In this document: positions 1 through 64,000 of the stretch, piece after piece
Position numbering within the stretch: position 1 is the first letter of the stretch
Layout: every line of letters starts with the position of its first letter
Origin: Patescibacteria group bacterium
Lineage (GTDB): Bacteria; Patescibacteriota; Minisyncoccia; Phycocordibacterales; JACOZG01
DNA length: 64,000 bases
Reading direction: 5' to 3'
NCBI GenBank assembly: GCA_038064435.1
Contig: JBBTTC010000003.1
Location: forward strand, 9,205-73,204
Position numbers and translations under genes: made by a program
Notes under the pieces: generated by a model
Databases searched by the model: none
Seen by the model: only the letters and a program-made list of their open reading frames with translations
What the model was told of the DNA's origin: nothing

Positions 1-528
1 CACCGTCGCCAAACCGTGAGCCTGAACAAAGTTGGAAAAAGCGATCAACCAGCGAGTGGTGAGCGGCAACTCAACGGCCAAACCCTCAAACAATGGCGTG
101 ATTTTGGGCAAAACAAAAAATGATAGTGCTAGGCCGAGAATAAAGGTGGCGATCAAAACGATGGTTGGGTAAATCATCGCCCCGCGCACCTTGGAACGAA
201 AGTCGCGCTCGCGCTCCAACGCTCGCGACACATTTTTTAAATTCTCCGGCAGGGTGCCCGAATTCTCGCCGGCAAAAACCGCGCTGGCAAATAAGCCAGA
301 AAAAATTCGCGGATGCTCGGCCAGCGCGTCACTCAAACTGCGCCCCGAATCCACGGCCCGAAGCAAACCAGCCACCACCGGCTTAAGAGCGCCGGCGGCG
401 GCGACCTCGGCCGTTTTGAGCGCCTCCGACAATACCAGCCCCGACTCCAACATCACCGACAATTGTTTGGCCAACAACGCCCGATCCGTTAAACTAACCC
501 GACCCCAACTGATATCAATATTTTTCAC
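1..528 (-). CDS. pilC: Type II secretion system F / PilC family inner-membrane platform protein (partial; C-terminus lies beyond window start)
   Basis: Reverse-strand translation reads VKNIDISWGRVSLTDRALLAKQLSVMLESGLVLSEALKTAEVAA...IYPTIVLIATFILGLALSFFVLPKITPLFEGL, a typical GspF/PilC domain; the +strand ORF 191..535 is its shadow. GTG start at 528 directly after an in-frame TAG. Confidence 0.6.
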   Translation of the reverse strand, partial: MKNIDISWGRVSLTDRALLAKQLSVMLESGLVLSEALKTAEVAAAGALKPVVAGLLRAVDSGRSLSDALAEHPRIFSGLFASAVFAGENSGTLPENLKNVSRALERERDFRSKVRGAMIYPTIVLIATFILGLALSFFVLPKITPLFEGLAVELPLTTRWLIAFSNFVQAHGLATV

Positions 529-540
529 CAGCTAAATTAT

Positions 541-599
541 ACAACAAAATAAAACCCCGTCAGCCTGTCCGCTTGTGGCGGACCGCGGCGAACGGGGTT
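541..599 (-). terminator. Rho-independent terminator hairpin (ccccgt...acgggg) followed by a U-run on the minus strand, downstream of CDS 685..1263
   Basis: Inverted repeat aaaaccccgtcagcc...gcgaacggggttt; minus-strand continuation reads UUUUAUUUUGUUGU. Confidence 0.5.
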
Positions 600-684
600 T
601 CCAGTGTTAACGTTTTGGAATACGTTTTCCGCCGCGGCGGACCAAGGGTCTAAGGGCTAGTTCTAGGTGACTTAGTCCTAAGTA

Positions 685-1263
685 CTAACTTGCGCGCACC
701 GCCGCAGGGCGGCTGGCATCCCAGTCGACGCCGAGAGGGTACCAGCTCCAGAACCACCTGCCGCCGCCCCAGTAGAGGCAGCGGACGTAGAGGCCGACGG
801 CCGAGTCACGGTAAATGGTTCCCCAGAAGAAGACGGCCCCGTTTTTCCACTCCTCGGGAATGAGCTGGGGGTACTTCAAGAGAAAGTCCAGCATGTTGGC
901 GTTCAAGACCGGCTGGTTCTTGAGAACTGCCCGTAGCTCGTGACCGCCCAGCCACTGGCCATTCTTCTGGCCGTCGGCTAGATACAGGTTGATGAGTGAC
1001 TTGGTCCACTCAAGCTGGCCACCCTGGCGATGTTCTTCCACCCGCCAACCAGCGGGTAGGAACGGGTCGGCGTCGCAGTCGATGATGAGGCGAGGCTCTG
1101 TCACTTGCCCGCCGACTTGTAGGTTGGACCAGCAGGGTCGCTTGGCCAAAAACTTTCTGGCTTCAGCTTCCCACCTATCACCATCTTCACCCAGAAGACA
1201 GTTTTCAAACTGATTGCGCAGTTCACGATGCTTGCGAAGTGCTTGCCTGAGCATGGTATCCAT
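685..1263 (-). CDS. Hypothetical Trp-rich protein (GC-rich)
   Basis: 192-aa ORF, no recognisable motif; terminated by hairpin at 541..599. Confidence 0.4.
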   Translation of the reverse strand: MDTMLRQALRKHRELRNQFENCLLGEDGDRWEAEARKFLAKRPCWSNLQVGGQVTEPRLIIDCDADPFLPAGWRVEEHRQGGQLEWTKSLINLYLADGQKNGQWLGGHELRAVLKNQPVLNANMLDFLLKYPQLIPEEWKNGAVFFWGTIYRDSAVGLYVRCLYWGGGRWFWSWYPLGVDWDASRPAAVRAS

Positions 1264-1401
1264 GGTCAGTGTCCTTTCTTGTAAATGTGCTAACTGGGGC
1301 CAAAATCAACGTGATTTTGGTACTTCCTTACTTCTTTCTTAATTATACACCCAATGGCTAGATGTTGTCAATAGCGTAAAAAGGGTTGGGATAGGGGGGA
1401 T

Positions 1402-1632
1402 TTATAGCTTTTCTAAAATTTTCAGATAATCCGAAACCTGAACATCTAGGACTCGTAAATTGTTGCGAATAACGAAAATTGGTATGGACTTTATTTTGGG
1501 TATAACTATTGGGCGCTTCAAGTCGTCTCTACTCCACACGCGATGATCGCCTTTTTCTCGTGCAAAAACACAGCCAACAAACCTGAGAAATTTTTCAAAT
1601 TTCTGCCAGGTGATTGATTTCAGGCCGGGCAT
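1402..1632 (-). CDS. hicA: HicA-like mRNA interferase toxin (type II TA)
   Basis: 76 aa; KGDHRVW...IVIPKIKSIPIFVIRNNLRVLDV resembles the HicA/YcfA dsRBD-like fold (KGSHxxF...vPxHxKdLpxGTLxsILKQ). Abuts putative HicB. Confidence 0.5.
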   Translation of the reverse strand: MPGLKSITWQKFEKFLRFVGCVFAREKGDHRVWSRDDLKRPIVIPKIKSIPIFVIRNNLRVLDVQVSDYLKILEKL

Positions 1633-1633
1633 G

Positions 1634-1924
1634 TTAGGCCGGCAATGGTATTTTCACCATCTGTGAAGACTGCCCCACCAACGACGGCGGCAACCAACGA
1701 TTAGATGATTTTTGCCAGCCCAAATCGGCAAGAACATCAACCAAGGTGTTCTTCTTGATTGTTTCCTCAAAAAAAATGTCTACGGCTTCGCTAAAACGCT
1801 TTCTAGCTTGCGCCATGGTGCCACCCGAGGTTGAGAGATCGAGCGCCGGCGTGTAGGCGATAAATTGGTCCGCTTCGCGGAGGAATAACACCGGCAAAGA
1901 AACATTTAGTTGACCTTTATCCAT
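1634..1924 (-). CDS. hicB: HicB-like antitoxin
   Basis: 96 aa; FIAYTPALDLSTSGGTMAQARKRFSEAVDIFFEE resembles the HicB/UPF0150 core (vPdLPGChSqGdTleEAlenikEAielyle). 1 nt from hicA. Confidence 0.45.
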   Translation of the reverse strand: MDKGQLNVSLPVLFLREADQFIAYTPALDLSTSGGTMAQARKRFSEAVDIFFEETIKKNTLVDVLADLGWQKSSNRWLPPSLVGQSSQMVKIPLPA

Positions 1925-2019
1925 AGCACCAAACTAACACAGTCTGCGGGTGCTTTCAATTAACCGTAATGTATCGTGGGCCGGGAACGAGATATGTAAA
2001 AGTGTAAAGACGAGATAGA

Positions 2020-3720
2020 TTAAACCTTAACCACGCGCAAGACTTCTTCCAGCGCCGTGGCGCCAGACAAAACTTTCTGCACGCCGTCTTCCAGCATCGT
2101 CGTCATGCCATCACGTCGGGCGGCGGCTAAAATGGAATCGCTGGGCACGCGCGCCACCACTAAAGACTTAACGCTCTCGGTGAGTAAAAGGACTTCAAAA
2201 ATCCCGATGCGCCCAACATAGCCCGAGCCATGGCACACATGGCAACCACCACCGCGATATAAAGTGATTTTGGCCAAGTCGTCGTGGCCTTGGGCGGCCA
2301 AAATCTTTTTCACTTCCAGATCACCGTCAATTGCCTTGATCTCGTCCTCGGTGGGCGCTCGCGAAGCGCGGCAAGAGGGGCACAGGGCGCGCACCAAACG
2401 CTGGCCAATCACCACATTAACGGTCGACGCCACCAAATACGGCTCAATGCCCATGTCGAGAAGACGCGGCAAGGTGGTGGCCGCATCGTTGGCATGGAGC
2501 GTGGAGAGAACAAGGTGACCAGTCATGGCGGAGTTAACGGCGATCCCCGCCGTCTCGCGATCGCGGATCTCACCAACCATAATTATGTCGGGATCCTGAC
2601 GGACAATTGAACGCAAACCGCTGGCAAAAGTTAGACCAGTTTTAGCATTGACTTGTATTTGACTCACTCCCTCCACGCTGTATTCCACCGGATCTTCGAT
2701 GGTGGAAATGTGCACATCACGCTGGTTGAGCACCTTGAGCATGGCATAAACCGTGGTCGTTTTGCCTGAACCAGTGGGGCCAGTGACCAAAATCATGCCG
2801 TGCGGATTGTCTATCGCCTGCCGCACACGCCCTTCGTCGGGCGACTGCAACCCCAAATCAGATAAGGTAAAACGCCGACTGGCTTCCGACAATAAACGCA
2901 AAACGGCATTCTCGCCCTCCGTCACCGGCACAATAGAAATACGCACATCTACTGGTTCGTTTTGAAATTTGAATTGCAGTTTACCGTCCAGGGCCGCGCG
3001 ATGCTCGTCGGTGCGGAGTTTGGCCATAATTTTTAATCGAGCCAAAACCATCTCGCCCAGCGCGCGCGGCAAGGTCAAAACATCGTGCATCACACCGTCG
3101 ATCCGCAAACGCACCAAAGCATGATCACGGTAAGGCTCCAGATGAATGTCGGACGCTTTGTTCTCGTGGCCGTAACTTAAAATAGCGTCGACCAGAGCGA
3201 TCAGTGATTTTTCCTTCTCACTCTCGATCAGGTTGCCACTCAAATGAGCAATTAGTGATTCGACTTCTTTTTTAATTTCTCCGCGATAATAATTGAGGGC
3301 CTCGGCTAATTGTTTGGCTGTGAGATAGTAGCGCTGAACTGGCTGGCCGCTCTTTTTCTCTAACCAGTGACGCATCTCGGCATCGTCTGGGTCGCGCATG
3401 GCCACCCGGAGTCCATCTTTGTCCGAGCGCCAAACAATCAGGCCGCGGCTACGAGCCGCGGCCTCGGGCACAGTGAGCATGGTCTCAACGTCAATTTGCT
3501 CTTGCGCCAGATTAAAAAACTTTACCCCGTAAGCCTCGGCTACTAACTGGCCCAAGTCGGCATCACGAATCAAGTCCTTGCCCACCAGTACGGTGGGCAA
3601 GTCGGTGCCCGCCGTGGCCGCTTCGGCGGCCGCGGCGTCAAACTGCTCGGCGGCAATATGGCCGGGCAACACCAAAAGTTCACGTAGCTTGGTCGGCTCA
3701 AGCATGGAACGGCTGACCAT
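2020..3720 (-). CDS. pilB: Type IV pilus assembly ATPase PilB (GspE family)
   Basis: 566 aa; N-terminal GSPII_E_N-like region, Walker A GPTGSGKTTT, IEDPVEY, GEIRD, C-terminal CxxC...CxxC zinc motif. Confidence 0.9.
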   Translation of the reverse strand: MVSRSMLEPTKLRELLVLPGHIAAEQFDAAAAEAATAGTDLPTVLVGKDLIRDADLGQLVAEAYGVKFFNLAQEQIDVETMLTVPEAAARSRGLIVWRSDKDGLRVAMRDPDDAEMRHWLEKKSGQPVQRYYLTAKQLAEALNYYRGEIKKEVESLIAHLSGNLIESEKEKSLIALVDAILSYGHENKASDIHLEPYRDHALVRLRIDGVMHDVLTLPRALGEMVLARLKIMAKLRTDEHRAALDGKLQFKFQNEPVDVRISIVPVTEGENAVLRLLSEASRRFTLSDLGLQSPDEGRVRQAIDNPHGMILVTGPTGSGKTTTVYAMLKVLNQRDVHISTIEDPVEYSVEGVSQIQVNAKTGLTFASGLRSIVRQDPDIIMVGEIRDRETAGIAVNSAMTGHLVLSTLHANDAATTLPRLLDMGIEPYLVASTVNVVIGQRLVRALCPSCRASRAPTEDEIKAIDGDLEVKKILAAQGHDDLAKITLYRGGGCHVCHGSGYVGRIGIFEVLLLTESVKSLVVARVPSDSILAAARRDGMTTMLEDGVQKVLSGATALEEVLRVVKV

Positions 3721-4096
3721 CCAACCACTCCTTAACCCGCACCACCACCTCTTTCATGTCCACGTTGGATTTCACAAAATAATCCGCCGCGCCGAGTGCT
3801 CGCGCCTTGTCAATATCACTTTCCTGACCAAGGTTGGAAAGAATAATAATCGGTATGTCGCGAGTCTGCGGATCGGCCTTAACTTCGGCCAAAACCTCAA
3901 AGCCAGTTTTCTTGGGCATAATGAGATCGAGCAAAACCAAATCTGGTTTTTCAGCTTTAATTTGCGATACGGCCTCCTCACCATTTAGAGCTCTGACTAC
4001 ACGAAAGCCCTCACGCGCGAGTTTGTCACCCATGGCGGTGGAAAGAAACTTATCGTCCTCGGCCAAGACAATAGTGGGTTGTGGTTTGGTAATCAT
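3698..4096 (-). CDS. Single-domain response regulator (CheY/PilH-like receiver)
   Basis: 132 aa; IVLAEDD...DLVLLDLIMPKKTGFEVL...IIILSNLGQ...KARALGAADYFVK receiver signature. Confidence 0.8.
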   Translation of the reverse strand: MITKPQPTIVLAEDDKFLSTAMGDKLAREGFRVVRALNGEEAVSQIKAEKPDLVLLDLIMPKKTGFEVLAEVKADPQTRDIPIIILSNLGQESDIDKARALGAADYFVKSNVDMKEVVVRVKEWLDGQPFHA

Positions 4097-4470
4097 GCGT
4101 GTAAAAATTTTTTAATATCGTCGGCAATTTGTTCGAGACGAAAATCCGATTTGGTGTAATAACGACTAATACCGAGCGCTTGATATTGCCGCACCATCTC
4201 AGGGTTAGCCGAATTGGAAACAATAAACACCGGCGTTTCATGCCAACGCGGCTCAGATCGCAATTTGGCCAAAAAATCGAGGCCCGTCTCCTTGCCTAAT
4301 AAATAATGATCCAGCCAGACTAGATCAACGACCGTGTCGGGCAAAGCTAATTGCGTGAAAGCCTGTTCAAAAGTGCGTGAGGTCAAAATCCGAAAACCCT
4401 CGCGCGTGAGCTTGTCTTCAATCGCCCGCAGGAGCAACATGTCGTCTTCTAAAATCAGTACCGTGGCCAT
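4093..4470 (-). CDS. Single-domain response regulator (receiver domain, divergent)
   Basis: 125 aa; VLILEDD...LVWLDHYLLGKETGLDFL...VFIVSNS...ALGISRYYTK. Confidence 0.7.
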   Translation of the reverse strand: MATVLILEDDMLLLRAIEDKLTREGFRILTSRTFEQAFTQLALPDTVVDLVWLDHYLLGKETGLDFLAKLRSEPRWHETPVFIVSNSANPEMVRQYQALGISRYYTKSDFRLEQIADDIKKFLHA

Positions 4471-4476
4471 GATTAT

Positions 4477-5667
4477 TTAAGTTAAGCCCTTACTGCCGGC
4501 TTTCTTGATCATTCCCGACAGTGGCAATTCCACACTAAACGTCGTTCCCTTGCCTTCCAGTGAATCAAACCAGATCCGACCGCCGAAATTTTCGATAATT
4601 GACTTCACAATATACAGCCCGAGCCCCGTGCCCTCCGCTTCCTTGTCTCTAATGTTATCAGCCCGAAACAGCTTCGTAAATATTTTGGTCTTGTCGGCCG
4701 CCGGTATGCCATAGCCGGTATCAGACACTGCGATCAAAGCTACCGGCTCGCGACGCGTAATCGAGACAGTTACCGCACCATCGGTCGGCGTATACTTAAC
4801 CGCATTAGATAACAGGTTTTGAAAGACGATCCGGATCAATTTTGGGTCAGCCATGATTGTAGACAATGAAACATCATAATTTTTCTCGATCCGGATCTTT
4901 TTTTCGAGAATTTTGGGCTGGAGTTCCTCGAGCACACTTTCGGCCACTACCCGAAGGTCGGTCGGCTCCGGCTCAACGGCAAAGGTACCGAGATCAATGC
5001 GCGACACATTGAGTAGAGAATTAACCAGATCAATCATGCGCCGGTTAGCCTCATGCAAACTGGCCAAATATTCCTTTTGTTTATCATTTAATCCCCCAAC
5101 GTCTTCATCCAGCAGCATTTCTGAATACCAATTGATGGCCGAAAGGGGCGTGCGCAACTGGTGCGAGGCCAGCGAAACGAACTCAGTCTTAGCTTGGTCC
5201 ACCTCTTTTTCTTTAGTGATATCACGGAGCAAGATAATACCGCCGGACACTTCGCCATCTTTAAGCAGTGGGGCCAACACCATCGCCGCCGGAAACATCC
5301 GGCCCTGGCGGGTTTTGAGTGAAATATTATCCAGCAAACTGATCGTTACAATATTTTTATCCTCAATCGCCTGCCGCAATGGCACCGCCTCGGGCGGCAA
5401 AGGTTGGTCGTCCTTGTAGAAAGAAAAGATTTTGAAAACGTCTTGACCAACAGCTTCTGGCGGCGCCACACGGAGCATCACGCCAGTGGCCTGATTCATC
5501 ATGATAATTTTGAGGTCACGATCAACGGCCACCAAACCCTCGGCCATAGACGAGAGAATGGCATTGAGCTGACTTTGTTGATTATCGACTTTTCCTTCCG
5601 GCATGTCCGTTATTATAGCGCAGATAAAAAAAGCGCTCGACCTAATGGGGCCAAGCGCTAGGGGCAA
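4477..5667 (-). CDS. Sensor histidine kinase with PAS domain
   Basis: 396 aa; PAS-like N-terminus, H-box SLASHQLRTPLSAINWYSEML, N/G boxes LLSNAVKYT, DTGYGIP, GTGLGLYIVKSIIE. Confidence 0.85.
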   Translation of the reverse strand: MPLALGPIRSSAFFICAIITDMPEGKVDNQQSQLNAILSSMAEGLVAVDRDLKIIMMNQATGVMLRVAPPEAVGQDVFKIFSFYKDDQPLPPEAVPLRQAIEDKNIVTISLLDNISLKTRQGRMFPAAMVLAPLLKDGEVSGGIILLRDITKEKEVDQAKTEFVSLASHQLRTPLSAINWYSEMLLDEDVGGLNDKQKEYLASLHEANRRMIDLVNSLLNVSRIDLGTFAVEPEPTDLRVVAESVLEELQPKILEKKIRIEKNYDVSLSTIMADPKLIRIVFQNLLSNAVKYTPTDGAVTVSITRREPVALIAVSDTGYGIPAADKTKIFTKLFRADNIRDKEAEGTGLGLYIVKSIIENFGGRIWFDSLEGKGTTFSVELPLSGMIKKAGSKGLT

Positions 5668-6068
5668 GGTGACAAAAAGTTTCGGGCTGGTAAAATTAGG
5701 GAAACTCGTTGGCCCGACAACAGTTCAAAAACATATTCCGGCGGCACCCGAGCATAGCCAAAACGTTGGCGTAGGTAACGGGCGCGACGAAAAATTACCA
5801 GCGAATCTCGCGCCGAACCATTCTCGACAACGGCACCCAACGGTTGGGCATACACTCGGCGCCTAAATTCGTACCACACCCCAATCTGCAAAGCAGTGCC
5901 GGCCTCTTCGTTAATCACCCGTCGAATCTCTTTATCCTGACCCGGCCCCAACAGATCAAAACAAGTATTAACTCGCGGCATATTGTTCCTCGCTTTCTAA
6001 GAACCGCCCGACCCCATCTTAGCCCCGAGTCAAAAAAAGTAAAGTCAAAAAAACGCTAAGTTCTATTC

Positions 6069-6155
6069 TGGTGCGCGGGAGAGGATTTGAACCTCCAAGC
6101 CCTTACGGGCGCTACCACCTCAAGGTAGTGCGTCTGCCAGTTTCGCCACCCGCGC
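6069..6155 (-). tRNA. tRNA-Leu (anticodon GAG) with long variable arm; CCA encoded
   Basis: Reverse complement GCGCGGGTGGCGAAACTGGCAGACGCACTACCTTGAGGTGGTAGCGCCCGTAAGGGCTTGGAGGTTCAAATCCTCTCCCGCGCACCA; 7-bp acceptor, TPsiC loop GGTTCAAATCC, anticodon loop TTGAGGT. Confidence 0.8.
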
Positions 6156-6167
6156 GTTTGAAAAAAC

Positions 6168-6548
6168 TTACTTGGCTTCAATCGTCGCCTCGGCTTGCTT
6201 CATTTTGCGGCGAATTTCACGCGCTGATTTGTCTCGCGTGTAGTATAGCTTGGCACGGCGCACGCGGGAAGTGCGCAAAACTTCAATCCGATCAATGACC
6301 GGTGAATAAAGCGGGAAGGTTTTTTCGACTCCGACGTCGCCGGACATTTTGCGAACGATGAAGGTGGCTCCGGGTTCGCGACCATGCTTACGGGCAATGA
6401 CCAAACCCTCAAAAGCTTGCAGGCGAGTTTTGTCGCCCTCCTTGATCTTTTGCCACACGCGCACCGTTGCCCCGGGACCAAAATTTAGAGCCAAACGCTC
6501 GGCGTTTGGCGGCGCCATTTCAAAAGTAAATTTTTTCTTCTCGGTCAT
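6168..6548 (-). CDS. rplS: 50S ribosomal protein L19
   Basis: 126 aa; [57 protein letters not shown] is canonical L19. Confidence 0.9.
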
Positions 6549-6569
6549 GATAAAAGCAAGCCCAAACTA

Positions 6570-7322
6570 TCACGCTTTGTTTAAAGAATCAAGCGCCGCT
6601 AACGCGGCTTCAATGTCGGCCGGCAGTTCAGCCTCCAGCGCCAAACGCTCGCCACTCGGGCTGGCGAGCTCGAGGCGCCAAGCGTGGAGAGCCTGTCGAC
6701 CCAAGCCCGGCAAACACGGCCGCCCGGGAGCATAGAGGTGGTCGCAAACAATGGAATGACCAAGCGCCTTGAGGTGAACACGCAACTGATGAGTCCGGCC
6801 GGTTTGCGGCGCGAGCTCCAACCAGCTGTAACCGGGCCAAGTTTCCAACCGTCGATACTTGGTAACGGCGGCGCGCAAACGCCCACTGGCCGCCGGGCCG
6901 GCCGAGCGCTGACTCGGGTGGCGCCGACTGCGGCCAATCGGCAAATCAATAATTCCAATCTGATTTTTGACCTCACCATAAACCAGCGACAAATAAGTTT
7001 TTTTGATTAGTCGATCATGGAATTGTCTCTTCAAATACTCCAACGCGGCGTCGGTTTTGGCCACAATCAAGAGACCACTGGTGTCACGATCAAGACGATG
7101 CACAATCCCCGATCGTTCCGGATCCGAACCAACTTGCCAACCGGCGCAATAGCGCGCCTTAAGCCACGCCACAACAATTGGACTTCCACTGCGAGGTGCG
7201 CCATGCACCAGCCAGCCGGCTGGTTTATTGAGAACCAAAAGATTGCTGTCCTCGTAAATCGGCGCTGGTTCGAGCATAACGATAACGATAATTGATAACC
7301 ACGGCGGCCGCCAGCGCGCCAA
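6570..7322 (-). CDS. rluA: RluA-family pseudouridine synthase (true start probably internal, near 7277, MLEPAPIYED)
   Basis: HRLDRDTSGLLIVAKTDAALEYLKRQFHDRLIKKTYLSLVYG catalytic-Asp motif. Confidence 0.8.
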   Translation of the reverse strand: MARWRPPWLSIIVIVMLEPAPIYEDSNLLVLNKPAGWLVHGAPRSGSPIVVAWLKARYCAGWQVGSDPERSGIVHRLDRDTSGLLIVAKTDAALEYLKRQFHDRLIKKTYLSLVYGEVKNQIGIIDLPIGRSRRHPSQRSAGPAASGRLRAAVTKYRRLETWPGYSWLELAPQTGRTHQLRVHLKALGHSIVCDHLYAPGRPCLPGLGRQALHAWRLELASPSGERLALEAELPADIEAALAALDSLNKA

Positions 7323-7866
7323 TGAAATTGAAAACTAGGTCAAGCGAAGTGTTCCAGTAGCCGCCCACACCAGTCTGATCGAGCATTACCACGGCGGCAA
7401 ACTCGATCATCTCGTTGAACGCGCCCAGCCCCATACCACCAAGCACGATCAGTGGAAAAAGCACTCGCCAATTAATTGTTGTACTCAAATATGGTCGCAA
7501 CAGATGATAAAAAACCAAGGTCGCCACGGCGAAGCCAAAAAAATGAACGAGTTGGTCAAACTTTAGCACCAGTGATTCGCCGGAGCCGAAGAGGTGCAGG
7601 ATCGGCAGTTTGTAAAGCACTTGACCACCGAGACGCACGCCGCCACCAGCCATGTGCATTAAACCCCAAAGCGATAGGCCGCCAAGAATCAAATTATCAA
7701 ACTTGGTGCGAGGCAGAGTAAGTAAAATGAGTCCAATTATTGCCGAGGTTACTAACACGTACCACAAAAATTCGTAATTCCGAATCGATAAATAGTAGAT
7801 GGCGAAGCCGGCAATATACAGGGCATTAATCGTTGCCAACCATTTTTGTGAGGCCGTTAGGGACAT
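7225..7866 (-). CDS. Polytopic membrane protein (hypothetical)
   Basis: 213 aa with about 6 hydrophobic helices; overlaps the annotated RluA 5' end. Confidence 0.5.
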   Translation of the reverse strand: MSLTASQKWLATINALYIAGFAIYYLSIRNYEFLWYVLVTSAIIGLILLTLPRTKFDNLILGGLSLWGLMHMAGGGVRLGGQVLYKLPILHLFGSGESLVLKFDQLVHFFGFAVATLVFYHLLRPYLSTTINWRVLFPLIVLGGMGLGAFNEMIEFAAVVMLDQTGVGGYWNTSLDLVFNFIGALAAAVVINYRYRYARTSADLRGQQSFGSQ

Positions 7867-7880
7867 GTTAAAATCATAGC

Positions 7881-8531
7881 ATGTTTCGTCGCTCGGGTTT
7901 TACTTTAGTCGAACTTCTAGTGGTGATAGCGATTATCACCTTGTTATCAAGCATTGTGATTGCCAGCATGAGCGAAGCTCGGGAAAAGGCAAAAATTGCT
8001 CGAACACAAGAAGAGCTAACCAGTATCAGAAACGCTGTGACTCTACTTCAACATGATACCGGTAAGTGGCCCTGTGGATGCTTGCCGGGCCAATTGATCG
8101 AGCCGGAAGTTTCTATTAACAGCGTCCAAGCGGGATTAAGAACATCGCCACTGCCTGGTTTTCGGTGCCCAGAAGACCTAAGCCCAGAATGCGGCTGGAC
8201 AGCTGAAGATGTTTCCAAATGGAAAGGTCCCTACGTTAATTTTGATCTTGTGGATCCGTGGGAAAATGATTATCGCTACGATTCAGATTACTTTCCGCTT
8301 ATGAATCGGCAGACACCATGCGGTAGCGCGGCCTGCAATCGTTGGCAATGCCCCGATGCTCCAGCCGCAGTATCGGGCCTTGGAAATGGTGATACACCGC
8401 CGCCAAACTGGCGTCGATCGGCAGTATATTCCTTTGGGCCAGCACCTCTGACTCAATTCATTTATGACGCCCCCTGTTTTACCACGGGCGACTGTTACGG
8501 TTGTCGGGAAGTGTACGCACCACTCTATTAA
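7881..8531 (+). CDS. Type IV pilin-like protein with prepilin N-terminal cleavage/methylation motif and Cys-rich C-terminal domain
   Basis: MFRRSGFTLVELLVVIAIITLLSSIV: class III signal (G/FTLVE) followed by a hydrophobic helix; multiple Cys in C-terminal half. Confidence 0.7.
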   Translation: MFRRSGFTLVELLVVIAIITLLSSIVIASMSEAREKAKIARTQEELTSIRNAVTLLQHDTGKWPCGCLPGQLIEPEVSINSVQAGLRTSPLPGFRCPEDLSPECGWTAEDVSKWKGPYVNFDLVDPWENDYRYDSDYFPLMNRQTPCGSAACNRWQCPDAPAAVSGLGNGDTPPPNWRRSAVYSFGPAPLTQFIYDAPCFTTGDCYGCREVYAPLY

Positions 8532-8931
8532 GTTCTATCGCTGTGAGTATTTACGACACCTTCATAACCTATTTTAGCAGAAATCAGACCTGATTACCCC
8601 TTCATCCACCCCTTCATCGGCTCTGCTACCGGATGAAGGGGCAAGAAGGACAATATCTCTAACAAACACGGGAGATTTTGCCCCTTACTCCTCGCAAAAG
8701 CGAAGTCCGACTTCACTACGGAAAGAGGGTCGCTCCGCTCCGGCCTGCTGGCCTCCGCTCCGCGAATGTCGCGGGGGTTGCGTTTGGGTGGCTCGGCCTT
8801 CTCGTTCCGTCCTGCTGTTTCTTTTTGCTCGTCGTGGGGGGGTAATTTAAGACGGGGAAAAAGGAAGGACGGAACGATGAAGGCCTCGGTTCGGGGGTCG
8901 GTTAGGCGTATAATGACAATATAACGCTTCT

Positions 8932-9795
8932 ATGTCAAAACCGCGCTTAAAACCATTTCAACGCTCTGGGGTGGCCGACCCCCTCAAATTGCAGCCCCGC
9001 GACATCGCTCTCCTCCGCGATGTGGCCGAGTTTCGTTTTCTTAACTCTGGGCAGATTCTCGCGCTTCACGAGGGAAGTAAACGCAACCTCCAAGAACGGC
9101 TGACCCGTCTTTTTCAGCACGGCTATCTTGACCGTCCCGTGAGCCAAACCACCGCCAATCTGCCTTCCACTCACATCGTTTACTCACTCGGCCGCAAAGG
9201 AGCGGAGTTCCTCTCCAAGAACGCGGAGGAGCGCGAAGGGATTTATCGCCGCCTCGCCGAATCTGAACGCACGCTTCCCCTGATTGCTCACTCGTTGATG
9301 ATTTCCCAATTCCGCGTCTGTCTCTCGCTCGCGACGAAGCAAAGCGGAGTAAAAGTCGTTCACTGGTTTCAAGGGCAAGATTTAAAAAATCTTTTACATT
9401 CGGTTCACGGCGAAAATCCCTCATTAGTGCCGGACGCATTTTTTACGCTTGAAGAAAAAGGAGATGTTATCAACTTTTTTGTGGAAGCTGACCGAGGAAC
9501 GATGACGACGGAAAGGTTTGTAAATAAATTAAAAACATATTGGTCGTGGCGTAGCGACGACAGGTTGAAAGAGAAACTTCGCCTTGCCCGTTTCCGCGTC
9601 CTCACTCTCACCCCGTCCGAAGGACGGAGCGAGAGTTTACGGAACGCTGGAAAGGGCGGTGACCCGCGAGGAGAAGGAAGTTTGATGTTTTTATTCACGC
9701 CCGAAACTCAATATAATTTATCCGACCCCAAAAAGTTGTTAGAGCCGATTTGGAAGTCGCCGAAAGACGACACATCTCACACGATTTTGGAATAA
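8932..9795 (+). CDS. Replication-relaxation family protein (plasmid/ICE-associated; hedged)
   Basis: 287 aa; N-terminal LRDVAEFRFLNSGQILALHEGSKRNLQERLTRLFQHGYLDR pattern typical of Replic_Relax-family (winged-helix-like) proteins of actinobacterial plasmids/ICEs. Confidence 0.5.
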   Translation: MSKPRLKPFQRSGVADPLKLQPRDIALLRDVAEFRFLNSGQILALHEGSKRNLQERLTRLFQHGYLDRPVSQTTANLPSTHIVYSLGRKGAEFLSKNAEEREGIYRRLAESERTLPLIAHSLMISQFRVCLSLATKQSGVKVVHWFQGQDLKNLLHSVHGENPSLVPDAFFTLEEKGDVINFFVEADRGTMTTERFVNKLKTYWSWRSDDRLKEKLRLARFRVLTLTPSEGRSESLRNAGKGGDPRGEGSLMFLFTPETQYNLSDPKKLLEPIWKSPKDDTSHTILE

Positions 9796-9874
9796 GTGGT
9801 AAAATGAAGTTGTAAGTTTTCTTGGTCGTATGGTCGTGCGACCTTAATTAAGCAGTTATTTAATAAAATCTTAT

Positions 9875-10495
9875 ATGGGATTATTCAGCTTCAACAAAGC
9901 ACCGGAAATTAGGGACGAAAATATCGCTCAAGAATGGTCGCAACTTGTGCTTCAAATGGGAAACAGGGGCGAAGAACTCCTCAAAAGAATCGCTCACAAG
10001 ATTCAGGAGTTAAACTTGCCGCTCGTTACGCTTATGCGAGAAGAAGCGACGCTCGGCAGTTCCAACAATCGCTATAATTTTGTTTCCGTAATGCACGAGA
10101 AGTATCCTGACTACAAGGTTTGGATAGGAGCTATTGACCGAATGGGGCAACTTAAAGTTTCGTGGTTCTTGGTCGTTAAGTTACCGAATGTCATAACCGC
10201 CAAAATGCGGGATTTGAATCGCGCGTCTCGTGGCGGCAAGGAAAGGGTGTTGCGACCGGGACAACGGCTCGGCCGAATGCTCGGAGCAAAACTCTCCGAA
10301 AAGATTACCGGAAAGCCGACTCCGGTTCGTGTGCGTCCCGACGAATTGACGATGGACGATAAGGAAGAATACGGCGTGTTTATGTCGCTCATTCACCAAG
10401 CGACGACCTCCAGTTTGGGGGAGATGATGAACGAGCTTAACTTGGACTTCACCAAAGTGGACACGCACACCGAGGGCTTCGTTAATCTTTCGTAG
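9875..10495 (+). CDS. Hypothetical protein (island cargo)
   Basis: 206-aa ORF, no recognisable motif, low GC. Confidence 0.4.
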   Translation: MGLFSFNKAPEIRDENIAQEWSQLVLQMGNRGEELLKRIAHKIQELNLPLVTLMREEATLGSSNNRYNFVSVMHEKYPDYKVWIGAIDRMGQLKVSWFLVVKLPNVITAKMRDLNRASRGGKERVLRPGQRLGRMLGAKLSEKITGKPTPVRVRPDELTMDDKEEYGVFMSLIHQATTSSLGEMMNELNLDFTKVDTHTEGFVNLS

Positions 10496-10497
10496 TT

Positions 10498-12486
10498 ATG
10501 GATAATGATTTTGTAAAACAACTTCGGAATTTCTTTACGAAGCCGAAGTCCGAGCCGGTATTGCCTATTAAGTCGCAGGAGCCGCTCGTGCGTTCTCGCG
10601 CTCCCAATCCTAACGAGCTTGCTTTAGGTTGGGCGGGAGGCAAAGATGAAACGAACGGGCAGGAAGTCCACCAACTTAAAGGGGTGTCCCAAGAAGTCCG
10701 AGACACTCATTTTTATATTATTGGTGCTTCAGGAAGCGGTAAAACGCGATTTTTAGAAACACTCATCAAGCAAGATATAGAAAACGATTTGGGCTTTGGC
10801 GTAATTGACCCGCACGGCGACCTTACGGAAGACATAAAAGGTTATCTCTATCTCTTACACAAAGACGACCCTAAATTTCTCCAAGAGAATATCGTTTTGA
10901 TTGACCCGACTAACAAGGAACAAGTTGTTGCTTTCAATCCACTTGAAATAACAAAAGGAGAATCGGCCGCGTCCATAGCTTCTGAACTCACGGAAGCGTT
11001 TAAGAAAATCTGGCACGACGCTTGGGGAGCGAGAATGGAGGATTTGTTGAAAAATACCCTCATCGCCCTTATTCAAAATAATCTCACGCTTGCCGAACTT
11101 CCACTATTTTTGACCGATACGGAAGTGCGTCGCAAGATTTTGGGAAAAGTAGAACACGGCGTAAGCCGCCAGTATTTTAATAGGTTTAATAGTTTACCTC
11201 GCAGAACACAGGACGAGTGGGCGGAATCCACGCTCAACAAAGTAAACGCTTTTTTGTTTGATAACAGTATTCGGCAACTGCTCGCTTCACCAAAAAGCTC
11301 TTTCAATCTGCGGGAAGCGATGGACGAGGGCAAGCTGATCCTCGTCAAGCTGGATAAGGGCAGATTGAAAGGAAGTGCTGACTTGTTGGGTTCTTTACTA
11401 CTCGCCAAAATACAGGCGGCGGCGTTCTCCCGAACGGACACGCCGGAACTGCAACGCAAGAAGTTTTATCTTTACATAGACGAGTTTCAAAATTTCGCTA
11501 CCGAAAATTTTATAACTATGCTTGGCGAGGCTCGCAAGTATCGGCTCGCTCTTTTGCTTGCTCATCAAAATCTCGCTCAACTGCCGACGACTTTAAGGGC
11601 TTCCATTCTCTCTAACTGTGGACTTCAAGCATATTTCAGAATCTCACGGGACGATTCCAACATTCTTGCGAAAGAATCTCTTGCCTCAATTTATAACGAG
11701 CCGACCGGATGGGAGAGTTATATCCAAGCACTCCAAGAATTGCCTAGTCGTGCTTGCGTTATTAAAAATAAAGTTGACGGCGGAGTTATCGCCGTTCGGA
11801 CGCTTGATTTGCCGTCTCCTCACGAAGTCGCGGAAACAGAAGAAAAAGAATTTGCGGAGGAAATCGCGGCTTGTGAGATAGGAAAAAAATATCTGCGAGG
11901 ACGAGAGGATATTGAGAGAGATAGCCGAGTAAGACGAGAAACTCTTTTGGCTACCAAAGAGCCAGAGAGCTTTAGAGAAAAGAAAATGACCGAAGATATA
12001 AATTATGAGGAAATTATAAAAGGCGGAGAGAATGACTATGTGGAGTTCAAGTCATCAATCCGATACGACTACAAAAACGGAGGAAAAAGCAAATCAATTG
12101 AATATGTTATCTCCAAAGCAATTTCTTCGTTTATGAATACGGACGGCGGAAGGTTGTTTGTTGGTGTGGACGATTTCGGTGAAATTAGCGGAATAGAAAA
12201 TGATTATGCCGATGTTCACCATAAAAACAAAGACGGCTTTCTACTCCAATTAAACAACATCATTAACCATTATATCGGCAAAGAATTTCACCAGTATTTG
12301 AGAGTTAAAATTATGCCAATCAAAGAGAAAGATGTATGCGTCATTGAGGTAATTAAAAGTAAAACTCCGGTATTCTTGAAAGACGGAGACAAAGAGGAAT
12401 TTTATATGAGAGCGTCCGCCGCTTCACAACCAATGAGCGTTAGGCAAGCCAACGAATACATCAGGACCCATTTTCACGGAAGATAG
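10498..12486 (+). CDS. TraD/VirD4/FtsK-HerA-superfamily P-loop NTPase fused to C-terminal AlbA_2 (Schlafen-like) putative DNA-binding domain
   Basis: Walker A HFYIIGASGSGKTRFL, VIDPHGDL, Walker B YLYIDEFQNF, TraG-D_C-like LLLAHQNLAQL; C-terminal about 160 aa (YVEFKSSIRYDYKNGGKS...FMNTDGGRLFVGVDDFGEISGIEND) matches the AlbA_2/Schlafen fold signature. Confidence 0.6.
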   Translation: MDNDFVKQLRNFFTKPKSEPVLPIKSQEPLVRSRAPNPNELALGWAGGKDETNGQEVHQLKGVSQEVRDTHFYIIGASGSGKTRFLETLIKQDIENDLGFGVIDPHGDLTEDIKGYLYLLHKDDPKFLQENIVLIDPTNKEQVVAFNPLEITKGESAASIASELTEAFKKIWHDAWGARMEDLLKNTLIALIQNNLTLAELPLFLTDTEVRRKILGKVEHGVSRQYFNRFNSLPRRTQDEWAESTLNKVNAFLFDNSIRQLLASPKSSFNLREAMDEGKLILVKLDKGRLKGSADLLGSLLLAKIQAAAFSRTDTPELQRKKFYLYIDEFQNFATENFITMLGEARKYRLALLLAHQNLAQLPTTLRASILSNCGLQAYFRISRDDSNILAKESLASIYNEPTGWESYIQALQELPSRACVIKNKVDGGVIAVRTLDLPSPHEVAETEEKEFAEEIAACEIGKKYLRGREDIERDSRVRRETLLATKEPESFREKKMTEDINYEEIIKGGENDYVEFKSSIRYDYKNGGKSKSIEYVISKAISSFMNTDGGRLFVGVDDFGEISGIENDYADVHHKNKDGFLLQLNNIINHYIGKEFHQYLRVKIMPIKEKDVCVIEVIKSKTPVFLKDGDKEEFYMRASAASQPMSVRQANEYIRTHFHGR

Positions 12487-12915
12487 AGAGAAGCAGGTTT
12501 GACATTATATGAAAGTATGTCATAGCATTCCCAGAACCTTGCCCGTATGGGTAAGGTCTCAAGGGGGTCCGTATGGATTCCCTTGTTCCTTTTTTGGATT
12601 GAAGAAGAACTAAACCGCCCGCCGTTAATAAGGTTCGGACTTAAAAGAAAATTGCGTCTTGCCTTTCCGTTGAAAATCGCGTTGCGATTTCCATCGTCGG
12701 GCTTGCGCTTGCGATTTTCTTTCGCGTCCTTCGCGCCCGACAGAAAAAAGACTTCGCGGACAGCTTTACTCATTGAAAGATCGCTTGGCGATTTTCAATT
12801 CGGCCTGCTCCGCTTTTTTCTTCGGTCGCCATTTATACCCCCACCCAACCACCCTTCCGAGAGCGCGAAAGAATGATTTGATTTATTTTTCCCAATCCAT
12901 CTATACTTTGTATAG

Positions 12916-13236
12916 ATGGATAACGAGGGTGAGAAAAAAGAGATTGATTGGGGTCAAGAATCCGTTAATGCCCTAAACAGAAGTCAGACAAGCAAAACTG
13001 AAAAAGCGAAAGAAATCGCAGAAGTTCAGTTAAAAGCTTATAAACACATAGATGATGTGGTAAAGCATTTCGGGCCTCCAGATAGAGAATTTTTTAATAG
13101 CCTCACGTTAATTACGGGTGTTATTCCGCTACTTTTCGCCCTTCTTTTTTTCGCTAACGCAGACCCGGGGGAAGAATGGGTGGGAGGTCTCCTAATCTTC
13201 GTGGGGATTTATGGATGGTGGTGGTCTATCAAATAA
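12916..13236 (+). CDS. Small membrane protein (hypothetical)
   Basis: 106 aa; C-terminal two hydrophobic helices; palindrome ccatctatacTTTGtatagatgg overlaps start. Confidence 0.4.
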   Translation: MDNEGEKKEIDWGQESVNALNRSQTSKTEKAKEIAEVQLKAYKHIDDVVKHFGPPDREFFNSLTLITGVIPLLFALLFFANADPGEEWVGGLLIFVGIYGWWWSIK

Positions 13237-13458
13237 AACCCTATCCCTATCAATCTTGACTTTTCCCACGATAATATTGTATAACCTTTTTAAGTTTCAT
13301 TACCCCCGCTTCTCCGGCAAAACGGATGTCGCAGGCGGGACGGCTTGGGGAATACGAGCCGACCCCGAACTTTAGGCAATCATTCCCGATTGGTTAAAGC
13401 AGGAATGGACATATAAATAAGTTTGTAGGCACACGACAAGGAGCGAGCAATCGCTCCT

Positions 13459-14961
13459 TTGTCTTTGGAAAAGAAACTACGGGAAACAGTTTTTACTCCT
13501 TTGGACGAACAACATTTAGAAGAAATAGAATCGCTTGGAGAAACGACTTTCAGGGAACAGCGTAGGGCGTTCGGCATAAAGACGAAAGACCGCCGCAATC
13601 ATATCTACATTATCGGTAAAACGGGAACGGGCAAATCTACCTTATTAAAAAATATGGTGATTCAAGACTTGCGCTTGAATCACGGCGTTGCTTTGATTGA
13701 CCCGCACGGCGACTTGGTTGAAGACTTATTAAATTACATTCCGAAAACTCGCACGAACGAAGTTGTCTATTTCAATCCTGCGGACAAAGAAAATCCGGTC
13801 GCTATCAATATTCTTGAAGCTAAAGGCGACGACGAAAAACATCTCGTCGCTTCATCGCTCATTTCTGTTTTTCGTCATTTGTGGCGGGACTTCTGGGGTC
13901 CCCGCCTTGAACACATTTTATACAACTGCGTCTTGGCTTTGATGGACACGCCCGGGCAAACCTTGCTCGGCGTATATCGTATGCTTGTGGACAACGAGTT
14001 TCGGAAACTTATTGTCGGGAATATCCAAGACCCGATTGTAAAAATGTTTTGGGTTGATGATTATGAAAACTATGACGAGCGTTTTCGTAAGGAAATAATC
14101 TCACCCGTTCAAAACAAAGTCGGACAACTTCTTACCAGTCCCCAAATGCGAAATATTGTCGGCCAACCCAAAAGTTCGGTGGACTTCGGTTTTGTTATGG
14201 ACAATAAAAGAATCCTCTTAGCCAACTTATCCAAGGGGAAAGTATGCGGCCTTATCCGGTGCGGAACTTGTGGTATGGGCATTACCGCCGAGCGGAAAAC
14301 GAAATACCAAAAGAACGGGAATGTTCACCACTACACCTATTATCGTTGCTCCCGAAAAAATAAAGCCGTCAAATGCTCCGAGCCGCCCATTCGGGAGGAG
14401 TTGCTTGATAAGCAACTATCAAATCTACTCCAACCCTACAAAATGCCGCCGGATTGGGCGACCGAGATTTCCAAGATGTCCGACAGGGACGAGAAGGAAG
14501 CCATCCAATCCGCGTCCGCCATCGTTCAAGGGTATAAAGCCGAGATACAAGCCATCTCTCAAAAACTCCAACGCCTTCTTAACGCATATCTTGACCAAGA
14601 TATTGAGCGGGAAGCATACCGCTTAGAGAAGGCAAACCTTCTCTCCCGCAAGAAGTCGTTGGAGGAGAAAATGGCCGAAGTCGCAAAGGGGGTATCCGCT
14701 TGGGTTGAACCCCTGCGCGATTGGTTGAAAGACGCGCAAATGCTTAACGAAATACACGAAGACGCCCCTCTTTCTCTTAAAAAATCTTTCGCCAAAAAAA
14801 TCTTCGGGTTGAACCTGACACTTCACGCGCGCGAAGCGCGCGGCGTTGCGGAAATTCAATGGGCTTCCGTTGCGGAAGCCCATCAAAAAATTGGAAAAAC
14901 TGATACTTGTTTGTTCTTGGTGCGCGGTGAGGGACTCGAACCCCCGGCCTACCCGGTGTAA
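13459..14961 (+). pseudogene. Chimeric ORF: N-terminal TraD/FtsK-like ATPase paralog (truncated after Walker A half) fused in frame to zinc-ribbon + coiled-coil tail of a large serine recombinase; reads into tRNA-Val
   Basis: NHIYIIGKTGTGKSTLL...ALIDPHGDL parallels ORF 10498 up to ...LSKGKV, then CGLIRCGTCGMGITAERK...HHYTYYRCSRKNK (recombinase zinc beta-ribbon) and a coiled-coil; last 14 codons translate tRNA-Val sequence. Confidence 0.5.
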
Positions 14962-14993
14962 ACGGGTTGCTCTACCAACTGAGCTAACCGCGC
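14918..14993 (-). tRNA. tRNA-Val (anticodon TAC), CCA encoded
   Basis: RC: GCGCGGTTAGCTCAGTTGGTAGAGCAACCCGTTTACACCGGGTAGGCCGGGGGTTCGAGTCCCTCACCGCGCACCA; anticodon loop TTTACAC. Confidence 0.85.
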
Positions 14994-15012
14994 ATGAACA
15001 AAATTTACCTGA

Positions 15013-15084
15013 TCCCCTCGGGAAGAATCGAACTTCCATTTAGGGATTAGAAGTCCCTGGTTCTATCCATTAAACTACGAGGGG
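15013..15084 (-). tRNA. tRNA-Arg (anticodon TCT)
   Basis: RC: CCCCTCGTAGTTTAATGGATAGAACCAGGGACTTCTAATCCCTAAATGGAAGTTCGATTCTTCCCGAGGGGA; anticodon loop CTTCTAA; C1-G72 acceptor. Confidence 0.65.
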
Positions 15085-15106
15085 AAGTGCCCAAACTATA
15101 TGGCAA

Positions 15107-15424
15107 TCAACGCGCTGGGTCAACGATGACAGATGGCTGACTCTTTTGGCGCTCAAACCCTGCTTGGCGCGCCGCCAACTCGCGGAGAACACGCTCTAGT
15201 TCGTCGGGGTTTAATAATTTATCAGGATCAAGCGATGTTGGAGTCATCACTGTTTGACCAGCAATACCAGCACCCACATCAAGTCCGCGCATAATTATTG
15301 AGGCGGCAACAAACAATCCCGCCACCAAAACCAAAAAGACGTAAATCAACCGGCGCCAGTCGCGAGCTGGGTTAGGTTCAATTTTTTCTTTGTCGTAACG
15401 ACGTTTAAACATTGGGAAATTCAA
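15107..15424 (-). CDS. Small bitopic membrane protein at end of pilMNO operon (PilP-like position; hypothetical)
   Basis: 105 aa, one TM helix; overlaps pilO end. Confidence 0.4.
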   Translation of the reverse strand: MNFPMFKRRYDKEKIEPNPARDWRRLIYVFLVLVAGLFVAASIIMRGLDVGAGIAGQTVMTPTSLDPDKLLNPDELERVLRELAARQAGFERQKSQPSVIVDPAR

Positions 15425-15971
15425 AACCTAATAATTTAGCCTTGAAAGATCCGCGCCAACGTCGGGTGGCCGGCGTGGATGTGCTCGCCGTGGCACTCAC
15501 TCCCTCGGTCGACAATAGCATCTCGTCAAATACAATTTCCAAGGGCCAAGTCTCGATCACAGTTATTAACTGATGAAGCTGGGCAAAGCTGCCAGTGGCA
15601 TCAAACTGAAGGTCTAGATACCCACCAGCGGCATTGGGCTCCACGACTCGAACACTAAACACAACCCCACTACCACCAAGCACCGACTCAAGCTGATCCA
15701 AAAAGCCGGCGATCTCGGGCCGATCGTCGGTAATAAAATTATTAGCGAGCGTGGCGCGGCCGGCGGCCGTGGCCGTGGAGATCTCAACCAAACGCTGGAA
15801 ATATCTGGCCTTTTCTTCACCAATAGTGATCTCAGTGGCCAAACCACCAATACGGCCCCACTCTTTTTGCCCCAGCCAGATCAAACCGATCAAAATAGCC
15901 AAACCAAAAACATTAAAGCCAAGCATGGCCAGCAGACTGGGGCGGAGACTAATTGATTGATTAAGTTTCAT
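15405..15971 (-). CDS. pilO: Type IV pilus assembly protein PilO-like
   Basis: 188 aa, N-terminal TM then coiled-coil; operon position after PilM/PilN. Confidence 0.5.
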   Translation of the reverse strand: MKLNQSISLRPSLLAMLGFNVFGLAILIGLIWLGQKEWGRIGGLATEITIGEEKARYFQRLVEISTATAAGRATLANNFITDDRPEIAGFLDQLESVLGGSGVVFSVRVVEPNAAGGYLDLQFDATGSFAQLHQLITVIETWPLEIVFDEMLLSTEGVSATASTSTPATRRWRGSFKAKLLGFEFPNV

Positions 15972-16528
15972 GGTTGGTGAGTAACCGGCACCCTCACGTC
16001 GAGCGTAATATCAAAGTCAACCTGGCGATTTTTAATCAGGTCCGACACTGGTGACTCAATATTACTAAATATCGGCTCCGACTTGAGCGCCGCCACCCAA
16101 TCTAGTAAAACCGCCCGCGTCGTAGCTTGACCCGACATCTTAATCTCCCCCTCCACGTCAGAATGACGTAAGTAGTGGATGGACCCAAGACTAATACCGG
16201 CAGGACGCAAGCTGATCAATTTAGTTAGTAAAGCTGCCGTTCGATGATCACTCTCCAGCCATTGGCGAAAGGTGGTGAGACGTTTCGCCGATTCGGCAAG
16301 TTCAACCCGCAAACGATCAAAGCGTTGCACGTCAACTACTCCCAGCACTTGCGCCAACTCTCGTTCTAGCTGCCGACGCTCGGTGACTATCCGCAAATAA
16401 AATGACCCCACCATCAAGCTAGCCAACACCAAGAGCACTGCCAACAAAAATCCGGCCAAAATAAAACGGCGGCGGCGATAATCGCGGCGGCGAGCTAGAC
16501 GATCAATCGGCAACAATAAGTTAATCAT
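15968..16528 (-). CDS. pilN: Type IV pilus assembly protein PilN
   Basis: N-terminal INLLP motif (MINLLLPIDR), basic stretch, single TM, coiled coil. Confidence 0.7.
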   Translation of the reverse strand: MINLLLPIDRLARRRDYRRRRFILAGFLLAVLLVLASLMVGSFYLRIVTERRQLERELAQVLGVVDVQRFDRLRVELAESAKRLTTFRQWLESDHRTAALLTKLISLRPAGISLGSIHYLRHSDVEGEIKMSGQATTRAVLLDWVAALKSEPIFSNIESPVSDLIKNRQVDFDITLDVRVPVTHQP

Positions 16529-17616
16529 GAAGTGAGGTGGAAACGACGCAACGCCAAACCGAGCGAAGTTGCGTAACGCAAGGATTGATTAAGATTAATA
16601 CTCGGGATATATTCATCGAGCGAAAATAAATTAGTCCACACATTGCCCAGAGCCACCGGTAAACCTAAACTCAAATTAAGATAATCGACCAAGCCGGGTA
16701 AGGTAGCTTGCCCGCCGCACAAGATGACGCGCCCAATTTTATTGGTCGACGTAGCAGTGGCACTTTGGTGAGTCAACCAATAACTTAACTGCTTGTTAAT
16801 CTCATCGCGCAACACCGAGACCAACGGCACAATCGCAAAAAAAGTTTCGCGATTGGCGGCCGAAGGCAAAAAACCACGTTCGACCTTGTAGCGTTCCGCC
16901 GTGTTGTAATCAGTGCCGAGTGTTTTCTCCAGTGCATGAGTAATATCTTCCCCTCCAATGTTGTTGACGGTTGACGTCCAGAGCACCTGCCGACCGCGCG
17001 TGACAAAAAAACTGGTCCGTGTTTTGCCAAAATCTACCACCATCACCAAATCACCGGCGGCCGATGTTTGAGCCACCACCGCTCGCACCACCGCTTGCGC
17101 CTCAATCTCCATAGCCTCGGCCACCAACCCGCCGGCGGCCACCACCCCAGCATAGGCGGCCACGATTCTCTTCGGCAAGGCCGTCACGGCCACCTCCAGC
17201 TTGGCTCCGCGCGAAACAATTTCATAATCAAAAACCGTATCGGCGACAGCGAGCGGAATATGCTCTTCCAACTGCAATTCCAAACTGCCACGAACATCGG
17301 CCTCATCCATGAGTGGTAGGGCCAAGCGCACCAAATACGCTTCCTCCTCTGGCAAAGACACGGCCACCTGACGAAAGCGGGCCCGTCGACTCAAGGCCAA
17401 CAACACCTTAGCCAAAACTTCAGGTTGCTTAATTTCTCCGGCCTCCACGGCCCCGGCCGGCACTGCCTCGTCACCATAATCTATGAGACGCAGGCCGGCC
17501 GGCCCGTAATTTAGTCGCACAAATTTAACTGACCGATCAGAGATGTCAAGACCCACCGCCGCCGGCGCCAAATAATGCGGCGGCGGGAACAAACGCAAAA
17601 ATTTATCATGAGCCAT
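16525..17616 (-). CDS. pilM: Type IV pilus assembly protein PilM (actin-like ATPase fold)
   Basis: 363 aa; VGLDISDRSVKFVRL N-terminus, FtsA/PilM-like glycine motifs (DFGKTRTS, ILCGGQA). Confidence 0.8.
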   Translation of the reverse strand: MAHDKFLRLFPPPHYLAPAAVGLDISDRSVKFVRLNYGPAGLRLIDYGDEAVPAGAVEAGEIKQPEVLAKVLLALSRRARFRQVAVSLPEEEAYLVRLALPLMDEADVRGSLELQLEEHIPLAVADTVFDYEIVSRGAKLEVAVTALPKRIVAAYAGVVAAGGLVAEAMEIEAQAVVRAVVAQTSAAGDLVMVVDFGKTRTSFFVTRGRQVLWTSTVNNIGGEDITHALEKTLGTDYNTAERYKVERGFLPSAANRETFFAIVPLVSVLRDEINKQLSYWLTHQSATATSTNKIGRVILCGGQATLPGLVDYLNLSLGLPVALGNVWTNLFSLDEYIPSINLNQSLRYATSLGLALRRFHLTS

Positions 17617-17636
17617 GACTCTTTAGTATAAAACGA

Positions 17637-18020
17637 TTACGGCCGTCGCTCCAGATAGTTTCGCAAAATCAATGACGCCGCGCGGGCATGACTGTTATCA
17701 TCAACAATTTCTCGATCAGCTTCGACGCTTGTTAAATCTTCGCGCTCCCAAATTACCGGCAAATTCAACTGCTGCTCCAATTCTAATTTAAATTTGACTA
17801 CCGCCGCAGTAATGTCGTTGGACTGACGGGCTAAATTGAGAGCGTCACCGAGAACAATTTGCTCCACCTGTTCATTCCTCACCAGCTTTACAATTTGCGA
17901 CAATGTCGTCGACGAATTGGCAATCACGCTATGCGGCTGAGCAATCGTGCCACTTGGATCAGAGAGTGCCAAGCCGATGTGTTTGCTACCGTAATCAATA
18001 CCCAGAATTCTCACCCCCAC
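17637..18020 (-). CDS. ruvX: Holliday junction resolvase-like RuvX/YqgF
   Basis: RILGIDYGSKHIGLALSD...IVLGDALN RNase H-like YqgF signature. Confidence 0.85.
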   Translation of the reverse strand: MGVRILGIDYGSKHIGLALSDPSGTIAQPHSVIANSSTTLSQIVKLVRNEQVEQIVLGDALNLARQSNDITAAVVKFKLELEQQLNLPVIWEREDLTSVEADREIVDDNSHARAASLILRNYLERRP

Positions 18021-18055
18021 ATCATACCACCGTAACCAAGTTGTGCTAAAATAGA

Positions 18056-18319
18056 ATGATGATTGATCTGCAACACTGGGATGAAATTAATGCCTTTGTG
18101 GAAGCCAACTGGTTACCGCTTCTAATTTTCACCATCTGGACATTGACCTGGAAGGGCTGGGCTCTGTGGCGCGCAGCTCATGACGAGCGCCGAGGTTGGT
18201 TTGTGGCCATCCTACTGCTTAACACGCTCGGCATCTTGGAAATTTTTTATCTCGGCTTTGTGGGTCGACGGCAAAAACCGTCAGCCACCAGCTCGACTTC
18301 GATCGAGGCCGATGCTTAA
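18056..18319 (+). CDS. Small membrane protein (hypothetical)
   Basis: 87 aa, two hydrophobic helices. Confidence 0.4.
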   Translation: MMIDLQHWDEINAFVEANWLPLLIFTIWTLTWKGWALWRAAHDERRGWFVAILLLNTLGILEIFYLGFVGRRQKPSATSSTSIEADA

Positions 18320-18328
18320 ATAAAACTG

Positions 18329-18364
18329 GAGGGGTGGCAGAGTGGTCTATTGCACCGGTCTTGC
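18329..18364 (+). repeat. 36-nt direct repeat = orphan copy of tRNA-Ser 5' half (positions 1-36, ends at anticodon TG)
   Basis: ggaggggtggcagagtggtctattgcaccggtcttg identical at 18329..18364 and 18630..18665; followed by two GC hairpins (cccgcc-aga-ggcggg; tccgcc-tcc-ggcgga). Confidence 0.75.
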
Positions 18365-18629
18365 CCGCCAGAGGCGGGTCCGCCTCCGGCGGAAAAACCA
18401 TGGCCTGCATCTACATTCTACATAGCAGAAGCGCCAACAGATTTTATGTCGGTTCGAGCCGAGAAGATGGGCCCGCCCTCAGACTAGCCGCGCACAATGC
18501 CGGTAAGACCAGGTCGACAAAAGCTTATCGGCCTTGGATTCTGATAAAATGTGAGGACTTCCCTAACTACACCGTAGCGCGAAAAAGAGAGAACTTCCTG
18601 AAGTCGGGTCAGGGGAGAAAATGGATTAA
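18329..18629 (+). mobile_element. About 300-bp insertion cassette (tRNA 5'-half repeat + hairpins + GIY-YIG nuclease gene) immediately 5' of tRNA-Ser
   Basis: Structure tRNA[1-36] - insert - intact tRNA[1-88]. Confidence 0.5.
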
Positions 18630-18666
18630 GGAGGGGTGGCAGAGTGGTCTATTGCACCGGTCTTGA
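18401..18666 (+). CDS. GIY-YIG family nuclease (free-standing, about 88 aa)
   Basis: MACIYILHSRSANRFYVGSSRE...LAAHNAGK...YRPWILIKCEDFPNYTVARKRENFLKSGQG: GIY...YVG, R, HN, E motifs of COG2827-type GIY-YIG; ORF terminates on the anticodon TGA of tRNA-Ser. Confidence 0.7.
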
Positions 18667-18717
18667 AAACCGGAGTCCGCCTTGTGTGGACCGTGAGTTC
18701 GAATCTCACCCCCTCCG
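18630..18717 (+). tRNA. tRNA-Ser (anticodon TGA), long variable arm
   Basis: GGAGGGGTGGCAGAGTGGTCTATTGCACCGGTCTTGAAAACCGGAGTCCGCCTTGTGTGGACCGTGAGTTCGAATCTCACCCCCTCCG; anticodon loop CTTGAAA. Confidence 0.85.
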
Positions 18718-18725
18718 TCTTTGTT

Positions 18726-19751
18726 TTAATTCCCCGCTTCTACCTCCGACCACGGAGTGGAAACTTGCGGGGCGGAAATTTCCGCCGGTTGATTATAGCT
18801 AGCGGCTGACCAATCAAGTTCGTATTTACCGTTTAGTTGATAATCTGGCTGGTCAGGTAAACCCTTAAATAAGCCGGTGAGAGAAAAACGGTAGGGTAGG
18901 TGATCTTTTTGGCCAATCCAAATCTCGCCCGACGGTAAAGAAATTTGCCCCAGCAATGTTTTAAATTCCTCAACTTCCTCCGGGGCCAAAGCACCCTGCT
19001 GACCAAGGGCAGCAGCTAAACCATCCACCCACCTTTGCCACGACTCACGATTAACCTCAATTTGAAAATGATGGGCCGATACACCCTCGATTTTCCCGCC
19101 CGGCAGGCGCGCACCAGCGCGCAATAATTCCGTTAGCTTAATATTACCCAAGGCCTGTGGCAAAGCAACGGCAATGGGATCAAGCTTAATCCAACCAACA
19201 TCAAGAGCCCGATTCAAAACTAACCAGTTATTTTCTGGCCAGCGCTTAAGACGAAAATAAGAATCGGCGCCCAACAAACGGTACTCGACCTCAGCCGTGA
19301 TGGACGACGAAGTAGCCGCAACCAAGTCACCAAATGGTAGACCAAATGTTTCCAATTCCACCACTCCGGAATGTCGATCAGGGTAAACTGTGTTAAAGCT
19401 GGCTCGCAAGGCAAGCAAAAGGTTGTCCACCGAGCCAGCGGCGGCGGCCAATCGATCATTTTTACCCACCGCCTCAACGCGCAACTCAAGCTTGGACTGC
19501 CGTGCCGTTAGCTGACTCTCGGCCGCGGCCATTTTGACCATCACGGCCTCCGGCGCCTGCCATAGGGGCTCGAAATAGAAAAAATAGGCCGCGGCACTAA
19601 TCCCCGCCACTAAAAATAAAAACAATACAAAAAATATCCAGCCACCGCCGGGGGCCGGCTTGGCCGCGGCACTAGCGTTCTCAGCCGCGCGCATCAGTTC
19701 ATCAAGTGACGGACTAGGATTGGGAGCTGGCTTAGGTGCATCTTCAAGCAT
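18726..19751 (-). CDS. Membrane-anchored hypothetical protein (Pro/Ala-rich N-terminus, one TM)
   Basis: 341-aa ORF; 3' end abuts tRNA-Ser. Confidence 0.45.
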   Translation of the reverse strand: MLEDAPKPAPNPSPSLDELMRAAENASAAAKPAPGGGWIFFVLFLFLVAGISAAAYFFYFEPLWQAPEAVMVKMAAAESQLTARQSKLELRVEAVGKNDRLAAAAGSVDNLLLALRASFNTVYPDRHSGVVELETFGLPFGDLVAATSSSITAEVEYRLLGADSYFRLKRWPENNWLVLNRALDVGWIKLDPIAVALPQALGNIKLTELLRAGARLPGGKIEGVSAHHFQIEVNRESWQRWVDGLAAALGQQGALAPEEVEEFKTLLGQISLPSGEIWIGQKDHLPYRFSLTGLFKGLPDQPDYQLNGKYELDWSAASYNQPAEISAPQVSTPWSEVEAGN

Positions 19752-19762
19752 AACTACTTCTA

Positions 19763-20254
19763 TTGTATAATGGATGCAAATTAATGACCACGCCGGAAGT
19801 GTTAATTAGTTGGCAAACACACGAGTACCATCATCGACCGCGGTCGAGCCGATGGTTCCTCGTTGTTGGCGGCCTTGCGGCCGCCCTCACCGTTGGTGCC
19901 CTGTGGTTCAATAATTTTTTGCTGGCCATTATTTTGGTCGTGGGCACCATCACGCTATTTATTTACAGCCAGCGCCAGCCCGAGGAAATCACCTGCGCCA
20001 TCACCACTGGCGGCGTGCTGATTAAAGACAAACTCTATCCTTTTTACTCGCTTCAATCATTCTGGCTCCACCACGGGCCGGTGGCGCCGCAAGTCAGTCT
20101 CAAATCGGATCGAGTGTTTTTTCCGAAAATTATTTTACCCGTCAGTGCTACGGTGGAATTGGAAGAATTGCGCGAGCATTTGCTTGCCTTTCTCGACGAA
20201 GACAGGCATGATGTGACATTGCTTGAGGCCCTGGCCGACTATTTAATTCACTAG
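19763..20254 (+). CDS. Hypothetical membrane protein
   Basis: 163 aa, two TM helices. Confidence 0.4.
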   Translation: MYNGCKLMTTPEVLISWQTHEYHHRPRSSRWFLVVGGLAAALTVGALWFNNFLLAIILVVGTITLFIYSQRQPEEITCAITTGGVLIKDKLYPFYSLQSFWLHHGPVAPQVSLKSDRVFFPKIILPVSATVELEELREHLLAFLDEDRHDVTLLEALADYLIH

Positions 20255-20257
20255 CTT

Positions 20258-20329
20258 GTCCCCGTAGTTCAACGGATAGAATATGAGCTTGCGGAGCTCA
20301 CGATCGAGGTTCGATTCCTCGCGGGGACA
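20258..20329 (+). tRNA. tRNA-Arg (anticodon GCG, unusual)
   Basis: GTCCCCGTAGTTCAACGGATAGAATATGAGCTTGCGGAGCTCACGATCGAGGTTCGATTCCTCGCGGGGACA; anticodon loop TTGCGGA; short variable loop (4 nt). Confidence 0.6.
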
Positions 20330-20338
20330 CAACGAAAT

Positions 20339-20581
20339 TTACTTAGTTTTAACCACCAACCGCGCTAGTTGCGACTTGCGCCGGGCGGCAGTGCCGGCCT
20401 TGAGAACGCCGCGTTTAACGGCCTTGTCGATGGCCTGATAGGCTTGAGACAAAGTTGCCACACTAGGCGTTTGCTTGGCGGCACGCGCGGCTACACGCAT
20501 CGCTTCTTTGCGATGTAAATTAAAAACACGGCGCCGCTTGGCCACCCGCAGAGCTTTAATCGCTGATTTAGTAATCGGCAT
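20339..20581 (-). CDS. rpsT: 30S ribosomal protein S20
   Basis: MPITKSAIKALRVAKRRRVFNLHRKEAMRVAARAAK...IDKAVKRGVLKAGTAARRKSQLARLV typical S20. Confidence 0.85.
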   Translation of the reverse strand: MPITKSAIKALRVAKRRRVFNLHRKEAMRVAARAAKQTPSVATLSQAYQAIDKAVKRGVLKAGTAARRKSQLARLVVKTK

Positions 20582-20644
20582 AATTAACGGGCTAAGACTA
20601 GCATCAATTTGGCGGTGAGGCAAATTTAGTTATAGAATGGCGAC

Positions 20645-21226
20645 ATGATTGCCCGACTCCATGGCCAAATAGCTTGGCGGGATGATAAAACTGTTATCCT
20701 CGACGTAGCAGGCGTTGGTTATCGCGTTCACCTGTCCACTAGCGGCCAGGCCGCCGTGACTAATCAAGAAACCGTAACCTTGTGGACCTATCTGGCCGTG
20801 CGCGAGAACGCCCTTGATCTCTTTGGCTCGCCCGACAAGGCCGAGATTGATTTCCTGGAACTGCTGATTACTGTGCCGGGCATCGGCCCCAAAAGCGCTC
20901 TAGCTATTTTGTCTTTGGCACCGCCGGCCACATTGCGCCGAGCCGTGTTAGAAGAAAATGTCAGCTACCTAACCCAAGTCTCCGGCATCGGCCGCAAAAG
21001 CGCCGAAAAAATCATTGTTAACTTAAAAGACAAGGTGGGAGTGGGCGCACTGGAACAAACCGGCGAACTGGGCGCCACCGGCGACCTCTTAGCCGCCCTG
21101 CAGGCGCTCGGCTACACCCTAGTCGAAGCTCGGACAGCAATTAAGAATTTGCCGGCCGGACTGGACGACGATCGGGCTCGCCTACGTGAAGCACTAAAAA
21201 TTCTTGGTCGACCGGCAAAATCGTGA
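20645..21226 (+). CDS. ruvA: Holliday junction DNA helicase subunit RuvA
   Basis: MIARLHGQIAWRDDKTVILDVAGVGYRVHLS...LITVPGIGPKSALAILS (HhH motifs). Confidence 0.85.
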   Translation: MIARLHGQIAWRDDKTVILDVAGVGYRVHLSTSGQAAVTNQETVTLWTYLAVRENALDLFGSPDKAEIDFLELLITVPGIGPKSALAILSLAPPATLRRAVLEENVSYLTQVSGIGRKSAEKIIVNLKDKVGVGALEQTGELGATGDLLAALQALGYTLVEARTAIKNLPAGLDDDRARLREALKILGRPAKS

Positions 21227-22443
21227 TCACTTTTCTTAAAAAAATTATCCCGACTGACCTGTTTCGTTGGCTCCAGCCTATTTATCACTATAAACTGGCC
21301 CTGCTTGGCGCGTTGATTTATCGCTTCCCGTCTCGCCAGCTGTATGTTATCGGCGTTACCGGCACTAAAGGCAAAAGCTCGGTGGTAGAAATGATCAATG
21401 CCCTACTGGAGACTGCCGGCCGGCGCACGGCCGCGGCTTCGACTATTCGTTTTAAAATCGGCCCGGCCAGCCAACGCAATTTGTATAAAATGACTATGCC
21501 CGGCCGACTAGTACTCCAACGTTTTCTCCGCCAAGCAGTGACGACCAGCTGTACTCACGCCATTATTGAAATGACCTCCGAAGGTGCGCGGCAATTTCGC
21601 CACCGTTTTATTGATCTTGATGCGTTAATTTTTACCAATTTATCACCCGAGCATATTGAATCACATGGTTCAGTGGAAAAATATCTGGCCGCCAAATTGA
21701 GTTTAGCCCGAGCGTTGGCCAGTTCACCCAAAACCAATAAATTGCTGATAGTTAATGCTGATGATGCTGTGAGTGAAAAATTTGTCGCCACGGCTGGGCC
21801 AAAGGTGAAAGTAATAAAATTTTATCCGTCTCGCGACAATGAGCAAATTGCCTCTCCCCTGCCTGGTGACTTTAATCGCGCCAACTGGCTAGCGGCTCTA
21901 GCGCTCGGACGAGAATTAAGTGTAACCAATGATGCCACCCGAGCGGCGATAAAAAAACTGACCGTCATCCCCGGCCGGGTGGAAGAAGTAGTAGCGCAAC
22001 CATTTCGCGTTATTGTTGACTACGCCCACACCGTTGATTCACTAACCAAACTCTACCAAGCCTTCGCCGATCAGCGAAAAATTTGCGTTTTGGGCGGTAC
22101 CGGCGGCGGGCGTGATCGCTGGAAGCGGCCGCTGATGGGTCAGCTAGCCAGCGCTCATTGTGACCGCGTAATTTTTACCAACGAGGATCCGTACGATGAA
22201 GATCCGGTGGCCATCGTGGCTGAAGTGGCGGCCGGCGCCGAGCGCACTAACCACGAAACCATCCTCGACCGCCGCGCCGCCATCGCCCGCGCCATTACCC
22301 TCGCCCAGCCGGGCGACGTGGTTTTAATCACTGGCAAAGGCACGGACCCCTACATCATGGCAGCCCAAGGCCAAAAAATACCGTGGGATGACGTCCGCGT
22401 CGCCCGCGAAGAACTAACCCATGCCCGAACTGCCGGAAGTTGA
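21223..22443 (+). CDS. Mur ligase family protein (MurE/MurT-like)
   Basis: P-loop VIGVTGTKGKSS, Mur ligase middle-domain DxDALIFTNLSPEHIESHGS, C-terminal domain. Confidence 0.55.
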   Translation: MITFLKKIIPTDLFRWLQPIYHYKLALLGALIYRFPSRQLYVIGVTGTKGKSSVVEMINALLETAGRRTAAASTIRFKIGPASQRNLYKMTMPGRLVLQRFLRQAVTTSCTHAIIEMTSEGARQFRHRFIDLDALIFTNLSPEHIESHGSVEKYLAAKLSLARALASSPKTNKLLIVNADDAVSEKFVATAGPKVKVIKFYPSRDNEQIASPLPGDFNRANWLAALALGRELSVTNDATRAAIKKLTVIPGRVEEVVAQPFRVIVDYAHTVDSLTKLYQAFADQRKICVLGGTGGGRDRWKRPLMGQLASAHCDRVIFTNEDPYDEDPVAIVAEVAAGAERTNHETILDRRAAIARAITLAQPGDVVLITGKGTDPYIMAAQGQKIPWDDVRVAREELTHARTAGS

Positions 22444-23284
22444 AACAATTAGGCGCGAGTTGAAACCGGTTATTATCGGCCGGCGAATCGAGCGAGTCAA
22501 AGTACTCTGGCCAAAAACTGTGGCGCCAACTTCAGCGCGCCGCTTCCAAACTAGCTTACGCGGCCAAACCGTCACCGGCCTGGGGCGGCGCGCCAAAATT
22601 TTATTAATCAAACTGGCTAACAATCTAACTCTAACCATTCATCTCAAAATGACCGGCCAATTAATTTACCGCCACAGCGAATATCAAATCGTCGGCGGTC
22701 ATCCACAGGCCGGCGGCGCCGACAATTTACCCAATCGTTTTACTCGTCTGGTATTAGATTTTGATAATCGCGGTCAACTGTTTTTCAACGACGCGCGCAA
22801 ATTTGGCTGGAGCCGACTACTCACTGGCGCTGACCAAGCCGAGCTAATCAGGCATTTTGGCCCCGAGCCACTGACACGAGATTTTAGCCAGAATTATCTG
22901 GCCCAATTAGCGGCCCGCTACCCCCGCCGGCCAATCAAGGCCCTACTGCTGGATCAAACATTAATCGCCGGCCTCGGCAACATTTACGCCGACGAAAGCT
23001 GTTTTCGCGCCGGCCTGCAGCCGGCGCGGCTGGCCGGCAGTTTAAAACCAGCAAACACTGCTCGCCTGCATCAAGCCATTCAACAAATATTAAAACTGGC
23101 TATCAGCAAAAAAGGCACATCGGCGCGTGACTATCGTCGGCCCAACGGTCAACAGGGTAATTTTGCCGACCTGCTTCAAGTGTATGGTCGAGGTGGAAAA
23201 CCCTGCTTGGTCTGCCGCCAAATCGTCATCAAAAATCGTCTGGTTAGACGCGGCACCCACTCCTGCCCAAGATGCCAACACTAA
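22421..23284 (+). CDS. mutM: Formamidopyrimidine-DNA glycosylase (Fpg/MutM)
   Basis: N-terminal MPELPEVETIRR, H2TH region, C-terminal zinc finger CLVCRQ...CPRCQ. Confidence 0.85.
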   Translation: MPELPEVETIRRELKPVIIGRRIERVKVLWPKTVAPTSARRFQTSLRGQTVTGLGRRAKILLIKLANNLTLTIHLKMTGQLIYRHSEYQIVGGHPQAGGADNLPNRFTRLVLDFDNRGQLFFNDARKFGWSRLLTGADQAELIRHFGPEPLTRDFSQNYLAQLAARYPRRPIKALLLDQTLIAGLGNIYADESCFRAGLQPARLAGSLKPANTARLHQAIQQILKLAISKKGTSARDYRRPNGQQGNFADLLQVYGRGGKPCLVCRQIVIKNRLVRRGTHSCPRCQH

Positions 23285-23767
23285 TTAGCGATCAAACCAG
23301 CGAAATAAGGCCACCGCCGTGGCCACCACCACATTAAGTGACTCCTTACCACCGCGCATTGGAATTTCTACTATCGTATCGCATTGCTTCAAGATGGCCG
23401 GATCAACGCCTCGTAACTCGTTGCCAATAATTAATGCCGCGCGCTCGGTCGGGAGAAATTTTTTGTAATCAACTGAACGCGCGCTCTGTTCGAGAGCCAC
23501 CAGTTGATAACCGTCGCGACGCAAAGTGGCGAAGAGTGATCCAGGACGCGTGAGCCCCGACCAGGTCACCAGCCGCTCGGCCCCCAAAGCGGTTTTGGCT
23601 ACTTTTTTATTGATCCGCCCATAGCGATCAATGGGTCGCGGCGTGTAGCCGGTCAAAAATATTTTTTCCGCCCCAATGGCGTCAGCTAAGCGAAAAATTG
23701 CCCCAACATTATGCGCGCCTCGGAGGTTATGTAGAATCAAACAAAATTTTTTTGTCTTTGTAACCAT
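23285..23767 (-). CDS. SpoU/TrmH-family RNA 2'-O-methyltransferase
   Basis: HNVGAIFRLADAIGAEKIFL...LIIGNELRGV...EIPMRGGKESLNVVVATAVALF SPOUT motifs. Confidence 0.75.
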   Translation of the reverse strand: MVTKTKKFCLILHNLRGAHNVGAIFRLADAIGAEKIFLTGYTPRPIDRYGRINKKVAKTALGAERLVTWSGLTRPGSLFATLRRDGYQLVALEQSARSVDYKKFLPTERAALIIGNELRGVDPAILKQCDTIVEIPMRGGKESLNVVVATAVALFRWFDR

Positions 23768-23787
23768 AGCTGTGCTAGGATAGCAAG

Positions 23788-24111
23788 ATGCTAAATCCTT
23801 GGCCAGAGCTTCTGACTTTTGGACTAGTGGCTCCCCTTGGGCTACGTTTAGTGGCCGGCTTGGTCTTTGTTAATAGTGGCTGGCAACAAATTAAAACGTC
23901 TAATGAAAAATTAATTGGTCTCTGCAAACTGCTGGGTGGCGGCCTGATTACACTCGGCCTGTTCACCCAACCGGCAGCGGCCCTTTTGGGTTTATGGTCG
24001 CTCCGCGACTGGAAAACAAAAAGAGGGTCGCAGTACCCGCTACTGGCGGCCATCTGTCTGTCTCTGCTTTTCTCCGGTGCCGGTTTTTTTGCCTTCGATT
24101 GGCCGTTGTAA
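23788..24111 (+). CDS. DoxX-family small membrane protein
   Basis: 107 aa, 3-4 TM helices, RLVAGLVFVNSGWQ DoxX-like; opposite-strand ORF 23775..24134 judged shadow. Confidence 0.5.
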   Translation: MLNPWPELLTFGLVAPLGLRLVAGLVFVNSGWQQIKTSNEKLIGLCKLLGGGLITLGLFTQPAAALLGLWSLRDWKTKRGSQYPLLAAICLSLLFSGAGFFAFDWPL

Positions 24112-24126
24112 ATTAAATTTAATATT

Positions 24127-24199
24127 GCGCCCATAGCTCAGTTGGTAGAGCAGCTGCCTTTTAAGCAGACGGTCGCAGGTTCAACTCCTGCTGGGCGCA
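24127..24199 (+). tRNA. tRNA-Lys (anticodon TTT)
   Basis: GCGCCCATAGCTCAGTTGGTAGAGCAGCTGCCTTTTAAGCAGACGGTCGCAGGTTCAACTCCTGCTGGGCGCA; anticodon loop CTTTTAA. Confidence 0.8.
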
Positions 24200-24203
24200 C
24201 ACC

Positions 24204-24881
24204 CTACAACTCTAACACCCACCGCTCAAGGGCTAAATCAAGATCGCGGCGACCGAGATGTGCTTCGTGGTAAAGTTTAACCAGCTCCCACGACAAACTC
24301 TGCAATTCGTCGGCGCGGTAATGCGCCGCACCACCACGCGCCTTGTCCAAAACAAACGGTTTCAAGCTGGCCGGCGCCAGCGGCGAAGTTTTTACCAACA
24401 ACATATTTTTTATCGGCCAAAATAATTTCCAAAAAATTTCCTCCGGTTGGAGACCGGCCGCGCGCGCGGCTAAGAGTTCCAACCACAAGCCCCGCCGATC
24501 GCGGCGCAAGCAAGCATCCGCTAGCGCGAAAATATTAAAATTATTTTTCGCCGCCGGCCGCGGTTTTGCTTCCACTATCCGGCCGGCAACATCTTTGATT
24601 TGACGCACGAGCTCGGCCGAGGGTGAATCTTCGCGCCAGACAAAACGATGAGGTGAAGCGGCCATGGTAGACAAATGGTTGACCACCGTCTCTAGAGCCA
24701 AGGGCGTCGACGCAATCTCCTCCAACACCACTAGTCGTGGCCGCGACCACAAATCGCCACCCACTATCGCCTGCTCTAAATCCAATAATGAAATATCGGG
24801 GCCGCGAAAACGAAAAATTTCACCGCTGAAGTTTTCTTCTGTCTGACTAATGGCCTGACCGCCGCACCATAGTTCGATCAT
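24204..24881 (-). CDS. holA: DNA polymerase III delta subunit (HolA)-like, short
   Basis: 225 aa; C-terminal helical domain pattern LWLELLAARAAGLQPEEIFWKLFWPIKNMLLVK; weak. Confidence 0.45.
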   Translation of the reverse strand: MIELWCGGQAISQTEENFSGEIFRFRGPDISLLDLEQAIVGGDLWSRPRLVVLEEIASTPLALETVVNHLSTMAASPHRFVWREDSPSAELVRQIKDVAGRIVEAKPRPAAKNNFNIFALADACLRRDRRGLWLELLAARAAGLQPEEIFWKLFWPIKNMLLVKTSPLAPASLKPFVLDKARGGAAHYRADELQSLSWELVKLYHEAHLGRRDLDLALERWVLEL

Positions 24882-25660
24882 AAATCTAATATTAAGCCCA
24901 CCGGCGCATGATCCGAGCCCAACACATCACTTAAAATAAAAGCATCGCGAACTTTGGGCACTAGGTCGGCACTGACAAAAAAATAATCAATCCGCCAACC
25001 AACGTTGCGATCACGAGCCCGTGTCTTCTGGTCCCACCAACTATAGTGGTCACCGCCAGTTTGAAATAAACGAAAAGTGTCGACGAAACCAACGGCCACA
25101 AATCGATCGAGCCACTGCCGTTCCGCGAGCAAAAAGCCGGAAGTGTTAGCATTTTCTTTCGGACGAGCCAGATCAATTTCCTTATGCGCCGTGTTAACGT
25201 CACCGGCAAAAATCACCTGCCGGCCAGAGCGCCGTAGATCACCAAGATAATCAAGGAACTGTTGATAAAAATCTAGTTTGTATTTAAGTCGCGCCGGGCC
25301 CGATCCGCCATTGGGAAAATAAATATTGAGGAAAATAAAATCACCATAATCCAGTTCGAGCATGCGCCCTTCGCGCGCCAAAATATCATAACGGCCAAAA
25401 GTGGTACTCACTCGCGCGGGCACCGGACGGCTGTACACAACCACTCCGCTATAGCCTCTCTTTTCGCTGGCATAATCCCAAGACGAGCGGTAACCATCAG
25501 GTTGGATCAATTCCGCACTCAGCTTGGTATCGCGCGAAACCTTGGTTTCTTGCAAAGCCACCACATCATACTTTTCCCGACCTAACCACGCCACAAAACC
25601 CTTCTTCTCGATCGCTCGTAAACCATTAACGTTCCAGGAAACTAGTCGCCATTGGCCCAT
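24878..25660 (-). CDS. xth: Exodeoxyribonuclease III (Xth/APE family)
   Basis: WNVNGLRA...VVALQETK...FAGDVNTAHKEIDL...GSDHAPV. Confidence 0.85.
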   Translation of the reverse strand: MGQWRLVSWNVNGLRAIEKKGFVAWLGREKYDVVALQETKVSRDTKLSAELIQPDGYRSSWDYASEKRGYSGVVVYSRPVPARVSTTFGRYDILAREGRMLELDYGDFIFLNIYFPNGGSGPARLKYKLDFYQQFLDYLGDLRRSGRQVIFAGDVNTAHKEIDLARPKENANTSGFLLAERQWLDRFVAVGFVDTFRLFQTGGDHYSWWDQKTRARDRNVGWRIDYFFVSADLVPKVRDAFILSDVLGSDHAPVGLILDL

Positions 25661-25719
25661 GGCGTGATTATAACAAAAACCCCCGCCGTGGCGGGGGGTT
25701 TTTATCTAGAGAAATGATC

Positions 25720-25959
25720 TTACTGTTGCGGCACCTCAACACCCACACCGGCATCAACACCAGCTGAAGCGGCGGGCAAAGTCTCGGCCGGCACAGCGGC
25801 TGTTGGCGCAGCCGGAGCCATCGGCAAACCCAATTCATCATTGGTCGGGGTTGGGCCCGTATTGCCATCCGAAGCGGGTGCCTCATCTTTGTTGCCCAAC
25901 CAAGCAAAACCAATCACCAGCAAAATGACGATGATGATAAAAATTACAAAACCTTTCAT
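25720..25959 (-). CDS. Small secreted/membrane protein, Ala/Pro-rich tail
   Basis: 79 aa, N-terminal TM. Confidence 0.35.
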   Translation of the reverse strand: MKGFVIFIIIVILLVIGFAWLGNKDEAPASDGNTGPTPTNDELGLPMAPAAPTAAVPAETLPAASAGVDAGVGVEVPQQ

Positions 25960-26028
25960 GATATTCTGACAACTAATTCTGGTAAGCCCTCGACCTTTAT
26001 CATTAAGCTGGATTTGATAATAAAGATA

Positions 26029-26817
26029 TCACGACCATAAATCAAGTTGGCCGGATGATTTTGCTGGGGATAAGGCGACACCCACGGCCCGGCGATAAGC
26101 GCAAAAATCACAATCGGCTGCGGCGGCAGGCGGAACCGCGGCCTCAAGACAGCGACGTGCCGCGCCAAGCGTCACCTCAATCCAATCACGACTGCCAGCA
26201 TGAGAAATAATCTTCACCCTAAACTCCAACCGACCATCAAGCGCCTCGCGGTCACGGCGACCGTTGAGATAAACAAAGTAGGCGGCCGGCGCCACCGCGT
26301 GACCATTGCGCTCCAGCAACCATTGATAAAATTCCACCTGTCGCTTGTAGCCGTTCTGCCACTCAGCATCGAGCGTTACCTCCTCGTCTTTACTCGTGGC
26401 CTTATAATCCACCACCAAAAGTTCTCCGGCCAAATTGACCCATATGTCGTCCACTGCCCCCGTTAGAATAAAATTGGTTGGCGTATGATGCCAACGGATG
26501 CCTTCAAAGTTCTCGCGCCAGCGATCGAGGTCGGGATGGACAAAAGGCACGGCCGCGATTTTGTGTTCCACCATCCACGGGTGTGGCTGGCCCAAACTGC
26601 GGTAATGATCGAACTCTTTTTTGAGAAGAAAATCAACGGCTGAGTTGAGATTGAGTGGGAAACCGGGCGGCGTACCCACACCCAAACGCCGATCGAGATA
26701 AAAACAAAATGGGCACTTGAGAAACAGGTCTACTTTTGAACGGCTCAAGCGAAACGGCTCCACTGAGTCGGGGTTGAAAAGCTGGCGTTGCCGCTGAGGA
26801 CGATAATAATCAGACAT
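26029..26817 (-). CDS. PD-(D/E)XK nuclease family protein, Cas4/RecB-like (DUF83) with 4-Cys cluster; stand-alone
   Basis: N-terminal LKCPFCFYL Cys, catalytic LVVDYKATSKDE (D-EXK), C-terminal CDFCAY Cys triad, the Cas4/AddB-type Fe-S arrangement. No CRISPR nearby. Confidence 0.65.
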   Translation of the reverse strand: MSDYYRPQRQRQLFNPDSVEPFRLSRSKVDLFLKCPFCFYLDRRLGVGTPPGFPLNLNSAVDFLLKKEFDHYRSLGQPHPWMVEHKIAAVPFVHPDLDRWRENFEGIRWHHTPTNFILTGAVDDIWVNLAGELLVVDYKATSKDEEVTLDAEWQNGYKRQVEFYQWLLERNGHAVAPAAYFVYLNGRRDREALDGRLEFRVKIISHAGSRDWIEVTLGAARRCLEAAVPPAAAADCDFCAYRRAVGVALSPAKSSGQLDLWS

Positions 26818-26887
26818 GAAAATAATTCTAACAAAAATTCACCTGCTCTTCATCATTATATTCAGCGCCGTCCCCGAAGATTAAAAG

Positions 26888-29209
26888 CTAATTCAGCTCT
26901 GCCCAATTTGTACCGGAAGAAGCGTTGATGACTAGCGGCACCGTAGTTTCAATCGCTTGCTCCATGAGTGTTTTAATCTCCGGTTTAACGCGAGCCAGTT
27001 TGCCAATGGGTAATTCGTAAATTAGTTCGTCATGCACTTGCAAAAGAAGATGAACCTCGGCGGCTAAACCGGCCGTCGTGAGATACTCGTCCACCTTGAT
27101 CATGGCAATCTTAACGATGTCAGCGGCCGTGCCCTGGAGCGGCGCATTAATGGCCATGCGCTCGGCGGCGGCGCGCAAGGCCGGCAAGGGTGAATTGATG
27201 GCCGGCAAGTAGCGGCGCCGACCAAACAAAGTACGAGTGTAGCCCGTTTGTCGGGCAATTTGTTTGATCGACTCAAAATAATTTTTAATCTGGGCGAAAG
27301 CGGTAAAGTAGTGATCATAAAATTCTACCGCCTCTTGTCGACTAACACCCAAGTTCTCACGCAAGGCGTTAATGCCCATACCATAGATAATGCCAAAATT
27401 GATTACCTTAGCTCGGCGACGCATTTCCTTGGTCACTTCATTCTCTTTAACACCAAAAACGCGGGCGGCCACGCCAGCGTGAATATCGGCGCCAGTGGCA
27501 AAAATTTTGTTCAGTCCCGCATCACCCGAAAGCAAGGCCAAAACCCGCATTTCAATTTGCGAGTAATCAAAAGCGGCTAACACGTGTCCCGGCCGAGCCA
27601 CGAAGGCTTGCCGCACCGCCCGCCCCAGCTCACCACTGACCGGAATGTTTTGTAAATTGGGGTGACGTGACGATAGTCGGCCAGTGGTAGCACCACACTG
27701 ATCGAACGTGGTATGCAACACCCCGTCTTCGTCAGTCAGAGCGGGTAAATTATCAATGTAGGTAGAAAGTAATTTTTGTAATTCGCGGTACGGCAACAGT
27801 TCCGCCACCACCGGATGAACGTCGCGCAACTTAACCAACTCCGACTCACGCGTCGAGCGCGCGCCGCCAGCCGTTTTTTTGAGGCCTTTGTAATTTAATT
27901 TCAATTCATCAAATAGTATTTGCGCCAGTTGTTTGGGCGAATTGAGGTTGAAATCGTGGCCAACTAGCTTAAAAATTTTTTTACTCACGACGGCCAACCG
28001 ACGATGATAATCGGCCGACAGAACCCGCAAGTAATCGAGATCAAGCGTAATGCCGCGGCGCGTGGCTCGTTCCAAGATTGGCCAAAGTGGCAATTCAATT
28101 TGACGATAAACCGTATCGAGACCCTGCTCCTTGAGACGCGCCGCCAGATTGTCTTTGGCGGCCAGCAACTGTTCATCAGTTGGATCGCTCCGTTCCGGAT
28201 CCAGTAAGCATGCAGCGATACGTAAACGCGCCCGCTCTTCAGTGGTAAAGACAATGTTTGGTGTGCCGTCCGCCACGGTGGCCGCGCCCGACGCATCAGA
28301 CCACAGTGCACCAACCCGCCCAAGCAAACTCTTGAAGCCTAGATCGTTCAGTAAACGATTAACTGATTCGCGATTGACTTCCTGGCGCCAATCCAAAGCG
28401 GGCTGGCGCCAACTAACCGGAGCATCACGCCGAATAGTGGCTAAAGTTTTGGAAAACAGAGCCTCTTCTTCGCCGGCTACCAACAATTTAATTACGCGCT
28501 CGGTCAAACCAACCTTTAAAAATGGCCCGTGGCCAGACTTTAATTTAAGGTAAATTTGCTCGATCGAGCCAAAATTTTGAATTAATATCGCAGCCGTTTT
28601 TTCACCAATACCCTTAATGCCAATGATATTATCGGATGGGTCGCCACGCAAACCCTTATAATCCGGCATCAGCTCGGGACCAAAACCGAAGCGTTGCCGC
28701 ACCGCCTCCTCATCATAAATTATTGTCTCATTAAGACCGCGTTTGAGCGTAAAGACGCGCACCCGTCGCCCGCTCACCAATTGCAAAGTATCCATATCAC
28801 CAGAGGCAATAATCACTTCCAGTTCTAGATCGTCGGTTGTTTGCGCCACCAAGGTGCCAATAATATCATCGGCCTCAAAACCGGCGGCATCAAAAGTGGG
28901 AATATGAAAAGCGGTTAAAACATCGCGAGATCGTTTAATTTGCGCCACCAATTCCCGGTCGGCCGCCGGCCGACCGGATTTATAGTCCTCATAAATTTCA
29001 CGGCGAAAAGTGGGTCCGGGCAAATCATAGGCGGCGATCAAATAATCGGGAGAAAAATCAGAAATAATTTTTGTCAGCATTGATACCAAACCATACAGGC
29101 CGCCGGTTGGTTCGCCGGCGGCGGAAGTGAAGTTGGGCAGGGCATGATAAGCCCGATGGATAATCGAGTGAGCATCAAGTAAAATTAATTTTTTCTTTTT
29201 GCCACTCAT
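26888..29209 (-). CDS. polA: DNA polymerase I (5'-3' exonuclease + polymerase domains); start at MSGKKKK
   Basis: LILLDAHSIIHRAYHALP 5' nuclease N-terminus; polymerase motifs RRRAKVINFGIIYG, LQVHDELI. Confidence 0.9.
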   Translation of the reverse strand: MSGKKKKLILLDAHSIIHRAYHALPNFTSAAGEPTGGLYGLVSMLTKIISDFSPDYLIAAYDLPGPTFRREIYEDYKSGRPAADRELVAQIKRSRDVLTAFHIPTFDAAGFEADDIIGTLVAQTTDDLELEVIIASGDMDTLQLVSGRRVRVFTLKRGLNETIIYDEEAVRQRFGFGPELMPDYKGLRGDPSDNIIGIKGIGEKTAAILIQNFGSIEQIYLKLKSGHGPFLKVGLTERVIKLLVAGEEEALFSKTLATIRRDAPVSWRQPALDWRQEVNRESVNRLLNDLGFKSLLGRVGALWSDASGAATVADGTPNIVFTTEERARLRIAACLLDPERSDPTDEQLLAAKDNLAARLKEQGLDTVYRQIELPLWPILERATRRGITLDLDYLRVLSADYHRRLAVVSKKIFKLVGHDFNLNSPKQLAQILFDELKLNYKGLKKTAGGARSTRESELVKLRDVHPVVAELLPYRELQKLLSTYIDNLPALTDEDGVLHTTFDQCGATTGRLSSRHPNLQNIPVSGELGRAVRQAFVARPGHVLAAFDYSQIEMRVLALLSGDAGLNKIFATGADIHAGVAARVFGVKENEVTKEMRRRAKVINFGIIYGMGINALRENLGVSRQEAVEFYDHYFTAFAQIKNYFESIKQIARQTGYTRTLFGRRRYLPAINSPLPALRAAAERMAINAPLQGTAADIVKIAMIKVDEYLTTAGLAAEVHLLLQVHDELIYELPIGKLARVKPEIKTLMEQAIETTVPLVINASSGTNWAELN

Positions 29210-29655
29210 GGCGATAGACGAATACGTCGAGCTTGCTCCGGTAACACCCCAAACGCCACTTCGTGCGCGCCGGCCGGCAGGGCCGACGCCACTCGTTCGG
29301 CCCATTCTACCAATACAAACGCACCCGGATCAGCAATAATTTTTTGCCAACCAAGCGCCTCCAGGTCAGCCGAGCCAGCCAAACGATAGGCATCAAGATG
29401 ATACCAAAAACGCCACGGCCAATAATCACTTTTGATCTCGTACTTTTTGAGCACCACGAAGGTTGGGCTGGTGATAGCTGCGGTCAGGCCCAGGCGCCGA
29501 CCAACAGCTTGAGCTAGAGCCGTTTTGCCAGCGCCCAACTCACCACGTAGCCCCACTACCGTGGCCGCCCCGCTCGGCTGGTGGTCTCGCCAACGCTCTA
29601 GCGCCTGCCCGGCAAATGCTTCTAGGTCAGATAAGTTGCTAATTATGACCTCCAT
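29206..29655 (-). CDS. tsaE: tRNA t6A biosynthesis ATPase TsaE (YjeE)
   Basis: VVGLRGELGAGKTALAQAV...TSPTFVVLKKYE...WYHLDAYRL. Confidence 0.8.
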   Translation of the reverse strand: MEVIISNLSDLEAFAGQALERWRDHQPSGAATVVGLRGELGAGKTALAQAVGRRLGLTAAITSPTFVVLKKYEIKSDYWPWRFWYHLDAYRLAGSADLEALGWQKIIADPGAFVLVEWAERVASALPAGAHEVAFGVLPEQARRIRLSP

Positions 29656-29742
29656 GGCCTCATCTTAACACAGCAATTTGTTTTTCCACTGCCATGATTA
29701 GGTGTTTTAAAATTAGTATGATAGGAATGTTATTAAGCCGAC

Positions 29743-31437
29743 ATGCTGGAATTTAAAGAGGAAAAACAATTACAAAAAGTTAACGAACTTCACTATAAAG
29801 AAGCAGAAGATCTGGCCCAAATCCTCTCACAAAAATACCAGCTCCCCTACATTGACCTCACTAAGTTTGCCGTCAATACCGATGCCCTGCGTTTAATCGA
29901 CGAAAATGACGCTCGAGCTGGCCGTTTGGCCGCCTTTAAGCTGGTGGGTAAAAATATTTATATTGTCACCACTTCGCCCGAACAAGAAACAGCACAAAAA
30001 ATATTGGCGGGGCTTAAAGATAAGGGCTACCGACCGGAGTTACACCTAGCATCGGAGGCCAGTTTGGAGCGCGCTTGGAGTCGCTACGAGGAAATTTCTC
30101 ACGCCACGCGCACCGAGGCGGGGATGATTAATCTGTCGCCAGATCGCATCAAAGAATTTCTGTCAGCCATCACTGACCTGAATAGTTTTAAAGATAAATT
30201 TGCCACCATTACCGCCAACCCCGAGGCGGGTGGTACTTCTGATATTCTGGAAATTATTTTGGCCGGCGGTTTGGTTACCGGCGCTTCCGACATTCACTTT
30301 GAACCCGTAGAAAACAGTGTGCGTCTGCGCTACCGCCTCGATGGTGTTTTACACGACATTACCTTCCTCCAGTCGGCCACCTATCACCGACTGCTCTCGC
30401 GAATTAAATTAATTTCCGGTCTCAAGCTTAACATTACTAGTGCCGCGCAAGACGGTCGTTTTAGTTTAGTTCTGCCCGATACCGAGATCGAATTCCGAGT
30501 ATCAATTTTGCCGGGCGCCTATGGTGAATCGGTCGTCACGCGCATTCTCAACCCGGATTCCATCCGCATCGGCTTCGATAATCTCGGCCTCGACGAGCAC
30601 CTGCAAACTATCCTTGAGCGACAAATCCGCAAACCCAACGGCTTACTCTTACTAACCGGCCCCACCGGCTCGGGTAAAACCACCACGCTCTACGCCCTGC
30701 TCAACCAGATCAATTCTCCCGACACCAAAATCATCACTATCGAAGATCCAATTGAGTACCATCTGGCCGGAGTGAATCAAACACAAGTCAATCCAGAGAA
30801 AAATTATACCTTTATAGACGGTCTGCGTTCGGCCCTACGTCAAGATCCCGATGTGATTATGGTGGGCGAAATTCGCGATGGCGAAACAGCTAAAATTGCC
30901 ATCAATTCCGCTCTCACCGGCCACTTGGTGCTTTCCACCCTGCACACCAATAACGCGGCCGGGGCTATCCCACGCCTGGTGGATCTCGGCGTCAGTGCCA
31001 AAATACTTGACTCGGCGCTAGACATCAGTCTGGCTCAACGTTTGATACGACGTCTATGCCCCGATTGCCGCCGCCTGGCGCCACCGACGGCTGAAGAAAA
31101 AAAGTTGGTTGAACAAATTGCCGCCGGCATCAGGAGGCGGCGACCCGACTGGTCGCCGCCAGCAGATTACCAGCTGGCGGCACCAGCCGAGGGTGGTTGC
31201 GCCACTTGCCACCATACTGGCTTTCGCGGCCGGATCGGAGTTTTTGAAGCCATCATAATGGACGCGGCCGTGGCACAACTATTGGTCGATAATCCCAGCG
31301 AGCGAGAAATCGCCCGGGCGGCCGAACCGCAAGGCATACTGGCCATGGCCGAGGACGGATTACTTAAGGTCCTAGCTGGCACCACCTCGCTCGCCGAACT
31401 GGCGAGAGTGGTTAATATCGAGAATCTAAACCTCTAA
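29743..31437 (+). CDS. GspE/PilB-family secretion ATPase (second paralog)
   Basis: 564 aa; GSPII_E_N-like N-terminus, Walker A LLLTGPTGSGKTTTLY, IEDPIEY, GEIRDGET, Cys4 zinc motif CPDC...CATCHH. Confidence 0.85.
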   Translation: MLEFKEEKQLQKVNELHYKEAEDLAQILSQKYQLPYIDLTKFAVNTDALRLIDENDARAGRLAAFKLVGKNIYIVTTSPEQETAQKILAGLKDKGYRPELHLASEASLERAWSRYEEISHATRTEAGMINLSPDRIKEFLSAITDLNSFKDKFATITANPEAGGTSDILEIILAGGLVTGASDIHFEPVENSVRLRYRLDGVLHDITFLQSATYHRLLSRIKLISGLKLNITSAAQDGRFSLVLPDTEIEFRVSILPGAYGESVVTRILNPDSIRIGFDNLGLDEHLQTILERQIRKPNGLLLLTGPTGSGKTTTLYALLNQINSPDTKIITIEDPIEYHLAGVNQTQVNPEKNYTFIDGLRSALRQDPDVIMVGEIRDGETAKIAINSALTGHLVLSTLHTNNAAGAIPRLVDLGVSAKILDSALDISLAQRLIRRLCPDCRRLAPPTAEEKKLVEQIAAGIRRRRPDWSPPADYQLAAPAEGGCATCHHTGFRGRIGVFEAIIMDAAVAQLLVDNPSEREIARAAEPQGILAMAEDGLLKVLAGTTSLAELARVVNIENLNL

Positions 31438-31573
31438 GCAAACCTTTCAACATGACATTAAAAGTTAGGCTGGCCTTTGGGGATAGCCCCCGCCAACCCC
31501 CGCAAAGAGGAAAACCGGAGCGTCCCCTTCGGCAACCCGATTAAGCCCGAGGACTTAGTTGCTTAGAGGTTTA
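31423..31573 (+). repeat. Long-range 15-bp inverted repeat (taaacctctaagcaa / ttgcttagaggttta) enclosing about 120 nt with internal hairpins; candidate structured leader upstream of ruvB
   Basis: Perfect arms at about 31423..31440 and about 31559..31573; internal ggggatagcccc hairpin. Confidence 0.35.
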
Positions 31574-31619
31574 GGGTCTCGATAATTGGTAACCACCTCC
31601 AGACTAGCATAAAAGAATT

Positions 31620-32645
31620 TTGATGTCAAGAGAAAATAAGGATAGTCCGGCGCCGGTCTTGGATGACCGCTTTTTAGACAGCGCCCTTCGGCCAACAGTT
31701 TGGGGTGACTATGTGGGCCAGCAGAACATAAAAAACAATCTGCAGATCCTGCTTCAAGCAGCCAAAGAACGTGGCCAACCGCCAGAACACCTTCTGTTTT
31801 ACGGTTCGCCCGGTCTAGGCAAAACCACCTTGGCCTACCTGATTGCCAAAGAGCTGGGGGTGCAAATTAAAATCACCTCTGGACCAGCGATAGAAAAGGT
31901 GGGCGACCTAGCTTCAATTCTCACCAATCTGGCAACCAACGATATTTTATTTATTGACGAGGTGCATCGTCTCAATAAATTAATCGAGGAAGTTTTATAT
32001 CCGGCCATGGAGTCGGGCGTGCTCAACATCATCATTGGCAAGGGACCCGGGGCGCGCGTAATCCAGCTCGACCTGCCACCATTTACCCTGATTGCCGCCA
32101 CTACAAAAATTGCCGCCCTATCGGCGCCACTACGTTCACGCTTTTCCGGCGGTATCTTCCGTCTCGACTTTTATACCAACCGAGAAATCGAAGAGATTGT
32201 TAATCGGTCAGCCCGCGTGCTCGGCGTAACGGTGGCCGCCGCGGCCGCGGCGGCTGTGGCGACGCGTAGCCGCTTCACGCCACGGGCCGCCAATCAACTA
32301 CTCAAACGTTGCCGCGACTTGGCCCAGATCAAACGCCGCGATATTGATGAGAGCATAGTGGTCGAAACACTGGAATTGCTCGGGATCGACAAGCTGGGAT
32401 TAACTGCCGCTGACCGTCGAGTGCTGGAAGTTATGATTGATAAATTTAATGGCGGACCGGTGGGCTTAAACACCTTGGCCGCAGCCGCGGCCGAAGAAGA
32501 GGCCACAATTGAAGAAGTATACGAACCCTATCTTCTGCAACTGGGCTTCATCGAACGCACGCCACGCGGCCGCCAAATCACACCGGCCGCCCACGCCCAC
32601 TTGGGTCGTTCTAACGCTAAAACAAATTTGTTTAACCAAAAATAG
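31620..32645 (+). CDS. ruvB: Holliday junction DNA helicase RuvB
   Basis: [15 protein letters not shown] Walker A, FIDEVHRL Walker B, C-terminal winged helix. Confidence 0.9.
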
Positions 32646-32660
32646 ATTAGAATAAGCAAT

Positions 32661-33194
32661 ATGTCTGGGCACAATAAATGGTCGCAGATCAAAAATAAAA
32701 AAGCCGCCAGTGACGCCAAAAAGAGTCAGCAGTTTGCCATGCTAGTGCGCAACGTCGCTCTCGAGGCGCGACGCACCGACGGCAATCGCCAAGCACCGGG
32801 TCTGCGCGCCGCCATTGAGCAGGCCCGAACCGCCAATATGCCCAACGAGAACATTGATCGCGCTATCGAAAAAGCTCTTGGCACCAATGGTGAAAATTAC
32901 GAAGAGGTGATCTACGAAACCTACGGGCCGGGCGGTGTAGCCATGATCATTGGTGGATTAACCGGTAATAAAAATCGCACTGGGCAGGAAATAAAACATC
33001 TGCTTAGCGACTTTGGTTTGACCCTAGCCGCGCCCGGCGCGGTGACCTGGGCCTTTGTTTCTCGCGACGGTAGGTGGCAAGCTAAAACCGAGACCGAAAT
33101 AACGCCGGCCGAGCACGAAGAATTAAATCGAATCACCGTTGCTCTTGAAGCTCACCCTGACGTCAAAAAAATTTATGATAATTGTCGGCGTTGA
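32661..33194 (+). CDS. YebC/PmpR-family protein, C-terminally short (177 aa)
   Basis: MSGHNKWSQIKNKKAASDAKKSQQFAMLVRNV is the canonical YebC N-terminus; ends early where ruvC begins. Confidence 0.65.
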   Translation: MSGHNKWSQIKNKKAASDAKKSQQFAMLVRNVALEARRTDGNRQAPGLRAAIEQARTANMPNENIDRAIEKALGTNGENYEEVIYETYGPGGVAMIIGGLTGNKNRTGQEIKHLLSDFGLTLAAPGAVTWAFVSRDGRWQAKTETEITPAEHEELNRITVALEAHPDVKKIYDNCRR

Positions 33195-33675
33195 TCCGGG
33201 CTATGATCGACTGGGTGTGGCAATAGTCGAAGGCAACGTGGTTCGATATTCGGTTTGCCTGTCCACCGATCGCCAACTTGATTTTGCCAGTCGCCTGCAA
33301 CAACTAGGACAGAGTTTCACCGCCCTGCTCAATCAGCATCGACCCGAGGCATTGGCGATCGAAAAAATTTTTCTTGAGCGTAATCAAAAAACAGCCATGA
33401 TGGTGAGCGAGGTACGAGGCGTAATTTGTTATTTGGCCGGCCAGCATGGTTTACCAATTTTTGAATACACGCCATTGCAAATTAAACTAACGGTTACCGG
33501 CTTTGGCCGAGCTGACAAACGACAAGTCACCGGCATGGTTAAACGTTTAGTCACCATCAATCAGCCGATCAAACATGATGACGAATTTGATGCCATTGCC
33601 ATTGCCCTCACCGCCTTGGCCCACACCCCGCACTTGGCTTTATCCACAACTCGGCCGCCGGTGGTTGCAAAATAA
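33175..33675 (+). CDS. ruvC: Crossover junction endodeoxyribonuclease RuvC
   Basis: MIIVGVDPGYDRLGVAIVEG...AIEKIFL...DEFDAIAIALTA RuvC catalytic residues. Confidence 0.8.
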   Translation: MIIVGVDPGYDRLGVAIVEGNVVRYSVCLSTDRQLDFASRLQQLGQSFTALLNQHRPEALAIEKIFLERNQKTAMMVSEVRGVICYLAGQHGLPIFEYTPLQIKLTVTGFGRADKRQVTGMVKRLVTINQPIKHDDEFDAIAIALTALAHTPHLALSTTRPPVVAK

Positions 33676-33902
33676 TTTGGGTGTGCTAAAAATTACCTCC
33701 GTGGTTAATTAAAGGTCGTTATATTTAAATTTTTGTAGAAAATGGACGATATAATGATGGAAGGTGACATGGAGATGGACACGACCGAGGATGAAACCGA
33801 AGAGGAGAACGAAGTAGAAGATAAGGAGGTCGGCGGCGATGACGATGATGATGCCGATGACGATGAAGTGAGCGACGAAGAAGAATAAGAGAAGTAAAAA
33901 AA

Positions 33903-33949
33903 ATAAAAGCCCGTCAGTTCGCCGCGGCGAAATGGTGGGCTTTTATTTA
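33903..33949. terminator. Bidirectional intrinsic terminator (aaagccc...gggcttt hairpin flanked by A-/T-runs) between ruvC side and tyrS
   Basis: aaaaaaataaaagcccgtcagttcgccgcggcgaaatggtgggcttttattt. Confidence 0.5.
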
Positions 33950-35098
33950 TGCCTTAAGTGTAATCTGGGCGAAGCGTTTCTTGCCGATCTTAAGCTCTAG
34001 GGGGCTGATCAATGAGTGGTTCGGGTCGGCAATTTTTGTCCCCGATATTTCTTCCACGGCGCCAGCAGTCACCAAGCGCCGCCATTCACTTTTTGATTTA
34101 ACCACTCCGGCCGTCACCAAGACATCGCCCAACTGTACGCCGGGGCGCACGTTGAGCTTGAGCACATCGGCTGGTAAACCATGTTGCTGAAAAGCTCTTT
34201 GCCACTCGCGCTCGGCCACTCGCGCTCGGGTGGCGCCAGCGGTCAGCGCCACCACCTCGCGCGCCAAACGCATCTTGGCGTCGCGCGGCGGCATAATCAA
34301 AACGGCTTCGCGCTCGGCCGAGGTCAGGCGAGTCAAAAGTTCCAACGCCACCGCGAGCCGCTCGTCCGGCCAACTCATAATTTGCCCGTAGATGGCGGCC
34401 GGACCATCGTTTAAGCGTGCCATGTTGCCGTCAGTCTTGCCCATTTTTTTCCCGCTGCCGTCGGTCAAGAGTTTTAGGGCCATAACAAATTTTTCCTGCC
34501 CATGATTTTTTTGCAGATCTCGACCCATCAGCATATTAAACGTCTGATCATTGCCGCCCAATTCTAAATCAACGGCCAGATGCCAAGAGTCGTAAGCCTG
34601 GAGCAGGGGGTAAAAAAACTCGTGCACGTAAACTGGTTCGCCGCGATCGAGCCGCGAACGAAACATGTCGCGCTCGGAAAGTTGTGACACCGTAAACTGT
34701 GCGGCTAGCACGAGGAGTGAGGCGGCATTGAGTTTGCCCAGCCACCGACTGTTGTACATCACCTCGGTCTGACGCAAATTCAAAAATCGCCCAAGCTGGC
34801 GCCGATAGGTTTTGAAATTGGCTTTGACTTCGGCCGCGCTAAGCTGGCGGCGCGCCGCTAACTTGTCGGTGGGATCACCAATACGAGCAGTAAAGTCGCC
34901 GATCACTAAAATTACCTGGTGACCAGCTGTTTGGAAATCTCGCAGTTTAAGCAACATCGCCAGATGGCCAAGATGAAGATCCGGACCAGTGGGATCAATC
35001 CCCCAATATAATCGCAGTGGCCCCCGACTCAAGCGCTCGGCCAACGCCTCGCGTGATGGGTAAAGGCGCTCAACGCCGCGATTTAACAATTCTTCCAT
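33947..35098 (-). CDS. tyrS: Tyrosyl-tRNA synthetase
   Basis: HIGH motif region GPDLHLGHL, KMSKS-like KKMGKT, C-terminal S4-like domain. Confidence 0.85.
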   Translation of the reverse strand: MEELLNRGVERLYPSREALAERLSRGPLRLYWGIDPTGPDLHLGHLAMLLKLRDFQTAGHQVILVIGDFTARIGDPTDKLAARRQLSAAEVKANFKTYRRQLGRFLNLRQTEVMYNSRWLGKLNAASLLVLAAQFTVSQLSERDMFRSRLDRGEPVYVHEFFYPLLQAYDSWHLAVDLELGGNDQTFNMLMGRDLQKNHGQEKFVMALKLLTDGSGKKMGKTDGNMARLNDGPAAIYGQIMSWPDERLAVALELLTRLTSAEREAVLIMPPRDAKMRLAREVVALTAGATRARVAEREWQRAFQQHGLPADVLKLNVRPGVQLGDVLVTAGVVKSKSEWRRLVTAGAVEEISGTKIADPNHSLISPLELKIGKKRFAQITLKA

Positions 35099-35150
35099 CT
35101 CTTGAATTTATCATACTTTACCGACTGCTTCTACGTGTTAGGATAGGATT

Positions 35151-37607
35151 ATGGTCAAAAAATTATTATTAATCGGCTTGGTGATGGCCTTCTTTGGCGC
35201 CGGCAGCGTGATGCTTTGGTTCACCACGCTCGACATCCCCGACTTCCGTTCTTTCAATCAGGATCGACTAATCACCGAGTCAACCAAAATTTATGACCGG
35301 ACGGGTAAAATTGTGCTCTATAGTCTGCACGAAAATGTCGAACGACAAGTGGTGGATTTTGATCACATCTCACGCTTTGTTAAAAACGCCACCGTAGCAA
35401 TTGAAGACGACCAGTTTTACGAACACTATGGAGTTAAGCCGATGGCCATTCTTCGGGCTTTTTTTGTTAATTTGGGCACCGCCTCCTTTCGCCAGGGTGG
35501 TTCCACCATCACCCAACAATTAATCAAGAACTCGGTCTTAACTCAAGACAAAAAAATATCACGCAAGATCAAAGAACTGGTCTTGTCCATCAAGGTAGAG
35601 CAGGTCTTGAGCAAAGAGGAAATTTTAACTCTTTATCTCAATGAAACACCGTATGGGGGTAATTTGTATGGCATCGAGGAAGCTAGCCGATCTTTTTTTG
35701 GCAAAGCAGCCGCTGATCTCAATTTAGTCGAATCGTCCTATTTGGCGGCCATACCCAAAGCCCCCACTTTTTATTCTCCCTACGGCAACAACCGCGACAA
35801 GTTAGAAGAGAGAAAAAATCTGGTTCTGGAACGAATGCTGGCCCTCAACTTCATCACCGCCGAAGAAAAAACGGCCGCCCAGCAAACAAAAATAACCTTC
35901 CAGCCAGCGGCTGATCGAGGCATTAAAGCGCCGCACTTTGTGCTTTGGGTGCGCGACTACTTGGAAGAAAAATATGGCCCCGACGTGGTGCGGCGACGCG
36001 GTTTGAAAATTACCACAACTCTAGATTGGGAATGGCAAAAAAAGGCCGAGGCTGTTATTCGCGAGTTTGCGCCGGGCAATGAAGAAAAGTTTAGAGCCAA
36101 AAATGCCGGCATGGTGGTGATTGATCCAAAAACCGGCGACATCTTGGCCATGGTCGGCTCGCGCGATTATTTTGAAACCGAAAATGACGGTAACTTCAAC
36201 ATTACCCTGGCTCACCGTCAGCCGGGTTCGGCCTTTAAACCCTTTGTTTACGCCACCGCCTTTAACAAGAGCTACACACCGGAAACCGTACTATTCGATC
36301 TGGAAACTCAATTTGACACTAATTGTGACACCGACCCCACCCGTTGCTACACGCCCGGCAACTACGACAACAATTTTCGCGGCCCGATGACCTTGCGACA
36401 GGCCCTTGCCCAGTCAATTAATATTCCGTCCATCAAAGCTCTGTATTTGGCCGGCATCCGCGATTCGATTGAGACAGCCACCGCCATGGGAATTGAAAAC
36501 TTGGGTGACGCCAATCAATATGGTCTGCCCTTGGTGCTGGGCGGCGGTGAGGTGTCACTCCTCGACATGGTCAGCGCCTACGGTGTGTTTGCTAATGACG
36601 GCGTCCGTCACCCTTATCGTCGCCTGCTAAAAGTGGAAGATAATGATGGTCGGGTGCTGGAAGAATCCGCCATCAGCGGACGCCGCGTTTTGCCCGAAAA
36701 CACCGCTCGCCTAATCAGTGACATTTTGTCCGACAATGCCGCTCGCTCACCGACTTTTGGCGAAAACTCCCTGCTCCACTTCCCCGGCCGCGACGTAGCG
36801 GTAAAAACCGGTACCACTAATGATTATCGTGACACTTGGATCATTGGCTACACGCCCGAGGTGGCCGTCGGCGCCTGGGTGGGTAATAACGACAACACGC
36901 CACTGGAGAAAAAAGTGGCCGGCTTGATCGTGGCACCATTGTGGAATTCCTTCTTCCGTCAGATTATGCCCGAGCTGGCCGACGAACGCTTCCCCGATCC
37001 ATTACCGGCACGGAAAGACATCAAGCCGGTTCTGCGCGGCATCTGGCAGGGTGGTGAAAACTATTTTGTGGATCAATCGTCCGGCAAACTGGCCACTGAC
37101 TACACGCCACCGGAATTACGCCAAGAAAAAGTGGTGCCGGCCGTACATTCGATTTTGTATTGGCTAGACAAAAATAATCTGCACGGCCCACGACCGAGTA
37201 ATCCCGAGCTTGATCCGCAATTCAAACTCTGGGAAGAACCGGTGCGTCGCTGGGCCGCGGCGCGTGGTTTGACCGACAGCACCTTGGCCGTTGCCCCGAG
37301 CACCGAGGATGACGTCCATCGACCGGAATACAGACCGGTACTTTCTATCTCTGGACCCACTGGGCCGCAAACCAAAGATCAGGTAATCAGCGTGGAAGTG
37401 CGAGCCGAATCACGTTTCCCCCTAGCTCAGGTGGACTTTTTTCTCAACAATTCCTTCTTGGGTTCCGCCACCGCCGCCCCGTTTAAAATTTCCTTCCGGC
37501 CATCCACGATTGAACACTTGGCCACCAACAACGAGCTCCGCGCCGTCGGCTACGACCAAGTGCGCAACCAAGGCGAAGCCAAAATGACCTTGGAGATTAG
37601 GGAGTGA
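35151..37607 (+). CDS. mrcA: Bifunctional penicillin-binding protein 1A (glycosyltransferase + transpeptidase) with C-terminal extension
   Basis: GT51 motifs EDDQFYEHYGV, RQGGSTITQQL; transpeptidase SAFKPF, KTGTT. Confidence 0.85.
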   Translation: MVKKLLLIGLVMAFFGAGSVMLWFTTLDIPDFRSFNQDRLITESTKIYDRTGKIVLYSLHENVERQVVDFDHISRFVKNATVAIEDDQFYEHYGVKPMAILRAFFVNLGTASFRQGGSTITQQLIKNSVLTQDKKISRKIKELVLSIKVEQVLSKEEILTLYLNETPYGGNLYGIEEASRSFFGKAAADLNLVESSYLAAIPKAPTFYSPYGNNRDKLEERKNLVLERMLALNFITAEEKTAAQQTKITFQPAADRGIKAPHFVLWVRDYLEEKYGPDVVRRRGLKITTTLDWEWQKKAEAVIREFAPGNEEKFRAKNAGMVVIDPKTGDILAMVGSRDYFETENDGNFNITLAHRQPGSAFKPFVYATAFNKSYTPETVLFDLETQFDTNCDTDPTRCYTPGNYDNNFRGPMTLRQALAQSINIPSIKALYLAGIRDSIETATAMGIENLGDANQYGLPLVLGGGEVSLLDMVSAYGVFANDGVRHPYRRLLKVEDNDGRVLEESAISGRRVLPENTARLISDILSDNAARSPTFGENSLLHFPGRDVAVKTGTTNDYRDTWIIGYTPEVAVGAWVGNNDNTPLEKKVAGLIVAPLWNSFFRQIMPELADERFPDPLPARKDIKPVLRGIWQGGENYFVDQSSGKLATDYTPPELRQEKVVPAVHSILYWLDKNNLHGPRPSNPELDPQFKLWEEPVRRWAAARGLTDSTLAVAPSTEDDVHRPEYRPVLSISGPTGPQTKDQVISVEVRAESRFPLAQVDFFLNNSFLGSATAAPFKISFRPSTIEHLATNNELRAVGYDQVRNQGEAKMTLEIRE

Positions 37608-37618
37608 CAACTGTCTTT

Positions 37619-37879
37619 TTACTTATACAAATTGCTGTGGCTATCAATATCGTCAAACTCAACAACATCCTCGGACAAAAAGATAAAAATCGCTCGAATA
37701 TCGCCAGTGATGTTAATACTGCGATAACTGGCATAACGACCCTTGAGAGTGTGATTATTTAGTTCGGGACTAAAGGGATAGAGGGAAAACAATTTTAGCT
37801 TCAGTTGAAAAGCTTTTTTTATTTTGGGATTCAGTTTCTTGAATTTCTTTTCGAAGTTACGGTGAAAGAAAATTTTCAT
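37619..37879 (-). CDS. relE: RelE/ParE-family toxin (YafQ/RelE-like mRNA interferase)
   Basis: FEKKFKKLNPKIKKAFQLKLKLFSLYPFSPELNNHTLKGRYASYRSINITGDIRAIFIF...IDSHSNLY matches RelE/ParE consensus. Confidence 0.7.
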   Translation of the reverse strand: MKIFFHRNFEKKFKKLNPKIKKAFQLKLKLFSLYPFSPELNNHTLKGRYASYRSINITGDIRAIFIFLSEDVVEFDDIDSHSNLYK

Positions 37880-38154
37880 AGCGCCGCAAGATGTTTGATG
37901 GCCTCACTGGCGGTGAACGGGCCGGAGATGTTTTTCTTAGCTTGGCGATCAGCTTCAATGGCCGCTAGAGTGGCTTCCAGCTCGAGAGTCATTTGCGGGA
38001 CAACAGAAAAAGTCACTTCTTCGGTTCGAATCAATTGCTTCAAGAAAGAGTTGATGATGGTGGAGAGTGGCACACCCAAACGCTCGGCAATGTGTTGCGC
38101 CTGCTTCTTGACCTGCTTGTCGGCCTTGATGTTGATAACCGTTTTAGTATTCAT
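37876..38154 (-). CDS. RelB/DinJ-family antitoxin (start at internal MNTKTVINIK)
   Basis: MNTKTVINIKADKQVKKQAQHIAERLGVPLSTIINSFLKQLIRTEEVTF, DinJ-like RHH; overlaps toxin by 4 nt. Confidence 0.65.
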   Translation of the reverse strand: MNTKTVINIKADKQVKKQAQHIAERLGVPLSTIINSFLKQLIRTEEVTFSVVPQMTLELEATLAAIEADRQAKKNISGPFTASEAIKHLAAL

Positions 38155-38189
38155 ACTAACTATTGTATATACAACGGTTAAATAGTCAA

Positions 38190-38490
38190 CCCACTGTACC
38201 AACTCCGCACGATCGTGAATTAGTGGGACAATGCCCGCATCCGAAGTTCGACTTCCAACACGAGGCTCGAAAATGTGTTGTGATTTTTGCTCGCCCGCGG
38301 CCAAGGGCGCTATTGTCAAGGACTGTCCTTGCCAGTGGGATTAACTAGAAACAAAAACCCATTGTACCAACTTTTTCCGATCGTGAAGAGTTGGTACAAT
38401 GAAAATAATCAAAGCAAAACTATAAGCAACGCCCGAAGTTCGACTTCCAGCACGGCGCGCACTGTCAAGGACGATCCTTGACAGTGGGTG
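38190..38490. repeat. Two tandem degenerate copies of an about 130-170-bp unit containing ccgaagttcgacttcca(a/g)cacg, a ttgtaccaa palindrome and a perfect 12-bp-stem hairpin
   Basis: cactgtcaagga-cga-tccttgacagtg at 38461..38487; imperfect copy at 38313..38340; ccgaagttcgacttcc at 38242 and 38434. Confidence 0.5.
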
Positions 38491-38528
38491 GCACAAACCC
38501 CCAAGGTGACACTTGGGTGTGTTCGGTA

Positions 38529-40418
38529 TTAAGGTGTTCTAGACTGAAATCCGTAAGCTTCACTTGTCAGATATATGAATTCTCCAAGCGGGCCATCATC
38601 ATCTGGATCGAGCACCAAAACTGGCCCCTGAGATGTTGTAAAAAACCCGGAAGACTTCATCAGATAGGCGGAATCAGGAGCGGTGATATCGTACTTATCA
38701 AGCATTTCATTTCCACCACTAGTATAGTGCCGCAGGTAAAGACGGCCCACCGAGGAGAGGCCTAGTGATCCACCAACGCTGGCCAGATTGGCAAGAGTAA
38801 AACGTTCTTTAATTTGGGTCGGCGATTGATATTCCAGAAATACAAGCCCGGATAACGTAGAAATAATCACGTTATTGCGCCAAAGGTTCATTTTTCTACC
38901 CACAACCTGTGGTATATCAAGCACAAAACTAATGAGTGGACTAGTTGGGATGCGAATGTCTACTACCTGCATTTTTGTACCACCATCGTGAACGATTAAT
39001 GCTTCCGAATTCACTTGGATTAGATCGGGCACATGGCCCAAAAGAAAAGTGCCTAGGGGGAGTTCTTTGCCAACGATAGGGCTCGAAACATTAGTAATGT
39101 TTATGGGAAATATCTTGAAAGCAGCCAGAGCGAAAACGTGACCCTTGACCGCACCCACACGGGAAATAGAGGTTGAACCTAACTGTTGGGGAGAAACGTG
39201 TGAAAGTAAAACAAAATTGTCTGGGTCAGCACGATAAATATCGAGACCTCTTGTCCCGCGAGCAAGATACAGTAGACCATCAGACAAAAACATTTGGATG
39301 ACCTCACTGATCTCAGTTACCGGCATAAGACGAATGCGCGGCAGAGAATAGGGATTACTTAAATCAGCGAGGCCCAGACGATCGTTGCTGCCAGACATCA
39401 ACCAAACCTTATTGCCTTCAATAACATAATTCTGATTGGCACGAAATGAAATAATTTCGTTAGTTACTGGATCAATCGGTGGATACATCCTTGCAATAAA
39501 ATCCATACTTGTCGCCACATGCACCGTCTTGAACACCACATCAGAAACATAGGGGTTGTTCCTTCGCACAGTCAAACTTACTTGTCTCTGAACATTCGGA
39601 TCAGGAAATTGATATTCAACTACGCCAGGTATGATTCGTGTACCGCCGTAGGGTAGGCCCCAACTGTCACGATCAAACTGGCCGACGGATGAACGAGCAT
39701 CGAGTCTTACCTTCAGACCCAGTTCAATCTGGTCATGGCTAGCGTCAGTGTCATCATCCTGCAAATCGATCTCCTCCCACACCTTACCGTCAGCACAAGT
39801 GCCATGAGTCGGTTCAGCATTTGTGCTGGCTAGACGGTAGGCGGTGTAGTTGGCAGTTAAGGTAGCATTGGCTGGGTCGGGGGTGACAGTGATGGGTAGT
39901 TGATCGATCGTGGTAATGATGCCGTTTTGCGTAACTTGGAGAATTGGCTGGTAGTCACCAGGCAGAGAGTAGATATGCGACCAGTTAATAGCGGTGCCGG
40001 GGGTGATTTTACCGCGCCGCACAGTGCAATCGCCAAAGCGCCATTCGTAGGTGGAGTCAGGTGAATAGCCAGCCGTGGCTTGGGTGAAGTTAGCTGGGCT
40101 ACCGTGAGGAATGGTGCTGATGTTGGTGGGCGCGGCAAAAGCGTCGAGGAAAGCGATGATGTCGTCAATGTCGATGTCTTTGTTGCCCGGACAAGGCGCA
40201 ATGTCGCAGTCGGGACAAGAGGTGTAGCCGTTGGCGAAAGCGTCGGTTAGCTTGAGGAGATCGTCAAGGTCAATGTCGCTATCGTGGTCGAGATCGGGGG
40301 TGGGGCAGTTGTTAGAGGCGGCTAATTGAGTGCCAGTATTTAAGTTAGTGTTAAAAGTAAAAGTTATCAGAACAAGAATAGCGGCTACACCAAAAGGCAG
40401 AGTGAGGAACTTGAGCAT
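38529..40418 (-). CDS. Secreted cell-surface protein: signal peptide, dockerin-like Ca-binding repeats, PKD-like domain, LVIVD-repeat beta-propeller region
   Basis: N-terminal signal MLKFLTLPFGVAAILVLITF; DLDHDSDIDLDDLLKLTDAF and NKDIDIDDIIAFLDAF dockerin-type repeats; later GLDIYRADPDNFVLLSHV / MQVVDIRIPTSP LVIVD-like repeats. Confidence 0.55.
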   Translation of the reverse strand: MLKFLTLPFGVAAILVLITFTFNTNLNTGTQLAASNNCPTPDLDHDSDIDLDDLLKLTDAFANGYTSCPDCDIAPCPGNKDIDIDDIIAFLDAFAAPTNISTIPHGSPANFTQATAGYSPDSTYEWRFGDCTVRRGKITPGTAINWSHIYSLPGDYQPILQVTQNGIITTIDQLPITVTPDPANATLTANYTAYRLASTNAEPTHGTCADGKVWEEIDLQDDDTDASHDQIELGLKVRLDARSSVGQFDRDSWGLPYGGTRIIPGVVEYQFPDPNVQRQVSLTVRRNNPYVSDVVFKTVHVATSMDFIARMYPPIDPVTNEIISFRANQNYVIEGNKVWLMSGSNDRLGLADLSNPYSLPRIRLMPVTEISEVIQMFLSDGLLYLARGTRGLDIYRADPDNFVLLSHVSPQQLGSTSISRVGAVKGHVFALAAFKIFPINITNVSSPIVGKELPLGTFLLGHVPDLIQVNSEALIVHDGGTKMQVVDIRIPTSPLISFVLDIPQVVGRKMNLWRNNVIISTLSGLVFLEYQSPTQIKERFTLANLASVGGSLGLSSVGRLYLRHYTSGGNEMLDKYDITAPDSAYLMKSSGFFTTSQGPVLVLDPDDDGPLGEFIYLTSEAYGFQSRTP

Positions 40419-40445
40419 ATTAAAAATTGTACCATATTCATAAAA

Positions 40446-40703
40446 TCACAAAATATCAATCGGGGCGTGGCGATTGAGAGTGGCGGCGAGACGCTGGAGA
40501 ATTTTGCTTTTCTGGACAAAAATTTCACCACGGACTAGCGGCGAAATTTGTAAGTACACGCGCCGACCGCTGACTTTTATTTGCTCGGACTTAAGCTGGT
40601 AACCACTAAATTTAAAAACTGTCTCAATAATGGCCTCCTTTAGATCCTGATGCGGTTTTTTCCAGTCGGCAAACTTAGCCAAAAAATCACCGAGGTGATT
40701 CAT
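40446..40703 (-). CDS. DUF721/DciA-like small protein immediately downstream of dnaN
   Basis: 85 aa; IKVSGRRVYLQISPLVRGEIFVQKSKILQRL resembles DUF721 core; conserved synteny with dnaN. Confidence 0.45.
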   Translation of the reverse strand: MNHLGDFLAKFADWKKPHQDLKEAIIETVFKFSGYQLKSEQIKVSGRRVYLQISPLVRGEIFVQKSKILQRLAATLNRHAPIDIL

Positions 40704-41812
40704 AGGGCCGGATTAAGAAGCGGCATAATCAAGTAAGTAAAACTAGCATCACCCACCCCGGTCATAATTACCGGTTTATTGGCGCCATTAAGCTTTAAAT
40801 TAATCGTATTGGCCATCAAGGACGTCATGGCTTCAAGCAAATATCGGGCATTAAGACTCACCGTCACGGGATCACCGGTAATTGTGGCCGTTAACTGACT
40901 TTCTTGATTACCGATCTCGCTATCGCGGCTCATTAATTCGATTTTTTGTTGTTTAGGATCAATGTTTAAGCTAATTTTACTAAGTTTATCGGCAAAAATA
41001 TTAGCCAACTTGAGCGCATTAACCCAATCCTGACGTAAAATGACCACTTCGGTCTCGTGCTGACGGGGAATAATTTGTTGGTAGTCGGGAAAATTACCGT
41101 CAATCAAACGAGTGGTGAAGTAAATTTCGCCGCCCACGATAACTAATTGATTTTTATCAAAGCTTACGGCCACCGAGCCAGTTTGATTCTCAAATGAGCG
41201 AATAATTTCGAGAGTATTGCGAGCCGGAACAATCAAGCTTAAACCTTTGATGTTAGTCGGGCTTAAATTAATCTTTTTTTCCGCCAAACGAAAGGAATCG
41301 GTGGCCGCTAAGACGAGATCCACACCGCTCTGATGCCAATAAACGCTATTTATTTCGGGTTTAATGCCGGAAGTTGAGGCGGCGTACCACACAGCCCGTA
41401 AACCTCCAATTAAGTCCTCTGCTGGCAATTCCAGCGTCTCACTGGTCTTGATGGTTGGCAAAGTGGGAAAGTCACCGCTGGGGTAACTTTTTATCGTGGC
41501 GGAATTAGTCGGCGTAGTAATTGTTAGATTATCGTTATTTAAAGACAAAGCAACCTTGTCTTTACCACTTAAATGGCTTAAAAACGAGTTCAAAATTGAA
41601 CCCTTAACAACGGCAGTGCCCGACTGGGAAACACGGGCATTAATGGTAATTTCTATACCTACTTCCAAATTAGTAGCGCGAACAGTGATTTTATTATCCT
41701 TCGCCCCCAAAAACACGTTGGCGAGCAACGGCAAGCTAAGATTTTTGCCAGTTGCTTTGTCAGCTAAACTAATCGCTCGACTTAATCCTTCAATAATGAC
41801 CTCGGCTTTCAT
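40700..41812 (-). CDS. dnaN: DNA polymerase III beta sliding clamp
   Basis: 370 aa three-domain clamp; MKAEVIIEGLSRAISLADKATGKNLSLPLLANVFL. Confidence 0.9.
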   Translation of the reverse strand: MKAEVIIEGLSRAISLADKATGKNLSLPLLANVFLGAKDNKITVRATNLEVGIEITINARVSQSGTAVVKGSILNSFLSHLSGKDKVALSLNNDNLTITTPTNSATIKSYPSGDFPTLPTIKTSETLELPAEDLIGGLRAVWYAASTSGIKPEINSVYWHQSGVDLVLAATDSFRLAEKKINLSPTNIKGLSLIVPARNTLEIIRSFENQTGSVAVSFDKNQLVIVGGEIYFTTRLIDGNFPDYQQIIPRQHETEVVILRQDWVNALKLANIFADKLSKISLNIDPKQQKIELMSRDSEIGNQESQLTATITGDPVTVSLNARYLLEAMTSLMANTINLKLNGANKPVIMTGVGDASFTYLIMPLLNPAL

Positions 41813-41879
41813 GTTATGAATCTCTATTTAATCTTACTTAAAGAATTTGATGGCAATAATTATCCTGTTGATATGTTAA

Positions 41880-42007
41880 TAACTCGATCTTAACTTTATT
41901 TTTAGCCGTTTTTTGGATTGAGGCCTGTGGATAAGGTCTGATCAGATTATGGCTAGAGAGTTGACTATTTATCAGCATTCACGGCCTATCCACTGCTTAT
42001 CCACAGG
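41880..42007. promoter_or_regulatory. DnaA-box cluster / candidate oriC element between dnaN and dnaA
   Basis: Perfect TTATCCACA at 41997..42005 (+) and 41926..41934 (as TGTGGATAA), 7/9 box cTATCCACt at about 41986; AT-rich tract 41881..41920. Confidence 0.6.
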
Positions 42008-43378
42008 TTATACCTCGTTGTACAGACGGTTACGGATTTGCTCTAATTCTTGAACTAAAGAATTATTGCTCTTCAAGTCCTGTTTGATCTTATCATAGGC
42101 ATGAATAACCGTGGTATGGTCGCGGCCGCCCAACTTTTGTCCAATATAGGGGTAGGAACTATTGCAATCCTCACGCAAGATATACATTATCATCTGGCGT
42201 GGCTTAACCACCTCCTTTTTTCGGGTTTTGTCATAGAGCATACGCTCGTCAATATTGTAAAAGTCGGCCACGACACTGGTGACATTTTTAATTGAGACAG
42301 TTTTTTGCGGTTTAATGTTGTTTTTTAGTAAACTTCTCACCTCCCCCATATTCAGCTCGCGTTTTTTAAGATAGGCCTGGCAGACCACGGCATTAAGTGC
42401 GCCCTCTAGTTCGCGGATATTCTCCTGAACCACGGTGGCGATGTATTCGATTATTTCATCTGGCAAGGAAAAGTTAAGACTTTGGGATTTAGATTTAAGA
42501 ATAGCCAATCGTGACTCAAATTCGGGCTTGGAAATACCAACGATCATGCCGCCTTCAAAGCGCGATTTTAGGCGATCTTCCAAATTGGGTATAAATTTTG
42601 GTGATTTGTCAGACGAAAAGATGATTTGTTTGTTATTCTCGTAAAAATTATTGAACAAGTGGAACAATTCGTCTTGGGTTCGATCTTTATTAGCCAAAAA
42701 TTGCGTATCGTCCATGATTAAAACATCGTATTTGCGATATTTTTCCTTAAAACCGTTAGTTTTGTTGTTTAAAACCGAATTAACGTAATCAATCGAAAAG
42801 CGTTCAGCGCTAACGTAGTAGATTTTTTTATTGGCATTAATTTTCTTAAGATGATTGCCGATCGACTGGATTAAGTGGGTTTTACCTAAACCAGTTGGCC
42901 CGTAAATAAAGAGCGGGTTATAGACCATGCCGGGATTTTTAACTACGGCTTGCGAGGCGGCATGGGCCAACTCGTTAAAAGTGCCAACCACGAAGGAATC
43001 AAAGATGTATTTAGAGTTAAGGTTATCGTCTTTGTTGATATACAGATCGTTGAGCCCTAGTTGTTGGTTAAGTGATGGTTTTTCTCCCATCACCTCTTCT
43101 TTGGTCGGTGATTTAGGCTTATCGTCATTGGTTTTTTGGATAATATACTCCAAACTGCGCACCTCGGGACACAAATTACGAATGGTTTTTATAATCGACA
43201 AATGGTATTTGCTGGCCAGCCATTCTTTAGCGAAGGAATTAGGCACACCAACGTACATCACGCCAGCTTCCTGTTTAATAATATTGGTATTACGGAACCA
43301 AGTACCGAAAGTAGCACGAGAAATTGTTAATTCAATCTCGGTTAGCACATCAGTCCACAATTTTTTGTGGTCAGTCAT
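42008..43378 (-). CDS. dnaA: Chromosomal replication initiator DnaA
   Basis: AAA+ YNPLFIYGPTGLGKTHL, VLIMDDTQFL, C-terminal DnaA-box-binding domain. Confidence 0.9.
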   Translation of the reverse strand: MTDHKKLWTDVLTEIELTISRATFGTWFRNTNIIKQEAGVMYVGVPNSFAKEWLASKYHLSIIKTIRNLCPEVRSLEYIIQKTNDDKPKSPTKEEVMGEKPSLNQQLGLNDLYINKDDNLNSKYIFDSFVVGTFNELAHAASQAVVKNPGMVYNPLFIYGPTGLGKTHLIQSIGNHLKKINANKKIYYVSAERFSIDYVNSVLNNKTNGFKEKYRKYDVLIMDDTQFLANKDRTQDELFHLFNNFYENNKQIIFSSDKSPKFIPNLEDRLKSRFEGGMIVGISKPEFESRLAILKSKSQSLNFSLPDEIIEYIATVVQENIRELEGALNAVVCQAYLKKRELNMGEVRSLLKNNIKPQKTVSIKNVTSVVADFYNIDERMLYDKTRKKEVVKPRQMIMYILREDCNSSYPYIGQKLGGRDHTTVIHAYDKIKQDLKSNNSLVQELEQIRNRLYNEV

Positions 43379-43486
43379 GGGCCTAATTATATTCTCTCGA
43401 GACGGAAGAGCAACTTGTGATACTGCCGTTGGTTAATTGAAATAAAAAATGTTTTCGGCTAACATACCAATACAGCTAAATACACG

Positions 43487-43621
43487 ATGTCGCAAACTTA
43501 TCAACCCAAAAATCGCAAACGCAAGCGCACTCACGGTTGGCGCCGGCGCCAGTCTACGGCCGGTGGCCGGCGTGTGGTGGCCGGCCGCCGGCGAATTGGC
43601 CGCCGGCGCTTGACGGTCTAG
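43487..43621 (+). CDS. rpmH: 50S ribosomal protein L34
   Basis: [44 protein letters not shown] (44 aa; below ORF-track cutoff), divergent from dnaA. Confidence 0.85.
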
Positions 43622-43636
43622 GCGCCAGCTAGATCA

Positions 43637-43984
43637 ATGTTGCCTCTGGCCCTAAGATTGGGGCGCGATCAGGCTACACAAGTGCTTAAACTTGGCCGAC
43701 CGTGGTCGGGCGCCTACCTCTCGGCCCGCATCTTGAGGTCGAGTGACCATTTGTTGCCCTCGCGTTTTGCTTTTGTTGTTTCTAGTAAGAACGTCAAGCG
43801 CGCCGTTGACCGCCACCAACTTAAGCGTCGTGGACGTTCGATTATCATTAACCAGCGCGAGCATCTAGCCCCCGGCTACTGGGCGATGATTTTCTTCAAA
43901 GCCAGTGCGCGGGAGTTAAATTTTGCCAGTTTAGAAAAAGACATGCTAAATTTATTGACGGCGACCAAGTTATTAATTAAATGA
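43637..43984 (+). CDS. rnpA: RNase P protein component
   Basis: RLGRDQATQVLKLGRPWSGAYLSARIL...FAFVVSSKNVKRAVDRHQLKRRGR. Confidence 0.8.
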   Translation: MLPLALRLGRDQATQVLKLGRPWSGAYLSARILRSSDHLLPSRFAFVVSSKNVKRAVDRHQLKRRGRSIIINQREHLAPGYWAMIFFKASARELNFASLEKDMLNLLTATKLLIK

Positions 43985-44721
43985 TTGCCAATCTTTTTAA
44001 TACGATCTTTTTTGAACCGCTATACAATGCTCTGGTTTTTATCAGTAGCGTTTTGCCGGGCCATAATCTAGGTTTGGCCATAATTATCTTAACCTTGATT
44101 GTCAAACTCATTCTTTTTCCCCTCTATCATCGGGTGGCCACTACGCAAAAAAAATTAAAAACCCTTGAGCCGGAACTAAAAAAAATAAAAGATGAACACC
44201 GCGATAATCGTCAACGTCAAGCGGAAAAAATAATGGAGCTCTATCGTCAGCATGGGCTTAATCCCCTGTCAGGCTTATGGATTATGCTTATCCAGATTCC
44301 CATTCTGCTGGCCTTATTTTGGGTGTTTCGCGATAGCGTGACCTTGCGGCCAGAATTGTTGTATTCGTTTGTTAAGCCGCCGGCGACGCTCAACAGTTAT
44401 CTCGGTTTTATTGATTTAACTCAAGCCAGTTATTTGCTGGCTATTCTCACTGGCGCGGCCCAATGGTTGCAAATGCAACTCTCCATTCCTCCTTTGCCGG
44501 CATCCGATCCCCAGACGGCTAAGGGCTTTAGTCAGGACTTGGCCAAAAGTATGAATATTCAAGCTCGGTATGTTTTACCCGCGATGATGCTAGTTTTTTC
44601 TCTCGGTTTACCCGGAGCCATTGCTTTGTACTGGCTGGTGGGTAGCTTATTTACTATCGCCCACGAACTTTTAGTTAAGAGGCAGACGAAGGCGCTTTTA
44701 GGGGCAGAGACCATAAACTAA
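43981..44721 (+). CDS. yidC: Membrane protein insertase YidC (short form)
   Basis: AIIILTLIVKLILFPL...KKLKTLEPELKKIKDEH...QAEKIMELYRQHGLNPLSG. Confidence 0.85.
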   Translation: MIANLFNTIFFEPLYNALVFISSVLPGHNLGLAIIILTLIVKLILFPLYHRVATTQKKLKTLEPELKKIKDEHRDNRQRQAEKIMELYRQHGLNPLSGLWIMLIQIPILLALFWVFRDSVTLRPELLYSFVKPPATLNSYLGFIDLTQASYLLAILTGAAQWLQMQLSIPPLPASDPQTAKGFSQDLAKSMNIQARYVLPAMMLVFSLGLPGAIALYWLVGSLFTIAHELLVKRQTKALLGAETIN

Positions 44722-45883
44722 GATCAGCTCGATGGCGGAAGAAAAGCTTTTGGCCATCAGTACTAATTAGTAAATCAATCATATCTAAATTGCTGGTCGC
44801 GGTTGGCAAAGACAGTAAGTCGGATGCGCCGGTGATGGCATCAACCGACCACACTTGATCGCTGGTGGTGAGGTCGCCGCGGTGCCAATCACCGAGTGGC
44901 CAACGGTCCGGCACAGCACAAATTAGGCCGGCGGAATTATTTTGCCAGCGGCATTTTGGTGGAATGGTGGCAATGGCCAGAACTGAAGTGGTTTGTTTTT
45001 TGAGGTCGTAAATATAGGTGACCGGACCCTGGCCCGAATTCTGGCTGTAGATAATTTTTTCTCCATCCGGACTGATTAGGGTCTCTAGGCCGCGGATGTT
45101 GCGCAAAATGGGACGCAGTTCTTTGGTCGTTGGGTTTAGAAAATAAAGAAAGCCGTTCAAATTGCTAGCTGGTTTGGTGGTGAGGGCAATAATTTTCTCG
45201 GTTGGCCAGTCTACCAACCAGTCGTCAAGTGGCGAAGAGAAAAGCGTTTGACCGTCATTTTGGTCCGCCGGCCACTTGGTTGCTACACCCTCGGTTCCAG
45301 TTGTGCCAGACTGGAGAAAAAAAGCCTTATCGCCGGCAAAGGTCCAGTTAGTGACGTTGTTGCCAAGACGAACGGGTTCGCGCGCCGCCTCGTTCCGATC
45401 TAGCGGCCAAGCGGCCAGCCAGGCGCTCGTGCCCGTTTCGGTGTGTTGACGCATAAAGAGACGCAATTCGTTGGATGTGGTTTGCCAGACTGTTTGTTGA
45501 ATGCCGGGGAGAGTGAAATTTGATAAACGTTCCGGCTGGCCATCTGGGTTGAGAGTATAAACGTGGCCCGTGGCGCTCTCTTGGTAAAAAATTTGTTGGC
45601 CCATGGCGGTAAAACCACTAATAGGGCCAGAAATCAATTGCTGGGGTCGACTATTGTCGTCGGAAATTGGTTCGGTTGAATCACCGATGATTGGTGTTGG
45701 CGCAAATGCTTCGGGCTCGGCAATGTTTCCACTAGAATCGATCGGAAAGGCGTCACTGACCGTTTCGTCCTCTGGTGAGTTGGCTGATGGTGACGATGAA
45801 TTGTTGCCGCCCAGCCACCAGATTACACCGAGAGCCGCTAGTGGCAAAAGAATCAGTACGCCAACAATAATTTTTTTATTCAT
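44675..45883 (-). CDS. Secreted beta-propeller (TolB/PD40-like repeats) protein; first gene of T4SS-like cluster by position
   Basis: Signal peptide MNKKIIVGVLILLPLAALGVIW; repeated ISPDGEKIIYS / STDGQKLFF PD40-like motifs. Confidence 0.45.
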   Translation of the reverse strand: MNKKIIVGVLILLPLAALGVIWWLGGNNSSSPSANSPEDETVSDAFPIDSSGNIAEPEAFAPTPIIGDSTEPISDDNSRPQQLISGPISGFTAMGQQIFYQESATGHVYTLNPDGQPERLSNFTLPGIQQTVWQTTSNELRLFMRQHTETGTSAWLAAWPLDRNEAAREPVRLGNNVTNWTFAGDKAFFLQSGTTGTEGVATKWPADQNDGQTLFSSPLDDWLVDWPTEKIIALTTKPASNLNGFLYFLNPTTKELRPILRNIRGLETLISPDGEKIIYSQNSGQGPVTYIYDLKKQTTSVLAIATIPPKCRWQNNSAGLICAVPDRWPLGDWHRGDLTTSDQVWSVDAITGASDLLSLPTATSNLDMIDLLISTDGQKLFFRHRADLSLWSLPLKAPSSAS

Positions 45884-46314
45884 TTGCCAGATGTTAGATC
45901 GGGGAAGCTCAAATTTACCAAATCAGGATTGATTTCGTACAAAATCAAATAAGCGGCCAGGGCGAGCAAGAGGCCCAGCACAATGCCGGACATGCGGCCT
46001 TTAACATCAGCTTTGACCCCGGGTAAGCCACTGGCGGCATAGCGCACTCCCTCCAGTACCAGCATGACGATGGCGGCCACAATGGTGAAGCTGATCAGCA
46101 CCTTAAACAGACCCTTAAGGTAATCAGTTAAGTTGCTGGCTTGATCGAGGCTGGCAAAGCCGCTGTTGGCATTAGACAGGGCATCATTGGTCGGTGGTTG
46201 ATTATTCGTCGTGCCGAGAGGGACAACGCCGGTGTCATTGGCTGTAACGATGGTGGTGCCCAGGACACCGAACAGAACAATCATTAGAATGACCAACAAT
46301 AGCTTATTAATCAT
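45880..46314 (-). CDS. Small signal-peptide + two-helix membrane protein; VirB2/TrbC-like pilin candidate
   Basis: 144 aa; signal/TM, polar linker, then two hydrophobic helices (LISFTIVAAIVMLVLEGV; IVLGLLLALAAYLILY). Confidence 0.35.
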   Translation of the reverse strand: MINKLLLVILMIVLFGVLGTTIVTANDTGVVPLGTTNNQPPTNDALSNANSGFASLDQASNLTDYLKGLFKVLISFTIVAAIVMLVLEGVRYAASGLPGVKADVKGRMSGIVLGLLLALAAYLILYEINPDLVNLSFPDLTSGK

Positions 46315-47020
46315 AATGCAGAGCGATTTTTTTCTCGGCGGCCTGACGAATGGCCGCGGGATTTTTTACCGCCAAATTAATCTCGGTTTGATCAAATGGC
46401 CCAGCGGCCTCAAAGATCATTAGCCGGCCGCCCCAAAACGGCGAACTGACCACTTGTTTATGGCCGTCTTGCGTTACCGTCCAGTTATAGACCAGCTGAT
46501 TCAGGGCGGAGCGAGAAAAATTAAAAGGTTCGGCCAAGATTGATAGCGACGATTGATCAAGCCGTAAGGAAGAAGCTAGTGCCTGCTGGTAATGTGGTCC
46601 AACGAGGGGCGCGCTGGCGTAAAAAATAACTTGCGGTAAAACTAGATTGATATCAACTCGGGCATCAGTGAGCCGCCGGCCACCTTGATCACTGATGGTA
46701 ACTTTGATTTGGTGACGAGCTAAAGACGGAGCAGTTTGGAAAGTGAGATTGGAGCGGCCACGGCCGGAGAGGGCCGGCAGAGATTTGCCATCCTTTTGCC
46801 AATTAAAATTAAGGTTTGCGCTACCGCCGCTCACCATGGCCACCACCCTCACTTCGCTGCCCGGTACGGCCTGGCTGTGCCCACGGTAAAATGGTGGTTG
46901 ATAGGTCTCGGCCGACCAGAGCAGGTCAACAGTTAAATTACTGCGTTGGGCAAGCGCTGGGGTGGTGACACCGAGCGCCAAACCAATAATTATTAGATTA
47001 ATAATCTTCATTATTGCCAC
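46307..47020 (-). CDS. Secreted hypothetical protein (T4SS-like cluster)
   Basis: 237 aa, signal peptide MAIMKIINLIIIGLALGVTTPALA. Confidence 0.4.
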   Translation of the reverse strand: MAIMKIINLIIIGLALGVTTPALAQRSNLTVDLLWSAETYQPPFYRGHSQAVPGSEVRVVAMVSGGSANLNFNWQKDGKSLPALSGRGRSNLTFQTAPSLARHQIKVTISDQGGRRLTDARVDINLVLPQVIFYASAPLVGPHYQQALASSLRLDQSSLSILAEPFNFSRSALNQLVYNWTVTQDGHKQVVSSPFWGGRLMIFEAAGPFDQTEINLAVKNPAAIRQAAEKKIALHYD

Positions 47021-47348
47021 GAACGATTTTTTCAGCTTTTTGACTAAGCAGGGTGGTAGCTATCGCAATGGTCCAGCCCGGGAGGATGTTTAAAAACGGC
47101 ACGGCTTCGATGAGGGCGGCCACCGCTAGGGTGGCTTGCCGTTTAAATTGCCTTTGCACTATTCCCGACCAGCCACTGACCAGTATAAACCAGACAAAAA
47201 AAGTTAACCACGCTATCACGTCAATCGGAATGGTAAAGAGCGCGCCCGCTCCAGTTAAGCTTAATAAAAATTGAATGGCGTCAAAACATAAAGCCACGGC
47301 CACCATGGCGGCTTTGATAACAAAATTAATGTCGCGCGGTTTGCTCAT
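46998..47348 (-). CDS. Small polytopic membrane protein (T4SS-like cluster)
   Basis: 116 aa, 3-4 TM helices; overlaps neighbours. Confidence 0.4.
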   Translation of the reverse strand: MSKPRDINFVIKAAMVAVALCFDAIQFLLSLTGAGALFTIPIDVIAWLTFFVWFILVSGWSGIVQRQFKRQATLAVAALIEAVPFLNILPGWTIAIATTLLSQKAEKIVRGNNEDY

Positions 47349-49188
47349 TGTTGCTGGCCTGGTTTAGGTCTTGGCGAGCTTTTTTTATAGCCAGAATCTG
47401 CGACGGGTCGGAGGTAATGATTTGGTCTTCGGTGTATGAAGCAATGATCTTCATGGCCACATGTTTGAGACCAGCAAAGAAAATTCCTTCGCCGACCGCC
47501 GACTCAAGCAGGAGATATTTTTCCTCATCGGTGAGCTGGAAAGTTTTTTGCACTAAGTCGATGGAGGCCGGTGATTGCTTGAGGAGCAATTGCAAAGACG
47601 AGTTGGTAATGATGGGCAAGCCGTAATCGGAGCGCAAGAAGTCACCCACATCTTGAGTGATGGTGGCCACGCCTAAATAATATTTGCGGCCGCGTTTAAC
47701 GAGCGAGAAAAGGAACGAAGCTGTGTCTTTGGACTTCATCATCCACCAAGCCTCATCAATTACCAACAGGCGTTTCTTGAGTGTGCGGCGGATGGCGTTC
47801 CAAATGTTGTGCATAACAATGTACATAGCCACCGGCTTGAGTTCATCTTCCATGTCGCGCACCGAGAAAACCACAAACTTTTTGTTAATGTCGACATTGG
47901 TTGGCCGGTTGAGAAAATTTGCCCAAGTGCCTTGGGTATATTTGAGCAAGCGTTGCGCCAGCGAAGCACCACCCTCCATGCCAGCCAAGACCAGCTCTAG
48001 GTCGGAGAGTAGGGGCGCCGGCTTGTGGCCAAAGTCGGTGTCGGCGGTGATATCTTTTAGAGCGTAAGTTTCGGTAATGGCGCTGTCGATAATGGCATCC
48101 TCTTCCGTCGTTAGTCCGCCCAACATGATGCGAAACAGTCCGACTAGGTTGATGATGTGTGAGCGCAAAACATCGGCCGGCGATTCGTCCTCGCGAGGAA
48201 AAGGTAAATCAAACGGATTGATGTGATGCTCGGAGGTGAGGGAAATATTAAAATAACGTCCGCCTACCGCCTCGGCCAAAAACTCGTATTCCCGCTCCGG
48301 GTCGATGACGATCACGTCAGTGTCGAACATCAAGCTACGCAAAATTTCTAGCTTGGTGGTGTAGGATTTGCCGGCGCCAGACTTGGCAAAAATCACCGAG
48401 TTGTAATTTTCTAGCGAGAAGCGATCAAAGAGCACTAGACTGGAATTGTGGCGATTGATGCCATAGAGAATACCGCGATTGGACGTTAGGTCAAAAGAAA
48501 CAAAGGGAAATAAGCTCGAGAGCGGCGCCGAATTGAGCTTGTAGTTAATTTTTAGCAAGTCATTGGCCGCTGGCAAAACGCTTTTAAAACCCTCGGCTTG
48601 TTGAAACAAAGCCGGCTTGAGATAAACCAGCTTGGCGTCAAGAATAGATTTAATTTCCGCCTCGGCGCGGTCAAGCTCGTCGTCGCTTTGGCCGTAGATA
48701 GTGATGTACAGGCCAACATCAAAAATGCGCTCGCGCGCTTGCTGGAGTGAGTCGCGGAGTTTCTCGATGTCTTCGTGGGCGGTGTCGAGCACCGGATCGC
48801 GCACCATCCCCCGTTCTTCCTTCAGACTAATTTGGCTTTGCACCTCGGCCACCTTTTTTTCCAACTGGCGCAGGGCGATGGTGGTGTCGATCGGGTGAAT
48901 AAAAATGGAAACGTCAAAAACCTTGTCCAAATTAATGACGGGTGAAAACCAATCATCAGTTAGAAACCGCGGATAAGAAATAACAAAAAAGGTGCGAGCT
49001 AGCTTATCGCCGAGATGGAGACGGCGGGGTGTGATCTCCAGAGCCGATGGCGCGACAATATCTTTGAGCTCTAGGACGCCCAATTGGTAAATATCTTTGG
49101 GTAGAATTGGTGTGAGATTGCCGGCCGATGTGGTTTTTGCTTTCGAGAAGATCGCCATGTTAAACGGCCGTGGGCGCGGCGACCTCAC
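47326..49188 (-). CDS. virB4: VirB4/TrbE/PrgJ-family T4SS ATPase, ATPase portion
   Basis: Walker A VIFAKSGAGKSYTTK, VIVIDPEREY, Walker B LLVIDEAWWMM, TQDVGDF. Confidence 0.8.
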   Translation of the reverse strand: MRSPRPRPFNMAIFSKAKTTSAGNLTPILPKDIYQLGVLELKDIVAPSALEITPRRLHLGDKLARTFFVISYPRFLTDDWFSPVINLDKVFDVSIFIHPIDTTIALRQLEKKVAEVQSQISLKEERGMVRDPVLDTAHEDIEKLRDSLQQARERIFDVGLYITIYGQSDDELDRAEAEIKSILDAKLVYLKPALFQQAEGFKSVLPAANDLLKINYKLNSAPLSSLFPFVSFDLTSNRGILYGINRHNSSLVLFDRFSLENYNSVIFAKSGAGKSYTTKLEILRSLMFDTDVIVIDPEREYEFLAEAVGGRYFNISLTSEHHINPFDLPFPREDESPADVLRSHIINLVGLFRIMLGGLTTEEDAIIDSAITETYALKDITADTDFGHKPAPLLSDLELVLAGMEGGASLAQRLLKYTQGTWANFLNRPTNVDINKKFVVFSVRDMEDELKPVAMYIVMHNIWNAIRRTLKKRLLVIDEAWWMMKSKDTASFLFSLVKRGRKYYLGVATITQDVGDFLRSDYGLPIITNSSLQLLLKQSPASIDLVQKTFQLTDEEKYLLLESAVGEGIFFAGLKHVAMKIIASYTEDQIITSDPSQILAIKKARQDLNQASNNEQTARH

Positions 49189-49801
49189 CCGGGTTAAACA
49201 TTTTGAAATAAATCTCGACCAGTTCTTCCGTACCCAAAGTGGCTACTCGCACGCCAAAGCGGCTTAGGCCTTGGTTCACCACTCCCACCCGCTGTTCCAG
49301 CTGTGATCGCCGTTCGTCAAATTGATCTGTTGGGCCGCCCGTCGCGGCAGATCCCCTTTTGTTGAGTATTCGTCCTAGCCAACCACTTTTGACCGGCATG
49401 ATGGGCGGGTCATATGGTACGACCACGAAGAAGTTTTTGGTCATGATGTCGGTGGAGTCGGTAAAGTTTTTAATGAACTCGACGTACTCGCGAGTTTGGA
49501 TCTTGATCAGGTCATTAACCTGATCCTTGCCTAGGCCTTCCAGCATGGCGATGTAGGGCTTGATGTCGAGCTGGCGGGACTGAATAAAGAGTTGAATATG
49601 AAAATCGAGAGAATTGAGAAAATTTTGGTATTGAAAAATGATCGCCTCCTTCTCTTCCTCCGACTTGAGGGCGAAGTTAAGAGATGAGGCGATCAAAATT
49701 ATGCGCAGGCCACCGTTTTTTAAAACGACGACACCATCGCGGATCTCGGCGATCTCGACAAAATCTTGAGTGGGTCTACTTTCTACCGCCATGTTCCACA
49801 A
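49160..49801 (-). CDS. VirB4-family N-terminal domain as separate ORF (overlaps ATPase ORF by 29 nt in a different frame)
   Basis: FVEIAEIRDGVVVLKNGGLRIILIASSLNFALKSEEEKEAIIFQYQNFLNSL resembles VirB4/TraE N-terminal (CagE_TrbE_VirB) region. Confidence 0.55.
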   Translation of the reverse strand: MWNMAVESRPTQDFVEIAEIRDGVVVLKNGGLRIILIASSLNFALKSEEEKEAIIFQYQNFLNSLDFHIQLFIQSRQLDIKPYIAMLEGLGKDQVNDLIKIQTREYVEFIKNFTDSTDIMTKNFFVVVPYDPPIMPVKSGWLGRILNKRGSAATGGPTDQFDERRSQLEQRVGVVNQGLSRFGVRVATLGTEELVEIYFKMFNPGEVAAPTAV

Positions 49802-49830
49802 ATTGTAACATGACTGGCCACTTTTAAGAA

Positions 49831-50232
49831 TCAGTTAATCTTTTCGCGAACATCGAGACTCCAAGATAGATCTTTGAGTTTGCTTTGCGACAGCTTGGGG
49901 ATCAGCACTGGCCGTTCGGCGTTGACGAGCGCCTCGGCGGTGACGATTTTTTTGTCCGTTTTTTTCCATAGATATAGTTTGTGGTTGGCTAAATAGCGTG
50001 TGGCGGCCTCGGCCAAAAAGATCAAGGGTCGATTGTTGACTTTGTAAAAAGCCAAACCGAGGGCGCTGACGGCGATGGCCATCATGGGGATAACGGCTAA
50101 ATAAAACGGCAAGTAAGCGTAAGCGAGAAAAGCTCCGCCGGCTCCGCCGGCCAAGTAGACGAACTGCTTGAAGGTTAGCGGCCCGAAAATCTTATCTTCA
50201 ACTTCAATAAATTGTGGGACTTGGAAGTTCAT
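49831..50232 (-). CDS. PrgI-family / VirB3-like small membrane protein
   Basis: MNFQVPQFIEVEDKIFGPLTFKQFVYLAGG N-terminus followed by two TM helices; immediately upstream of VirB4 as in Gram-positive T4SS. Confidence 0.6.
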   Translation of the reverse strand: MNFQVPQFIEVEDKIFGPLTFKQFVYLAGGAGGAFLAYAYLPFYLAVIPMMAIAVSALGLAFYKVNNRPLIFLAEAATRYLANHKLYLWKKTDKKIVTAEALVNAERPVLIPKLSQSKLKDLSWSLDVREKIN

Positions 50233-50705
50233 TTAATGTTGGGATCAACTGATTCGTGGTAGGGGTCGGGCAGATCCACTTCTTCGCGCGGCAAACGGAA
50301 GAGCTTAGACATTTTTTCTTCAAACACGCCGGCTTGGCCGGCCGGAGCTTTGGCGGCGGCGGGCCCGGGCGCGACGGGCGGTGGCGGCACAACGTGGAGT
50401 TTTTTCAGCGACTCTTGAATTTGGGCAAAAATCAGACTATTAACGTCGGCAGTGATGGTGGCCACCACCGCCGGCGCGAGGCCAAGGTCACGCGCCACGT
50501 CGGCACCGTAGGTGGCTAGTGGTTCCAAGCCCATCATTACTAAGGCTGTGCGATCAGCCAAGAGACCAAGCTGATCCAGATGTAGATGATGCTTGAGGCC
50601 GATCTCGCCCAAAGCACCGGCCAAATCCAGCTCGGCAATGGCCTCCTTAACATCCTCCGGCAATCCACTAAACGCTTTAGCTAATTGTTCATTGGTGTGT
50701 TCCAT
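50229..50705 (-). CDS. Hypothetical protein (T4SS-like cluster)
   Basis: 158 aa, Pro/Ala-rich segment. Confidence 0.35.
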   Translation of the reverse strand: MEHTNEQLAKAFSGLPEDVKEAIAELDLAGALGEIGLKHHLHLDQLGLLADRTALVMMGLEPLATYGADVARDLGLAPAVVATITADVNSLIFAQIQESLKKLHVVPPPPVAPGPAAAKAPAGQAGVFEEKMSKLFRLPREEVDLPDPYHESVDPNIK

Positions 50706-50707
50706 GA

Positions 50708-52633
50708 TTAGGTAGTTGGCGTTGGAGGAGCGGGTGGTGATGTTTGGGCGGGTTTTCTCATGCTGTCGAGGCGTTCTTCTAGGGTGGCAATCTTAGTGGC
50801 AATGTCTCTCGCTGCTGGAGATGTTGGGTCAGAGGTTTCCTCTAGTTCTTTTTTAAGACCGTCGATAATCTCGCCCAATTTTTTGGCATCGACTTTTTTA
50901 TCTCTAATTCTTTTCATGTTGATCCGTTCTTCTTCTGGCAGCGCAACCTCAAATCTCCTAATTACTGTTCCCAAGTGTTGGTTTTTAGCGTCGATCTTTA
51001 GAGCCCCAGTTTCTCTCTCTTTCATTATTTCCTCTTCCTGTTTCAGTTCTTCCTGTTTCTGGGCCATTTTTTGGATGTCTGCTTCGTTCCGGCTGATTGA
51101 TAGATCGTCTATTTCTTTCTTTATTTTATCAATCTTGCGCAAAGAAATTTGATCAGTGGAATGCATCCCAATTCGATCGGCATCAACATCGGACTTTATA
51201 TATTTTTCCACACCTTCTCTAAGTTTAACGCGTTGTTCCGCTGACATTCTGGCGTAGATTTTTTCCGCTGCCTGTGGGTGAAGACGACGGATTGAGTCAA
51301 TGTATTGGGCCAGTTTAACCGGATCATCCTTAAATTCGTCAGCTTGCTTTACCAGCCGATCAACTTTTTGGTCGTATCCTTCTTTGGAACCAAACCCGGC
51401 CTTGGCAACCGAACCAATAGTGTTTTTTAAAGCGAATCCAGCCAATGGGTGTTTGGCCATTTGATCTTTCACCCACTCACTTTCGCCGGCCTTGCGGGCC
51501 AGGCGTCCAATGGTTTCGCGGCCCATTAGGCCAGTGAGGCCGTAGCCGGCCTGTTTGCTCTTTTTGCTCAACCAATTCGAAGCCGTACCGGCCATTTTTT
51601 CTCCCAGACTATTGGCAATAATCAACGAGCCCAGCATCATGGCGATAGCAATGGCAAAATAAATCGAAACAGCAAAGACCCCGGAATCATTTTCGGCTAG
51701 CACGGTTAGGGTGTTGGAACCGAGCAGGTAGAGAGTAAAATAAACGCATAAAAGGTATAGTGGCGCGTAAATAGATTGGCTAAATAGTTTATCTTTCCAC
51801 TGATCAAAATACTTATTTAAGCCGGGTGCGGCGTAAGACAAGAAAGCCAGTGGAGACAGGATTATTAGGGCAATCAAAATAATGCCGCGTTTTAATAATA
51901 AGATTGCACCGACGGCAAAAACGAAAACAGCGAGCAGAATCATAATGGTCGCGCCAGAGGTGGCCGCCAGGGCTTGGGCTGGACTACCGCCGGAGTTGGC
52001 AAATTGTTCTTGTAAATCTAGGCGGGCCATAAACATATCGGTCAACCCTTTGGTTTTATTGGGATTATTTTGGTCTCGGCCAATAATTTGTGAATAAATT
52101 TGTTTAGACGCCAAATTGGTTATTCGGATCGCCTCTTTGGCAATCACGCCGCTAAAGTTGATCAGTAGGGCGATCACAATGACGTTAACCAGCAGCTTTT
52201 TTTCACCGCCGCCAATATTGAGGATCATCCTGATGGCGATGTATAAAATGATAAAAATAAAAAACAGGTTGCTGATGTCGCGCAGGGCTCGCCAGGTTTC
52301 GGTGACCCCGGGACCGTTGGCATATTGATCAAAATTAACAACCGCGAAATTGAGTGAGGCATCAAATCCCCACCCAGCTAGTTTTAGAAATTGCCCAGTT
52401 AGCCAAAGAATTTTGTCGCCAACAAAAAGAATTACCGTTTCTGCGGCTTTAGCCACCCATCCTTGATTTTCTGCCACGGCCTTAGCCTCTTCGGCTTCTA
52501 GTATTGGAGTGGCCGGCTGGTAATAGTCAGGAGCAATTACGGTGTTGAACGGCTCCTGCGCCTGTGTGGTGAATGGCAGAACGGCTGAAATCGCTAGTGT
52601 TAAGATGGGTATCAGTGAAACAATTTTTTTCAT
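50708..52633 (-). CDS. VirB6/TrbL-like polytopic membrane protein with C-terminal coiled-coil
   Basis: 641 aa; signal peptide, at least 6 TM helices in first 400 aa, then charged coiled-coil and PAPPTPTT tail. Confidence 0.5.
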   Translation of the reverse strand: MKKIVSLIPILTLAISAVLPFTTQAQEPFNTVIAPDYYQPATPILEAEEAKAVAENQGWVAKAAETVILFVGDKILWLTGQFLKLAGWGFDASLNFAVVNFDQYANGPGVTETWRALRDISNLFFIFIILYIAIRMILNIGGGEKKLLVNVIVIALLINFSGVIAKEAIRITNLASKQIYSQIIGRDQNNPNKTKGLTDMFMARLDLQEQFANSGGSPAQALAATSGATIMILLAVFVFAVGAILLLKRGIILIALIILSPLAFLSYAAPGLNKYFDQWKDKLFSQSIYAPLYLLCVYFTLYLLGSNTLTVLAENDSGVFAVSIYFAIAIAMMLGSLIIANSLGEKMAGTASNWLSKKSKQAGYGLTGLMGRETIGRLARKAGESEWVKDQMAKHPLAGFALKNTIGSVAKAGFGSKEGYDQKVDRLVKQADEFKDDPVKLAQYIDSIRRLHPQAAEKIYARMSAEQRVKLREGVEKYIKSDVDADRIGMHSTDQISLRKIDKIKKEIDDLSISRNEADIQKMAQKQEELKQEEEIMKERETGALKIDAKNQHLGTVIRRFEVALPEEERINMKRIRDKKVDAKKLGEIIDGLKKELEETSDPTSPAARDIATKIATLEERLDSMRKPAQTSPPAPPTPTT

Positions 52634-52636
52634 AAT

Positions 52637-55600
52637 CTAGCGTGTGATATTCACCTCTTTAATCACCTCCTCGCCCGAGCGCGCGGTGCAGCGGAGTTGA
52701 TAATTAAGCCGCGGCTTGATTAGCAGTTGGCCGTCATCACCACTGGATTGGTAATAAAATTCATAGGCGTTTAATCGTTGGGCGAGAGCGGTGGTGCCGG
52801 TCTGGAGCGCCTCAATTCTCTGACGAAACAGATCCACCACGCGAGTGGCTGTTGGCGGATTAATCTGTCCCCGTCCGCCGACAACGATCGATATTGGTCC
52901 ATTTTGATCGGCGATTACTAGACGGTATTGATCGTCAATGCCGATCGAGCCGGTGATAGCTGGGTTTATTTGTCGTCCATTCGCGAGCATCTTTGGGTCG
53001 GTAATCGCCATCGCCGGTAGATTAATCGTTAATTTATTGGCAACACGCACCGCCGTGATGGATGGTAACTGAATGGGGTGGCGAATAGGTTTTTCGCCAA
53101 TTAGTGACACCGCGTCGCCAGTGGCCAATGACTCGTTCCCTTTTCGTGCTCCCCACCAATGATTGAGCGCCGTGCAGGCGTTGGTGCGGGTGGTTTGCCA
53201 AGCAATTGTGCTGATGTTGGCGATAGGATTGATCAGTGCCTGTTCTAAACTTGGTGTTTGGACGCTCATTATCACAGTTGGTGGTACCGAGCCGGTGGGA
53301 GTGCCAGATTCGCTGGGACTGGTCGCTCGATCAAGCAGGAAGTCGATAATAATTTTTATGAGATTTTCCTGCGACATTTGGTCGGTGTTGGAACGTCGAG
53401 GAAGATTGGTAAATTGATCGAGATCGGATAAAATGTCGGTAATCTCGATGTTTAGAACATTCTCCATTTCACTTGGCGCCACGCCGGTGATTCGTTCCGG
53501 TAGATTGGTGGCTAGGTGATCGCTAATGTTGTTGGCAAAGGTTTGATCTATCCCCGGCAGACCAGTTAGGGTGCCGGGCAAGCCGCCCTCGATGCCGCGA
53601 CGAATGTTGTTAGCCGGCAGTTCGCCTAGTTCTGGCGGGGTCACCGGTTGACCCGAGCTTTTTCCCCAGCCGCTTTTGGGGCAGGGCCCCGGCGCTGGGC
53701 ACGGATCCTCGGTTTCAAAAATGCTGTCGCCGGCCGCGTCGTCGTAGGTTTCCAATCCGGTGTCGGACTCCAATCGCAAATTTTTAACTTGTCGCCCGGC
53801 CACGGCCAGCTCGTCAATGATAAAATCTTCGATCGCTTCGTCTCCTTGTTCGGCCTGACGCAGGGGTGAAGTGACTAGTGCTTCGGTGTATTCACCGATT
53901 GTCGATCCTGGCACCAGAGTTCGCCACTTGAGGCAAAAGCCCTTCGAACTTTTTTCCACGCACTCTCGAATTGGCAGGTAGCCTTGACCCTCGGTTCTTT
54001 CTTGTTCGGCAATTTGTCGGGCCCGACTCTTGGCTTGATCCAGATCGTTGCGGACAATGTTTTCTACGCCACGTGGATTGTTTTTGTCCTGGATAATTTT
54101 GAGCCAAGCATCCCAGCCGCCCTCATTCCAATCGCCGACAAAATCGTCAAATTCCTGTTTGGTAAAATCGGAGGCCAGCTTCTCGCCGTAGGTGGCCGTT
54201 TCTTCACGAGCCAAATTTTCGTGAGCAGCGGCCAGATGCGGATACTTGTTGGTGTCTTGAGACAGACTTTCTACTTGTTCGAGAAAACCGCCACTGGCGT
54301 TGGTGATCGCGTCTTCTACATATTGTTCAGAATCGGTAACATAAAGTGGTTGTTTGTTGTCGCCACTGGCTCCGATTACGGCGGCCGGCATCTCGTAGCC
54401 ACGATTTAGGGTCTCACGAATGAATTGATTTTTATGATCATTCAGAGCGCGTGCTGAGGCCTTGCGACTGTCGGAGTCGAGAGCGAATTCTTTTTCTTCA
54501 AAATTTAGTTGGATGCGGCGGATTGATTTGAGGTGGGTGCAAATTTGAATTTGCAAGTCTTTAATTTGCGACGTGAGTTCTTGGGTTTGTTCTTCGATTG
54601 TTTTGATCTGGCCAGTGGTATCGCTGATGTTTTGAGTGGCGTTAAGCAGGCCGCCAGTCTCCACCACCGGCACGGCCAGCGCTGATGCGGCCAGACCGGT
54701 GGGGTCGTTGAGCAAATTGCCCCCGGCCGCCAGTGGGCCGAGAATGCTATTTGGTCCGCCAGCCGAAAAGCCGTTAACCAATTCACTCATATTGCCAAAA
54801 CCGCTTTGCGACATCAGGGTGTCAAAAGTGCCACCGGCATTGGCGACTTGGGCCAAAGTGCCGGGCAATTCGGACAAATTGCCCAGGTCGCCAATGCTAT
54901 TAAAGGCCTGACCAAAACTGTCAAAACCACCAACAATGTCATCCAGCCCAGCCCCGAGCTTACTGGCTTGGCCCAAAACATTGGTCATGTCGCCCAAATT
55001 GTTGATTGAACCGGCCGAGTCGAAAAAGTTTTTAAAGTTACCGAATCCGCCCAAAATATCACCGGCCCCACCCCCCAAATTACCTAATTGGCCGAGCATG
55101 GCTGGCATACTGGATAGTCCTCGAACGTTACCCAAGCCACCGAGCAAGCTGTTAAAACCACCAAAGCCGCCAGTGAGTTGGCCAAAGGTCGCGTTCAGGT
55201 TTTTAAATTGCCCGAAAGCGCCAGCTAAGCTATTTAGATCACCTATTTTCCCAAAGCTACCAATCAATCGGTTGAAACCGCCAGCTCCTCCCAATATGGC
55301 ACTGAAGTTGCCACCCAGATTATTAATCTGACCGAAGGAATTAGCCAAGCCCATTAAATCGCCGGTACCATTAATCTGGACCAGCAGGTTGCGCAGACCA
55401 TTTGAGCCGCCGAGTACAACATCGAAACGGCCACCCAGATTTTGCACTTGGCCAAAAACTTCAGCGAGACCACTCACATTTTGAATACGAGTTAGATCAG
55501 AAACGGTTTGAAAACTGGCAGATACTTGCCCCAGATTACCGCCCATCGCTTCGATTTCACCAACAAAACTAGTCAAGTCCCGAGAAAATCCGTTCTGTGT

Positions 55601-56077
55601 TAAGGCCAGACGCAAACTGCTAAGTGAGCCAAAGCTATTAAGCGATCGATTAAGAATACTCGTTTGGGCCTCGGCTACCGGAGCCAACCACGATTGGGGG
55701 TTAAACCAAGCCAGTTTTGATGTGGTGTGACGAAAACTAATATCTACTTCATCCAATATGCCTGAAGGTGGACCACCGGGCTCGGGCGTGCGAATGGTGG
55801 CCGGCACCAGCGGCGCGGGATCAATATCGGGGTTAACGACACCGCTTGAATCGCCGCCCAGGAGGTCGGTTGGGTTAAAGCCGCCGCCTTGCTCGGCTTG
55901 GCAGGCTTGCTCGTCTTGTTCCAGCTGGCTGTAATCTTGCCGGCGCTCGCCCAATGCTTGTTGAGTGGGACCACTGCCACCACCGCCGAGTGACTGGAGA
56001 AATGTCGGCGTTACGGCTTGCCCCCAACTTGGCGCCAGTAGGGTGGCGAGAGCGATCAGGCTGACAATTTGTCTCAT
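52637..56077 (-). CDS. Giant secreted protein (1146 aa) with about 12 tandem Gly-rich about 20-aa repeats
   Basis: Signal peptide MRQIVSLIALATLLAPSWGQA; repeats of form GxLxxLAxxFGQ(I/V)xNLGGxFxxxLGGxGGFNxL between aa about 170-470 (DNA about 54650..55600). Confidence 0.6.
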   Translation of the reverse strand: MRQIVSLIALATLLAPSWGQAVTPTFLQSLGGGGSGPTQQALGERRQDYSQLEQDEQACQAEQGGGFNPTDLLGGDSSGVVNPDIDPAPLVPATIRTPEPGGPPSGILDEVDISFRHTTSKLAWFNPQSWLAPVAEAQTSILNRSLNSFGSLSSLRLALTQNGFSRDLTSFVGEIEAMGGNLGQVSASFQTVSDLTRIQNVSGLAEVFGQVQNLGGRFDVVLGGSNGLRNLLVQINGTGDLMGLANSFGQINNLGGNFSAILGGAGGFNRLIGSFGKIGDLNSLAGAFGQFKNLNATFGQLTGGFGGFNSLLGGLGNVRGLSSMPAMLGQLGNLGGGAGDILGGFGNFKNFFDSAGSINNLGDMTNVLGQASKLGAGLDDIVGGFDSFGQAFNSIGDLGNLSELPGTLAQVANAGGTFDTLMSQSGFGNMSELVNGFSAGGPNSILGPLAAGGNLLNDPTGLAASALAVPVVETGGLLNATQNISDTTGQIKTIEEQTQELTSQIKDLQIQICTHLKSIRRIQLNFEEKEFALDSDSRKASARALNDHKNQFIRETLNRGYEMPAAVIGASGDNKQPLYVTDSEQYVEDAITNASGGFLEQVESLSQDTNKYPHLAAAHENLAREETATYGEKLASDFTKQEFDDFVGDWNEGGWDAWLKIIQDKNNPRGVENIVRNDLDQAKSRARQIAEQERTEGQGYLPIRECVEKSSKGFCLKWRTLVPGSTIGEYTEALVTSPLRQAEQGDEAIEDFIIDELAVAGRQVKNLRLESDTGLETYDDAAGDSIFETEDPCPAPGPCPKSGWGKSSGQPVTPPELGELPANNIRRGIEGGLPGTLTGLPGIDQTFANNISDHLATNLPERITGVAPSEMENVLNIEITDILSDLDQFTNLPRRSNTDQMSQENLIKIIIDFLLDRATSPSESGTPTGSVPPTVIMSVQTPSLEQALINPIANISTIAWQTTRTNACTALNHWWGARKGNESLATGDAVSLIGEKPIRHPIQLPSITAVRVANKLTINLPAMAITDPKMLANGRQINPAITGSIGIDDQYRLVIADQNGPISIVVGGRGQINPPTATRVVDLFRQRIEALQTGTTALAQRLNAYEFYYQSSGDDGQLLIKPRLNYQLRCTARSGEEVIKEVNITR

Positions 56078-56745
56078 AAATTAAAACTCGGATGCAAGTT
56101 AATTTTTTCCTCACTCGAAAAAACAATCTCGCGATCGAGGAAATACTGATTAATTTTAGCAAATATTTGCCAAAGTTCACTGTAATGTTGGGGATAGATT
56201 CGAGCGTTCTCTAGAGCCAGGATTGGCTGATCGAAAATTTTCTCCATAGCAAAATCAAGTTCTGCCAGCCGAAGTATGGTATTTATTAATTGCAGGTGGA
56301 TATCAGCGGCGTCTTCTGGTGTCACCACGTTCACTAGTTGCCCAACGGCTTGTTGTTGGCGAAGCCGTTGGGCAACAATCATCTTAGCTGCTAGCGCGTC
56401 GTCATTTTTGATGGCGCGCACGGTTAGCGCCATTTCGTTTTGCCACTCTGGTTCGGCATAAAATCTCAAGATGTTAGCTAGTTCTAGCCCATAAGCCCGA
56501 ATGGCCGAGGGCTGAGTGGTGGCTGAAATTGTGATGTCGCTCGGCGAATATTGCCAAGCCGGTTGGGATGGTGTTGGCGCAGTGATGAGCGGTGCTGAAT
56601 TGTTGGCCCGAGCCACTAAGCTGATCAGTCGAGTATCGTCGGGCGAAAGTTTGTTGGCTACGCCACCGAGATACCACAAAAAACCCATTACGCCCACGGC
56701 CACCAACAGTCCGCCCGCCAGCAACCACATCGTTACCCGAAACAT
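56074..56745 (-). CDS. Membrane-anchored hypothetical protein (first gene of T4SS-like operon by position)
   Basis: 223 aa, N-terminal TM MFRVTMWLLAGGLLVAVGVMGFLWYL. Confidence 0.4.
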   Translation of the reverse strand: MFRVTMWLLAGGLLVAVGVMGFLWYLGGVANKLSPDDTRLISLVARANNSAPLITAPTPSQPAWQYSPSDITISATTQPSAIRAYGLELANILRFYAEPEWQNEMALTVRAIKNDDALAAKMIVAQRLRQQQAVGQLVNVVTPEDAADIHLQLINTILRLAELDFAMEKIFDQPILALENARIYPQHYSELWQIFAKINQYFLDREIVFSSEEKINLHPSFNL

Positions 56746-56791
56746 TCATTTATTATACAAGATTAGATGATCGGCGTGTTATACTTTTGTC

Positions 56792-57133
56792 GTGAAATCA
56801 ATATTGTTGGCCGTTCTCTTTTCCTTATTACTAATTGTGGTGGCGCATTGGCAGAGTCGGCAGTCACAGGCGGCCGGCTTTTTGCCGTTTGGTGGACGTG
56901 TGGCCACAGCGCTCCCCTGTTGTAATGGTTATATGATCACGGTTACCGGACCGCGCCCGGGTAGTTTCCTTTTTGGTCCCGGTTCGGTCGCGTATAAGAA
57001 TTACCAACACCTAGTTCCAGGGTCAAACGTGCTTGGTATTGCCTCACCGGGTGGTTTTTGCCAGAGCGTCTTTGGGCGCTGTGCGCCCATTCCCGTTAAT
57101 GGAACCATACTCAAAATTGGCAGCTCGCTTTAG
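56792..57133 (+). CDS. Small secreted Cys-containing protein (hypothetical)
   Basis: 113 aa, signal peptide, 5 Cys. Confidence 0.35.
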   Translation: MKSILLAVLFSLLLIVVAHWQSRQSQAAGFLPFGGRVATALPCCNGYMITVTGPRPGSFLFGPGSVAYKNYQHLVPGSNVLGIASPGGFCQSVFGRCAPIPVNGTILKIGSSL

Positions 57134-57138
57134 AGTGT

Positions 57139-57167
57139 TTGACACAAAAAAGCACATGTGATATACT
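57139..57167 (+). promoter_or_regulatory. Consensus sigma70-type promoter: TTGACA - 17 nt - TATACT
   Basis: ttgacacaaaaaagcacatgtgatatact. Confidence 0.5.
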
Positions 57168-57173
57168 CGGAGA

Positions 57174-57262
57174 ACCACTAACTAGTTTCTGGGGGTGCCT
57201 TGGGGAAAGGGGGAGAGGCCCCGGTTGTTGTCTTAAATGACGCAGCCGGGGCTATTTTTTTA
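57174..57262 (+). ncRNA. Candidate small RNA (about 90 nt) between consensus promoter and intrinsic terminator
   Basis: Transcript ...gggggtgccttggggaaagggggagaggccccggttgttgtcttaaatgacgcagccggggcUAUUUUUUU; terminator hairpin gccccgg/ccggggc at 57218..57252 + T7. Confidence 0.35.
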
Positions 57263-57692
57263 TCTTGTCGCCAACTTTAAGGCCAAAACGTTCAATCAAA
57301 CCGGCGTTTATTTCTAAAACATACTTGATTGGTGTGGGCGGTGAAACGGTGTTGGGGTAGCTGGCCGGCGATAAATTGGGGGTGATGTGGACAATCTGCC
57401 AATTGTCGTTCAGCCAAATGATGTCGAGCGGGAAATTCATATCTTTCATCCAAAAGGCCGGCTGTTCTAGCGCAGGAAAAACAAAAAGCATTCCCCCGCC
57501 GATGGCTAGTTGGTCCCGACCGCTAAGGCCGCGCTCGCGCGCGGCCGGCGTAGTTGCCGTTTCGACCGTAATTTTATGACCGTTTAAATTTAATGGAGTG
57601 ATTGAATTGAGCGATCGATAGCCAACAATCAAACCCAGAATCAGCCCAAGACCAATTCCAAGCTTTATATTTTTTGTGCTAAACATAACCAC
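57252..57692 (-). CDS. DUF192 (COG1430) family protein
   Basis: 146 aa; N-terminal TM, conserved MLFVFP...FWMKDMNFPLDIIWL core. Confidence 0.6.
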   Translation of the reverse strand: MVMFSTKNIKLGIGLGLILGLIVGYRSLNSITPLNLNGHKITVETATTPAARERGLSGRDQLAIGGGMLFVFPALEQPAFWMKDMNFPLDIIWLNDNWQIVHITPNLSPASYPNTVSPPTPIKYVLEINAGLIERFGLKVGDKIKK

Positions 57693-58438
57693 TGTTCTAA
57701 TTTTAATTCTTCAGCTCGGGCTTGCGGCCCCACGCCGCCGGCCAGCAGTATTTCTTCCGAACAAGCCAAATTGCTTTTGAGCAGTTTGCGTTTGTGGGCA
57801 AAACCACGACTGATTAAGTCAAAAAAATGTTTTCCCCCCACTTCATGCAAAAGTTTGTCCGTGATATTTTCAATTTTGATGATCGCCGAGTCAACCTTGG
57901 GTGGTGGCGAAAAACTGCCGGCTGGGACGGTGGCCACGAGCCGAGGTTGACCATAAACTTTAACCGACAGTGACAGCAGGCTCTCGCGGCCGTCGGCCGC
58001 GATGATGCGCTTGGCTACTTCGGCTTGGACCATGATCACCATTTTGTTTGGTTTAATGGCGGCCGTTAAGAATTGGCGTAAAAATTGGCCAGTGAGGTAG
58101 TACGGTAAATTGGCCACGATACTGTAACTGTTATTTTTTAACCCGACCGACGACAATCCGAGGTCGCGAATATCAGCTTCTACCAGTTGCAGTTGGCCGG
58201 AGCTGGTGGCGGCGGCAAATTTTTCAGCCAGTAAAGGAATGAGTCGGCGGTCTTTTTCTACGGCGACCACTCGGGCGCCCGTGGCCAGCAGGGCGTTGGT
58301 GAGAATGCCTCGCCCCGGACCAACCTCAAGCACCGTTTCGCCTGATTGGAGGTCAGCGGCCGCGATAATTTGCCGAAGCACGCGCGCGGAGCGTAAGAAA
58401 TGTTGGCCCAATAATTTTTGCGCTGGCGGTTGGTCCAT
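57665..58438 (-). CDS. rsmA: 16S rRNA (adenine1518/1519-N6)-dimethyltransferase
   Basis: LGQHFL, SAM motif VLEVGPGRGILT, NLPYY. Confidence 0.85.
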   Translation of the reverse strand: MDQPPAQKLLGQHFLRSARVLRQIIAAADLQSGETVLEVGPGRGILTNALLATGARVVAVEKDRRLIPLLAEKFAAATSSGQLQLVEADIRDLGLSSVGLKNNSYSIVANLPYYLTGQFLRQFLTAAIKPNKMVIMVQAEVAKRIIAADGRESLLSLSVKVYGQPRLVATVPAGSFSPPPKVDSAIIKIENITDKLLHEVGGKHFFDLISRGFAHKRKLLKSNLACSEEILLAGGVGPQARAEELKLEQWLCLAQKI

Positions 58439-58440
58439 GT

Positions 58441-60357
58441 TTAAAAGTCGATGATTGATTCGTCGGTTACTAACGCAGAGTTTATCAGGTCGGGATCAAT
58501 GTCGACCAAAAATTCGGACGGCAGATTAACTTGCCGCTGGCCATAAATGGTGCGCGTTTGGGCGTAAGACAAGTGTAAGCCATACCGCGCGCGAGTGATG
58601 GCCACATAGCACAGTCGCCGTTCTTCCTCGCTGTCGCGTTCGACTCCATCTCGACCAGCGCGTGGCGCTTGGGGAAATAGGTTTTGTTCGAGGCCGGTGA
58701 CAAATACTTGATCAAACTCAAGACCCTTGGCGGCGTGGATAGTCATAAGTTTAACGCGGTTGGTGGCGATAGTTCCCAGTTCATCTTGATCGGCGGCTAA
58801 GGCGGCCGCGGTGAGCAGTTGATTGATTCCCTCGGTTCCCGGCCAAGCATCATATTTGGTGGCCAAGCTGACGAGCTCTTTGATGTTTTGTAGGCGTTCG
58901 AGATCTTCGCCATCGCCTTTTTCCAACATTTCTTCCCAACCGGTGATGTGTAAGATTAATTTGAGCAGATTTGCGGCCGTGTGGGTCGTGGTGGCTGTTT
59001 TAATTTGTTCGAGCACAGCCGTAAATTTGTCCCACTTTTGTTGGGCCGCGGTGCTTAATGTTCCGGCTTGAGCGGAAAAAACCTTGGCCAAGGTGGCTGG
59101 TCCGATGCCCCGCGGCGGTACGTTGATAATGCGTTTAAAACTTCCTATATCTTCCGGATTCATGGCCGCTTTGACGAAGGCGAGGACGTCTTTAATTTCT
59201 CGTCGTTCAAAAAAACGTGTACCCACCACTTGGTAGGGTAAGTTGGCGTGCAACATGGCTTCTTCCAACAAGCGGGATTGAAAGTTGGCGCGATAGAGAA
59301 TAGCCACTTCACCCAACACTTGGCCGCGTTCGGCCAGCGTCGCGATGGCGTTGGCCACCGCCGCGGCCTCGCCGGTTTCGTCGAGTGTCACGCGTAAATT
59401 AATTTTCTCTCCCGGCGGGTTGCGGGTAAAAAGTTCTTTGGGTATGCGCAGATTATTTTTACTGATGATCTGCCCGGCGGCGGCGATAATATTTTGACTG
59501 GAGCGATAATTTTCTTCTAGGCGCACAATGGTGGCATCGGGATAATCTTTTTCAAACCGCATCAAGTTGCGAAAGTCGGCTCCGCGCCAAGCATAAATAG
59601 ATTGATCAATGTCGCCTACTACACACAGATTGCGATGTTTCGCCGCTAGCAATTTGACGATCTCGTATTGGGCCGGATTGGTGTCTTGATACTCGTCAAC
59701 GTGGAAGTGCGTCCAGCGTTCTTGATAGTGATGCAAAACTTCGGGATGATGGCGCAACAGCTCGAGGGTTTTGAGTAGCAGATCGTCAAAGTCTAAACTA
59801 TGTTCGGCGGCGAGCTGACGCTCGTATCTCTCCCAGATCCCGATCACCAGCCGGGGCCAAAATTCTTGGCCGATGGTTGACTGGTAGGCCGTCAGATTTG
59901 TTCCCTGTCCTTTGGCGCGGGAGATGGCGCCGAGAATTTTGCGCGGCTCAAACCGTTTGCTGTCCACACCGGCCTCACGACTGGCCAGCTTAATGGCCGC
60001 CAAGGAATCGTCTTTGTCCAGAATAGTAAAATATTTTTTCAATCCCAATCGATGGCCGTCGGCTCGCAGAATGCGCACGGCCAAAGCGTGAAAGGTCGAA
60101 ACTATGGGCATCGTGTCGTCGGGGTAAGTGTTGGCCAACAGCTTTTTCACCCGCTGATTCATTTCCTCGGCGGCTTTGTTGGTGAAAGTGATGGCCACAA
60201 TTTTGTCGGGTTCTAAGCCACGCTCGATTAAGTGTTTGATGCGATGGACGATGGCTTTGGTTTTGCCGGCGCCCGCGCCGGCGAGAACGAGTAGTGGGCC
60301 GGACTGGTGCTCGGCTACCCGTTGTTGGGCCGGATTCAGCGCTTGATTTTGCTCCAT
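58441..60357 (-). CDS. UvrD/PcrA/Rep-family ATP-dependent DNA helicase
   Basis: Motif I LVLAGAGAGKTKAIVHRI, motif II FHVDEYQDTN, motif VI VAITRAR. Confidence 0.85.
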   Translation of the reverse strand: MEQNQALNPAQQRVAEHQSGPLLVLAGAGAGKTKAIVHRIKHLIERGLEPDKIVAITFTNKAAEEMNQRVKKLLANTYPDDTMPIVSTFHALAVRILRADGHRLGLKKYFTILDKDDSLAAIKLASREAGVDSKRFEPRKILGAISRAKGQGTNLTAYQSTIGQEFWPRLVIGIWERYERQLAAEHSLDFDDLLLKTLELLRHHPEVLHHYQERWTHFHVDEYQDTNPAQYEIVKLLAAKHRNLCVVGDIDQSIYAWRGADFRNLMRFEKDYPDATIVRLEENYRSSQNIIAAAGQIISKNNLRIPKELFTRNPPGEKINLRVTLDETGEAAAVANAIATLAERGQVLGEVAILYRANFQSRLLEEAMLHANLPYQVVGTRFFERREIKDVLAFVKAAMNPEDIGSFKRIINVPPRGIGPATLAKVFSAQAGTLSTAAQQKWDKFTAVLEQIKTATTTHTAANLLKLILHITGWEEMLEKGDGEDLERLQNIKELVSLATKYDAWPGTEGINQLLTAAALAADQDELGTIATNRVKLMTIHAAKGLEFDQVFVTGLEQNLFPQAPRAGRDGVERDSEEERRLCYVAITRARYGLHLSYAQTRTIYGQRQVNLPSEFLVDIDPDLINSALVTDESIIDF

Positions 60358-60547
60358 AGGGCTGATTCTACTATAAATTACTCGCTTTCATCTTATCCAC
60401 AGACTACCGGGAGATGCCTTGCTTGGTCGCCGCTGGTGGTTATAATAGACAGCACTCGGCTTGACGGCACGGATGAAGTTTTCGGGAAGTCTGCTTATCT
60501 GAATCCGGCTTATTTTTTCAACACTTTTTGATTATTGTCGTCGATAT

Positions 60548-61537
60548 TTGTCTTTTTTTACCGGCCTAGCCGTTCTTTTTTTGTTGTTAATAGCCCACTC
60601 GGCTGAGGCGGGTATCGCTTCTTTTGTTGAGGATCTTTTTGAGCTAAGGGCCGTTTATTCGGCTGCCGCCATTCAACCCAATTCGCAAACAATCGAATTG
60701 GTTGAGGGGCCGCTTAACGCTGGCCATAGTCGCGCTCGCGGCGGCGGCGAGGCCACTATTGTTGAGGATAGCGCTATTTTGGCGGACATTAGTCCGGCCT
60801 ATGGTGGAGCGCTCGATGAGTCGGCCAGCGACGAGATCAGTGTCTACGTGGTGCGCACTGGCGATACTCTGTCCGAGATTGCCGACATGTTTAATGTTTC
60901 GGTCAATACTATTTTGTGGGCCAATGATCTAAGGCGCAGTGATTTGGTGCCGGCCGGTCAAACTCTCGTGATTTTACCCATCTCTGGTGTTCAGCATCGG
61001 GTGATAAGTGGCGACACCATAGCGTCTATCGCCAAAAAATATCATGCCGATGCGGTGGAGATCACTGATTTTAATGGTTTAATTGTCGGCCAAACCCTAA
61101 TGGTGGGTGAGATTGTGATGGTGCCGGACGGTGAACTGATTATTGATGTGCCGGTAGGTAAACCAGCTCCCGGGGGTGGCGGCAAGAAATATGCTGGCTA
61201 CTATTTGCGGCCGATTAGCGGGGGGGTCAAAACTCAAGGCTTGCATGGTTACAATGGCGTGGATCTAGCCACTTATCTCGGCGCGCCAATTTATGCTGCG
61301 GCTGATGGCGAGGTGGTGATCAGCAAATCCAGTGGCTGGAACGGTGGTTATGGTCAGTACGTCGTGATCCGTCACGCTAACGGCACACAAACTCTCTATG
61401 CTCACAATAGTCGGAATCTGGTACGAGTGGGGCAAAAGGTGACGCGCGGCCAGGCCATTGCTCAAATTGGCTCCACCGGTAAGTCCACCGGCCCGCATAT
61501 CCACTTCGAAGTCCGCGGCGCCGCTAATCCGTTTTAG
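60548..61537 (+). CDS. LysM-domain peptidase M23 (secreted murein endopeptidase)
   Basis: Signal peptide; two LysM (YVVRTGDTLSEIADMFNVSVNTILWAN; HRVISGDTIASIAKKY); M23 motifs HNGVDLA, HIHFEV. Confidence 0.8.
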   Translation: MSFFTGLAVLFLLLIAHSAEAGIASFVEDLFELRAVYSAAAIQPNSQTIELVEGPLNAGHSRARGGGEATIVEDSAILADISPAYGGALDESASDEISVYVVRTGDTLSEIADMFNVSVNTILWANDLRRSDLVPAGQTLVILPISGVQHRVISGDTIASIAKKYHADAVEITDFNGLIVGQTLMVGEIVMVPDGELIIDVPVGKPAPGGGGKKYAGYYLRPISGGVKTQGLHGYNGVDLATYLGAPIYAAADGEVVISKSSGWNGGYGQYVVIRHANGTQTLYAHNSRNLVRVGQKVTRGQAIAQIGSTGKSTGPHIHFEVRGAANPF

Positions 61538-61570
61538 CTAAGTTTGACCTAATTCATCGGGCCTGATAGA

Positions 61571-61822
61571 TTGTGGCCAATGAATTACTATACTTATCGC
61601 ACAATTATTGAGCCGGACGGCAAGAAATTTCATGGTTATGTGCCAGCCTTACCGGGTTGCCACACTTTTGGCCGGACCATTCCTGAAACCAAAAAACATC
61701 TGCGCGAAGCCATCGAGCTTTATCTCGATGAGATTATGGCCGGTGGTGAAAAGGTGCCGGCCGACTCTAGTTTTGAATCTTTTGAAACAATCGCTCTGAT
61801 TGATCGTAGGGTTCGTGTCTAA
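61571..61822 (+). CDS. hicB: HicB-family antitoxin
   Basis: YTYRTIIEPDGKKFHGYVPALPGCHTFGRTIPETKKHLREAIELYLDE is canonical HicB/UPF0150. Confidence 0.75.
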   Translation: MWPMNYYTYRTIIEPDGKKFHGYVPALPGCHTFGRTIPETKKHLREAIELYLDEIMAGGEKVPADSSFESFETIALIDRRVRV

Positions 61823-62036
61823 ACAACGTCAGGTAAAAGCCGATCAATTAGTTAAGGCGTTGGCGAAAAATGGTTTCAGCAAACTCCGCACGCGCGGAAG
61901 CCATTTATTGATGGGCCACAGTGATGGTCGTAAAACGGTAATACCGATGCATGGCGGCCGCGATGTTCCCACGGGAACTCTCAAGGCCATACTTAAGGAT
62001 ATTAGTCTAAGCTTTAACGATTTATTTAAAAAGTAG
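61800..62036 (+). CDS. hicA: HicA-family toxin
   Basis: VKALAKNGFSKLRTRGSHLLMGHSDGRKTVIPMHGGRDVPTGTLKAILKDI is canonical HicA/YcfA. Confidence 0.75.
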   Translation: MIVGFVSKQRQVKADQLVKALAKNGFSKLRTRGSHLLMGHSDGRKTVIPMHGGRDVPTGTLKAILKDISLSFNDLFKK

Positions 62037-62077
62037 CTCCTATTTTTACCATGAGGGTTCCCTTTGGGGAGTTCACA

Positions 62078-62722
62078 TTAAATTGAGGCGTTGGGGTTTG
62101 TGTTGGTGGGGGTCGGATCGTGTTCTTTAATTCTGGCTCGGCACAGGCTCTCGATTTGGTACGGGCGTTCTATTTGGATCATGCCTATTTCGTCAGGAAC
62201 GTAGCGCTCTGGCCTATTTTTTTGACTCTTGTAGTGTCCAGTTCTCATGGCCAAGTTCACATTACCAAGATTTTCGTTTCCCGAAACTGCCACATCACCA
62301 TTAAATTGGTCCCAGTCAATCGAGCGACTGCCGCCTTTAGTATAAATGACTAGTCGATTGGGAGTTCCCGCAAACCAGGCATCACCCCCAAAGATTCCCC
62401 GCAACGAGATCCAAAGCAAGAAAAGCCCAATTAGGTCAAATAGAGCTGGAAACAGGAGTATCAGGCCCGGTTTAGTGGCAGTTCTGGGTTCACCGTTTAG
62501 TTCGTAATGTATCTCGCCCCCGGAGAACAATTGAGTCACGAAAATATAGGTCATAAAACCACTGATTGTTAGCCAGACGATCGCGAAAAACAGCATCATT
62601 ATGCTTCCACCCAATGGTGTAGCTCTTTTGGCGTGTGCTACGAAATCTGGCTTCTCGCCGCCCAGCAATTCTTCGATTGGTGCTGCGATATTGGCCATGG
62701 TTTGGTAATGATTATGGCACAA
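62078..62722 (-). CDS. Hypothetical membrane protein
   Basis: 214 aa, 3 TM helices. Confidence 0.4.
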   Translation of the reverse strand: MCHNHYQTMANIAAPIEELLGGEKPDFVAHAKRATPLGGSIMMLFFAIVWLTISGFMTYIFVTQLFSGGEIHYELNGEPRTATKPGLILLFPALFDLIGLFLLWISLRGIFGGDAWFAGTPNRLVIYTKGGSRSIDWDQFNGDVAVSGNENLGNVNLAMRTGHYKSQKNRPERYVPDEIGMIQIERPYQIESLCRARIKEHDPTPTNTNPNASI

Positions 62723-63611
62723 AGTTCACTATTTGGTCTATCGTGTTGTTGTTTTCGTTACTCTCGGTGACTTTGTTGTCGTAATCTAATGCAAAATGGA
62801 CATTTTTTGGGCCCGGTGTGGCATCTCCAGTTAATAGTAGATAGCCAGAGTAAGAAATGGTAAAACGTTTTGTTTCTCCGGGGGCAATTGTGCCAGTTAT
62901 AAAACCTGTTTGCTCGGCGGATTTCTTAGTTCCGATAAGCGCTTTAGTGTTAATAGAACCGGTGAATGTCTTGGTGCCATTATTCTTAAAACGGGCCTCA
63001 ATTTTTACGGTTTTATCACCAGCTTTGGGTGGTGATGGTGTAACTTGTATATCCATCACCATCAAATCAACCTTACCATTAGTGGTTGGTTGAGGGGCAT
63101 TTTGTGTATTTGCTGGTTGACCAAATGAGCGTTGAATCGAAGCCGGAAAATCTAATTTCCACACCCCGTTTTCATTTGAAAACACGTAGTCCCCGCTGGC
63201 ATGGTCTCCATCTTCATCAACACAGTCGCCGGTGACAATAATTTGGTTACCGGCCTCAACCTCTTTTTCATAAGTCATATCCACACAGCGCAAACTAAAA
63301 TCCGGGGTGGAAATCATTTGTTGTGAGCCAGCCGTAAAATATTTTGCCAAATTATTAAGCGGTAGTTTTTGTTGAATCCCGAGTCTGATTTGTTCAAAAG
63401 CCAACTTAGCTCCACTGGCCCCAATGTTTTCTGCTGGCTGTGTGGGAGCGGAACCCCCCATTTCTGTTTCGGTGTTTCTTTCGTCGGTAGCGGTCGGTAT
63501 TGGCGATGGCGCTTTAGATTTTTGCTGAAAGTAAACCCCGCCACCAACTACTACTAGCACAATAATTATAGCGACAAGCATCTTTTTCATATACGAACAA
63601 TCATACCACAC
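62712..63611 (-). CDS. Secreted protein with C-terminal CARDB-like domain
   Basis: N-terminal TM/signal; C-terminal VDLMVMDIQVTPSPPKAGDKTVKIEARFKNNG...ESNENNNT resembles CARDB (ends E.NE.NN). Confidence 0.5.
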   Translation of the reverse strand: MWYDCSYMKKMLVAIIIVLVVVGGGVYFQQKSKAPSPIPTATDERNTETEMGGSAPTQPAENIGASGAKLAFEQIRLGIQQKLPLNNLAKYFTAGSQQMISTPDFSLRCVDMTYEKEVEAGNQIIVTGDCVDEDGDHASGDYVFSNENGVWKLDFPASIQRSFGQPANTQNAPQPTTNGKVDLMVMDIQVTPSPPKAGDKTVKIEARFKNNGTKTFTGSINTKALIGTKKSAEQTGFITGTIAPGETKRFTISYSGYLLLTGDATPGPKNVHFALDYDNKVTESNENNNTIDQIVNFVP

Positions 63612-63626
63612 CCCACTTCGTTGTTT

Positions 63627-64000
63627 CTAATTTTTTATTTTTGGGCGGTATTGGAGGGCTTCGAGCAGGTGGTCGTCGGCGATGTCGTCGGCTTCGGCCA
63701 GGTCGGCGATGGTGCGGGCAATTTTTATGAGACGATGGTAAACGCGGGCCGAGAAATTGAGTCGGGCGGCGGCGTCATTCAATAATTTTTGACTACTTGG
63801 GCCGAGCGGCGCCACCTGTTTTAACATTTTGGGCCCCAGTTCGCTGTTGGCGCGGATGGGCAAGTTTAGCGCCCGCGCTCGAGCATTTTGCCGGGCGCGG
63901 GCGCTGGCCACGCGGCGGCCGATGGCCGCCGAACTCTCTTCGTTGTCGCTCGGTGCCGAGAGTTTTTCCGGCGCCACGGGCGGCACATCGAGCCATAGAT
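63627..64000 (-). CDS. YifB/ComM-family Mg-chelatase-like ATPase, C-terminal fragment (N-terminus beyond window end)
   Basis: C-terminal [35 protein letters not shown] is the conserved ComM/YifB tail. Confidence 0.6.

Follow-up and report, generated by a model that had tools for sequence, protein, structure and literature searches.

A probable degraded integrative element with a MOBC-class relaxase homologue and VirD4-like ATPases beside a tRNA-Val gene in Patescibacteria

A segment of about 6.4 kb, bounded by the stop codon of a pilin gene and the CCA end of a tRNA-Val gene, stands out in a 64-kb stretch of Patescibacteria DNA (the window, which here means the whole stretch that was analyzed; Table 1). 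The original prediction, made from the sequence alone, had described a block of lower GC content between the pilin gene and two tRNAs, and the gene positions it gave are all correct. The GC content is indeed lower (46.3% for 8532-14917, 50.3% in the rest of the window), but the dip amounts to only about two standard deviations of other 6.4-kb windows (mean 50.1%, sd 2.0, minimum 44.7) and is missing from the first 1.3 kb (51-53%). Tetranucleotide usage, which the prediction had proposed to compute along with GC, makes the segment the strongest outlier: its distance from the window average is 0.372, compared with 0.125 +/- 0.026 elsewhere (maximum 0.208), and none of the 91 other 6.4-kb windows lies as far out. 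By GC content and tetranucleotide usage, the segment is foreign DNA.

Table 1. Features of the segment and of its surroundings in the window.
Feature	Position	Strand	Evidence or remark
Pilin	7881-8531		Stop codon 8529-8531; Pfam N_methyl, T2SSG
Left inverted-repeat arm	8542-8847	+	Homologous to repeats of L100, L106, L136
Conserved repeat motif in left arm	8596-8641	+	Candidate relaxase binding site or oriT
Replic_Relax protein, 287 aa	8932-9795	+	PF13814; ORF intact
Conserved 206-aa protein	9875-10495	+	Hypothetical; middle gene of constant trio
ATPase 1, 662 aa, VirD4/TrwB-like coupling-protein homologue, soluble	10498-12486	+	Pfam, NCBIfam
AlbA_2 (Schlafen) domain, C-terminal in ATPase 1	~12028-12438	+	Pfam
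Two adjacent imperfect palindromes, ~95 nt each, non-coding	12636-12829	unassigned	Conservation, pairing
106-aa ORF, hydrophobic C-terminus	12916-13236	+	Sub-threshold DUF998 match only
Fusion ORF, 500 aa	13459-14961	+	ATPase 2 N-terminus and serine recombinase C-terminus, in frame
ATPase 2 remnant, 262 N-terminal residues, T4CP-like paralogue	13459-14244	+	L104 alignment
Large serine recombinase C-terminal remnant (zinc ribbon, coiled coil)	14245-14961	+	Zn_ribbon_recom, E=4e-10
tRNA-Val(tac), intact	14918-14993	-	ARAGORN, Rfam (71.7 bits)
tRNA-Arg(tct), host gene outside element	15011-15085	-	ARAGORN, Rfam
dnaN	40700-41812		Neighborhood of dnaA
dnaA	42008-43378		Neighbor of VirB4-like gene
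yidC	43981-44721		Neighborhood of dnaA
VirB4-like ATPase, chromosomal CPR T4SS, outside element	47326-49188	-	P-loop_TraG (90 bits), AAA_10, DUF87

The first gene is the replication-relaxation-family gene that had been predicted: residues 28-204 of its product align with profile positions 1-173 of 191 of PF13814 (94.8 bits, cut-off 25.3, E=9e-27). The protein matches phrog_9381 ("replication initiation by nicking") and has homologues in 2530 cluster representatives at E<=1e-3. A protein alignment contains an invariant P167-D168-A-F-F ... E185-A-D187-R188 pattern that is compatible with a PD-(D/E)XK core. The protein has no relative in the PDB, a tblastn search of 72,556 plasmids returned nothing, and a single-sequence AF2 model reached a pLDDT of only 38. 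Profile comparison with hhalign does link it to its Replic_Relax counterpart on a T4SS plasmid from Embleya (probability 97.4%). Replic_Relax (PF13814) corresponds to the MOBC/MobC relaxase class (PMC5357655 Table 1; PMC12857230), whose prototypes are restriction-endonuclease (PD-(D/E)XK) type relaxases with an N-terminal winged helix (PMC12857230), and CPR proteins are classed as MOBC in Table S3 of PMC12102498. Judged by sequence, the protein is a homologue of the MOBC-class, PD-(D/E)XK-type relaxases, and the earlier statement that the segment has no MOB relaxase is overturned by the very gene with which it begins.

Upstream of this gene, the left arm carries a repeat motif in which ACCCCTTCAT occurs in two direct copies (8596-8605 and 8608-8617), with an inverted copy, ATGAAGGGG, at 8633-8641. 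The same arrangement recurs in some 25 divergent loci, where it precedes the start of Replic_Relax by approximately 305-335 nt, and the words of the motif co-vary between loci (CCTAGTCAT/ATGACTAGG, CCCCATCAT/GTGATGGGG, CCCCTACAT/CGTAGGGG), making it a candidate relaxase binding site or oriT. It resembles the direct repeats bound by TraX of pAD1 at a distance of 70-120 bp from the nick site (PMC12857230).

The Replic_Relax gene is followed by the predicted hypothetical gene, for which profile searches returned no family match, and by the predicted ATPase. The latter passes the Pfam cut-offs for TrwB_AAD_bind (42 bits, cut-off 20.5), TraG-D_C (29.3, 22), T4SS-DNA_transf (22.8, 20.1), and DUF87, and ends in an AlbA_2 domain. 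Its best PDB sequence matches, both weak, are TrwB and DotL. More than 3000 homologues, 55-88% identical, occur across CPR lineages. The intact genes of the element are under purifying selection (dN/dS 0.10-0.21; 0.10 against L092 for Replic_Relax and 0.16 for ATPase 1). The translations of ATPase 1 and of the second, truncated ATPase have no hydrophobic stretch in the first ~70 residues that could serve as an N-terminal membrane anchor; some Gram-positive T4CPs likewise lack such an anchor. Curated NCBIfam equivalogs (TraD, CD1115-type VirD4) are matched at 49.6 bits at best, relative to a cut-off of 250, and by this measure the element ATPases are a distant subfamily.

Downstream of ATPase 1 are two palindromes that retain long invariant runs across five elements otherwise 70-85% identical. 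Their cells are paired at 91.6% (plus strand) and 94.8% (minus strand), as opposed to 38-52% with the partners slid. They gave no Rfam match and are candidates for a single-strand origin, a regulatory site, or an RNA. The small membrane protein of the original prediction corresponds to a membrane-like 106-aa ORF that is confined to L007, L008, L010, and L011, all copies of this genome, and is probably cargo or spurious.

The last gene joins the start of a second ATPase to the tail of a large serine recombinase, as had been predicted, and alignment with the related metagenomic contig L104 maps the junction residue by residue. A 443-aa L104 ATPase shares 90% identity over its first 262 residues with fusion residues 1-262, and fusion residues 262-488 align at 92% identity with residues 273-499 of a 514-aa L104 recombinase that has Resolvase, Recombinase, and Zn_ribbon_recom domains. 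ATPase 2 (TrwB_AAD_bind, 40.1 bits) shares 32% identity with ATPase 1 and 50% with a core chromosomal CPR ATPase that adjoins secDF or dprA-topA. It lacks its C-terminal 181 residues, including a conserved FY-L-Y-I/V-D-E-F-Q-N-F segment that appears to be the Walker B motif. The recombinase has lost residues 1-272 of the L104 enzyme, and with them the Resolvase and Recombinase domains, and retains only Zn_ribbon_recom and the tail, whose final 44 nt lie antisense to tRNA-Val. The prediction of a decaying element with no intact integrase is thus borne out. An assembly artefact was excluded, as the fusion gene recurs in independent assemblies (L007, L008). Sequence comparison shows that a later deletion joined ATPase 2 codon 262 to the recombinase zinc ribbon; lost in the same event were the right repeat arm, the catalytic domains of the recombinase, and any cargo. 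With these domains deleted, the window copy therefore cannot excise with its own enzyme.

The ends of the element can be placed precisely. An attachment core, TG(G)TG (8542-8545), forms the outer end of the left arm; it follows the pilin stop codon by 10 nt, and from there on the sequence is homologous to L092, L104, and L122. The right core is the CCA end of tRNA-Val (TGGTG on the plus strand, 14918-14922), and homology to L104 stops at 14922. One contig, L104, reproduces the circular junction of the two ends: its contiguous sequence joins window ...14922 to window 8543.... A 94%-identical copy of the element lies in a different flank in L092, and together with the junction in L104 it upholds the predicted integration at tRNA-Val. 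No empty site was found in relatives, whose closest pilin homologues do not exceed 47% identity and lack synteny, and the 64-kb window holds no inverted second copy of the arm. Intact relatives have perfect inverted repeats of ~300 bp on both sides of the cassette: three complete pairs (309, 285, and 299 nt) are all 100% identical, identity is at least 98.9% in 10 loci, and L104 is consistent with a circle of ~11 kb in which a perfect inverted repeat of 439 nt or more separates two segments. In each of L100, L106, and L136, the 3' end of the recombinase, which lies at the attachment core, is next to the right arm, and variable host DNA is next to the left arm. Full large serine recombinases are found in L104 and L093, the latter reading into tRNA-Gly(ccc) with the geometry seen at the window tRNA-Val. 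These comparisons show that integration took place by crossover between the short core (TGGTG) and the tRNA-Val CCA end, leaving the tRNA intact.

Comparison of 80 metagenomic loci shows that Replic_Relax is constantly grouped with the conserved protein of unknown function and ATPase 1. Where the downstream sequence is long enough (32 loci), ATPase 1 occurs in 27 and the 206-aa protein in 26; of the 13 loci that extend at least 7 kb downstream, 9 encode ATPase 2. Many copies are integrated, on contigs of 30-110 kb with host genes. The DNA-processing cassette of an intact element comprises a MOBC-type Replic_Relax protein, the ~200-aa protein, a soluble VirD4-like coupling ATPase in which AlbA_2 may be present or absent, cargo that varies, and a further T4CP-like ATPase; the junction between the outer end of a repeat arm and the 3' end of the large serine recombinase is attP. 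Intact elements usually also hold defense cargo, and that of the relatives includes a Dam methylase together with an AAA_15 ATPase, a type III R-M system accompanied by a PHP/AAA_21 protein, HerA-SIR2, and a KAP NTPase.

We conclude that the segment (~8542-14922) is very probably a degraded integrated mobile element of a family widespread in Patescibacteria, the ultra-small CPR bacteria of groundwater. At the family level there are an integrase and att sites of its own and a relaxase without mating-pore genes, the hallmarks of an integrative mobilizable element (IME). The window copy is probably an immobilized IME of the kind moved by a relaxase, T4CP, and T4SS; for this transfer route of the family, considered separately, we regard the chances as about even. 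Going by the families of its proteins, the recombinase of an intact copy would excise a circle, Replic_Relax would bind the motif in the arm and cleave nearby, and the coupling ATPase(s) would hand DNA, probably single-stranded, to a T4SS whose genes lie elsewhere. The single-strand step is the weakest, because MOBC relaxases are atypical in that TraX gave no covalent DNA intermediate (PMC12857230). A candidate for the helper mating channel is the chromosomal VirB4-type system ~33 kb away in the window; virB4 near dnaA, as here, is known from Patescibacteria (PMC12102498). Against the transfer route count the missing N-terminal anchor and the low equivalog scores of the element ATPases, as does the view that the Patescibacteria T4SS serves an essential purpose other than conjugation (PMC12102498; PMC12857230). 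The IME model also leaves unaccounted for the purpose of having two inverted arms, each with an att half-site.

The element could instead be an integrative plasmid (episome) maintained without cell-to-cell transfer, with Replic_Relax as nicking initiator, the palindromes as origins, the ATPases serving segregation, dimer resolution, or DNA uptake, and the inverted repeats allowing flip-flop isomerization of the kind known from the yeast 2-micron circle. Plasmid replication and relaxation both figure in the name of the Pfam family (PMC3424549), PHROG matches include "replication initiation protein", and the divided circle of L104, the occurrence of both cassette orientations relative to the recombinase (L104 vs. 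L121, L122, L124, and L093), and the kinship of ATPase 2 with a chromosomal ATPase all fit. We nevertheless consider this reading unlikely: no partition or copy-control genes were recognized, the T4CP-specific TraG-D_C domain is present, the same gene pair occurs in a bona fide conjugation cluster elsewhere, and many copies are integrated beside host genes. It is in any case compatible with the IME model.

The original prediction favored an actinomycete ICE (AICE)-like module, in which one hexameric pump of the FtsK/TraB-like kind passes double-stranded DNA to a recipient, no T4SS is needed, and the role of Replic_Relax is limited to initiating replication. Like the CPR element, AICEs are small, integrate at tRNA genes, and pair a replication or nicking protein with a single-gene translocase without a T4SS. 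The predicted lack of VirB-type genes in the element holds among Pfam and NCBIfam matches, and no VirB4-, VirB6-, or VirB8-like gene lies inside any element inspected. The ATPases are soluble HerA/FtsK-superfamily proteins (DUF87) with weak NCBIfam matches to the archaeal DNA translocases CedD and CedB, and the plasmid tblastn matches are mostly from Streptomyces (93/183). No covalent intermediate is known for MOBC enzymes (PMC12857230), and a restriction-like nuclease that cut both symmetrical arms could free a double-stranded fragment. Against this, both ATPases appear by sequence to be of the VirD4/TrwB type and not FtsK/TraB, since FtsK_SpoIIIE scores only 20.0 and 17.5 bits (cut-off 24), confined to the P-loop region, while T4CP profiles pass and the best PDB matches are TrwB and DotL. 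No element ORF matches RepSA, RepAM, Prim-Pol, Spd, or Nudix (Pfam, NCBIfam), and a VirB4 system is available in the host. Among three plasmid matches opened, that in Embleya has a T4CP beside Replic_Relax in a PrgI/VirB4 cluster, that in Streptomyces sits in an MPF_T-typed plasmid, and neither resembles a TraB/clt/spd locus. Together with the MOBC-class homologue, these results make the double-stranded mechanism improbable. An anti-phage defense system or phage/satellite remnant built on HerA-like ATPases and a PD-(D/E)XK nuclease has very little probability: the ATPases match mad8 (5e-15), DndH, and HerA in PADLOC, AlbA_2/Schlafen and the relatives' cargo hint at defense, phrog_5156 is matched at 5e-41, and Bacillus phages have operons of a MobC-like relaxase and a VirD4-like ATPase (PMC3357382), but PADLOC is blank for Replic_Relax and the 206-aa protein and finds no complete known system, the relatives' defense genes differ from one element to the next and are not part of the conserved cassette, Replic_Relax relatives are missing from all IMG/VR contigs, the 50,697 phage records yield just 3 and 1 weak matches, and capsid, terminase, and tail genes are absent from all loci inspected.

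Known systems give the IME reading several points of comparison. In plasmid NZ_CP108778 of Embleya sp. NBC_00896 (Actinomycetota), matched by ATPase 1 in tblastn (E=4e-27), the genes of a complete PrgI/VirB4/NlpC-P60 mating apparatus surround Replic_Relax and the 812-aa T4CP that adjoins it; such an apparatus is missing from the CPR element, whose relaxase gene comes first. TraX of pAD1 and MobC/MobB of CloDF13 belong to plasmids, whereas the CPR element is integrated. CloDF13 carries its own coupling protein; the ORFs of its record gave no Pfam match. A survey of Patescibacteria counted 5,713 VirD4-like T4CPs, only 148 of them near virB4, as well as 58 MOBC relaxases and 39 relaxase genes that have a t4cp gene nearby (Quinonero-Coronel et al., 2025, PMC12102498). 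The suggestion that such a module had not been described in CPR genomes therefore fails for the gene pairs, whose counts match the window, and stands for the elements, whose repeats, integrase, att sites, and cargo are not described in that survey; nor does it treat mobile ATPases of type 1 apart from the core chromosomal ones of type 2. Closest by protein family, along with the actinomycete T4SS plasmids, is streptococcal IME_Class_8, in which a VirD4-type coupling protein accompanies a serine integrase and a Rel_PF13814/MobC relaxase (Coluzzi et al., 2017, PMC5357655). Both are compact and integrative and lack mating-pore genes, but only the CPR elements have a second T4CP-like paralogue, the conserved ~200-aa protein, ATPases free of a membrane anchor, and a cassette bounded by perfect ~300-bp inverted repeats. 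Streptococcal serine-integrase IMEs insert inside protein genes, whereas the CPR elements have attP at the 3' end of the integrase gene and target tRNA 3' ends.

The gene inventory of the original prediction was recovered in full at 7881-15085 by ORF, domain and tRNA calls (table), and its reading of the block as a degraded integrative element stands in a more specific form: the window copy is a dead remnant of an element resembling an integrative mobilizable element (IME), and its truncations map onto the proteins of a related locus, L104. The 500-aa ORF is a chimera. Its residues 1-262 share 90% identity with the start of a 443-aa L104 ATPase, the counterpart of ATPase 2, and its residues 262-488 match residues 273-499 of the 514-aa L104 large serine recombinase (Resolvase, Recombinase and Zn_ribbon_recom domains) at 92% identity. 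Both recombinase catalytic domains are missing from the chimera, as is the conserved ATPase segment FY-L-Y-I/V-D-E-F-Q-N-F, which we read as the Walker B motif of ATPase 2. A single deletion, running from codon 262 of ATPase 2 into the zinc ribbon of the recombinase, accounts for the present copy. Assembly error was ruled out as the source of the fusion because the chimeric gene is also present in independent assemblies (L007 and L008). The remaining genes of the window copy are not degenerating (dN/dS 0.10-0.21).

Features of the window element, its surroundings and compared loci
Feature	Location	Strand	Details
Pilin	7881-8531		Upstream of element
Left repeat arm	8542-8847		Only repeat arm in the window
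Replic_Relax protein	8932-9795		PF13814, E=9e-27
206-aa protein	9875-10495		No family match
ATPase 1, 662 aa	10498-12486		TrwB_AAD_bind, TraG-D_C, T4SS-DNA_transf and DUF87 above cut-offs; C-terminal AlbA_2
Two adjacent ~95-nt imperfect palindromes	12636-12829		Between the two ATPase genes; long invariant runs
106-aa ORF	12916-13236		
500-aa chimeric ORF	13459-14961		ATPase 2 start and large serine recombinase tail
tRNA-Val(tac), tRNA-Arg(tct)		minus	Right end of element and beyond it
dnaN	40700-41812		
dnaA	42008-43378		
yidC	43981-44721		
VirB4-like ATPase	47326-49188	minus	P-loop_TraG, AAA_10, DUF87
Inverted repeat, L100			309 nt, 100% identity, complete pair
Inverted repeat, L106			285 nt, 100% identity, complete pair
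Inverted repeat, L136			299 nt, 100% identity, complete pair
L104 segment one			Replic_Relax, conserved ~200-aa protein, ATPase 1, ATPase 2
L104 segment two			Recombinase, Dam methylase, 260-aa protein, AAA_15 ATPase
Core ATPase context one	e.g. L047 5333-12850		secD, secF, Sigma70_r4/HARE-HTH protein, 431-aa membrane protein, T4CP-like ATPase, pgk
Core ATPase context two, Saccharibacteria	e.g. L024 4282-15059		dprA, topA, same Sigma70_r4/HARE-HTH protein, fused ~900-aa ATPase, ftsQ, ftsW

The lower GC content claimed for the element holds as an average: 46.3% at 8532-14917 versus 50.3% elsewhere in the window, about 2 sd lower than in other 6.4-kb windows. It does not extend to the first 1.3 kb, where GC is 51-53%. 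Tetranucleotide usage is the clearer foreign signal: the distance of the element is 0.372, compared with 0.125 +/- 0.026 in other windows (maximum 0.208), a value matched by 0/91 of them. Separately, a low-GC patch (43-47% GC at 1001-1750) with a HicA-toxin gene and a small partner ORF at about 1400-1925 (L007 905-1427) may be another small foreign insertion.

Comparison with L104 fixes the boundaries of the element. There, the recombinase 3' end continues straight into the sequence upstream of the Replic_Relax gene. Since L104 positions 5209 and 5211 align with window positions 14922 and 8543, respectively, the right and left ends of the window element, once joined, form a contiguous sequence, and by alignment this junction corresponds to the attP expected from excision. 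The switch points (slashes) read ...CTTGTTTGTTCT/TGGTG/CGCGG, running into tRNA-Val, on the right and GTTCTATCGC/TG-TG/AGTATTTACG, following the pilin TAA, on the left. The attachment core is the CCA end of tRNA-Val, and the tRNA remains intact (71.7 bits). The same geometry is seen in L093, where a full 575-aa recombinase extends into tRNA-Gly(ccc). A copy with 94% identity to that of the window (L092) has another flank, and homology begins at window 8566. Direct repeats of the tRNA-Val 3' end, which the original prediction proposed to look for near the left boundary, were searched for across the window and not found, nor was a second repeat arm; the missing long direct repeats fit a serine recombinase because such an enzyme needs only a short core. 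The search for an empty site returned pilin homologues of at most 47% identity and non-syntenic contigs (L172-L175), and did not find one. The outer end of the repeat arm differs by lineage (TGGTG in the window, L100 and L104; CTTGCTG in L106; CTGGAGTG in L136), which suggests integrase subfamilies with distinct target specificities.

A tRNA-Arg(tct) gene lies within the repeat-bounded cassette of L100 (15997-16070), directly adjoining a block homologous to window 13252-14243 (the ATPase 2 upstream region and start), and may be the trace of an earlier recombination at a tRNA. The window's own tRNA-Arg(tct) sits just outside its element.

The element belongs to a widespread family. Scanning metagenomes with the Replic_Relax profile yielded 80 loci. 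Among the 32 with at least 2.6 kb downstream, ATPase 1 is encoded in 27 and the counterpart of the 206-aa protein in 26, with gene order kept; 9/13 loci with at least 7 kb downstream also encode ATPase 2. Homologues of ATPase 1 number more than 3000 (55-88% identity) in many CPR lineages, mostly on short contigs; the gene is always found with Replic_Relax. A GTDB genome scan with the ATPase profile retrieved mostly a core chromosomal paralogue, and the element type at L012-L015 only.

Inverted repeats bound the cassette, which starts with the Replic_Relax gene and ends with ATPase 2. The two arms of one element are identical, and arms of different elements share about 76% identity. Besides three complete pairs, seven more are interrupted by contig ends (98.9-100% identity). 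Many contigs begin 120-230 nt upstream of the Replic_Relax gene, as expected of an assembler within such a repeat. In all three complete pairs (L100, L106 and L136), the recombinase 3' end borders the right arm on its outer side, and variable host DNA borders the left arm. L104 closes on itself via one arm, consistent with a circle of ~11 kb whose two segments have a perfect repeat of at least 439 nt between them. Both orientations of the cassette relative to the recombinase occur (L104 versus L121, L122, L124 and L093). The cargo of relatives consists mostly of defence genes (type III R-M, PHP/AAA_21, a KAP NTPase and HerA-SIR2). Between the window and L104, synonymous divergence is lowest in the recombinase tail (dS 0.21), higher in ATPase 2 (0.69) and highest in ATPase 1 and the Replic_Relax gene (about 1.0-1.1), and the elements are therefore mosaics; the nearest Replic_Relax gene is that of L092 (dS 0.24), in another genome context. 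One relative (L001-L006, Parcubacteria GW2011_GWF2_44_8b, 3699-19891) lies between tRNA-Thr(cgt) and a defence block of HerA-SIR2 and type III R-M. Its Replic_Relax gene is preceded by genes for a cupin protein and a 541-aa protein of PT-HINT/intein-like type, and an ArdC-N-like protein and an S49 peptidase are encoded between its two ATPases.

Two regions are candidate cis-acting sites. About 55 nt inside each repeat arm (window 8596-8641) is a motif in which two direct 9-10-mers are accompanied by one inverted copy; its words covary between elements (CCCCTTCAT/ATGAAGGGG, CCTAGTCAT/ATGACTAGG, CCCCATCAT/GTGATGGGG and CCCCTACAT/CGTAGGGG). The MOBC prototype TraX binds to direct repeats that lie 70-120 bp away from the site it nicks (PMC12857230), and by analogy the motif is a plausible candidate for the Replic_Relax binding site. 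The second region, the paired palindromes between the ATPase genes, is kept in five elements that are otherwise 70-85% identical. In these five sequences 91.6-94.8% of cells are paired, compared with 38-52% when partners are slid, which in so few sequences fits a role as DNA as well as one as RNA; pairing is slightly better on the minus strand, via G-U pairs. Rfam, including a permissive search over the element, recognized the two tRNAs only and did not match the palindromes.

The original prediction held that the element has no MOB relaxase. This is wrong, because the Replic_Relax family PF13814 is the Pfam counterpart of the MOBC relaxases, which are PD-(D/E)XK enzymes carrying a winged helix (PMC5357655; PMC3424549; PMC12857230). 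Of the HMM families proposed for the block, Replic_Relax, the coupling protein (T4CP) families, AlbA_2 and Zn_ribbon_recom were matched, the T4CP families by both ATPases; FtsK_SpoIIIE stayed below threshold and covered the P-loop only. The best PDB sequence matches are TrwB and DotL, both weak. Replic_Relax had no match among PDB sequences or, by tblastn, among plasmids, and its single-sequence AF2 model was discarded as unusable (pLDDT 38). On an Embleya plasmid, a T4CP adjoins a Replic_Relax protein inside a PrgI/VirB4/NlpC-P60 cluster; the alignment of this Replic_Relax protein to the CPR profile has a probability of 97.4%. The closest described architecture is streptococcal IME_Class_8, in which a serine integrase occurs together with a MobC relaxase and a VirD4 coupling protein (PMC5357655). 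The ORFs of the stored CloDF13 record had no Pfam matches, and comparison with its MobC/MobB draws on the literature only.

A mobilizable island is the best-supported mechanism. The recombinase excises and integrates the island, as the junctions indicate; Replic_Relax would then process a site in the repeat arm, and one or both coupling ATPases would pass the DNA to a T4SS encoded elsewhere. Counting against transfer, the element ATPases have no membrane anchor and score far under curated equivalog cut-offs. The case for transfer is weaker still because MOBC relaxases are atypical in their chemistry, TraX having shown no covalent DNA intermediate (PMC12857230), and because the CPR T4SS may not be conjugative. 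Episome maintenance, with Replic_Relax as a nicking replication initiator and 2-micron-like flipping, is also compatible with the data. A defence system or phage remnant has little support, as PADLOC matched only generic ATPase parts, an IMG/VR scan contained no Replic_Relax relatives and phage records gave weak matches only. The AICE-like double-stranded DNA transfer originally proposed is not supported, as neither the defining TraB/FtsK domain nor the accessory genes were found.

A bolder version of the mobilizable island, which we consider improbable, would make the cassettes the missing conjugative substrates of Patescibacteria: CPR-wide integrative elements whose MOBC-like nuclease and soluble coupling ATPases dock onto the otherwise "relaxase-less" essential chromosomal T4SS or, in a variant, make use of the related core chromosomal ATPase together with its membrane partner. 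Each of the paired perfect inverted repeats bears an att half-site and a nuclease-binding motif, and the pair would then represent a new form of DNA processing in which both ends are cleaved or the cassette flips in a 2-micron-like manner.

The locus bears on gene movement in CPR bacteria, which account for much of the groundwater community, and on the role of their essential T4SS. One recent survey counted thousands of orphan T4CP genes in Patescibacteria and almost no relaxases, and signature genes of such elements were already among the CPR counts (PMC12102498). Judged by gene context, the window locus and its 80 relatives appear to divide these T4CP-like genes into core chromosomal and mobile populations. 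The wider ATPase 2 family is a core chromosomal CPR gene that in 76 genomes (L016-L091) has one or the other of two conserved neighbourhoods, and probably accounts for most of the orphan T4CPs; its dprA neighbourhood hints at DNA uptake. The counter-reading that the ATPases belong to a housekeeping family thus applies to this wider family and not to the element copies. Element-borne ATPase 2 forms a distinct branch (50% identity to the core type, ~90% among near relatives) and shares only 32% identity with ATPase 1. The mobile population is always coupled to a MOBC-like nuclease in a tRNA-targeting island with defence genes. This kind of element is known. In the literature consulted we found no description of the architecture with two T4CP paralogues, the constant gene for the 206-aa protein, the perfect inverted repeats bearing att half-sites, the attP at the integrase gene 3' end, the tRNA CCA-end target or the defence cargo. 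The family is a concrete candidate for DNA mobilisation in CPR, and the att sites of its set of serine integrases are mapped. The window copy matters chiefly as an entry point to this family.

The window also contains a T4SS-like chromosomal cluster (44675-56745) beside the replication origin genes. Large ORFs around its VirB4-like ATPase (402, 237, 213, 158, 641, 1146 and 223 aa) have no Pfam family. Placement of virB4 near dnaA has been reported for some Patescibacteria T4SSs (PMC12102498).

The element splits a type IV pilus neighbourhood (window 1-8531 and 15107-17616). Upstream are genes for PilC-like (T2SSF) and PilB-like (T2SSE, 2020-3720) proteins, two response regulators, a histidine kinase and the pilin. 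Downstream are a PilM_2-family gene (16525-17616) and three small ORFs lacking Pfam matches, and the window encodes a second T2SSE ATPase at 29743-31437.

Follow-up and report, generated by a model that had tools for sequence, protein, structure and literature searches.

A TrwB/VirD4-fold ATPase fused to a prokaryotic Schlafen domain within a mobile module of Patescibacteria

Known systems and the locus

Prokaryotic Schlafens were recently shown to act as anti-phage effectors fused to diverse sensors, and a survey of these proteins (pSlfn) describes 55 architectures (PMC13056530). Such fusions include EcoSlfn7, with the architecture DUF262-Slfn, and RorSlfn5, with the architecture Ig-like-Slfn, and the motif Ex4(E/D)xK is a feature of the defence-active members (PMC13056530). 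For a DUF262-Schlafen fusion, defence of E. coli has been demonstrated. In SLFN11, the tRNase becomes active when single-stranded DNA binds the helicase domain (PMC13056530).

Patescibacteria carry thousands of VirD4-like genes away from type IV secretion systems (T4SS), with a role that is left open in that work (PMC12102498). In the same group, 58 MOBC relaxases have been reported, 39 relaxase genes lie close to t4cp and a T4SS beside dnaA has been described, while a conjugative role is doubted for most of the Patescibacteria T4SS (PMC12102498). The Replic_Relax family is classed as MOBC relaxases (PMC5357655, PMC3424549) and has been equated with MobC (PMC5357655).

The stretch of DNA analysed here, called the window, covers 64,000 nucleotides of contig JBBTTC010000003.1 of an ultra-small Patescibacteria group bacterium. 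Its ORF at 10498..12486 (+) runs from ATG to stop and encodes a protein of 662 aa, A1-Schlafen, in which a TrwB/VirD4-fold ATPase (A1, aa ~30-487) is followed by a flexible linker and a Schlafen/AlbA_2 domain (aa ~500-662). These domain assignments are far beyond chance. A sequence-only reading of the locus had taken the architecture to be undescribed. The architecture as such recurs, under generic NCBI/JGI names, in 47 of the best 120 database clusters, the A1 homologues numbering ~3,300 in all. The claim fared better with regard to publications, as no paper pairing the terms "Schlafen" and "coupling protein" was found in the literature searched. A fusion of Schlafen to a coupling protein would add a DNA-translocase-type partner to the pSlfn repertoire.

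The ATPase core and the Schlafen tail

The ATPase core of A1 comprises aa 1-496 (10498..11985, +), as delimited by profile, conservation, model and fold matches. A translocase-like ATPase with a TraG-D_C motif had been proposed for this part, and the matches to Pfam families of coupling proteins (T4CPs) as well as TrwB as the top structural match bear this out. The motifs GASGSGKT (aa 76-83), YIDEFQNF (aa 326-333) and LAHQNLAQL (aa 354-362) were located in the translation; the first is the Walker A motif, D328 and E329 form Walker B, and G76, K82, D328 and E329 were invariant in the homologue alignment. In Pfam, TrwB_AAD_bind matched aa 65-379 (E=7e-11, 42 bits against a cut-off of 20.5), and DUF87 (E=1e-8), TraG-D_C (aa 323-385, E=9e-7) and T4SS-DNA_transf (E=5e-5) were also above their gathering scores. 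FtsK_SpoIIIE stayed below threshold (20 against 24 bits) and covered the P-loop only. Among the NCBIfam models, A1 fell far short of the cut-offs of named T4CP families, the best being conju_CD1115 with 49.6 bits against 250.

The AlphaFold model of the whole 662-aa protein (pLDDT 83.5) has a disordered N-terminus of 30 aa and an all-alpha insertion at aa ~157-261. Its best PDB match in Foldseek was TrwB, over ~420 columns with an E-value of 5e-13 and ~14% identity, and other structural or family matches were Cagbeta, DotL and the CD1115 VirD4-like family. Canonical T4CPs are defined by an N-terminal membrane anchor. No hydrophobic segment of this kind was present in A1 or in its paralogue A2. 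We conclude that A1 is a P-loop ATPase of the TrwB/VirD4 fold that is soluble and has both Walker motifs intact. With TrwB of R388, VirD4, Cagbeta and DotL it shares the nucleotide-binding and all-alpha domain fold, the Pfam matches and the adjacent relaxase gene, but it differs from these proteins in having no N-terminal transmembrane domain, in its low identity, in not being encoded next to virB4 and in its nuclease tail.

The tail (aa 497-662, 11986..12486, +) was delimited by profile, motif and model and consists of the linker and a predicted prokaryotic Schlafen (AlbA_2) nuclease domain, which is present as an optional cassette. That the C-terminus is an AlbA_2/Schlafen domain had been suggested before and was confirmed here: SLFN_AlbA_2 (PF04326) matched aa 511-647 with an E-value of 1.7e-17 (64.5 bits against a cut-off of 25.3), YVEFKSSIRY and FMNTDGGRLFVGVDDFGEISGIEND are both present in the translation, and the PDB sequence matches of the tail were Schlafens only (SLFN12, E=6e-4). 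With the AlphaFold model of the tail domain (pLDDT 89), the top 30 PDB matches in Foldseek were all AlbA_2/Schlafen/SAMD9 folds, namely DIP2311, SAMD9 and SLFN5/11/12/13/14. The C-terminus thus has the Schlafen fold and not that of a wHTH.

Residues E511, E516 and K518 of the catalytic motif Ex4ExK were invariant in 44 homologues with 52-100% identity, and the motif fits the Ex4(E/D)xK of defence-active prokaryotic Schlafens. D559, located in GVxD, was conserved in at least 90% of these homologues and, by its position relative to the motif, is a candidate for the equivalent of the third catalytic Asp in SLFNs. The motif is also known from AlbA_2 domains of proteins annotated as regulators. Profile, motif and model together establish the tail as a single-lobe domain of the prokaryotic Schlafen type, a predicted nuclease joined to A1 by a flexible linker. 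As in the pSlfn fusions, there is a single AlbA_2/Schlafen domain with Ex4(E/D)xK and a variable partner domain. In A1-Schlafen, unlike EcoSlfn7 and RorSlfn5, this partner is an ATPase with the TrwB/VirD4 fold, and its gene shares a mobile module with that of a relaxase. Outside the A1 proteins, the closest relatives of the tail, with 60-67% identity, are GmrSD/DUF262-Schlafen proteins encoded beside hsdM, and the GmrSD part of these GmrSD_N-Schlafen relatives matched HEC-05 in PADLOC.

At least 44 full-length cluster representatives, with identities as low as 52%, have the same fusion with a conserved junction. The mean identity was 65% for the tail and 64% for the ATPase, so the tail is conserved as much as the ATPase, and evidence of purifying selection on the tail was seen. 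Together with the conserved catalytic residues, this argues against the fusion being a chance read-through without function in an element under decay. Such a read-through would be in line with the truncated element of the window, where the right repeat has been lost and A2 is left as a pseudogene, and we consider it highly improbable.

The mobile module and its state in the window

The module, which is small and specific to Patescibacteria, is arranged in the order inverted repeat, RR, X, A1, variable cargo, paralogous ATPase A2 and inverted repeat, and this synteny was present in all related loci. RR (8932..9795, +) is a Replic_Relax protein of 287 aa that belongs to a PD-(D/E)XK-type nuclease family (PF13814, E=9e-27, 94.8 bits against 25.3 in Pfam). 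It matched "replication initiation by nicking" in PHROG (3.7e-15), and its residues D168 and E185/D187/R188 were invariant in six homologues; searches with RR gave zero sequence matches in the PDB and zero in the plasmid database. The MOBC gene lies two genes upstream of A1 in the window, in the related RR-X-A1-A2 loci and on a plasmid-like contig. As the A1 gene is located near a gene for a MOBC-type relaxase, transfer of the relaxase/T4SS type is indicated rather than TraB-type transfer of double-stranded DNA. Protein X (9875..10495, +; 206 aa), recognised by synteny, immediately precedes A1 in every module variant, with homologues directly upstream of A1 in L001, L005, L006, L009, L011, L012, L097, L100 and L102, and had no match in Pfam, NCBIfam, PADLOC, PHROG or PDB.

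The left inverted-repeat region (8527..8846, +), identified by its match to L009, is the sole copy remaining in the window and a candidate cis site, either an oriT or a recombination site. Its identity with the L009 right repeat, taken as reverse complement, is 93%, and it can be aligned to the two repeat arms in each of L001, L005, L006 and L009. The 10-mer CCCCTTCATC occurs three times at 8597-8641, twice directly and once inverted, and these are the only exact copies in the window. The conserved inner core TTTTTGCTCGTCGTGGGGGGG (8822-8842) is confined to RR-X-A1-A2 loci and forms an inverted pair wherever both element ends are on the contig. It contains a small conserved hairpin, for which convincing covariation was not found. 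Inverted repeats of 120-320 bp flank the module in five independent related elements; target-site duplications outside the repeats were not evident, and long inverted repeats are generally absent around loci with A2 only.

The analysis splits the VirD4-like genes of Patescibacteria into two types. The A2 type is core, chromosomal and usually adjoins a gene for a membrane protein, whereas the A1 type is sporadic, always accompanied by X and usually by a MOBC relaxase gene, and located on inverted-repeat-bounded or plasmid-like elements. The trio RR-X-A1 was also found together with ParA and a Rep_O-like gene on a plasmid-like contig, and in another locus X-A1 without a separate RR adjoins a tyrosine integrase. 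L005 carries a tyrosine recombinase, while most of the elements are without an integrase. Relatives of A1 in the plasmid database, from Streptomyces, Bacillus and archaeal plasmids, were 23-32% identical, and an A1-like plasmid match from Sulfitobacter adjoins a serine recombinase but has neither RR nor X. A viral origin was rejected, as IMG/VR contained distant relatives only (at most 36% identical).

MOBC relaxases are known with coupling proteins of their own, as in CloDF13, where the relaxase MobC works with MobB, and TraX of pAD1 is also of the MOBC type. Like these modules, the one described here combines a restriction-endonuclease-like relaxase with an element-encoded coupling ATPase, and its channel would come from another system, but it differs in protein X, the second paralogous ATPase, the long inverted repeats at both ends and the Patescibacteria host, and its oriT and transfer are putative. 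A possible channel is close at hand: a VirB4/TraG-like ATPase (47326..49188, -; P-loop_TraG 1.5e-25, AAA_10, DUF87) is encoded in the window in a cluster beside dnaA (42008-43378), 35 kb from A1 and not adjacent to it, and this chromosomal T4SS cluster could serve for the transfer.

The element of the window is decayed. RR, X and A1-Schlafen are intact, but it has lost half of A2 as well as the right repeat. What remains of A2 is a pseudogene for the N-terminal 262 aa (13459..14244, +), recognised by homology to the A2 of L009 and L001, with which it is 86-92% identical up to its end at ...ANLSKGKV; as A2 is cut before Walker B, we regard it as a pseudogene. An in-frame fusion joins it to a large serine recombinase, of which the C-terminal part is present (14245..14961, +), with a zinc ribbon and a coiled coil; this part gave Zn_ribbon_recom at aa 264-322 (E=4e-10) as well as CcrC/XisF-type and PHROG integrase matches. 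For integration or excision, the window has this recombinase fragment only. Its reading frame runs into tRNA-Val (14918-14993, -). Targeted integration into tRNA genes was considered and rejected, since the related elements are not beside tRNAs. An Rfam scan of the window returned nothing except tRNAs. In the cargo slot between A1 and A2 lies a putative small ORF (12916..13236, +) of 106 aa with one predicted transmembrane helix. The G+C content is 0.38-0.49 over X, A1 and the A2 remnant compared to 0.51-0.52 in the flanks, so the island suspected in the sequence-only reading is real.

An active-looking predicted RNase on a mobile element could also act as a toxin or addiction module and thereby keep the element stable, or exclude or kill its rivals, without anti-phage function. 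This would agree with the AbiEii toxin-type gene on a related plasmid-like contig and with the tail being intact on the decayed element of the window. However, an antitoxin or immunity candidate is not consistently linked to the fusion, and in L097 there are zero extra genes between A1-Schlafen and A2. The frequent clean loss of the tail argues against strong addiction as well, and we assign this explanation a low probability.

The whole RR-X-A1(-A2) unit could alternatively be a defence system, in which the motors or sensors would be ATPases of the HerA/FtsK class, and the nuclease effectors RR and the tails. In PADLOC, A1 resembles mad8 (5e-15) and the DndH and HerA ATPases, and its model resembles DndH-C, HerA and the SIR2-HerA complexes (Foldseek E-values of 1e-9 to 1e-10). 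A1 has no membrane anchor, most elements have no integrase, some adjoin SIR2-HerA, type III and type I restriction systems, and conflict systems typically carry swappable nuclease-like tails. On the other hand, the best matches of A1 are the coupling proteins TrwB, Cagbeta, DotL and the CD1115 VirD4-like family, and the RR family is classed as MOBC relaxases. The occurrence on a plasmid-like contig and beside a tyrosine integrase, the long inverted repeats at the module bounds and an ArdC-N-like anti-restriction gene in the cargo likewise speak against such a system. No known defence system was found by PADLOC on the module, the neighbours of A1 had no matches, and MADS, Dnd or SIR2 partner components were not found adjacent to it in the window. 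Membership in MADS was rejected, as the mad8 match is at the level of the ATPase only, other mad genes are absent and the MADS preprint has no mad8 annotation. Compared with SIR2-HerA, DUF4297-HerA and DndH, A1 has the same ATPase superfamily, an expected hexamer and an effector, but the effector is fused instead of being a separate subunit, the all-alpha domain is that of T4CPs and the context is a relaxase module. We therefore consider a defence system comprising the whole unit unlikely.

The tail as an exchangeable cassette and its possible role

At one and the same locus, L001 and L009 are 95% identical in DNA sequence. Relative to L009, L001 contains an insert of 1497 bp that starts exactly at the domain border and carries the Schlafen part and the ArdC-N-like gene. 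In the window, the stretch at 12601..12729 (+) was recognised by comparison with L009 as a relic of the ancestral 3' end and downstream region of a short, Schlafen-less A1, now non-coding behind the cassette: it matches L009 7165-7296, the segment that includes the stop codon of a 500-aa A1, with 85.6% identity. The tail has the lowest G+C content of the island (0.377, against 0.454 in the A1 core). Fused and unfused forms are intermixed throughout the A1 tree, the trees of tail and core are only partially congruent (Spearman 0.58), and a DUF262-Schlafen clade is nested within the tail tree. The Schlafen tail is therefore not part of the module core. It is an exchangeable cassette, and its insertion point lies a few codons upstream of the stop codon that ended the ancestral A1.

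The sequence-only reading had offered two alternatives, of which a defence-type ATPase-Schlafen fusion carried on an island is the better supported. The other, in which AlbA_2 would act like the gamma domain of TraB/FtsK and read a clt-like locus, is not supported, in view of the TrwB/VirD4 fold with its all-alpha insertion, which is not an FtsK fold, the relaxase neighbour, the tail-less sister elements and the invariant Ex4ExK; the search for 8-bp direct repeats gave no array, only the three 10-mer copies in the left inverted repeat, and the TraB/clt model was rejected for the fold, the relaxase context and the missing array.

In a form suited to T4CPs, the same idea would make the tail a catalytically silent nucleic-acid-binding adaptor for recognition of the DNA substrate or the relaxosome. 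T4CP C-terminal tails are classical substrate or relaxosome receptors, and A1 has the Pfam match to TraG-D_C, the "TraM recognition site". In addition, the solved relatives include the DNA-binding AlbA_2 domain of SAMD9 (7ksp), at least one A1 homologue has a plain HTH_17 at its C-terminus and several have wHTH-like segments. However, the sister elements at the same locus, with an ATPase 86% identical and the same RR, X and inverted repeats, are without the tail, so it cannot be the essential DNA-recognition module of the element. The intermixing of the two forms, the invariant E-x4-E-x-K residues, the exchange of the tail with GmrSD-type defence proteins and the missing clt-like array speak against an adaptor as well. 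A binding role may still apply to the tail, because T4CP tails are classically receptors and HTH_17 occurs on at least one homologue, but a purely silent adaptor seems improbable to us.

By a modest margin over even chances, we favour a mobilisable element with A1 as its coupling protein, to which an RNase effector for defence or conflict has been added as the tail. RR would nick a site within the repeat region, the DNA would be coupled to the chromosomal T4SS of the host by X and A1, and the Schlafen tail would be a conflict or defence effector riding on the A1 motor. By analogy with TrwB, A1 is expected to form a hexamer, in which the tethered single-lobe Schlafen domains could pair up. The trigger may be the engagement of the ATPase with foreign or aberrant DNA, from a phage or a competing element, after which the domains, once paired, would cut tRNA or other RNA, leading to growth arrest or a block of the invader.

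The logic would be analogous to that of SLFN11, where a nuclease is combined with a DNA-sensing NTPase. Like the mammalian SLFN11 and SLFN13, A1-Schlafen joins a Schlafen domain to a P-loop NTPase whose dependence on nucleic acid is here a prediction. It differs from them in that the NTPase is of the FtsK/HerA/VirD4 type and not an SF1 helicase, the domain order is the opposite and the nuclease has a single lobe instead of two, and the likeness is probably convergent. A1-Schlafen would nevertheless give a bacterial parallel to SLFN11, with a DNA-binding NTPase gating a tRNase.

A wider and more doubtful possibility is that the inverted-repeat-bounded RR-X-A1-cargo-A2 units are a previously unrecognised class of Patescibacteria mobile elements that use the chromosomal T4SS of the host. 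In this view A1 would double as an immune sensor of DNA that reaches the transfer machinery or leaves through it, with interchangeable RNase tails (Schlafen, HEPN-like) under its control. If the immune-sensor reading were true, immunity would be hard-wired to a DNA-transfer motor. The A1-type elements are concrete candidates for the movement of DNA, with defence cargo travelling along, between the largely uncultured Patescibacteria.

In place of Schlafen, more distant A1 homologues carry HEPN-like or wHTH-containing tails, the HEPN-like assignment being based on sub-threshold matches (E=0.03-0.08) and the Rx4H motif. A reading of the wHTH-containing tails as fused Replic_Relax domains was rejected, as hhalign revealed no similarity. 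Judged by eye, some other A1 tails look PD-(D/E)XK-like.

A coupling-protein-like ATPase with a Schlafen tail

The gene for A1, the ATPase-Schlafen protein, runs on the forward strand from an ATG at 10498 to its stop codon (10498-12486) and encodes 662 amino acids; all peptide strings quoted in the sequence-only reading are found in its translation. In Pfam searches, the first 390 residues matched TrwB_AAD_bind (residues 65-379), DUF87, TraG-D_C, and T4SS-DNA_transf, each above its cut-off, and residues 511-647 matched SLFN_AlbA_2 (E=1.7e-17, 64.5 bits, cut-off 25.3). An AlphaFold model of the whole protein was built from 40 homologues (mean pLDDT 83.5, with low confidence in the linker, residues 487-500). 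Among PDB entries, TrwB, the coupling protein of R388, ranked first with its soluble part (E=5e-13, ~420 aligned columns, TM 0.61 on the target), ahead of Cagbeta, DotL, DndH-C, HerA, and VirB4. When the C-terminal 166 residues were modeled separately (pLDDT 89), the top 30 structural matches were all AlbA_2/Schlafen proteins (DIP2311, the SAMD9 DNA-binding/tRNase domain, and SLFN5/11/12/13/14), and Schlafens were the sole matches in a PDB sequence search. The proposed fusion of a translocase-like ATPase to an AlbA_2/Schlafen domain was thus confirmed by Pfam, models, structural matches, and PDB sequence search alike, and A1 consists of these two domains, with intact ATPase and nuclease motifs, joined by a flexible tether. 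A1 failed the tests for an FtsK/TraB-type protein; FtsK_SpoIIIE stayed below threshold in Pfam with a match confined to the P-loop.

The tail resembles the prokaryotic Schlafen nuclease domain in sequence, fold, and motif. The ATPase part resembles type IV coupling proteins (T4CPs) in fold, motifs, and linkage to a relaxase, but differs from them in having no membrane anchor, there being no hydrophobic segment in A1 or in its paralogue A2, and in its curated score: the best NCBIfam match, 'VirD4-like, CD1115 family', was far under the cut-off. Judged from sequence and models, A1 is probably coupling-protein-like and of T4CP descent, and should not be classed as a canonical T4CP. The identical NCBI entry is named 'RNA-binding domain-containing protein [Patescibacteria group bacterium]', and all named relatives come from candidate-phyla-radiation bacteria. 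A word-indexed search with A1 gave 3,277 matches at E<=1e-5; clustering at 50% collapses the entire A1-Schlafen family into a single representative. Among the papers searched, none names Schlafen together with coupling proteins; A1 is probably a Schlafen effector fusion whose partner and setting are of a new kind.

The tail as an exchangeable cassette

The Schlafen tail is optional and exchangeable. It is present in 47 of the 120 best A1 clusters (~630-670 amino acids, down to 52% identity), while the others are ~500 amino acids long and end where the tail would start, one of them being 86% identical to A1. Two related contigs, L001 and L009, represent one chromosomal locus (95-97% DNA identity), but L001 has an additional 1,497 bp, beginning precisely where the A1 core stops, that hold the Schlafen domain and an ArdC-N-like gene. 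The short A1 ends in ...ESFREPKKK and a stop codon, and the long forms read ...ESFREKK before entering the tail. A relic of the short form's stop-codon region is still recognizable in the window at 12601-12729, ~115 bp behind the new stop. Two overlapping opposite-strand ORFs of ~100 amino acids in 12474-12876 (12547-12876, +; 12474-12773, −) have low-complexity translations, lie within this relic of the old 3' region, and are probably not genes. From 0.51-0.52 in the flanks, the G+C content drops to 0.45 across the A1 core and to 0.377 across the Schlafen segment.

Forms with and without the tail are intermingled all over a neighbor-joining tree built on the ATPase core, whose deepest clade is all fused. 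The tail tree is only partially congruent with it (Spearman 0.58), and tails match cores in conservation (mean identity 65% and 64%). Across 44 sequences, tail residues E511, E516, F517, and K518 never vary, and at least 90% of the sequences retain D559. The tail thereby carries the Ex4(E/D)xK motif, which is reported to be the catalytic motif of SLFN11 and to be preserved in those prokaryotic Schlafens that defend E. coli via tRNA cleavage (PMC13056530). That the tail serves as an adaptor is unlikely, given its presence or absence between near-identical elements and its invariant catalytic residues; a toxin or addiction role appears very unlikely, and a meaningless fusion is hardly credible.

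The closest tails beyond the A1 family (60-67% identity) are found at the end of GmrSD_N/DUF262 proteins (full-length example P0276, 707 amino acids), whose clade is nested within the A1 tails; the two are kin. The GmrSD part of one such protein matches PADLOC HEC-05, and one such gene adjoins hsdM. DUF262-Slfn is one of two architectures with experimentally shown defense (PMC13056530). A further relative, on another contig (L091, 7220-7999), is a membrane-anchored stand-alone protein of 259 residues with hydrophobic segments at its N-terminus, whose Schlafen domain shares 46% identity with the A1 tail; its gene, oddly, interrupts an F-type ATP synthase operon between the gamma and beta genes, with a LAGLIDADG gene nearby.

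Since neighboring A1-like clusters (47-55% ATPase identity) bear differing C-terminal extensions of 120-290 amino acids, the A1 C-terminus is a hot spot of domain accretion, at least partly of nuclease type. Two of these tails have an Rx4H motif and sub-threshold HEPN matches (DUF4145, E=0.031; HEPN_Apea, E=0.082). In several, a conserved D...E pattern, by eye possibly PD-(D/E)XK, comes after a wHTH-like segment, and one additionally ends in HTH_17. No relation of these tails to RR, the Replic_Relax protein encoded near A1, was detectable.

A module bounded by inverted repeats

In the window, A1 is preceded by RR (8932-9795, +; E=9e-27) and by X, a 206-residue protein without a family match (9875-10495, +). 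Replic_Relax belongs to the PD-(D/E)XK families (PMC3424549) and is the Pfam signature of MOBC relaxases (PMC5357655). Every long contig with a close A1 homologue has the order RR, X, A1 with or without the tail, variable cargo, and A2, and X is always directly upstream of A1. The cargo is absent, or an ArdC-N-like gene with an S49 peptidase, or DUF6119, or several genes including a tyrosine recombinase. A2 is ~35% identical to A1 and is better conserved between elements (63-92%).

Long inverted repeats bound this conserved module in five independent elements; A1 exposes a family of such elements in Patescibacteria. The arms measure 287 bp in L001 (5874-6160/13503-13789; 99.65% identical to each other), 317 bp in L006 (6125-6441/12810-13125; 97.8%), at least 122 bp in L005 (1-122/13864-13985; 100%), 119 bp in L097 (1-119/5426-5544; 94%), and 159 bp in L009 (80%). 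Arms are therefore 94-100% identical within four of the five elements, and divergent between elements. The inner ~130 bp is common to the elements and ends in TTTTTGCTCGT-N-GGGGGG; this core is restricted to such loci and forms an inverted pair whenever a contig holds both element ends. The sole copy in the window, the left repeat (8527-8846), shares 93% identity with the right repeat of L009 and contains three exact copies of CCCCTTCATC, two direct and one inverted, a three-copy pattern whose sequence co-varies between elements. Its start lies a few bases inside the end, at 8531, of a pseudopilin ORF. The right-hand flanks of L001 and L006 resemble one another, and no target-site duplication was seen at the repeats, which may serve as an oriT, as transposon-like ends, or as an inversion site. 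Directly left of the element, L001 (4235-5860) and L009 (2097-3626) encode a 509-541-residue protein with PT-HINT/intein-like matches. Defense genes adjoin the elements of L001 (14047-19891; DUF87/HerA with SIR2_2, and a type III restriction-modification system) and L006 (13376-17497; DUF4411, an M78 peptidase, and a type I restriction subunit).

The element in the window is decayed. Downstream of A1, ~1 kb of poorly coding sequence is followed by a 500-residue ORF (13459-14961, +), an in-frame chimera of A2 and a serine recombinase with its joint at nt 14244/14245. Residues 1-262 are 86-92% identical to A2 of related loci, and the homology stops exactly after ...ANLSKGKV, ahead of Walker B. 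The remainder comes from the C-terminus of a large serine recombinase, with its zinc ribbon and coiled coil, and the frame reads on into a tRNA-Val gene (14918-14993, −). Neither the C-terminal half of A2 nor a resolvase N-terminal domain is present in the entire window, which together with the joint points to a deletion or rearrangement that took away the right end.

Probable core and mobile parts and the chromosomal type IV secretion genes

A2-type genes without RR, X, or A1 are widespread: one-genome-per-species contigs yielded at least 597 confirmed stretches that encode a relative, and nearly all of the 80 loci kept carry the A2-type alone. Such loci usually have murG, ftsQ, and ftsW downstream and generally no long inverted repeats. 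Ahead of the A2-type gene (L013-L089), a sigma-70-region-4-like HTH protein is encoded in 47 of 76 loci and a ~440-residue membrane protein in 27 of 76. Because of this membrane protein, and because many database relatives are 700-1,000 residues long with the ATPase in the C-terminal half, we suggest that the membrane part of the A2-type T4CP is a separate protein in some genomes and joined to the ATPase in others. We take the A2-type to be the core coupling-protein homologue of Patescibacteria, and the RR-X-A1 set to be sporadic and mobile. The contexts of more distant A1 homologues support this: one lies on a plasmid-like contig (methylase, ParA, Rep_O-like protein, RR, X, A1, DUF3800, AbiEii), and another is flanked by RuvC/X and a tyrosine integrase.

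We lean towards a combined reading in which RR would nick a site within the repeat, X and A1 would couple the DNA to the chromosomal type IV secretion system (T4SS), and the tail would be an RNase effector gated by the A1 ATPase. The absence of a membrane anchor from A1 and the defense-island genes among the neighbors would suit a module that is entirely a defense system, but the relaxase family of RR, the occurrence in plasmid-like and integrase-linked settings, and the ArdC-like cargo make this improbable. For the reading of nicking and coupling, a T4SS partner may lie in the window, where a VirB4/TraG-like ATPase (47326-49188, −) is encoded next to dnaA (42008-43378) and dnaN (40700-41812), fitting the arrangement of a chromosomal T4SS close to dnaA known for Patescibacteria (PMC12102498). 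The same study counted 5,713 VirD4-like genes in 2,918 genomes, nearly all distant from virB4, as well as 58 MOBC relaxases and 39 relaxase genes of all classes near a t4cp (PMC12102498).

Around the VirB4/TraG-like gene, large genes without a Pfam match occupy 44675-56745 (−), adjoining dnaA and a G+C dip at 41-44 kb. Type IV pilus/competence genes are scattered across the window: two PilB-type T2SSE ATPases, PilM, and the pseudopilin (2020-3720, −; 29743-31437, +; 16525-17616, −; 7881-8531, +). A perfect 36-bp direct repeat occurs at 18328-18363 and 18630-18665, the second copy being the 5' part of a tRNA-Ser gene (18630-18717) and the first lying 302 bp upstream; another integrated element may have left this repeat behind as a remnant of its attachment site.

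Follow-up and report, generated by a model that had tools for sequence, protein, structure and literature searches.

The hybrid open reading frame (ORF) at 13459–14961 on the + strand of the window, by which is meant the whole 64 kb stretch of DNA analysed here, is the front of a T4CP/HerA-like ATPase (ATPase2) joined in frame to the back of a large serine recombinase (LSR) of 514–545 aa. In all likelihood, a deletion of 6–11 kb in an integrated element joined the ATPase front to the integrase back, and the region from ~8546 to 14922 represents a decayed integrative mobilizable element (IME) at the very 3' end of tRNA-Val(tac). Judging from the sequence, this deletion very probably killed both the ATPase and the integrase and locked the element at tRNA-Val.

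Structure of the hybrid ORF

The hybrid ORF is listed with a TTG start and a length of 500 aa, and neither a stop codon nor a frameshift interrupts its 500 codons. Homology to intact ATPases in a tblastn search begins at 13501, a TTG that matches their Met1; the listed start at 13459 is probably over-extended by 14 codons, with TTG 13501 as the true start, and the hybrid measures 486–500 aa depending on which of the two is taken. Besides tRNAs, only a weak hairpin (13438–13459) was found by Rfam and promoter/terminator scans. The ORF is divided as follows.

13501–14243, + strand: ATPase2 5' part, 248 codons (tblastn with P0011 residues 1–248, 94% identity; blastn homology with the ATPase2 genes of L003 and L004 runs to 14243)
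14243–14245, + strand: deletion junction, ...GGGAAAGTA / TGCGGCC... (compared base by base with two intact ATPase2 and two intact LSR genes)
14245–14922, + strand: LSR 3' part, ~226–227 codons, comprising zinc ribbon, coiled coil and C-terminal tail (blastn; tblastn with P0078 residues 273–499)
14923–14961, + strand: read-through of the ORF into the antisense tRNA, …RGEGLEPPAYPV and stop (read from the sequence)

The ATPase N-terminus is hydrophilic by eye, with no N-terminal membrane segment seen on reading the sequence, and carries the Walker A P-loop GKTGTGKS at residues 53–60. Pfam matches to the ATPase part are TrwB_AAD_bind at residues 42–184 (2.8e-10) and DUF87 at 46–124 (DUF87 is also given, jointly with TrwB_AAD_bind, on 42–184). 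Residues 28–264 align with residues 51–292 of the neighboring ORF 10498 at 32% identity (E 1e-39), and the alignment ends at ...LSKGKV/CG, exactly where an earlier note, made from the letters alone, had placed the end of the parallel between the two ORFs. The switch to an LSR zinc ribbon and coiled coil that it described beyond this point is borne out by the match to Zn_ribbon_recom (PF13408) at residues 264–322 (E 4.2e-10). In an AlphaFold model made with 30 homologues, β-strands at residues 274–297 are followed by long helices at 331–379 and 384–413 (pLDDT, 82–96), which represent the zinc ribbon and the coiled coil; the model is poor for the core with the truncated P-loop domain (residues 1–130; pLDDT, 32–57). 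Neither Resolvase (PF00239) nor Recombinase (PF07508) was matched by the hybrid ORF in Pfam, and homology to the LSR P0078 starts only at its residue 273, which confirms the absence of both domains noticed earlier. The ATPase copy stops at residue 248 and lacks Walker B (hhhhDE) together with the C-terminal half of the ATPase core; in intact P0011, the Walker B FYLYIDE, aligned with that of TrwB, lies at ~282–288, which is ~35 codons past the break.

Parent genes and breakpoint

Each half of the hybrid has its own set of intact relatives. A search of 5.8 billion protein clusters gave hundreds of intact ATPases of 424–443 aa that match the first half only, with up to 94% identity, and intact LSRs of 514–542 aa (Resolvase, Recombinase and Zn_ribbon_recom) that match the second half only, with ~92% amino acid identity; clusters holding both halves numbered 3. 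Among GTDB genomes, every match to the hybrid either ends at residue 262 or starts at 262–264, and the top ATPase match has 96% amino acid identity over residues 1–262. At the DNA level, homology to ATPase2 genes stops at 14243 and homology to LSR genes resumes at 14245, corresponding to LSR codon 273. The breakpoint, which the earlier note had suggested mapping by alignment, is thereby set at 14243/14245. The LSR part (14245–14922) is 92.9% identical over 678 nt to positions 820–1497 of the L003 LSR gene and 90% identical to the L001 LSR gene, and is without the first ~272 LSR codons, which contain the catalytic and recombinase domains. In the alignment of P0078 with A118 integrase, the LSR break lies just 5' of the first zinc-ribbon cysteines. 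Intact ATPase2 genes continue past 14243 as ...GGCGAAGATAAATC, and the ambiguous homology at the junction amounts to ≤3 nt when two intact ATPase2 and two intact LSR genes are compared. Neither an LSR N-terminal part nor an ATPase2 C-terminal part was found displaced elsewhere in the 64 kb window by tblastn. The gene hit by the deletion had been taken for a copy of ORF 10498; that it encodes an ATPase holds, but ATPase2 is a separate conserved paralogue of the element.

Another decayed ATPase2, P0122 (113 aa; on a 269,546 bp ENA contig), has lost 1 nt in a T run and reads ...GEDKSNLWDRPS to a stop, which lies a few codons beyond the position of the window's breakpoint. ATPase2 codons 248–255, where P0122 ends, were considered as a breakpoint hotspot and rejected, as P0122 represents a 1-nt frameshift and not a deletion junction.

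Reproducibility of the junction

The same junction was found on a separately assembled contig of Hain_H41_01um_R2 (72,014 bp; coverage, 23), which is 99.88% identical to window positions 8787–24961 (~16 kb), and on a contig of Hain_H41_01um_R3 (72,172 bp; coverage, 30). An 84,882 bp contig present in both NCBI and ENA codes for the identical fusion of 500 aa, and a further cluster member with a variant of the fusion (P0123) is listed on a 90,001 bp contig. The junction thus recurs in three or more separate assemblies from a single groundwater population. Runs of the Hainich H41 0.1 µm samples underlie ERZ1292619 and ERZ1292624.

An assembly chimera, in which the assembler had joined the ATPase gene of one element to the LSR gene of another, can be imagined in such a sample: the same aquifer is rich in related elements (L031, L055 and L056 are from Hainich H41/H52/H32 bins), two H41 contigs break inside the repeated left arm of the element at ~8626 and ~8787, and a 74-nt patch (13962–14035) differs among assemblies. 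However, the identical junction recurs on at least three separately assembled contigs at 23–30x coverage and therefore is not the mis-join at ~14250 that the earlier note had named as its possible undoing. Since the parents share so little sequence at the join, no k-mer could bridge them, and the flanks on both sides are collinear with the order of intact elements. We therefore regard a chimeric assembly as scarcely credible and a genuine deletion as the source of the junction.

The two H41 contigs mentioned above are the replicate assemblies, and their ends within the left arm suggest that the arm is repeated in the community or strain-variable. In the ATPase2 patch at 13962–14035 fall all differences between the window and the independent contig L002 over 16 kb except one (14688), and each version of the patch resembles other ATPase2 alleles; it could have arisen by gene conversion from related elements, or by strain mixing in the consensus.

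Organization of the element remnant

Upstream of the hybrid ORF, the following features of the remnant were identified.

8546–8931, no strand: left-end non-coding arm (P' arm), which precedes the relaxase gene and contains CCCCTTCA repeats as well as small hairpins (homologous to L003 5623–5990)
8932–9795, + strand: Replic_Relax relaxase (PF13814, MobC-type), 287 aa, intact (Pfam E 9e-27; 287 aa orthologues at the same position in L003, L004 and L007)
9875–10495, + strand: conserved hypothetical element gene, 206 aa, without a significant Pfam match (same position in L002, L003 and L004)
10498–12486, + strand: first coupling-protein-like ATPase, ORF 10498 (Pfam TrwB_AAD_bind 7e-11, TraG-D_C 9e-7, AlbA_2 1.7e-17)
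12916–13236, + strand: small predicted ORF, 106 aa, with a hydrophobic C-terminal half (ORF list; called as a gene in L002)

The GC content is 0.42–0.48 over 9–15 kb versus ~0.50–0.53 outside. Among the five ORFs of the element, and in the gene tables of L003 and L004, no Pfam match to a mating pore (VirB4/T4SS) was found. ORF 10498 has an extra C-terminal AlbA_2/Schlafen domain (aa 511–647), which the L003 and L004 orthologues (498–499 aa) do not have; the stretch 11915–12600 is without counterpart in L003, and the extension may have arisen by another gene fusion within this element. Elsewhere in the window, positions 41000–43000 form a second low-GC stretch (0.41–0.42) with long minus-strand ORFs, which may be another island.

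Intact relatives and the lost segment

A common layout was found in L001 (a 412 kb contig), L003, L004, L007, L009 and L010, in which gene order and strand match the window. From left to right, it consists of attL, the Replic_Relax relaxase, the hypothetical gene, the T4CP-like ATPase 1 (~499 aa), ATPase2, a second attP in inverted orientation, defence cargo and a small HTH gene (both on the opposite strand), the LSR, and attR/tRNA. The gap between the positions equivalent to the two sides of the breakpoint measures 5.9 kb (L010), 7.9 kb (L007) or 10.7 kb (L001). Compared with this layout, the window has kept the relaxase (8932), the hypothetical gene (9875), ATPase 1 (10498) and the small ORF (12916), and is missing the 3' third of ATPase2, the second inverted attP, the anti-phage defence cargo, the HTH gene and the catalytic half of the LSR. 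The cargo comprises a type III R-M system and an OLD/Gabija-like ATPase in L007, and a PDC-S37/Hhe-like helicase-nuclease in L010. Of its own integration/excision enzyme, the window element keeps only the non-catalytic tail, and the relatives with a full recombinase that the earlier note had hoped for are provided by L001, L003, L007 and L010; a search of IMG/VR with the intact LSR gave no relatives. The reading of the hybrid as a scar that inactivated both the integrase and an ATPase is supported by the near-identical intact relatives of its two halves (up to 96% and ~92% at the amino acid level) and by the intact elements, in which the two genes have the same order and strand and 5.9–10.7 kb separates the parts that are joined in the window.

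The second attP, which is complete and located between ATPase2 and the cargo, joins the final ~160 nt of the LSR ORF to the core and to a piece of the left-end arm that measures ~300 nt at most, and was mapped to the following positions (one locus per line).

L001: 1086–1284
L003: 11100–11301
L004: 11334–11790
L007: 11392–11840
L009: 11366–11650
L010: 7445–7607
L046: 92–199
L050: 7823–7970

Within one element the twin attP copies are 92–100% identical, whereas the same regions differ by 10–25% between elements, and the attP core co-varies with the tRNA target. This arrangement recalls the inverted FRT repeats found on the yeast 2-micron plasmid; no flipped isomers were found, with 6/6 close relatives in the same orientation. 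The second attP of the window element was taken away by its deletion. In L008 (1949–2028) and L041 (~1300–1950), ATPase2 is followed by an inverted copy of the left arm, the core, and unrelated DNA in place of the LSR 3' end, and no LSR is present nearby; such loci may represent the element reduced to its backbone. L003 was considered as a closed circle and rejected, its ends being only 73% identical, in favor of a tandem arrangement or a walk across variants; an attP-type junction is nonetheless present in it.

Attachment sites and tRNA target

The attachment sites of the window element were deduced from the attP-type junctions of L003 and L055.

8532–8560, no strand: attL, chromosomal flank GTTCTATCGCTGTG / element left end AGTATTTACGAC..., with the crossover within GTG 8543–8545 (comparison with attP forms)
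14905–14930, no strand: attR, element end ...TTGTTCTTGGTG / CGCGGTGAGGG, the latter being the tRNA-Val acceptor stem (comparison of attR, attL and attP)
14918–14993, − strand: tRNA-Val(tac), intact, the integration target (ARAGORN; Rfam tRNA, 71.7 bits)
Restored attB, reconstructed from the attL and attR flanks: …CTATCGCTGTGCGCGGTGAGG…
Expected attP junction of the window element: TTGTTCTTGGTGAGTATTTACGAC

The sequence from 8546 on matches the region after the LSR stop in the attP forms of L003 and L055, and the sequence before 8546 does not. The sole shared att core is GTG, located at the discriminator/CCA end of the tRNA, and the CCA end of tRNA-Val is supplied by the element; tRNA-Arg(tct) comes after tRNA-Val(tac). 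No direct repeats of the tRNA-Val 3' end flank the island, as expected for a serine recombinase whose core spans 3 nt. A search of JGI metagenomes with the empty attB gave 0 matches, a search with the attR junction for elements at the same tRNA gave 2 matches, both ordinary tRNA-Val genes without an element, and no intact progenitor at this same tRNA-Val was found in the same species.

With its 3' end, the LSR gene of 8 family members adjoins the CCA end of a tRNA on the minus strand, which is a different one each time (Val-tac, Arg-ccg, Gly-gcc, Gln-ttg, Thr-cgt, Leu-caa, Lys-ctt and Leu-cag). The LSR/tRNA sites are as follows.

Window: 14905–14930
L001: 11514
L005: 7645
L007: 19314
L010: 13045
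L040: 3034
L046: 2050
L056: 220

In every case, the LSR ORF crosses the att crossover into the antisense tRNA, and its last 12–40 residues change on integration, so that the last residues of the LSR differ between the free and integrated forms. The final codons of the hybrid ORF are indeed tRNA-Val sequence, as had been noticed (the last 44 nt are antisense tRNA-Val), but they do not belong to the scar: since intact LSRs next to other tRNAs also read through, the run into tRNA-Val is the normal 3' end of this LSR family.

The first 36 nt of a further tRNA gene of the window, tRNA-Ser(tga), which reach as far as the anticodon loop, recur exactly 302 nt upstream (18328–18717), and a small ORF between the repeats (IYILHS..FYVGS..RL..HN) resembles a GIY-YIG nuclease by eye. 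L001 likewise has a GIY-YIG gene next to its target tRNA.

Probable deletion mechanism and predicted consequences

We infer a non-homologous deletion of ~6–11 kb, probably made in a single step, that would have extended from ATPase2 codon ~249 to LSR codon ~272, with the reading frame kept by chance (one in three). Deletions that remove the cargo would have to end in the genes that flank it, which are ATPase2 and the LSR. The predicted product, having a P-loop without Walker B, should for that reason not hydrolyse ATP, and its zinc ribbon and coiled coil, although DNA-binding modules, would be unable to recombine because the catalytic serine domain is missing. With no recombinase left, attL and attR would be stranded and the element fixed in the chromosome.

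The deletion had earlier been described as either recombinase-mediated or illegitimate, and the junction favors the second term. In favor of a deletion made by the LSR itself, by cutting pseudo-att sites inside ATPase2 and its own gene, the right breakpoint falls exactly on a 7-nt stretch, CTGTGCG, that the LSR gene shares with the core of the reconstructed attB (attB, ..TCGCTGTGCGCGG..; L001 LSR gene, ..GTCCTGTGCGGCC..; in the window, 14236–14250 versus 8538–8545 plus 14923–14930). A 7-nt match found post hoc is weak, however, and the left side (GTN/GGC, conserved Val-Gly codons) has no matching TG dinucleotide and resembles neither att arm. A conservative serine-recombinase exchange therefore cannot yield the observed join, which lies outside the att sites and whose two sides have no crossover dinucleotide in common; in addition, the two other fusions described below break at other places. 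It is accordingly very unlikely that the recombinase made the deletion, and an illegitimate event remains the preferred explanation.

Other ATPase2–LSR fusions and the question of selection

Independent in-frame fusions of ATPase2 to an LSR were found in two other lineages, represented by P0002 in L005, which adjoins a tRNA-Gly and has the junction ...GELGEDL/FRYMGELHEG..., and P0028 in L006, with the junction ...ASILSN/PFYTG.... The junctions of the window, P0002 and P0028 fusions differ, lying at ATPase residues 248, ~251 and 343 and at LSR residues 273, ~229 and ~219, respectively, and P0028 has lost the coiled coil. The window-type cluster has four members (three near-identical 500-aa fusions and one frameshifted fragment), the P0002-type cluster four, and the P0028-type one. 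No diverged relatives of any of the three were found in the protein cluster search, a search with P0002 gave no further fusion clusters, and when 1.84 billion 50%-cluster representatives were scanned exhaustively with HMMER, none of the best 150 matches spanned both halves. Because each fusion is confined to a narrow cluster with its own junction and without diverged relatives, the arrangement is not a conserved architecture, the other outcome that would have spoken against a scar; each fusion rather looks like a young, lineage-restricted event.

That one gene pair has been fused in frame three times independently is nevertheless more than might be expected, and a selected function has to be weighed. 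The zinc-ribbon and coiled-coil module on an ATPase stub might act as a decoy that blocks excision or further integration, binding att half-sites or the coiled coil of incoming recombinases. Retained as an anti-recombinase, the tail, expressed from the ATPase2 start, would pin the element and protect the tRNA site, and the three in-frame fusions would then be convergent solutions and not accidents. The uninterrupted 500 codons and the confidently modelled coiled coil of the hybrid are in keeping with such a role, and no relative of the relaxase or T4CP1 was detected near the fusion in L005 and L006. The dN/dS values against intact relatives are not raised in either half (tail, 0.22–0.24 versus 0.25; head, 0.06–0.10 versus 0.07), giving no signal of relaxed selection; the lack of a positive sign of decay fits a recent event and equally a retained function. 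On the other hand, the clusters are tight (n = 4, 4 and 1), the junctions differ, P0028 lacks the coiled coil, and no 50%-cluster representative among the best 150 holds both halves. That all three known fusions are in frame is also explained by the search itself, because a protein search detects in-frame cases only. Altogether, retention of the hybrid for such a function seems improbable, and we prefer to regard it as the scar of a recent deletion.

Significance and comparison with known systems

Taken alone, the fusion illustrates in a routine way how an integrated element turns into a fixed remnant, and "pseudogene-like chimera" is the proper annotation for the hybrid ORF in place of "type IV secretion DNA-binding protein". 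More interest attaches to the element family around it, which ferries defence systems, has a serine recombinase that targets the CCA end of many different tRNAs, and carries two inverted attP sites with near-identical arms. No description of such elements in Patescibacteria or CPR bacteria was found in the literature, and the family is widespread and apparently undescribed. A tRNA-end serine integrase with an easily retargeted core could interest researchers of integrase specificity and of gene flow in CPR bacteria.

As to the integrase, the intact relatives align to the LSRs A118 (LI) integrase (PDB IDs: 4KIS and 6DNW) and SPbeta SprA/YokA (PDB ID: 9DXH). They resemble these LSRs in comprising Resolvase, Recombinase and Zn_ribbon_recom domains, and the window ORF keeps the zinc ribbon and coiled coil; unlike LSRs, the window ORF is without the first ~272 residues, including the catalytic domain. 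The family is further set apart by an ORF that extends over the crossover site, with its last 12–40 residues changing on integration, and by close relatives at eight different tRNAs. Further large serine recombinases are phiC31, Bxb1 and TnpX. As to the ATPase, the P-loop and the all-α region that follows it match TrwB_AAD_bind and DUF87, as in the T4CP/HerA/FtsK ATPases (TrwB, PDB ID: 1E9R; VirD4/TraD), although TrwB itself is matched only weakly, at E 1e-3 and in the P-loop region alone, and the window copy ends before Walker B.

At the level of the element, the closest resemblance is to streptococcal IMEs of class 8, which combine a serine integrase, a relaxase of the PF13814/MobC family and a VirD4-type coupling protein (Coluzzi et al. 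2017, PMC5357655); PF13814 is classed there as a MobC relaxase family, and the serine integrases of streptococcal IMEs almost always insert inside protein genes, disrupting them (PMC5357655). In common with class 8, the present family has a Replic_Relax/MobC relaxase, a coupling-protein-like ATPase and an outward-facing serine integrase at one end, and is compact, without VirB4/T4SS. It differs in its Patescibacteria host, the two ATPase paralogues, the defence cargo, the tRNA CCA-end target that is left whole, and the second inverted attP of intact members; the window copy is, moreover, a deleted, immobile remnant.

The actinomycete ICEs pSAM2 and SLP1 are small elements at tRNA 3' ends with a tRNA-proximal integrase and FtsK-like transfer ATPases; elements of this type mostly use tyrosine integrases and have long tRNA-derived direct repeats. 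Here, by contrast, a serine recombinase with a core of 3–6 nt is found, and no direct repeat flanks the element. In grounded or cryptic prophages and decayed ICEs with truncated integrases, recombinase function has been abolished by an internal deletion, and what is left is a fixed remnant containing chimeric ORFs. The window element belongs to this category of cryptic, grounded remnants, from which it differs in nothing essential.
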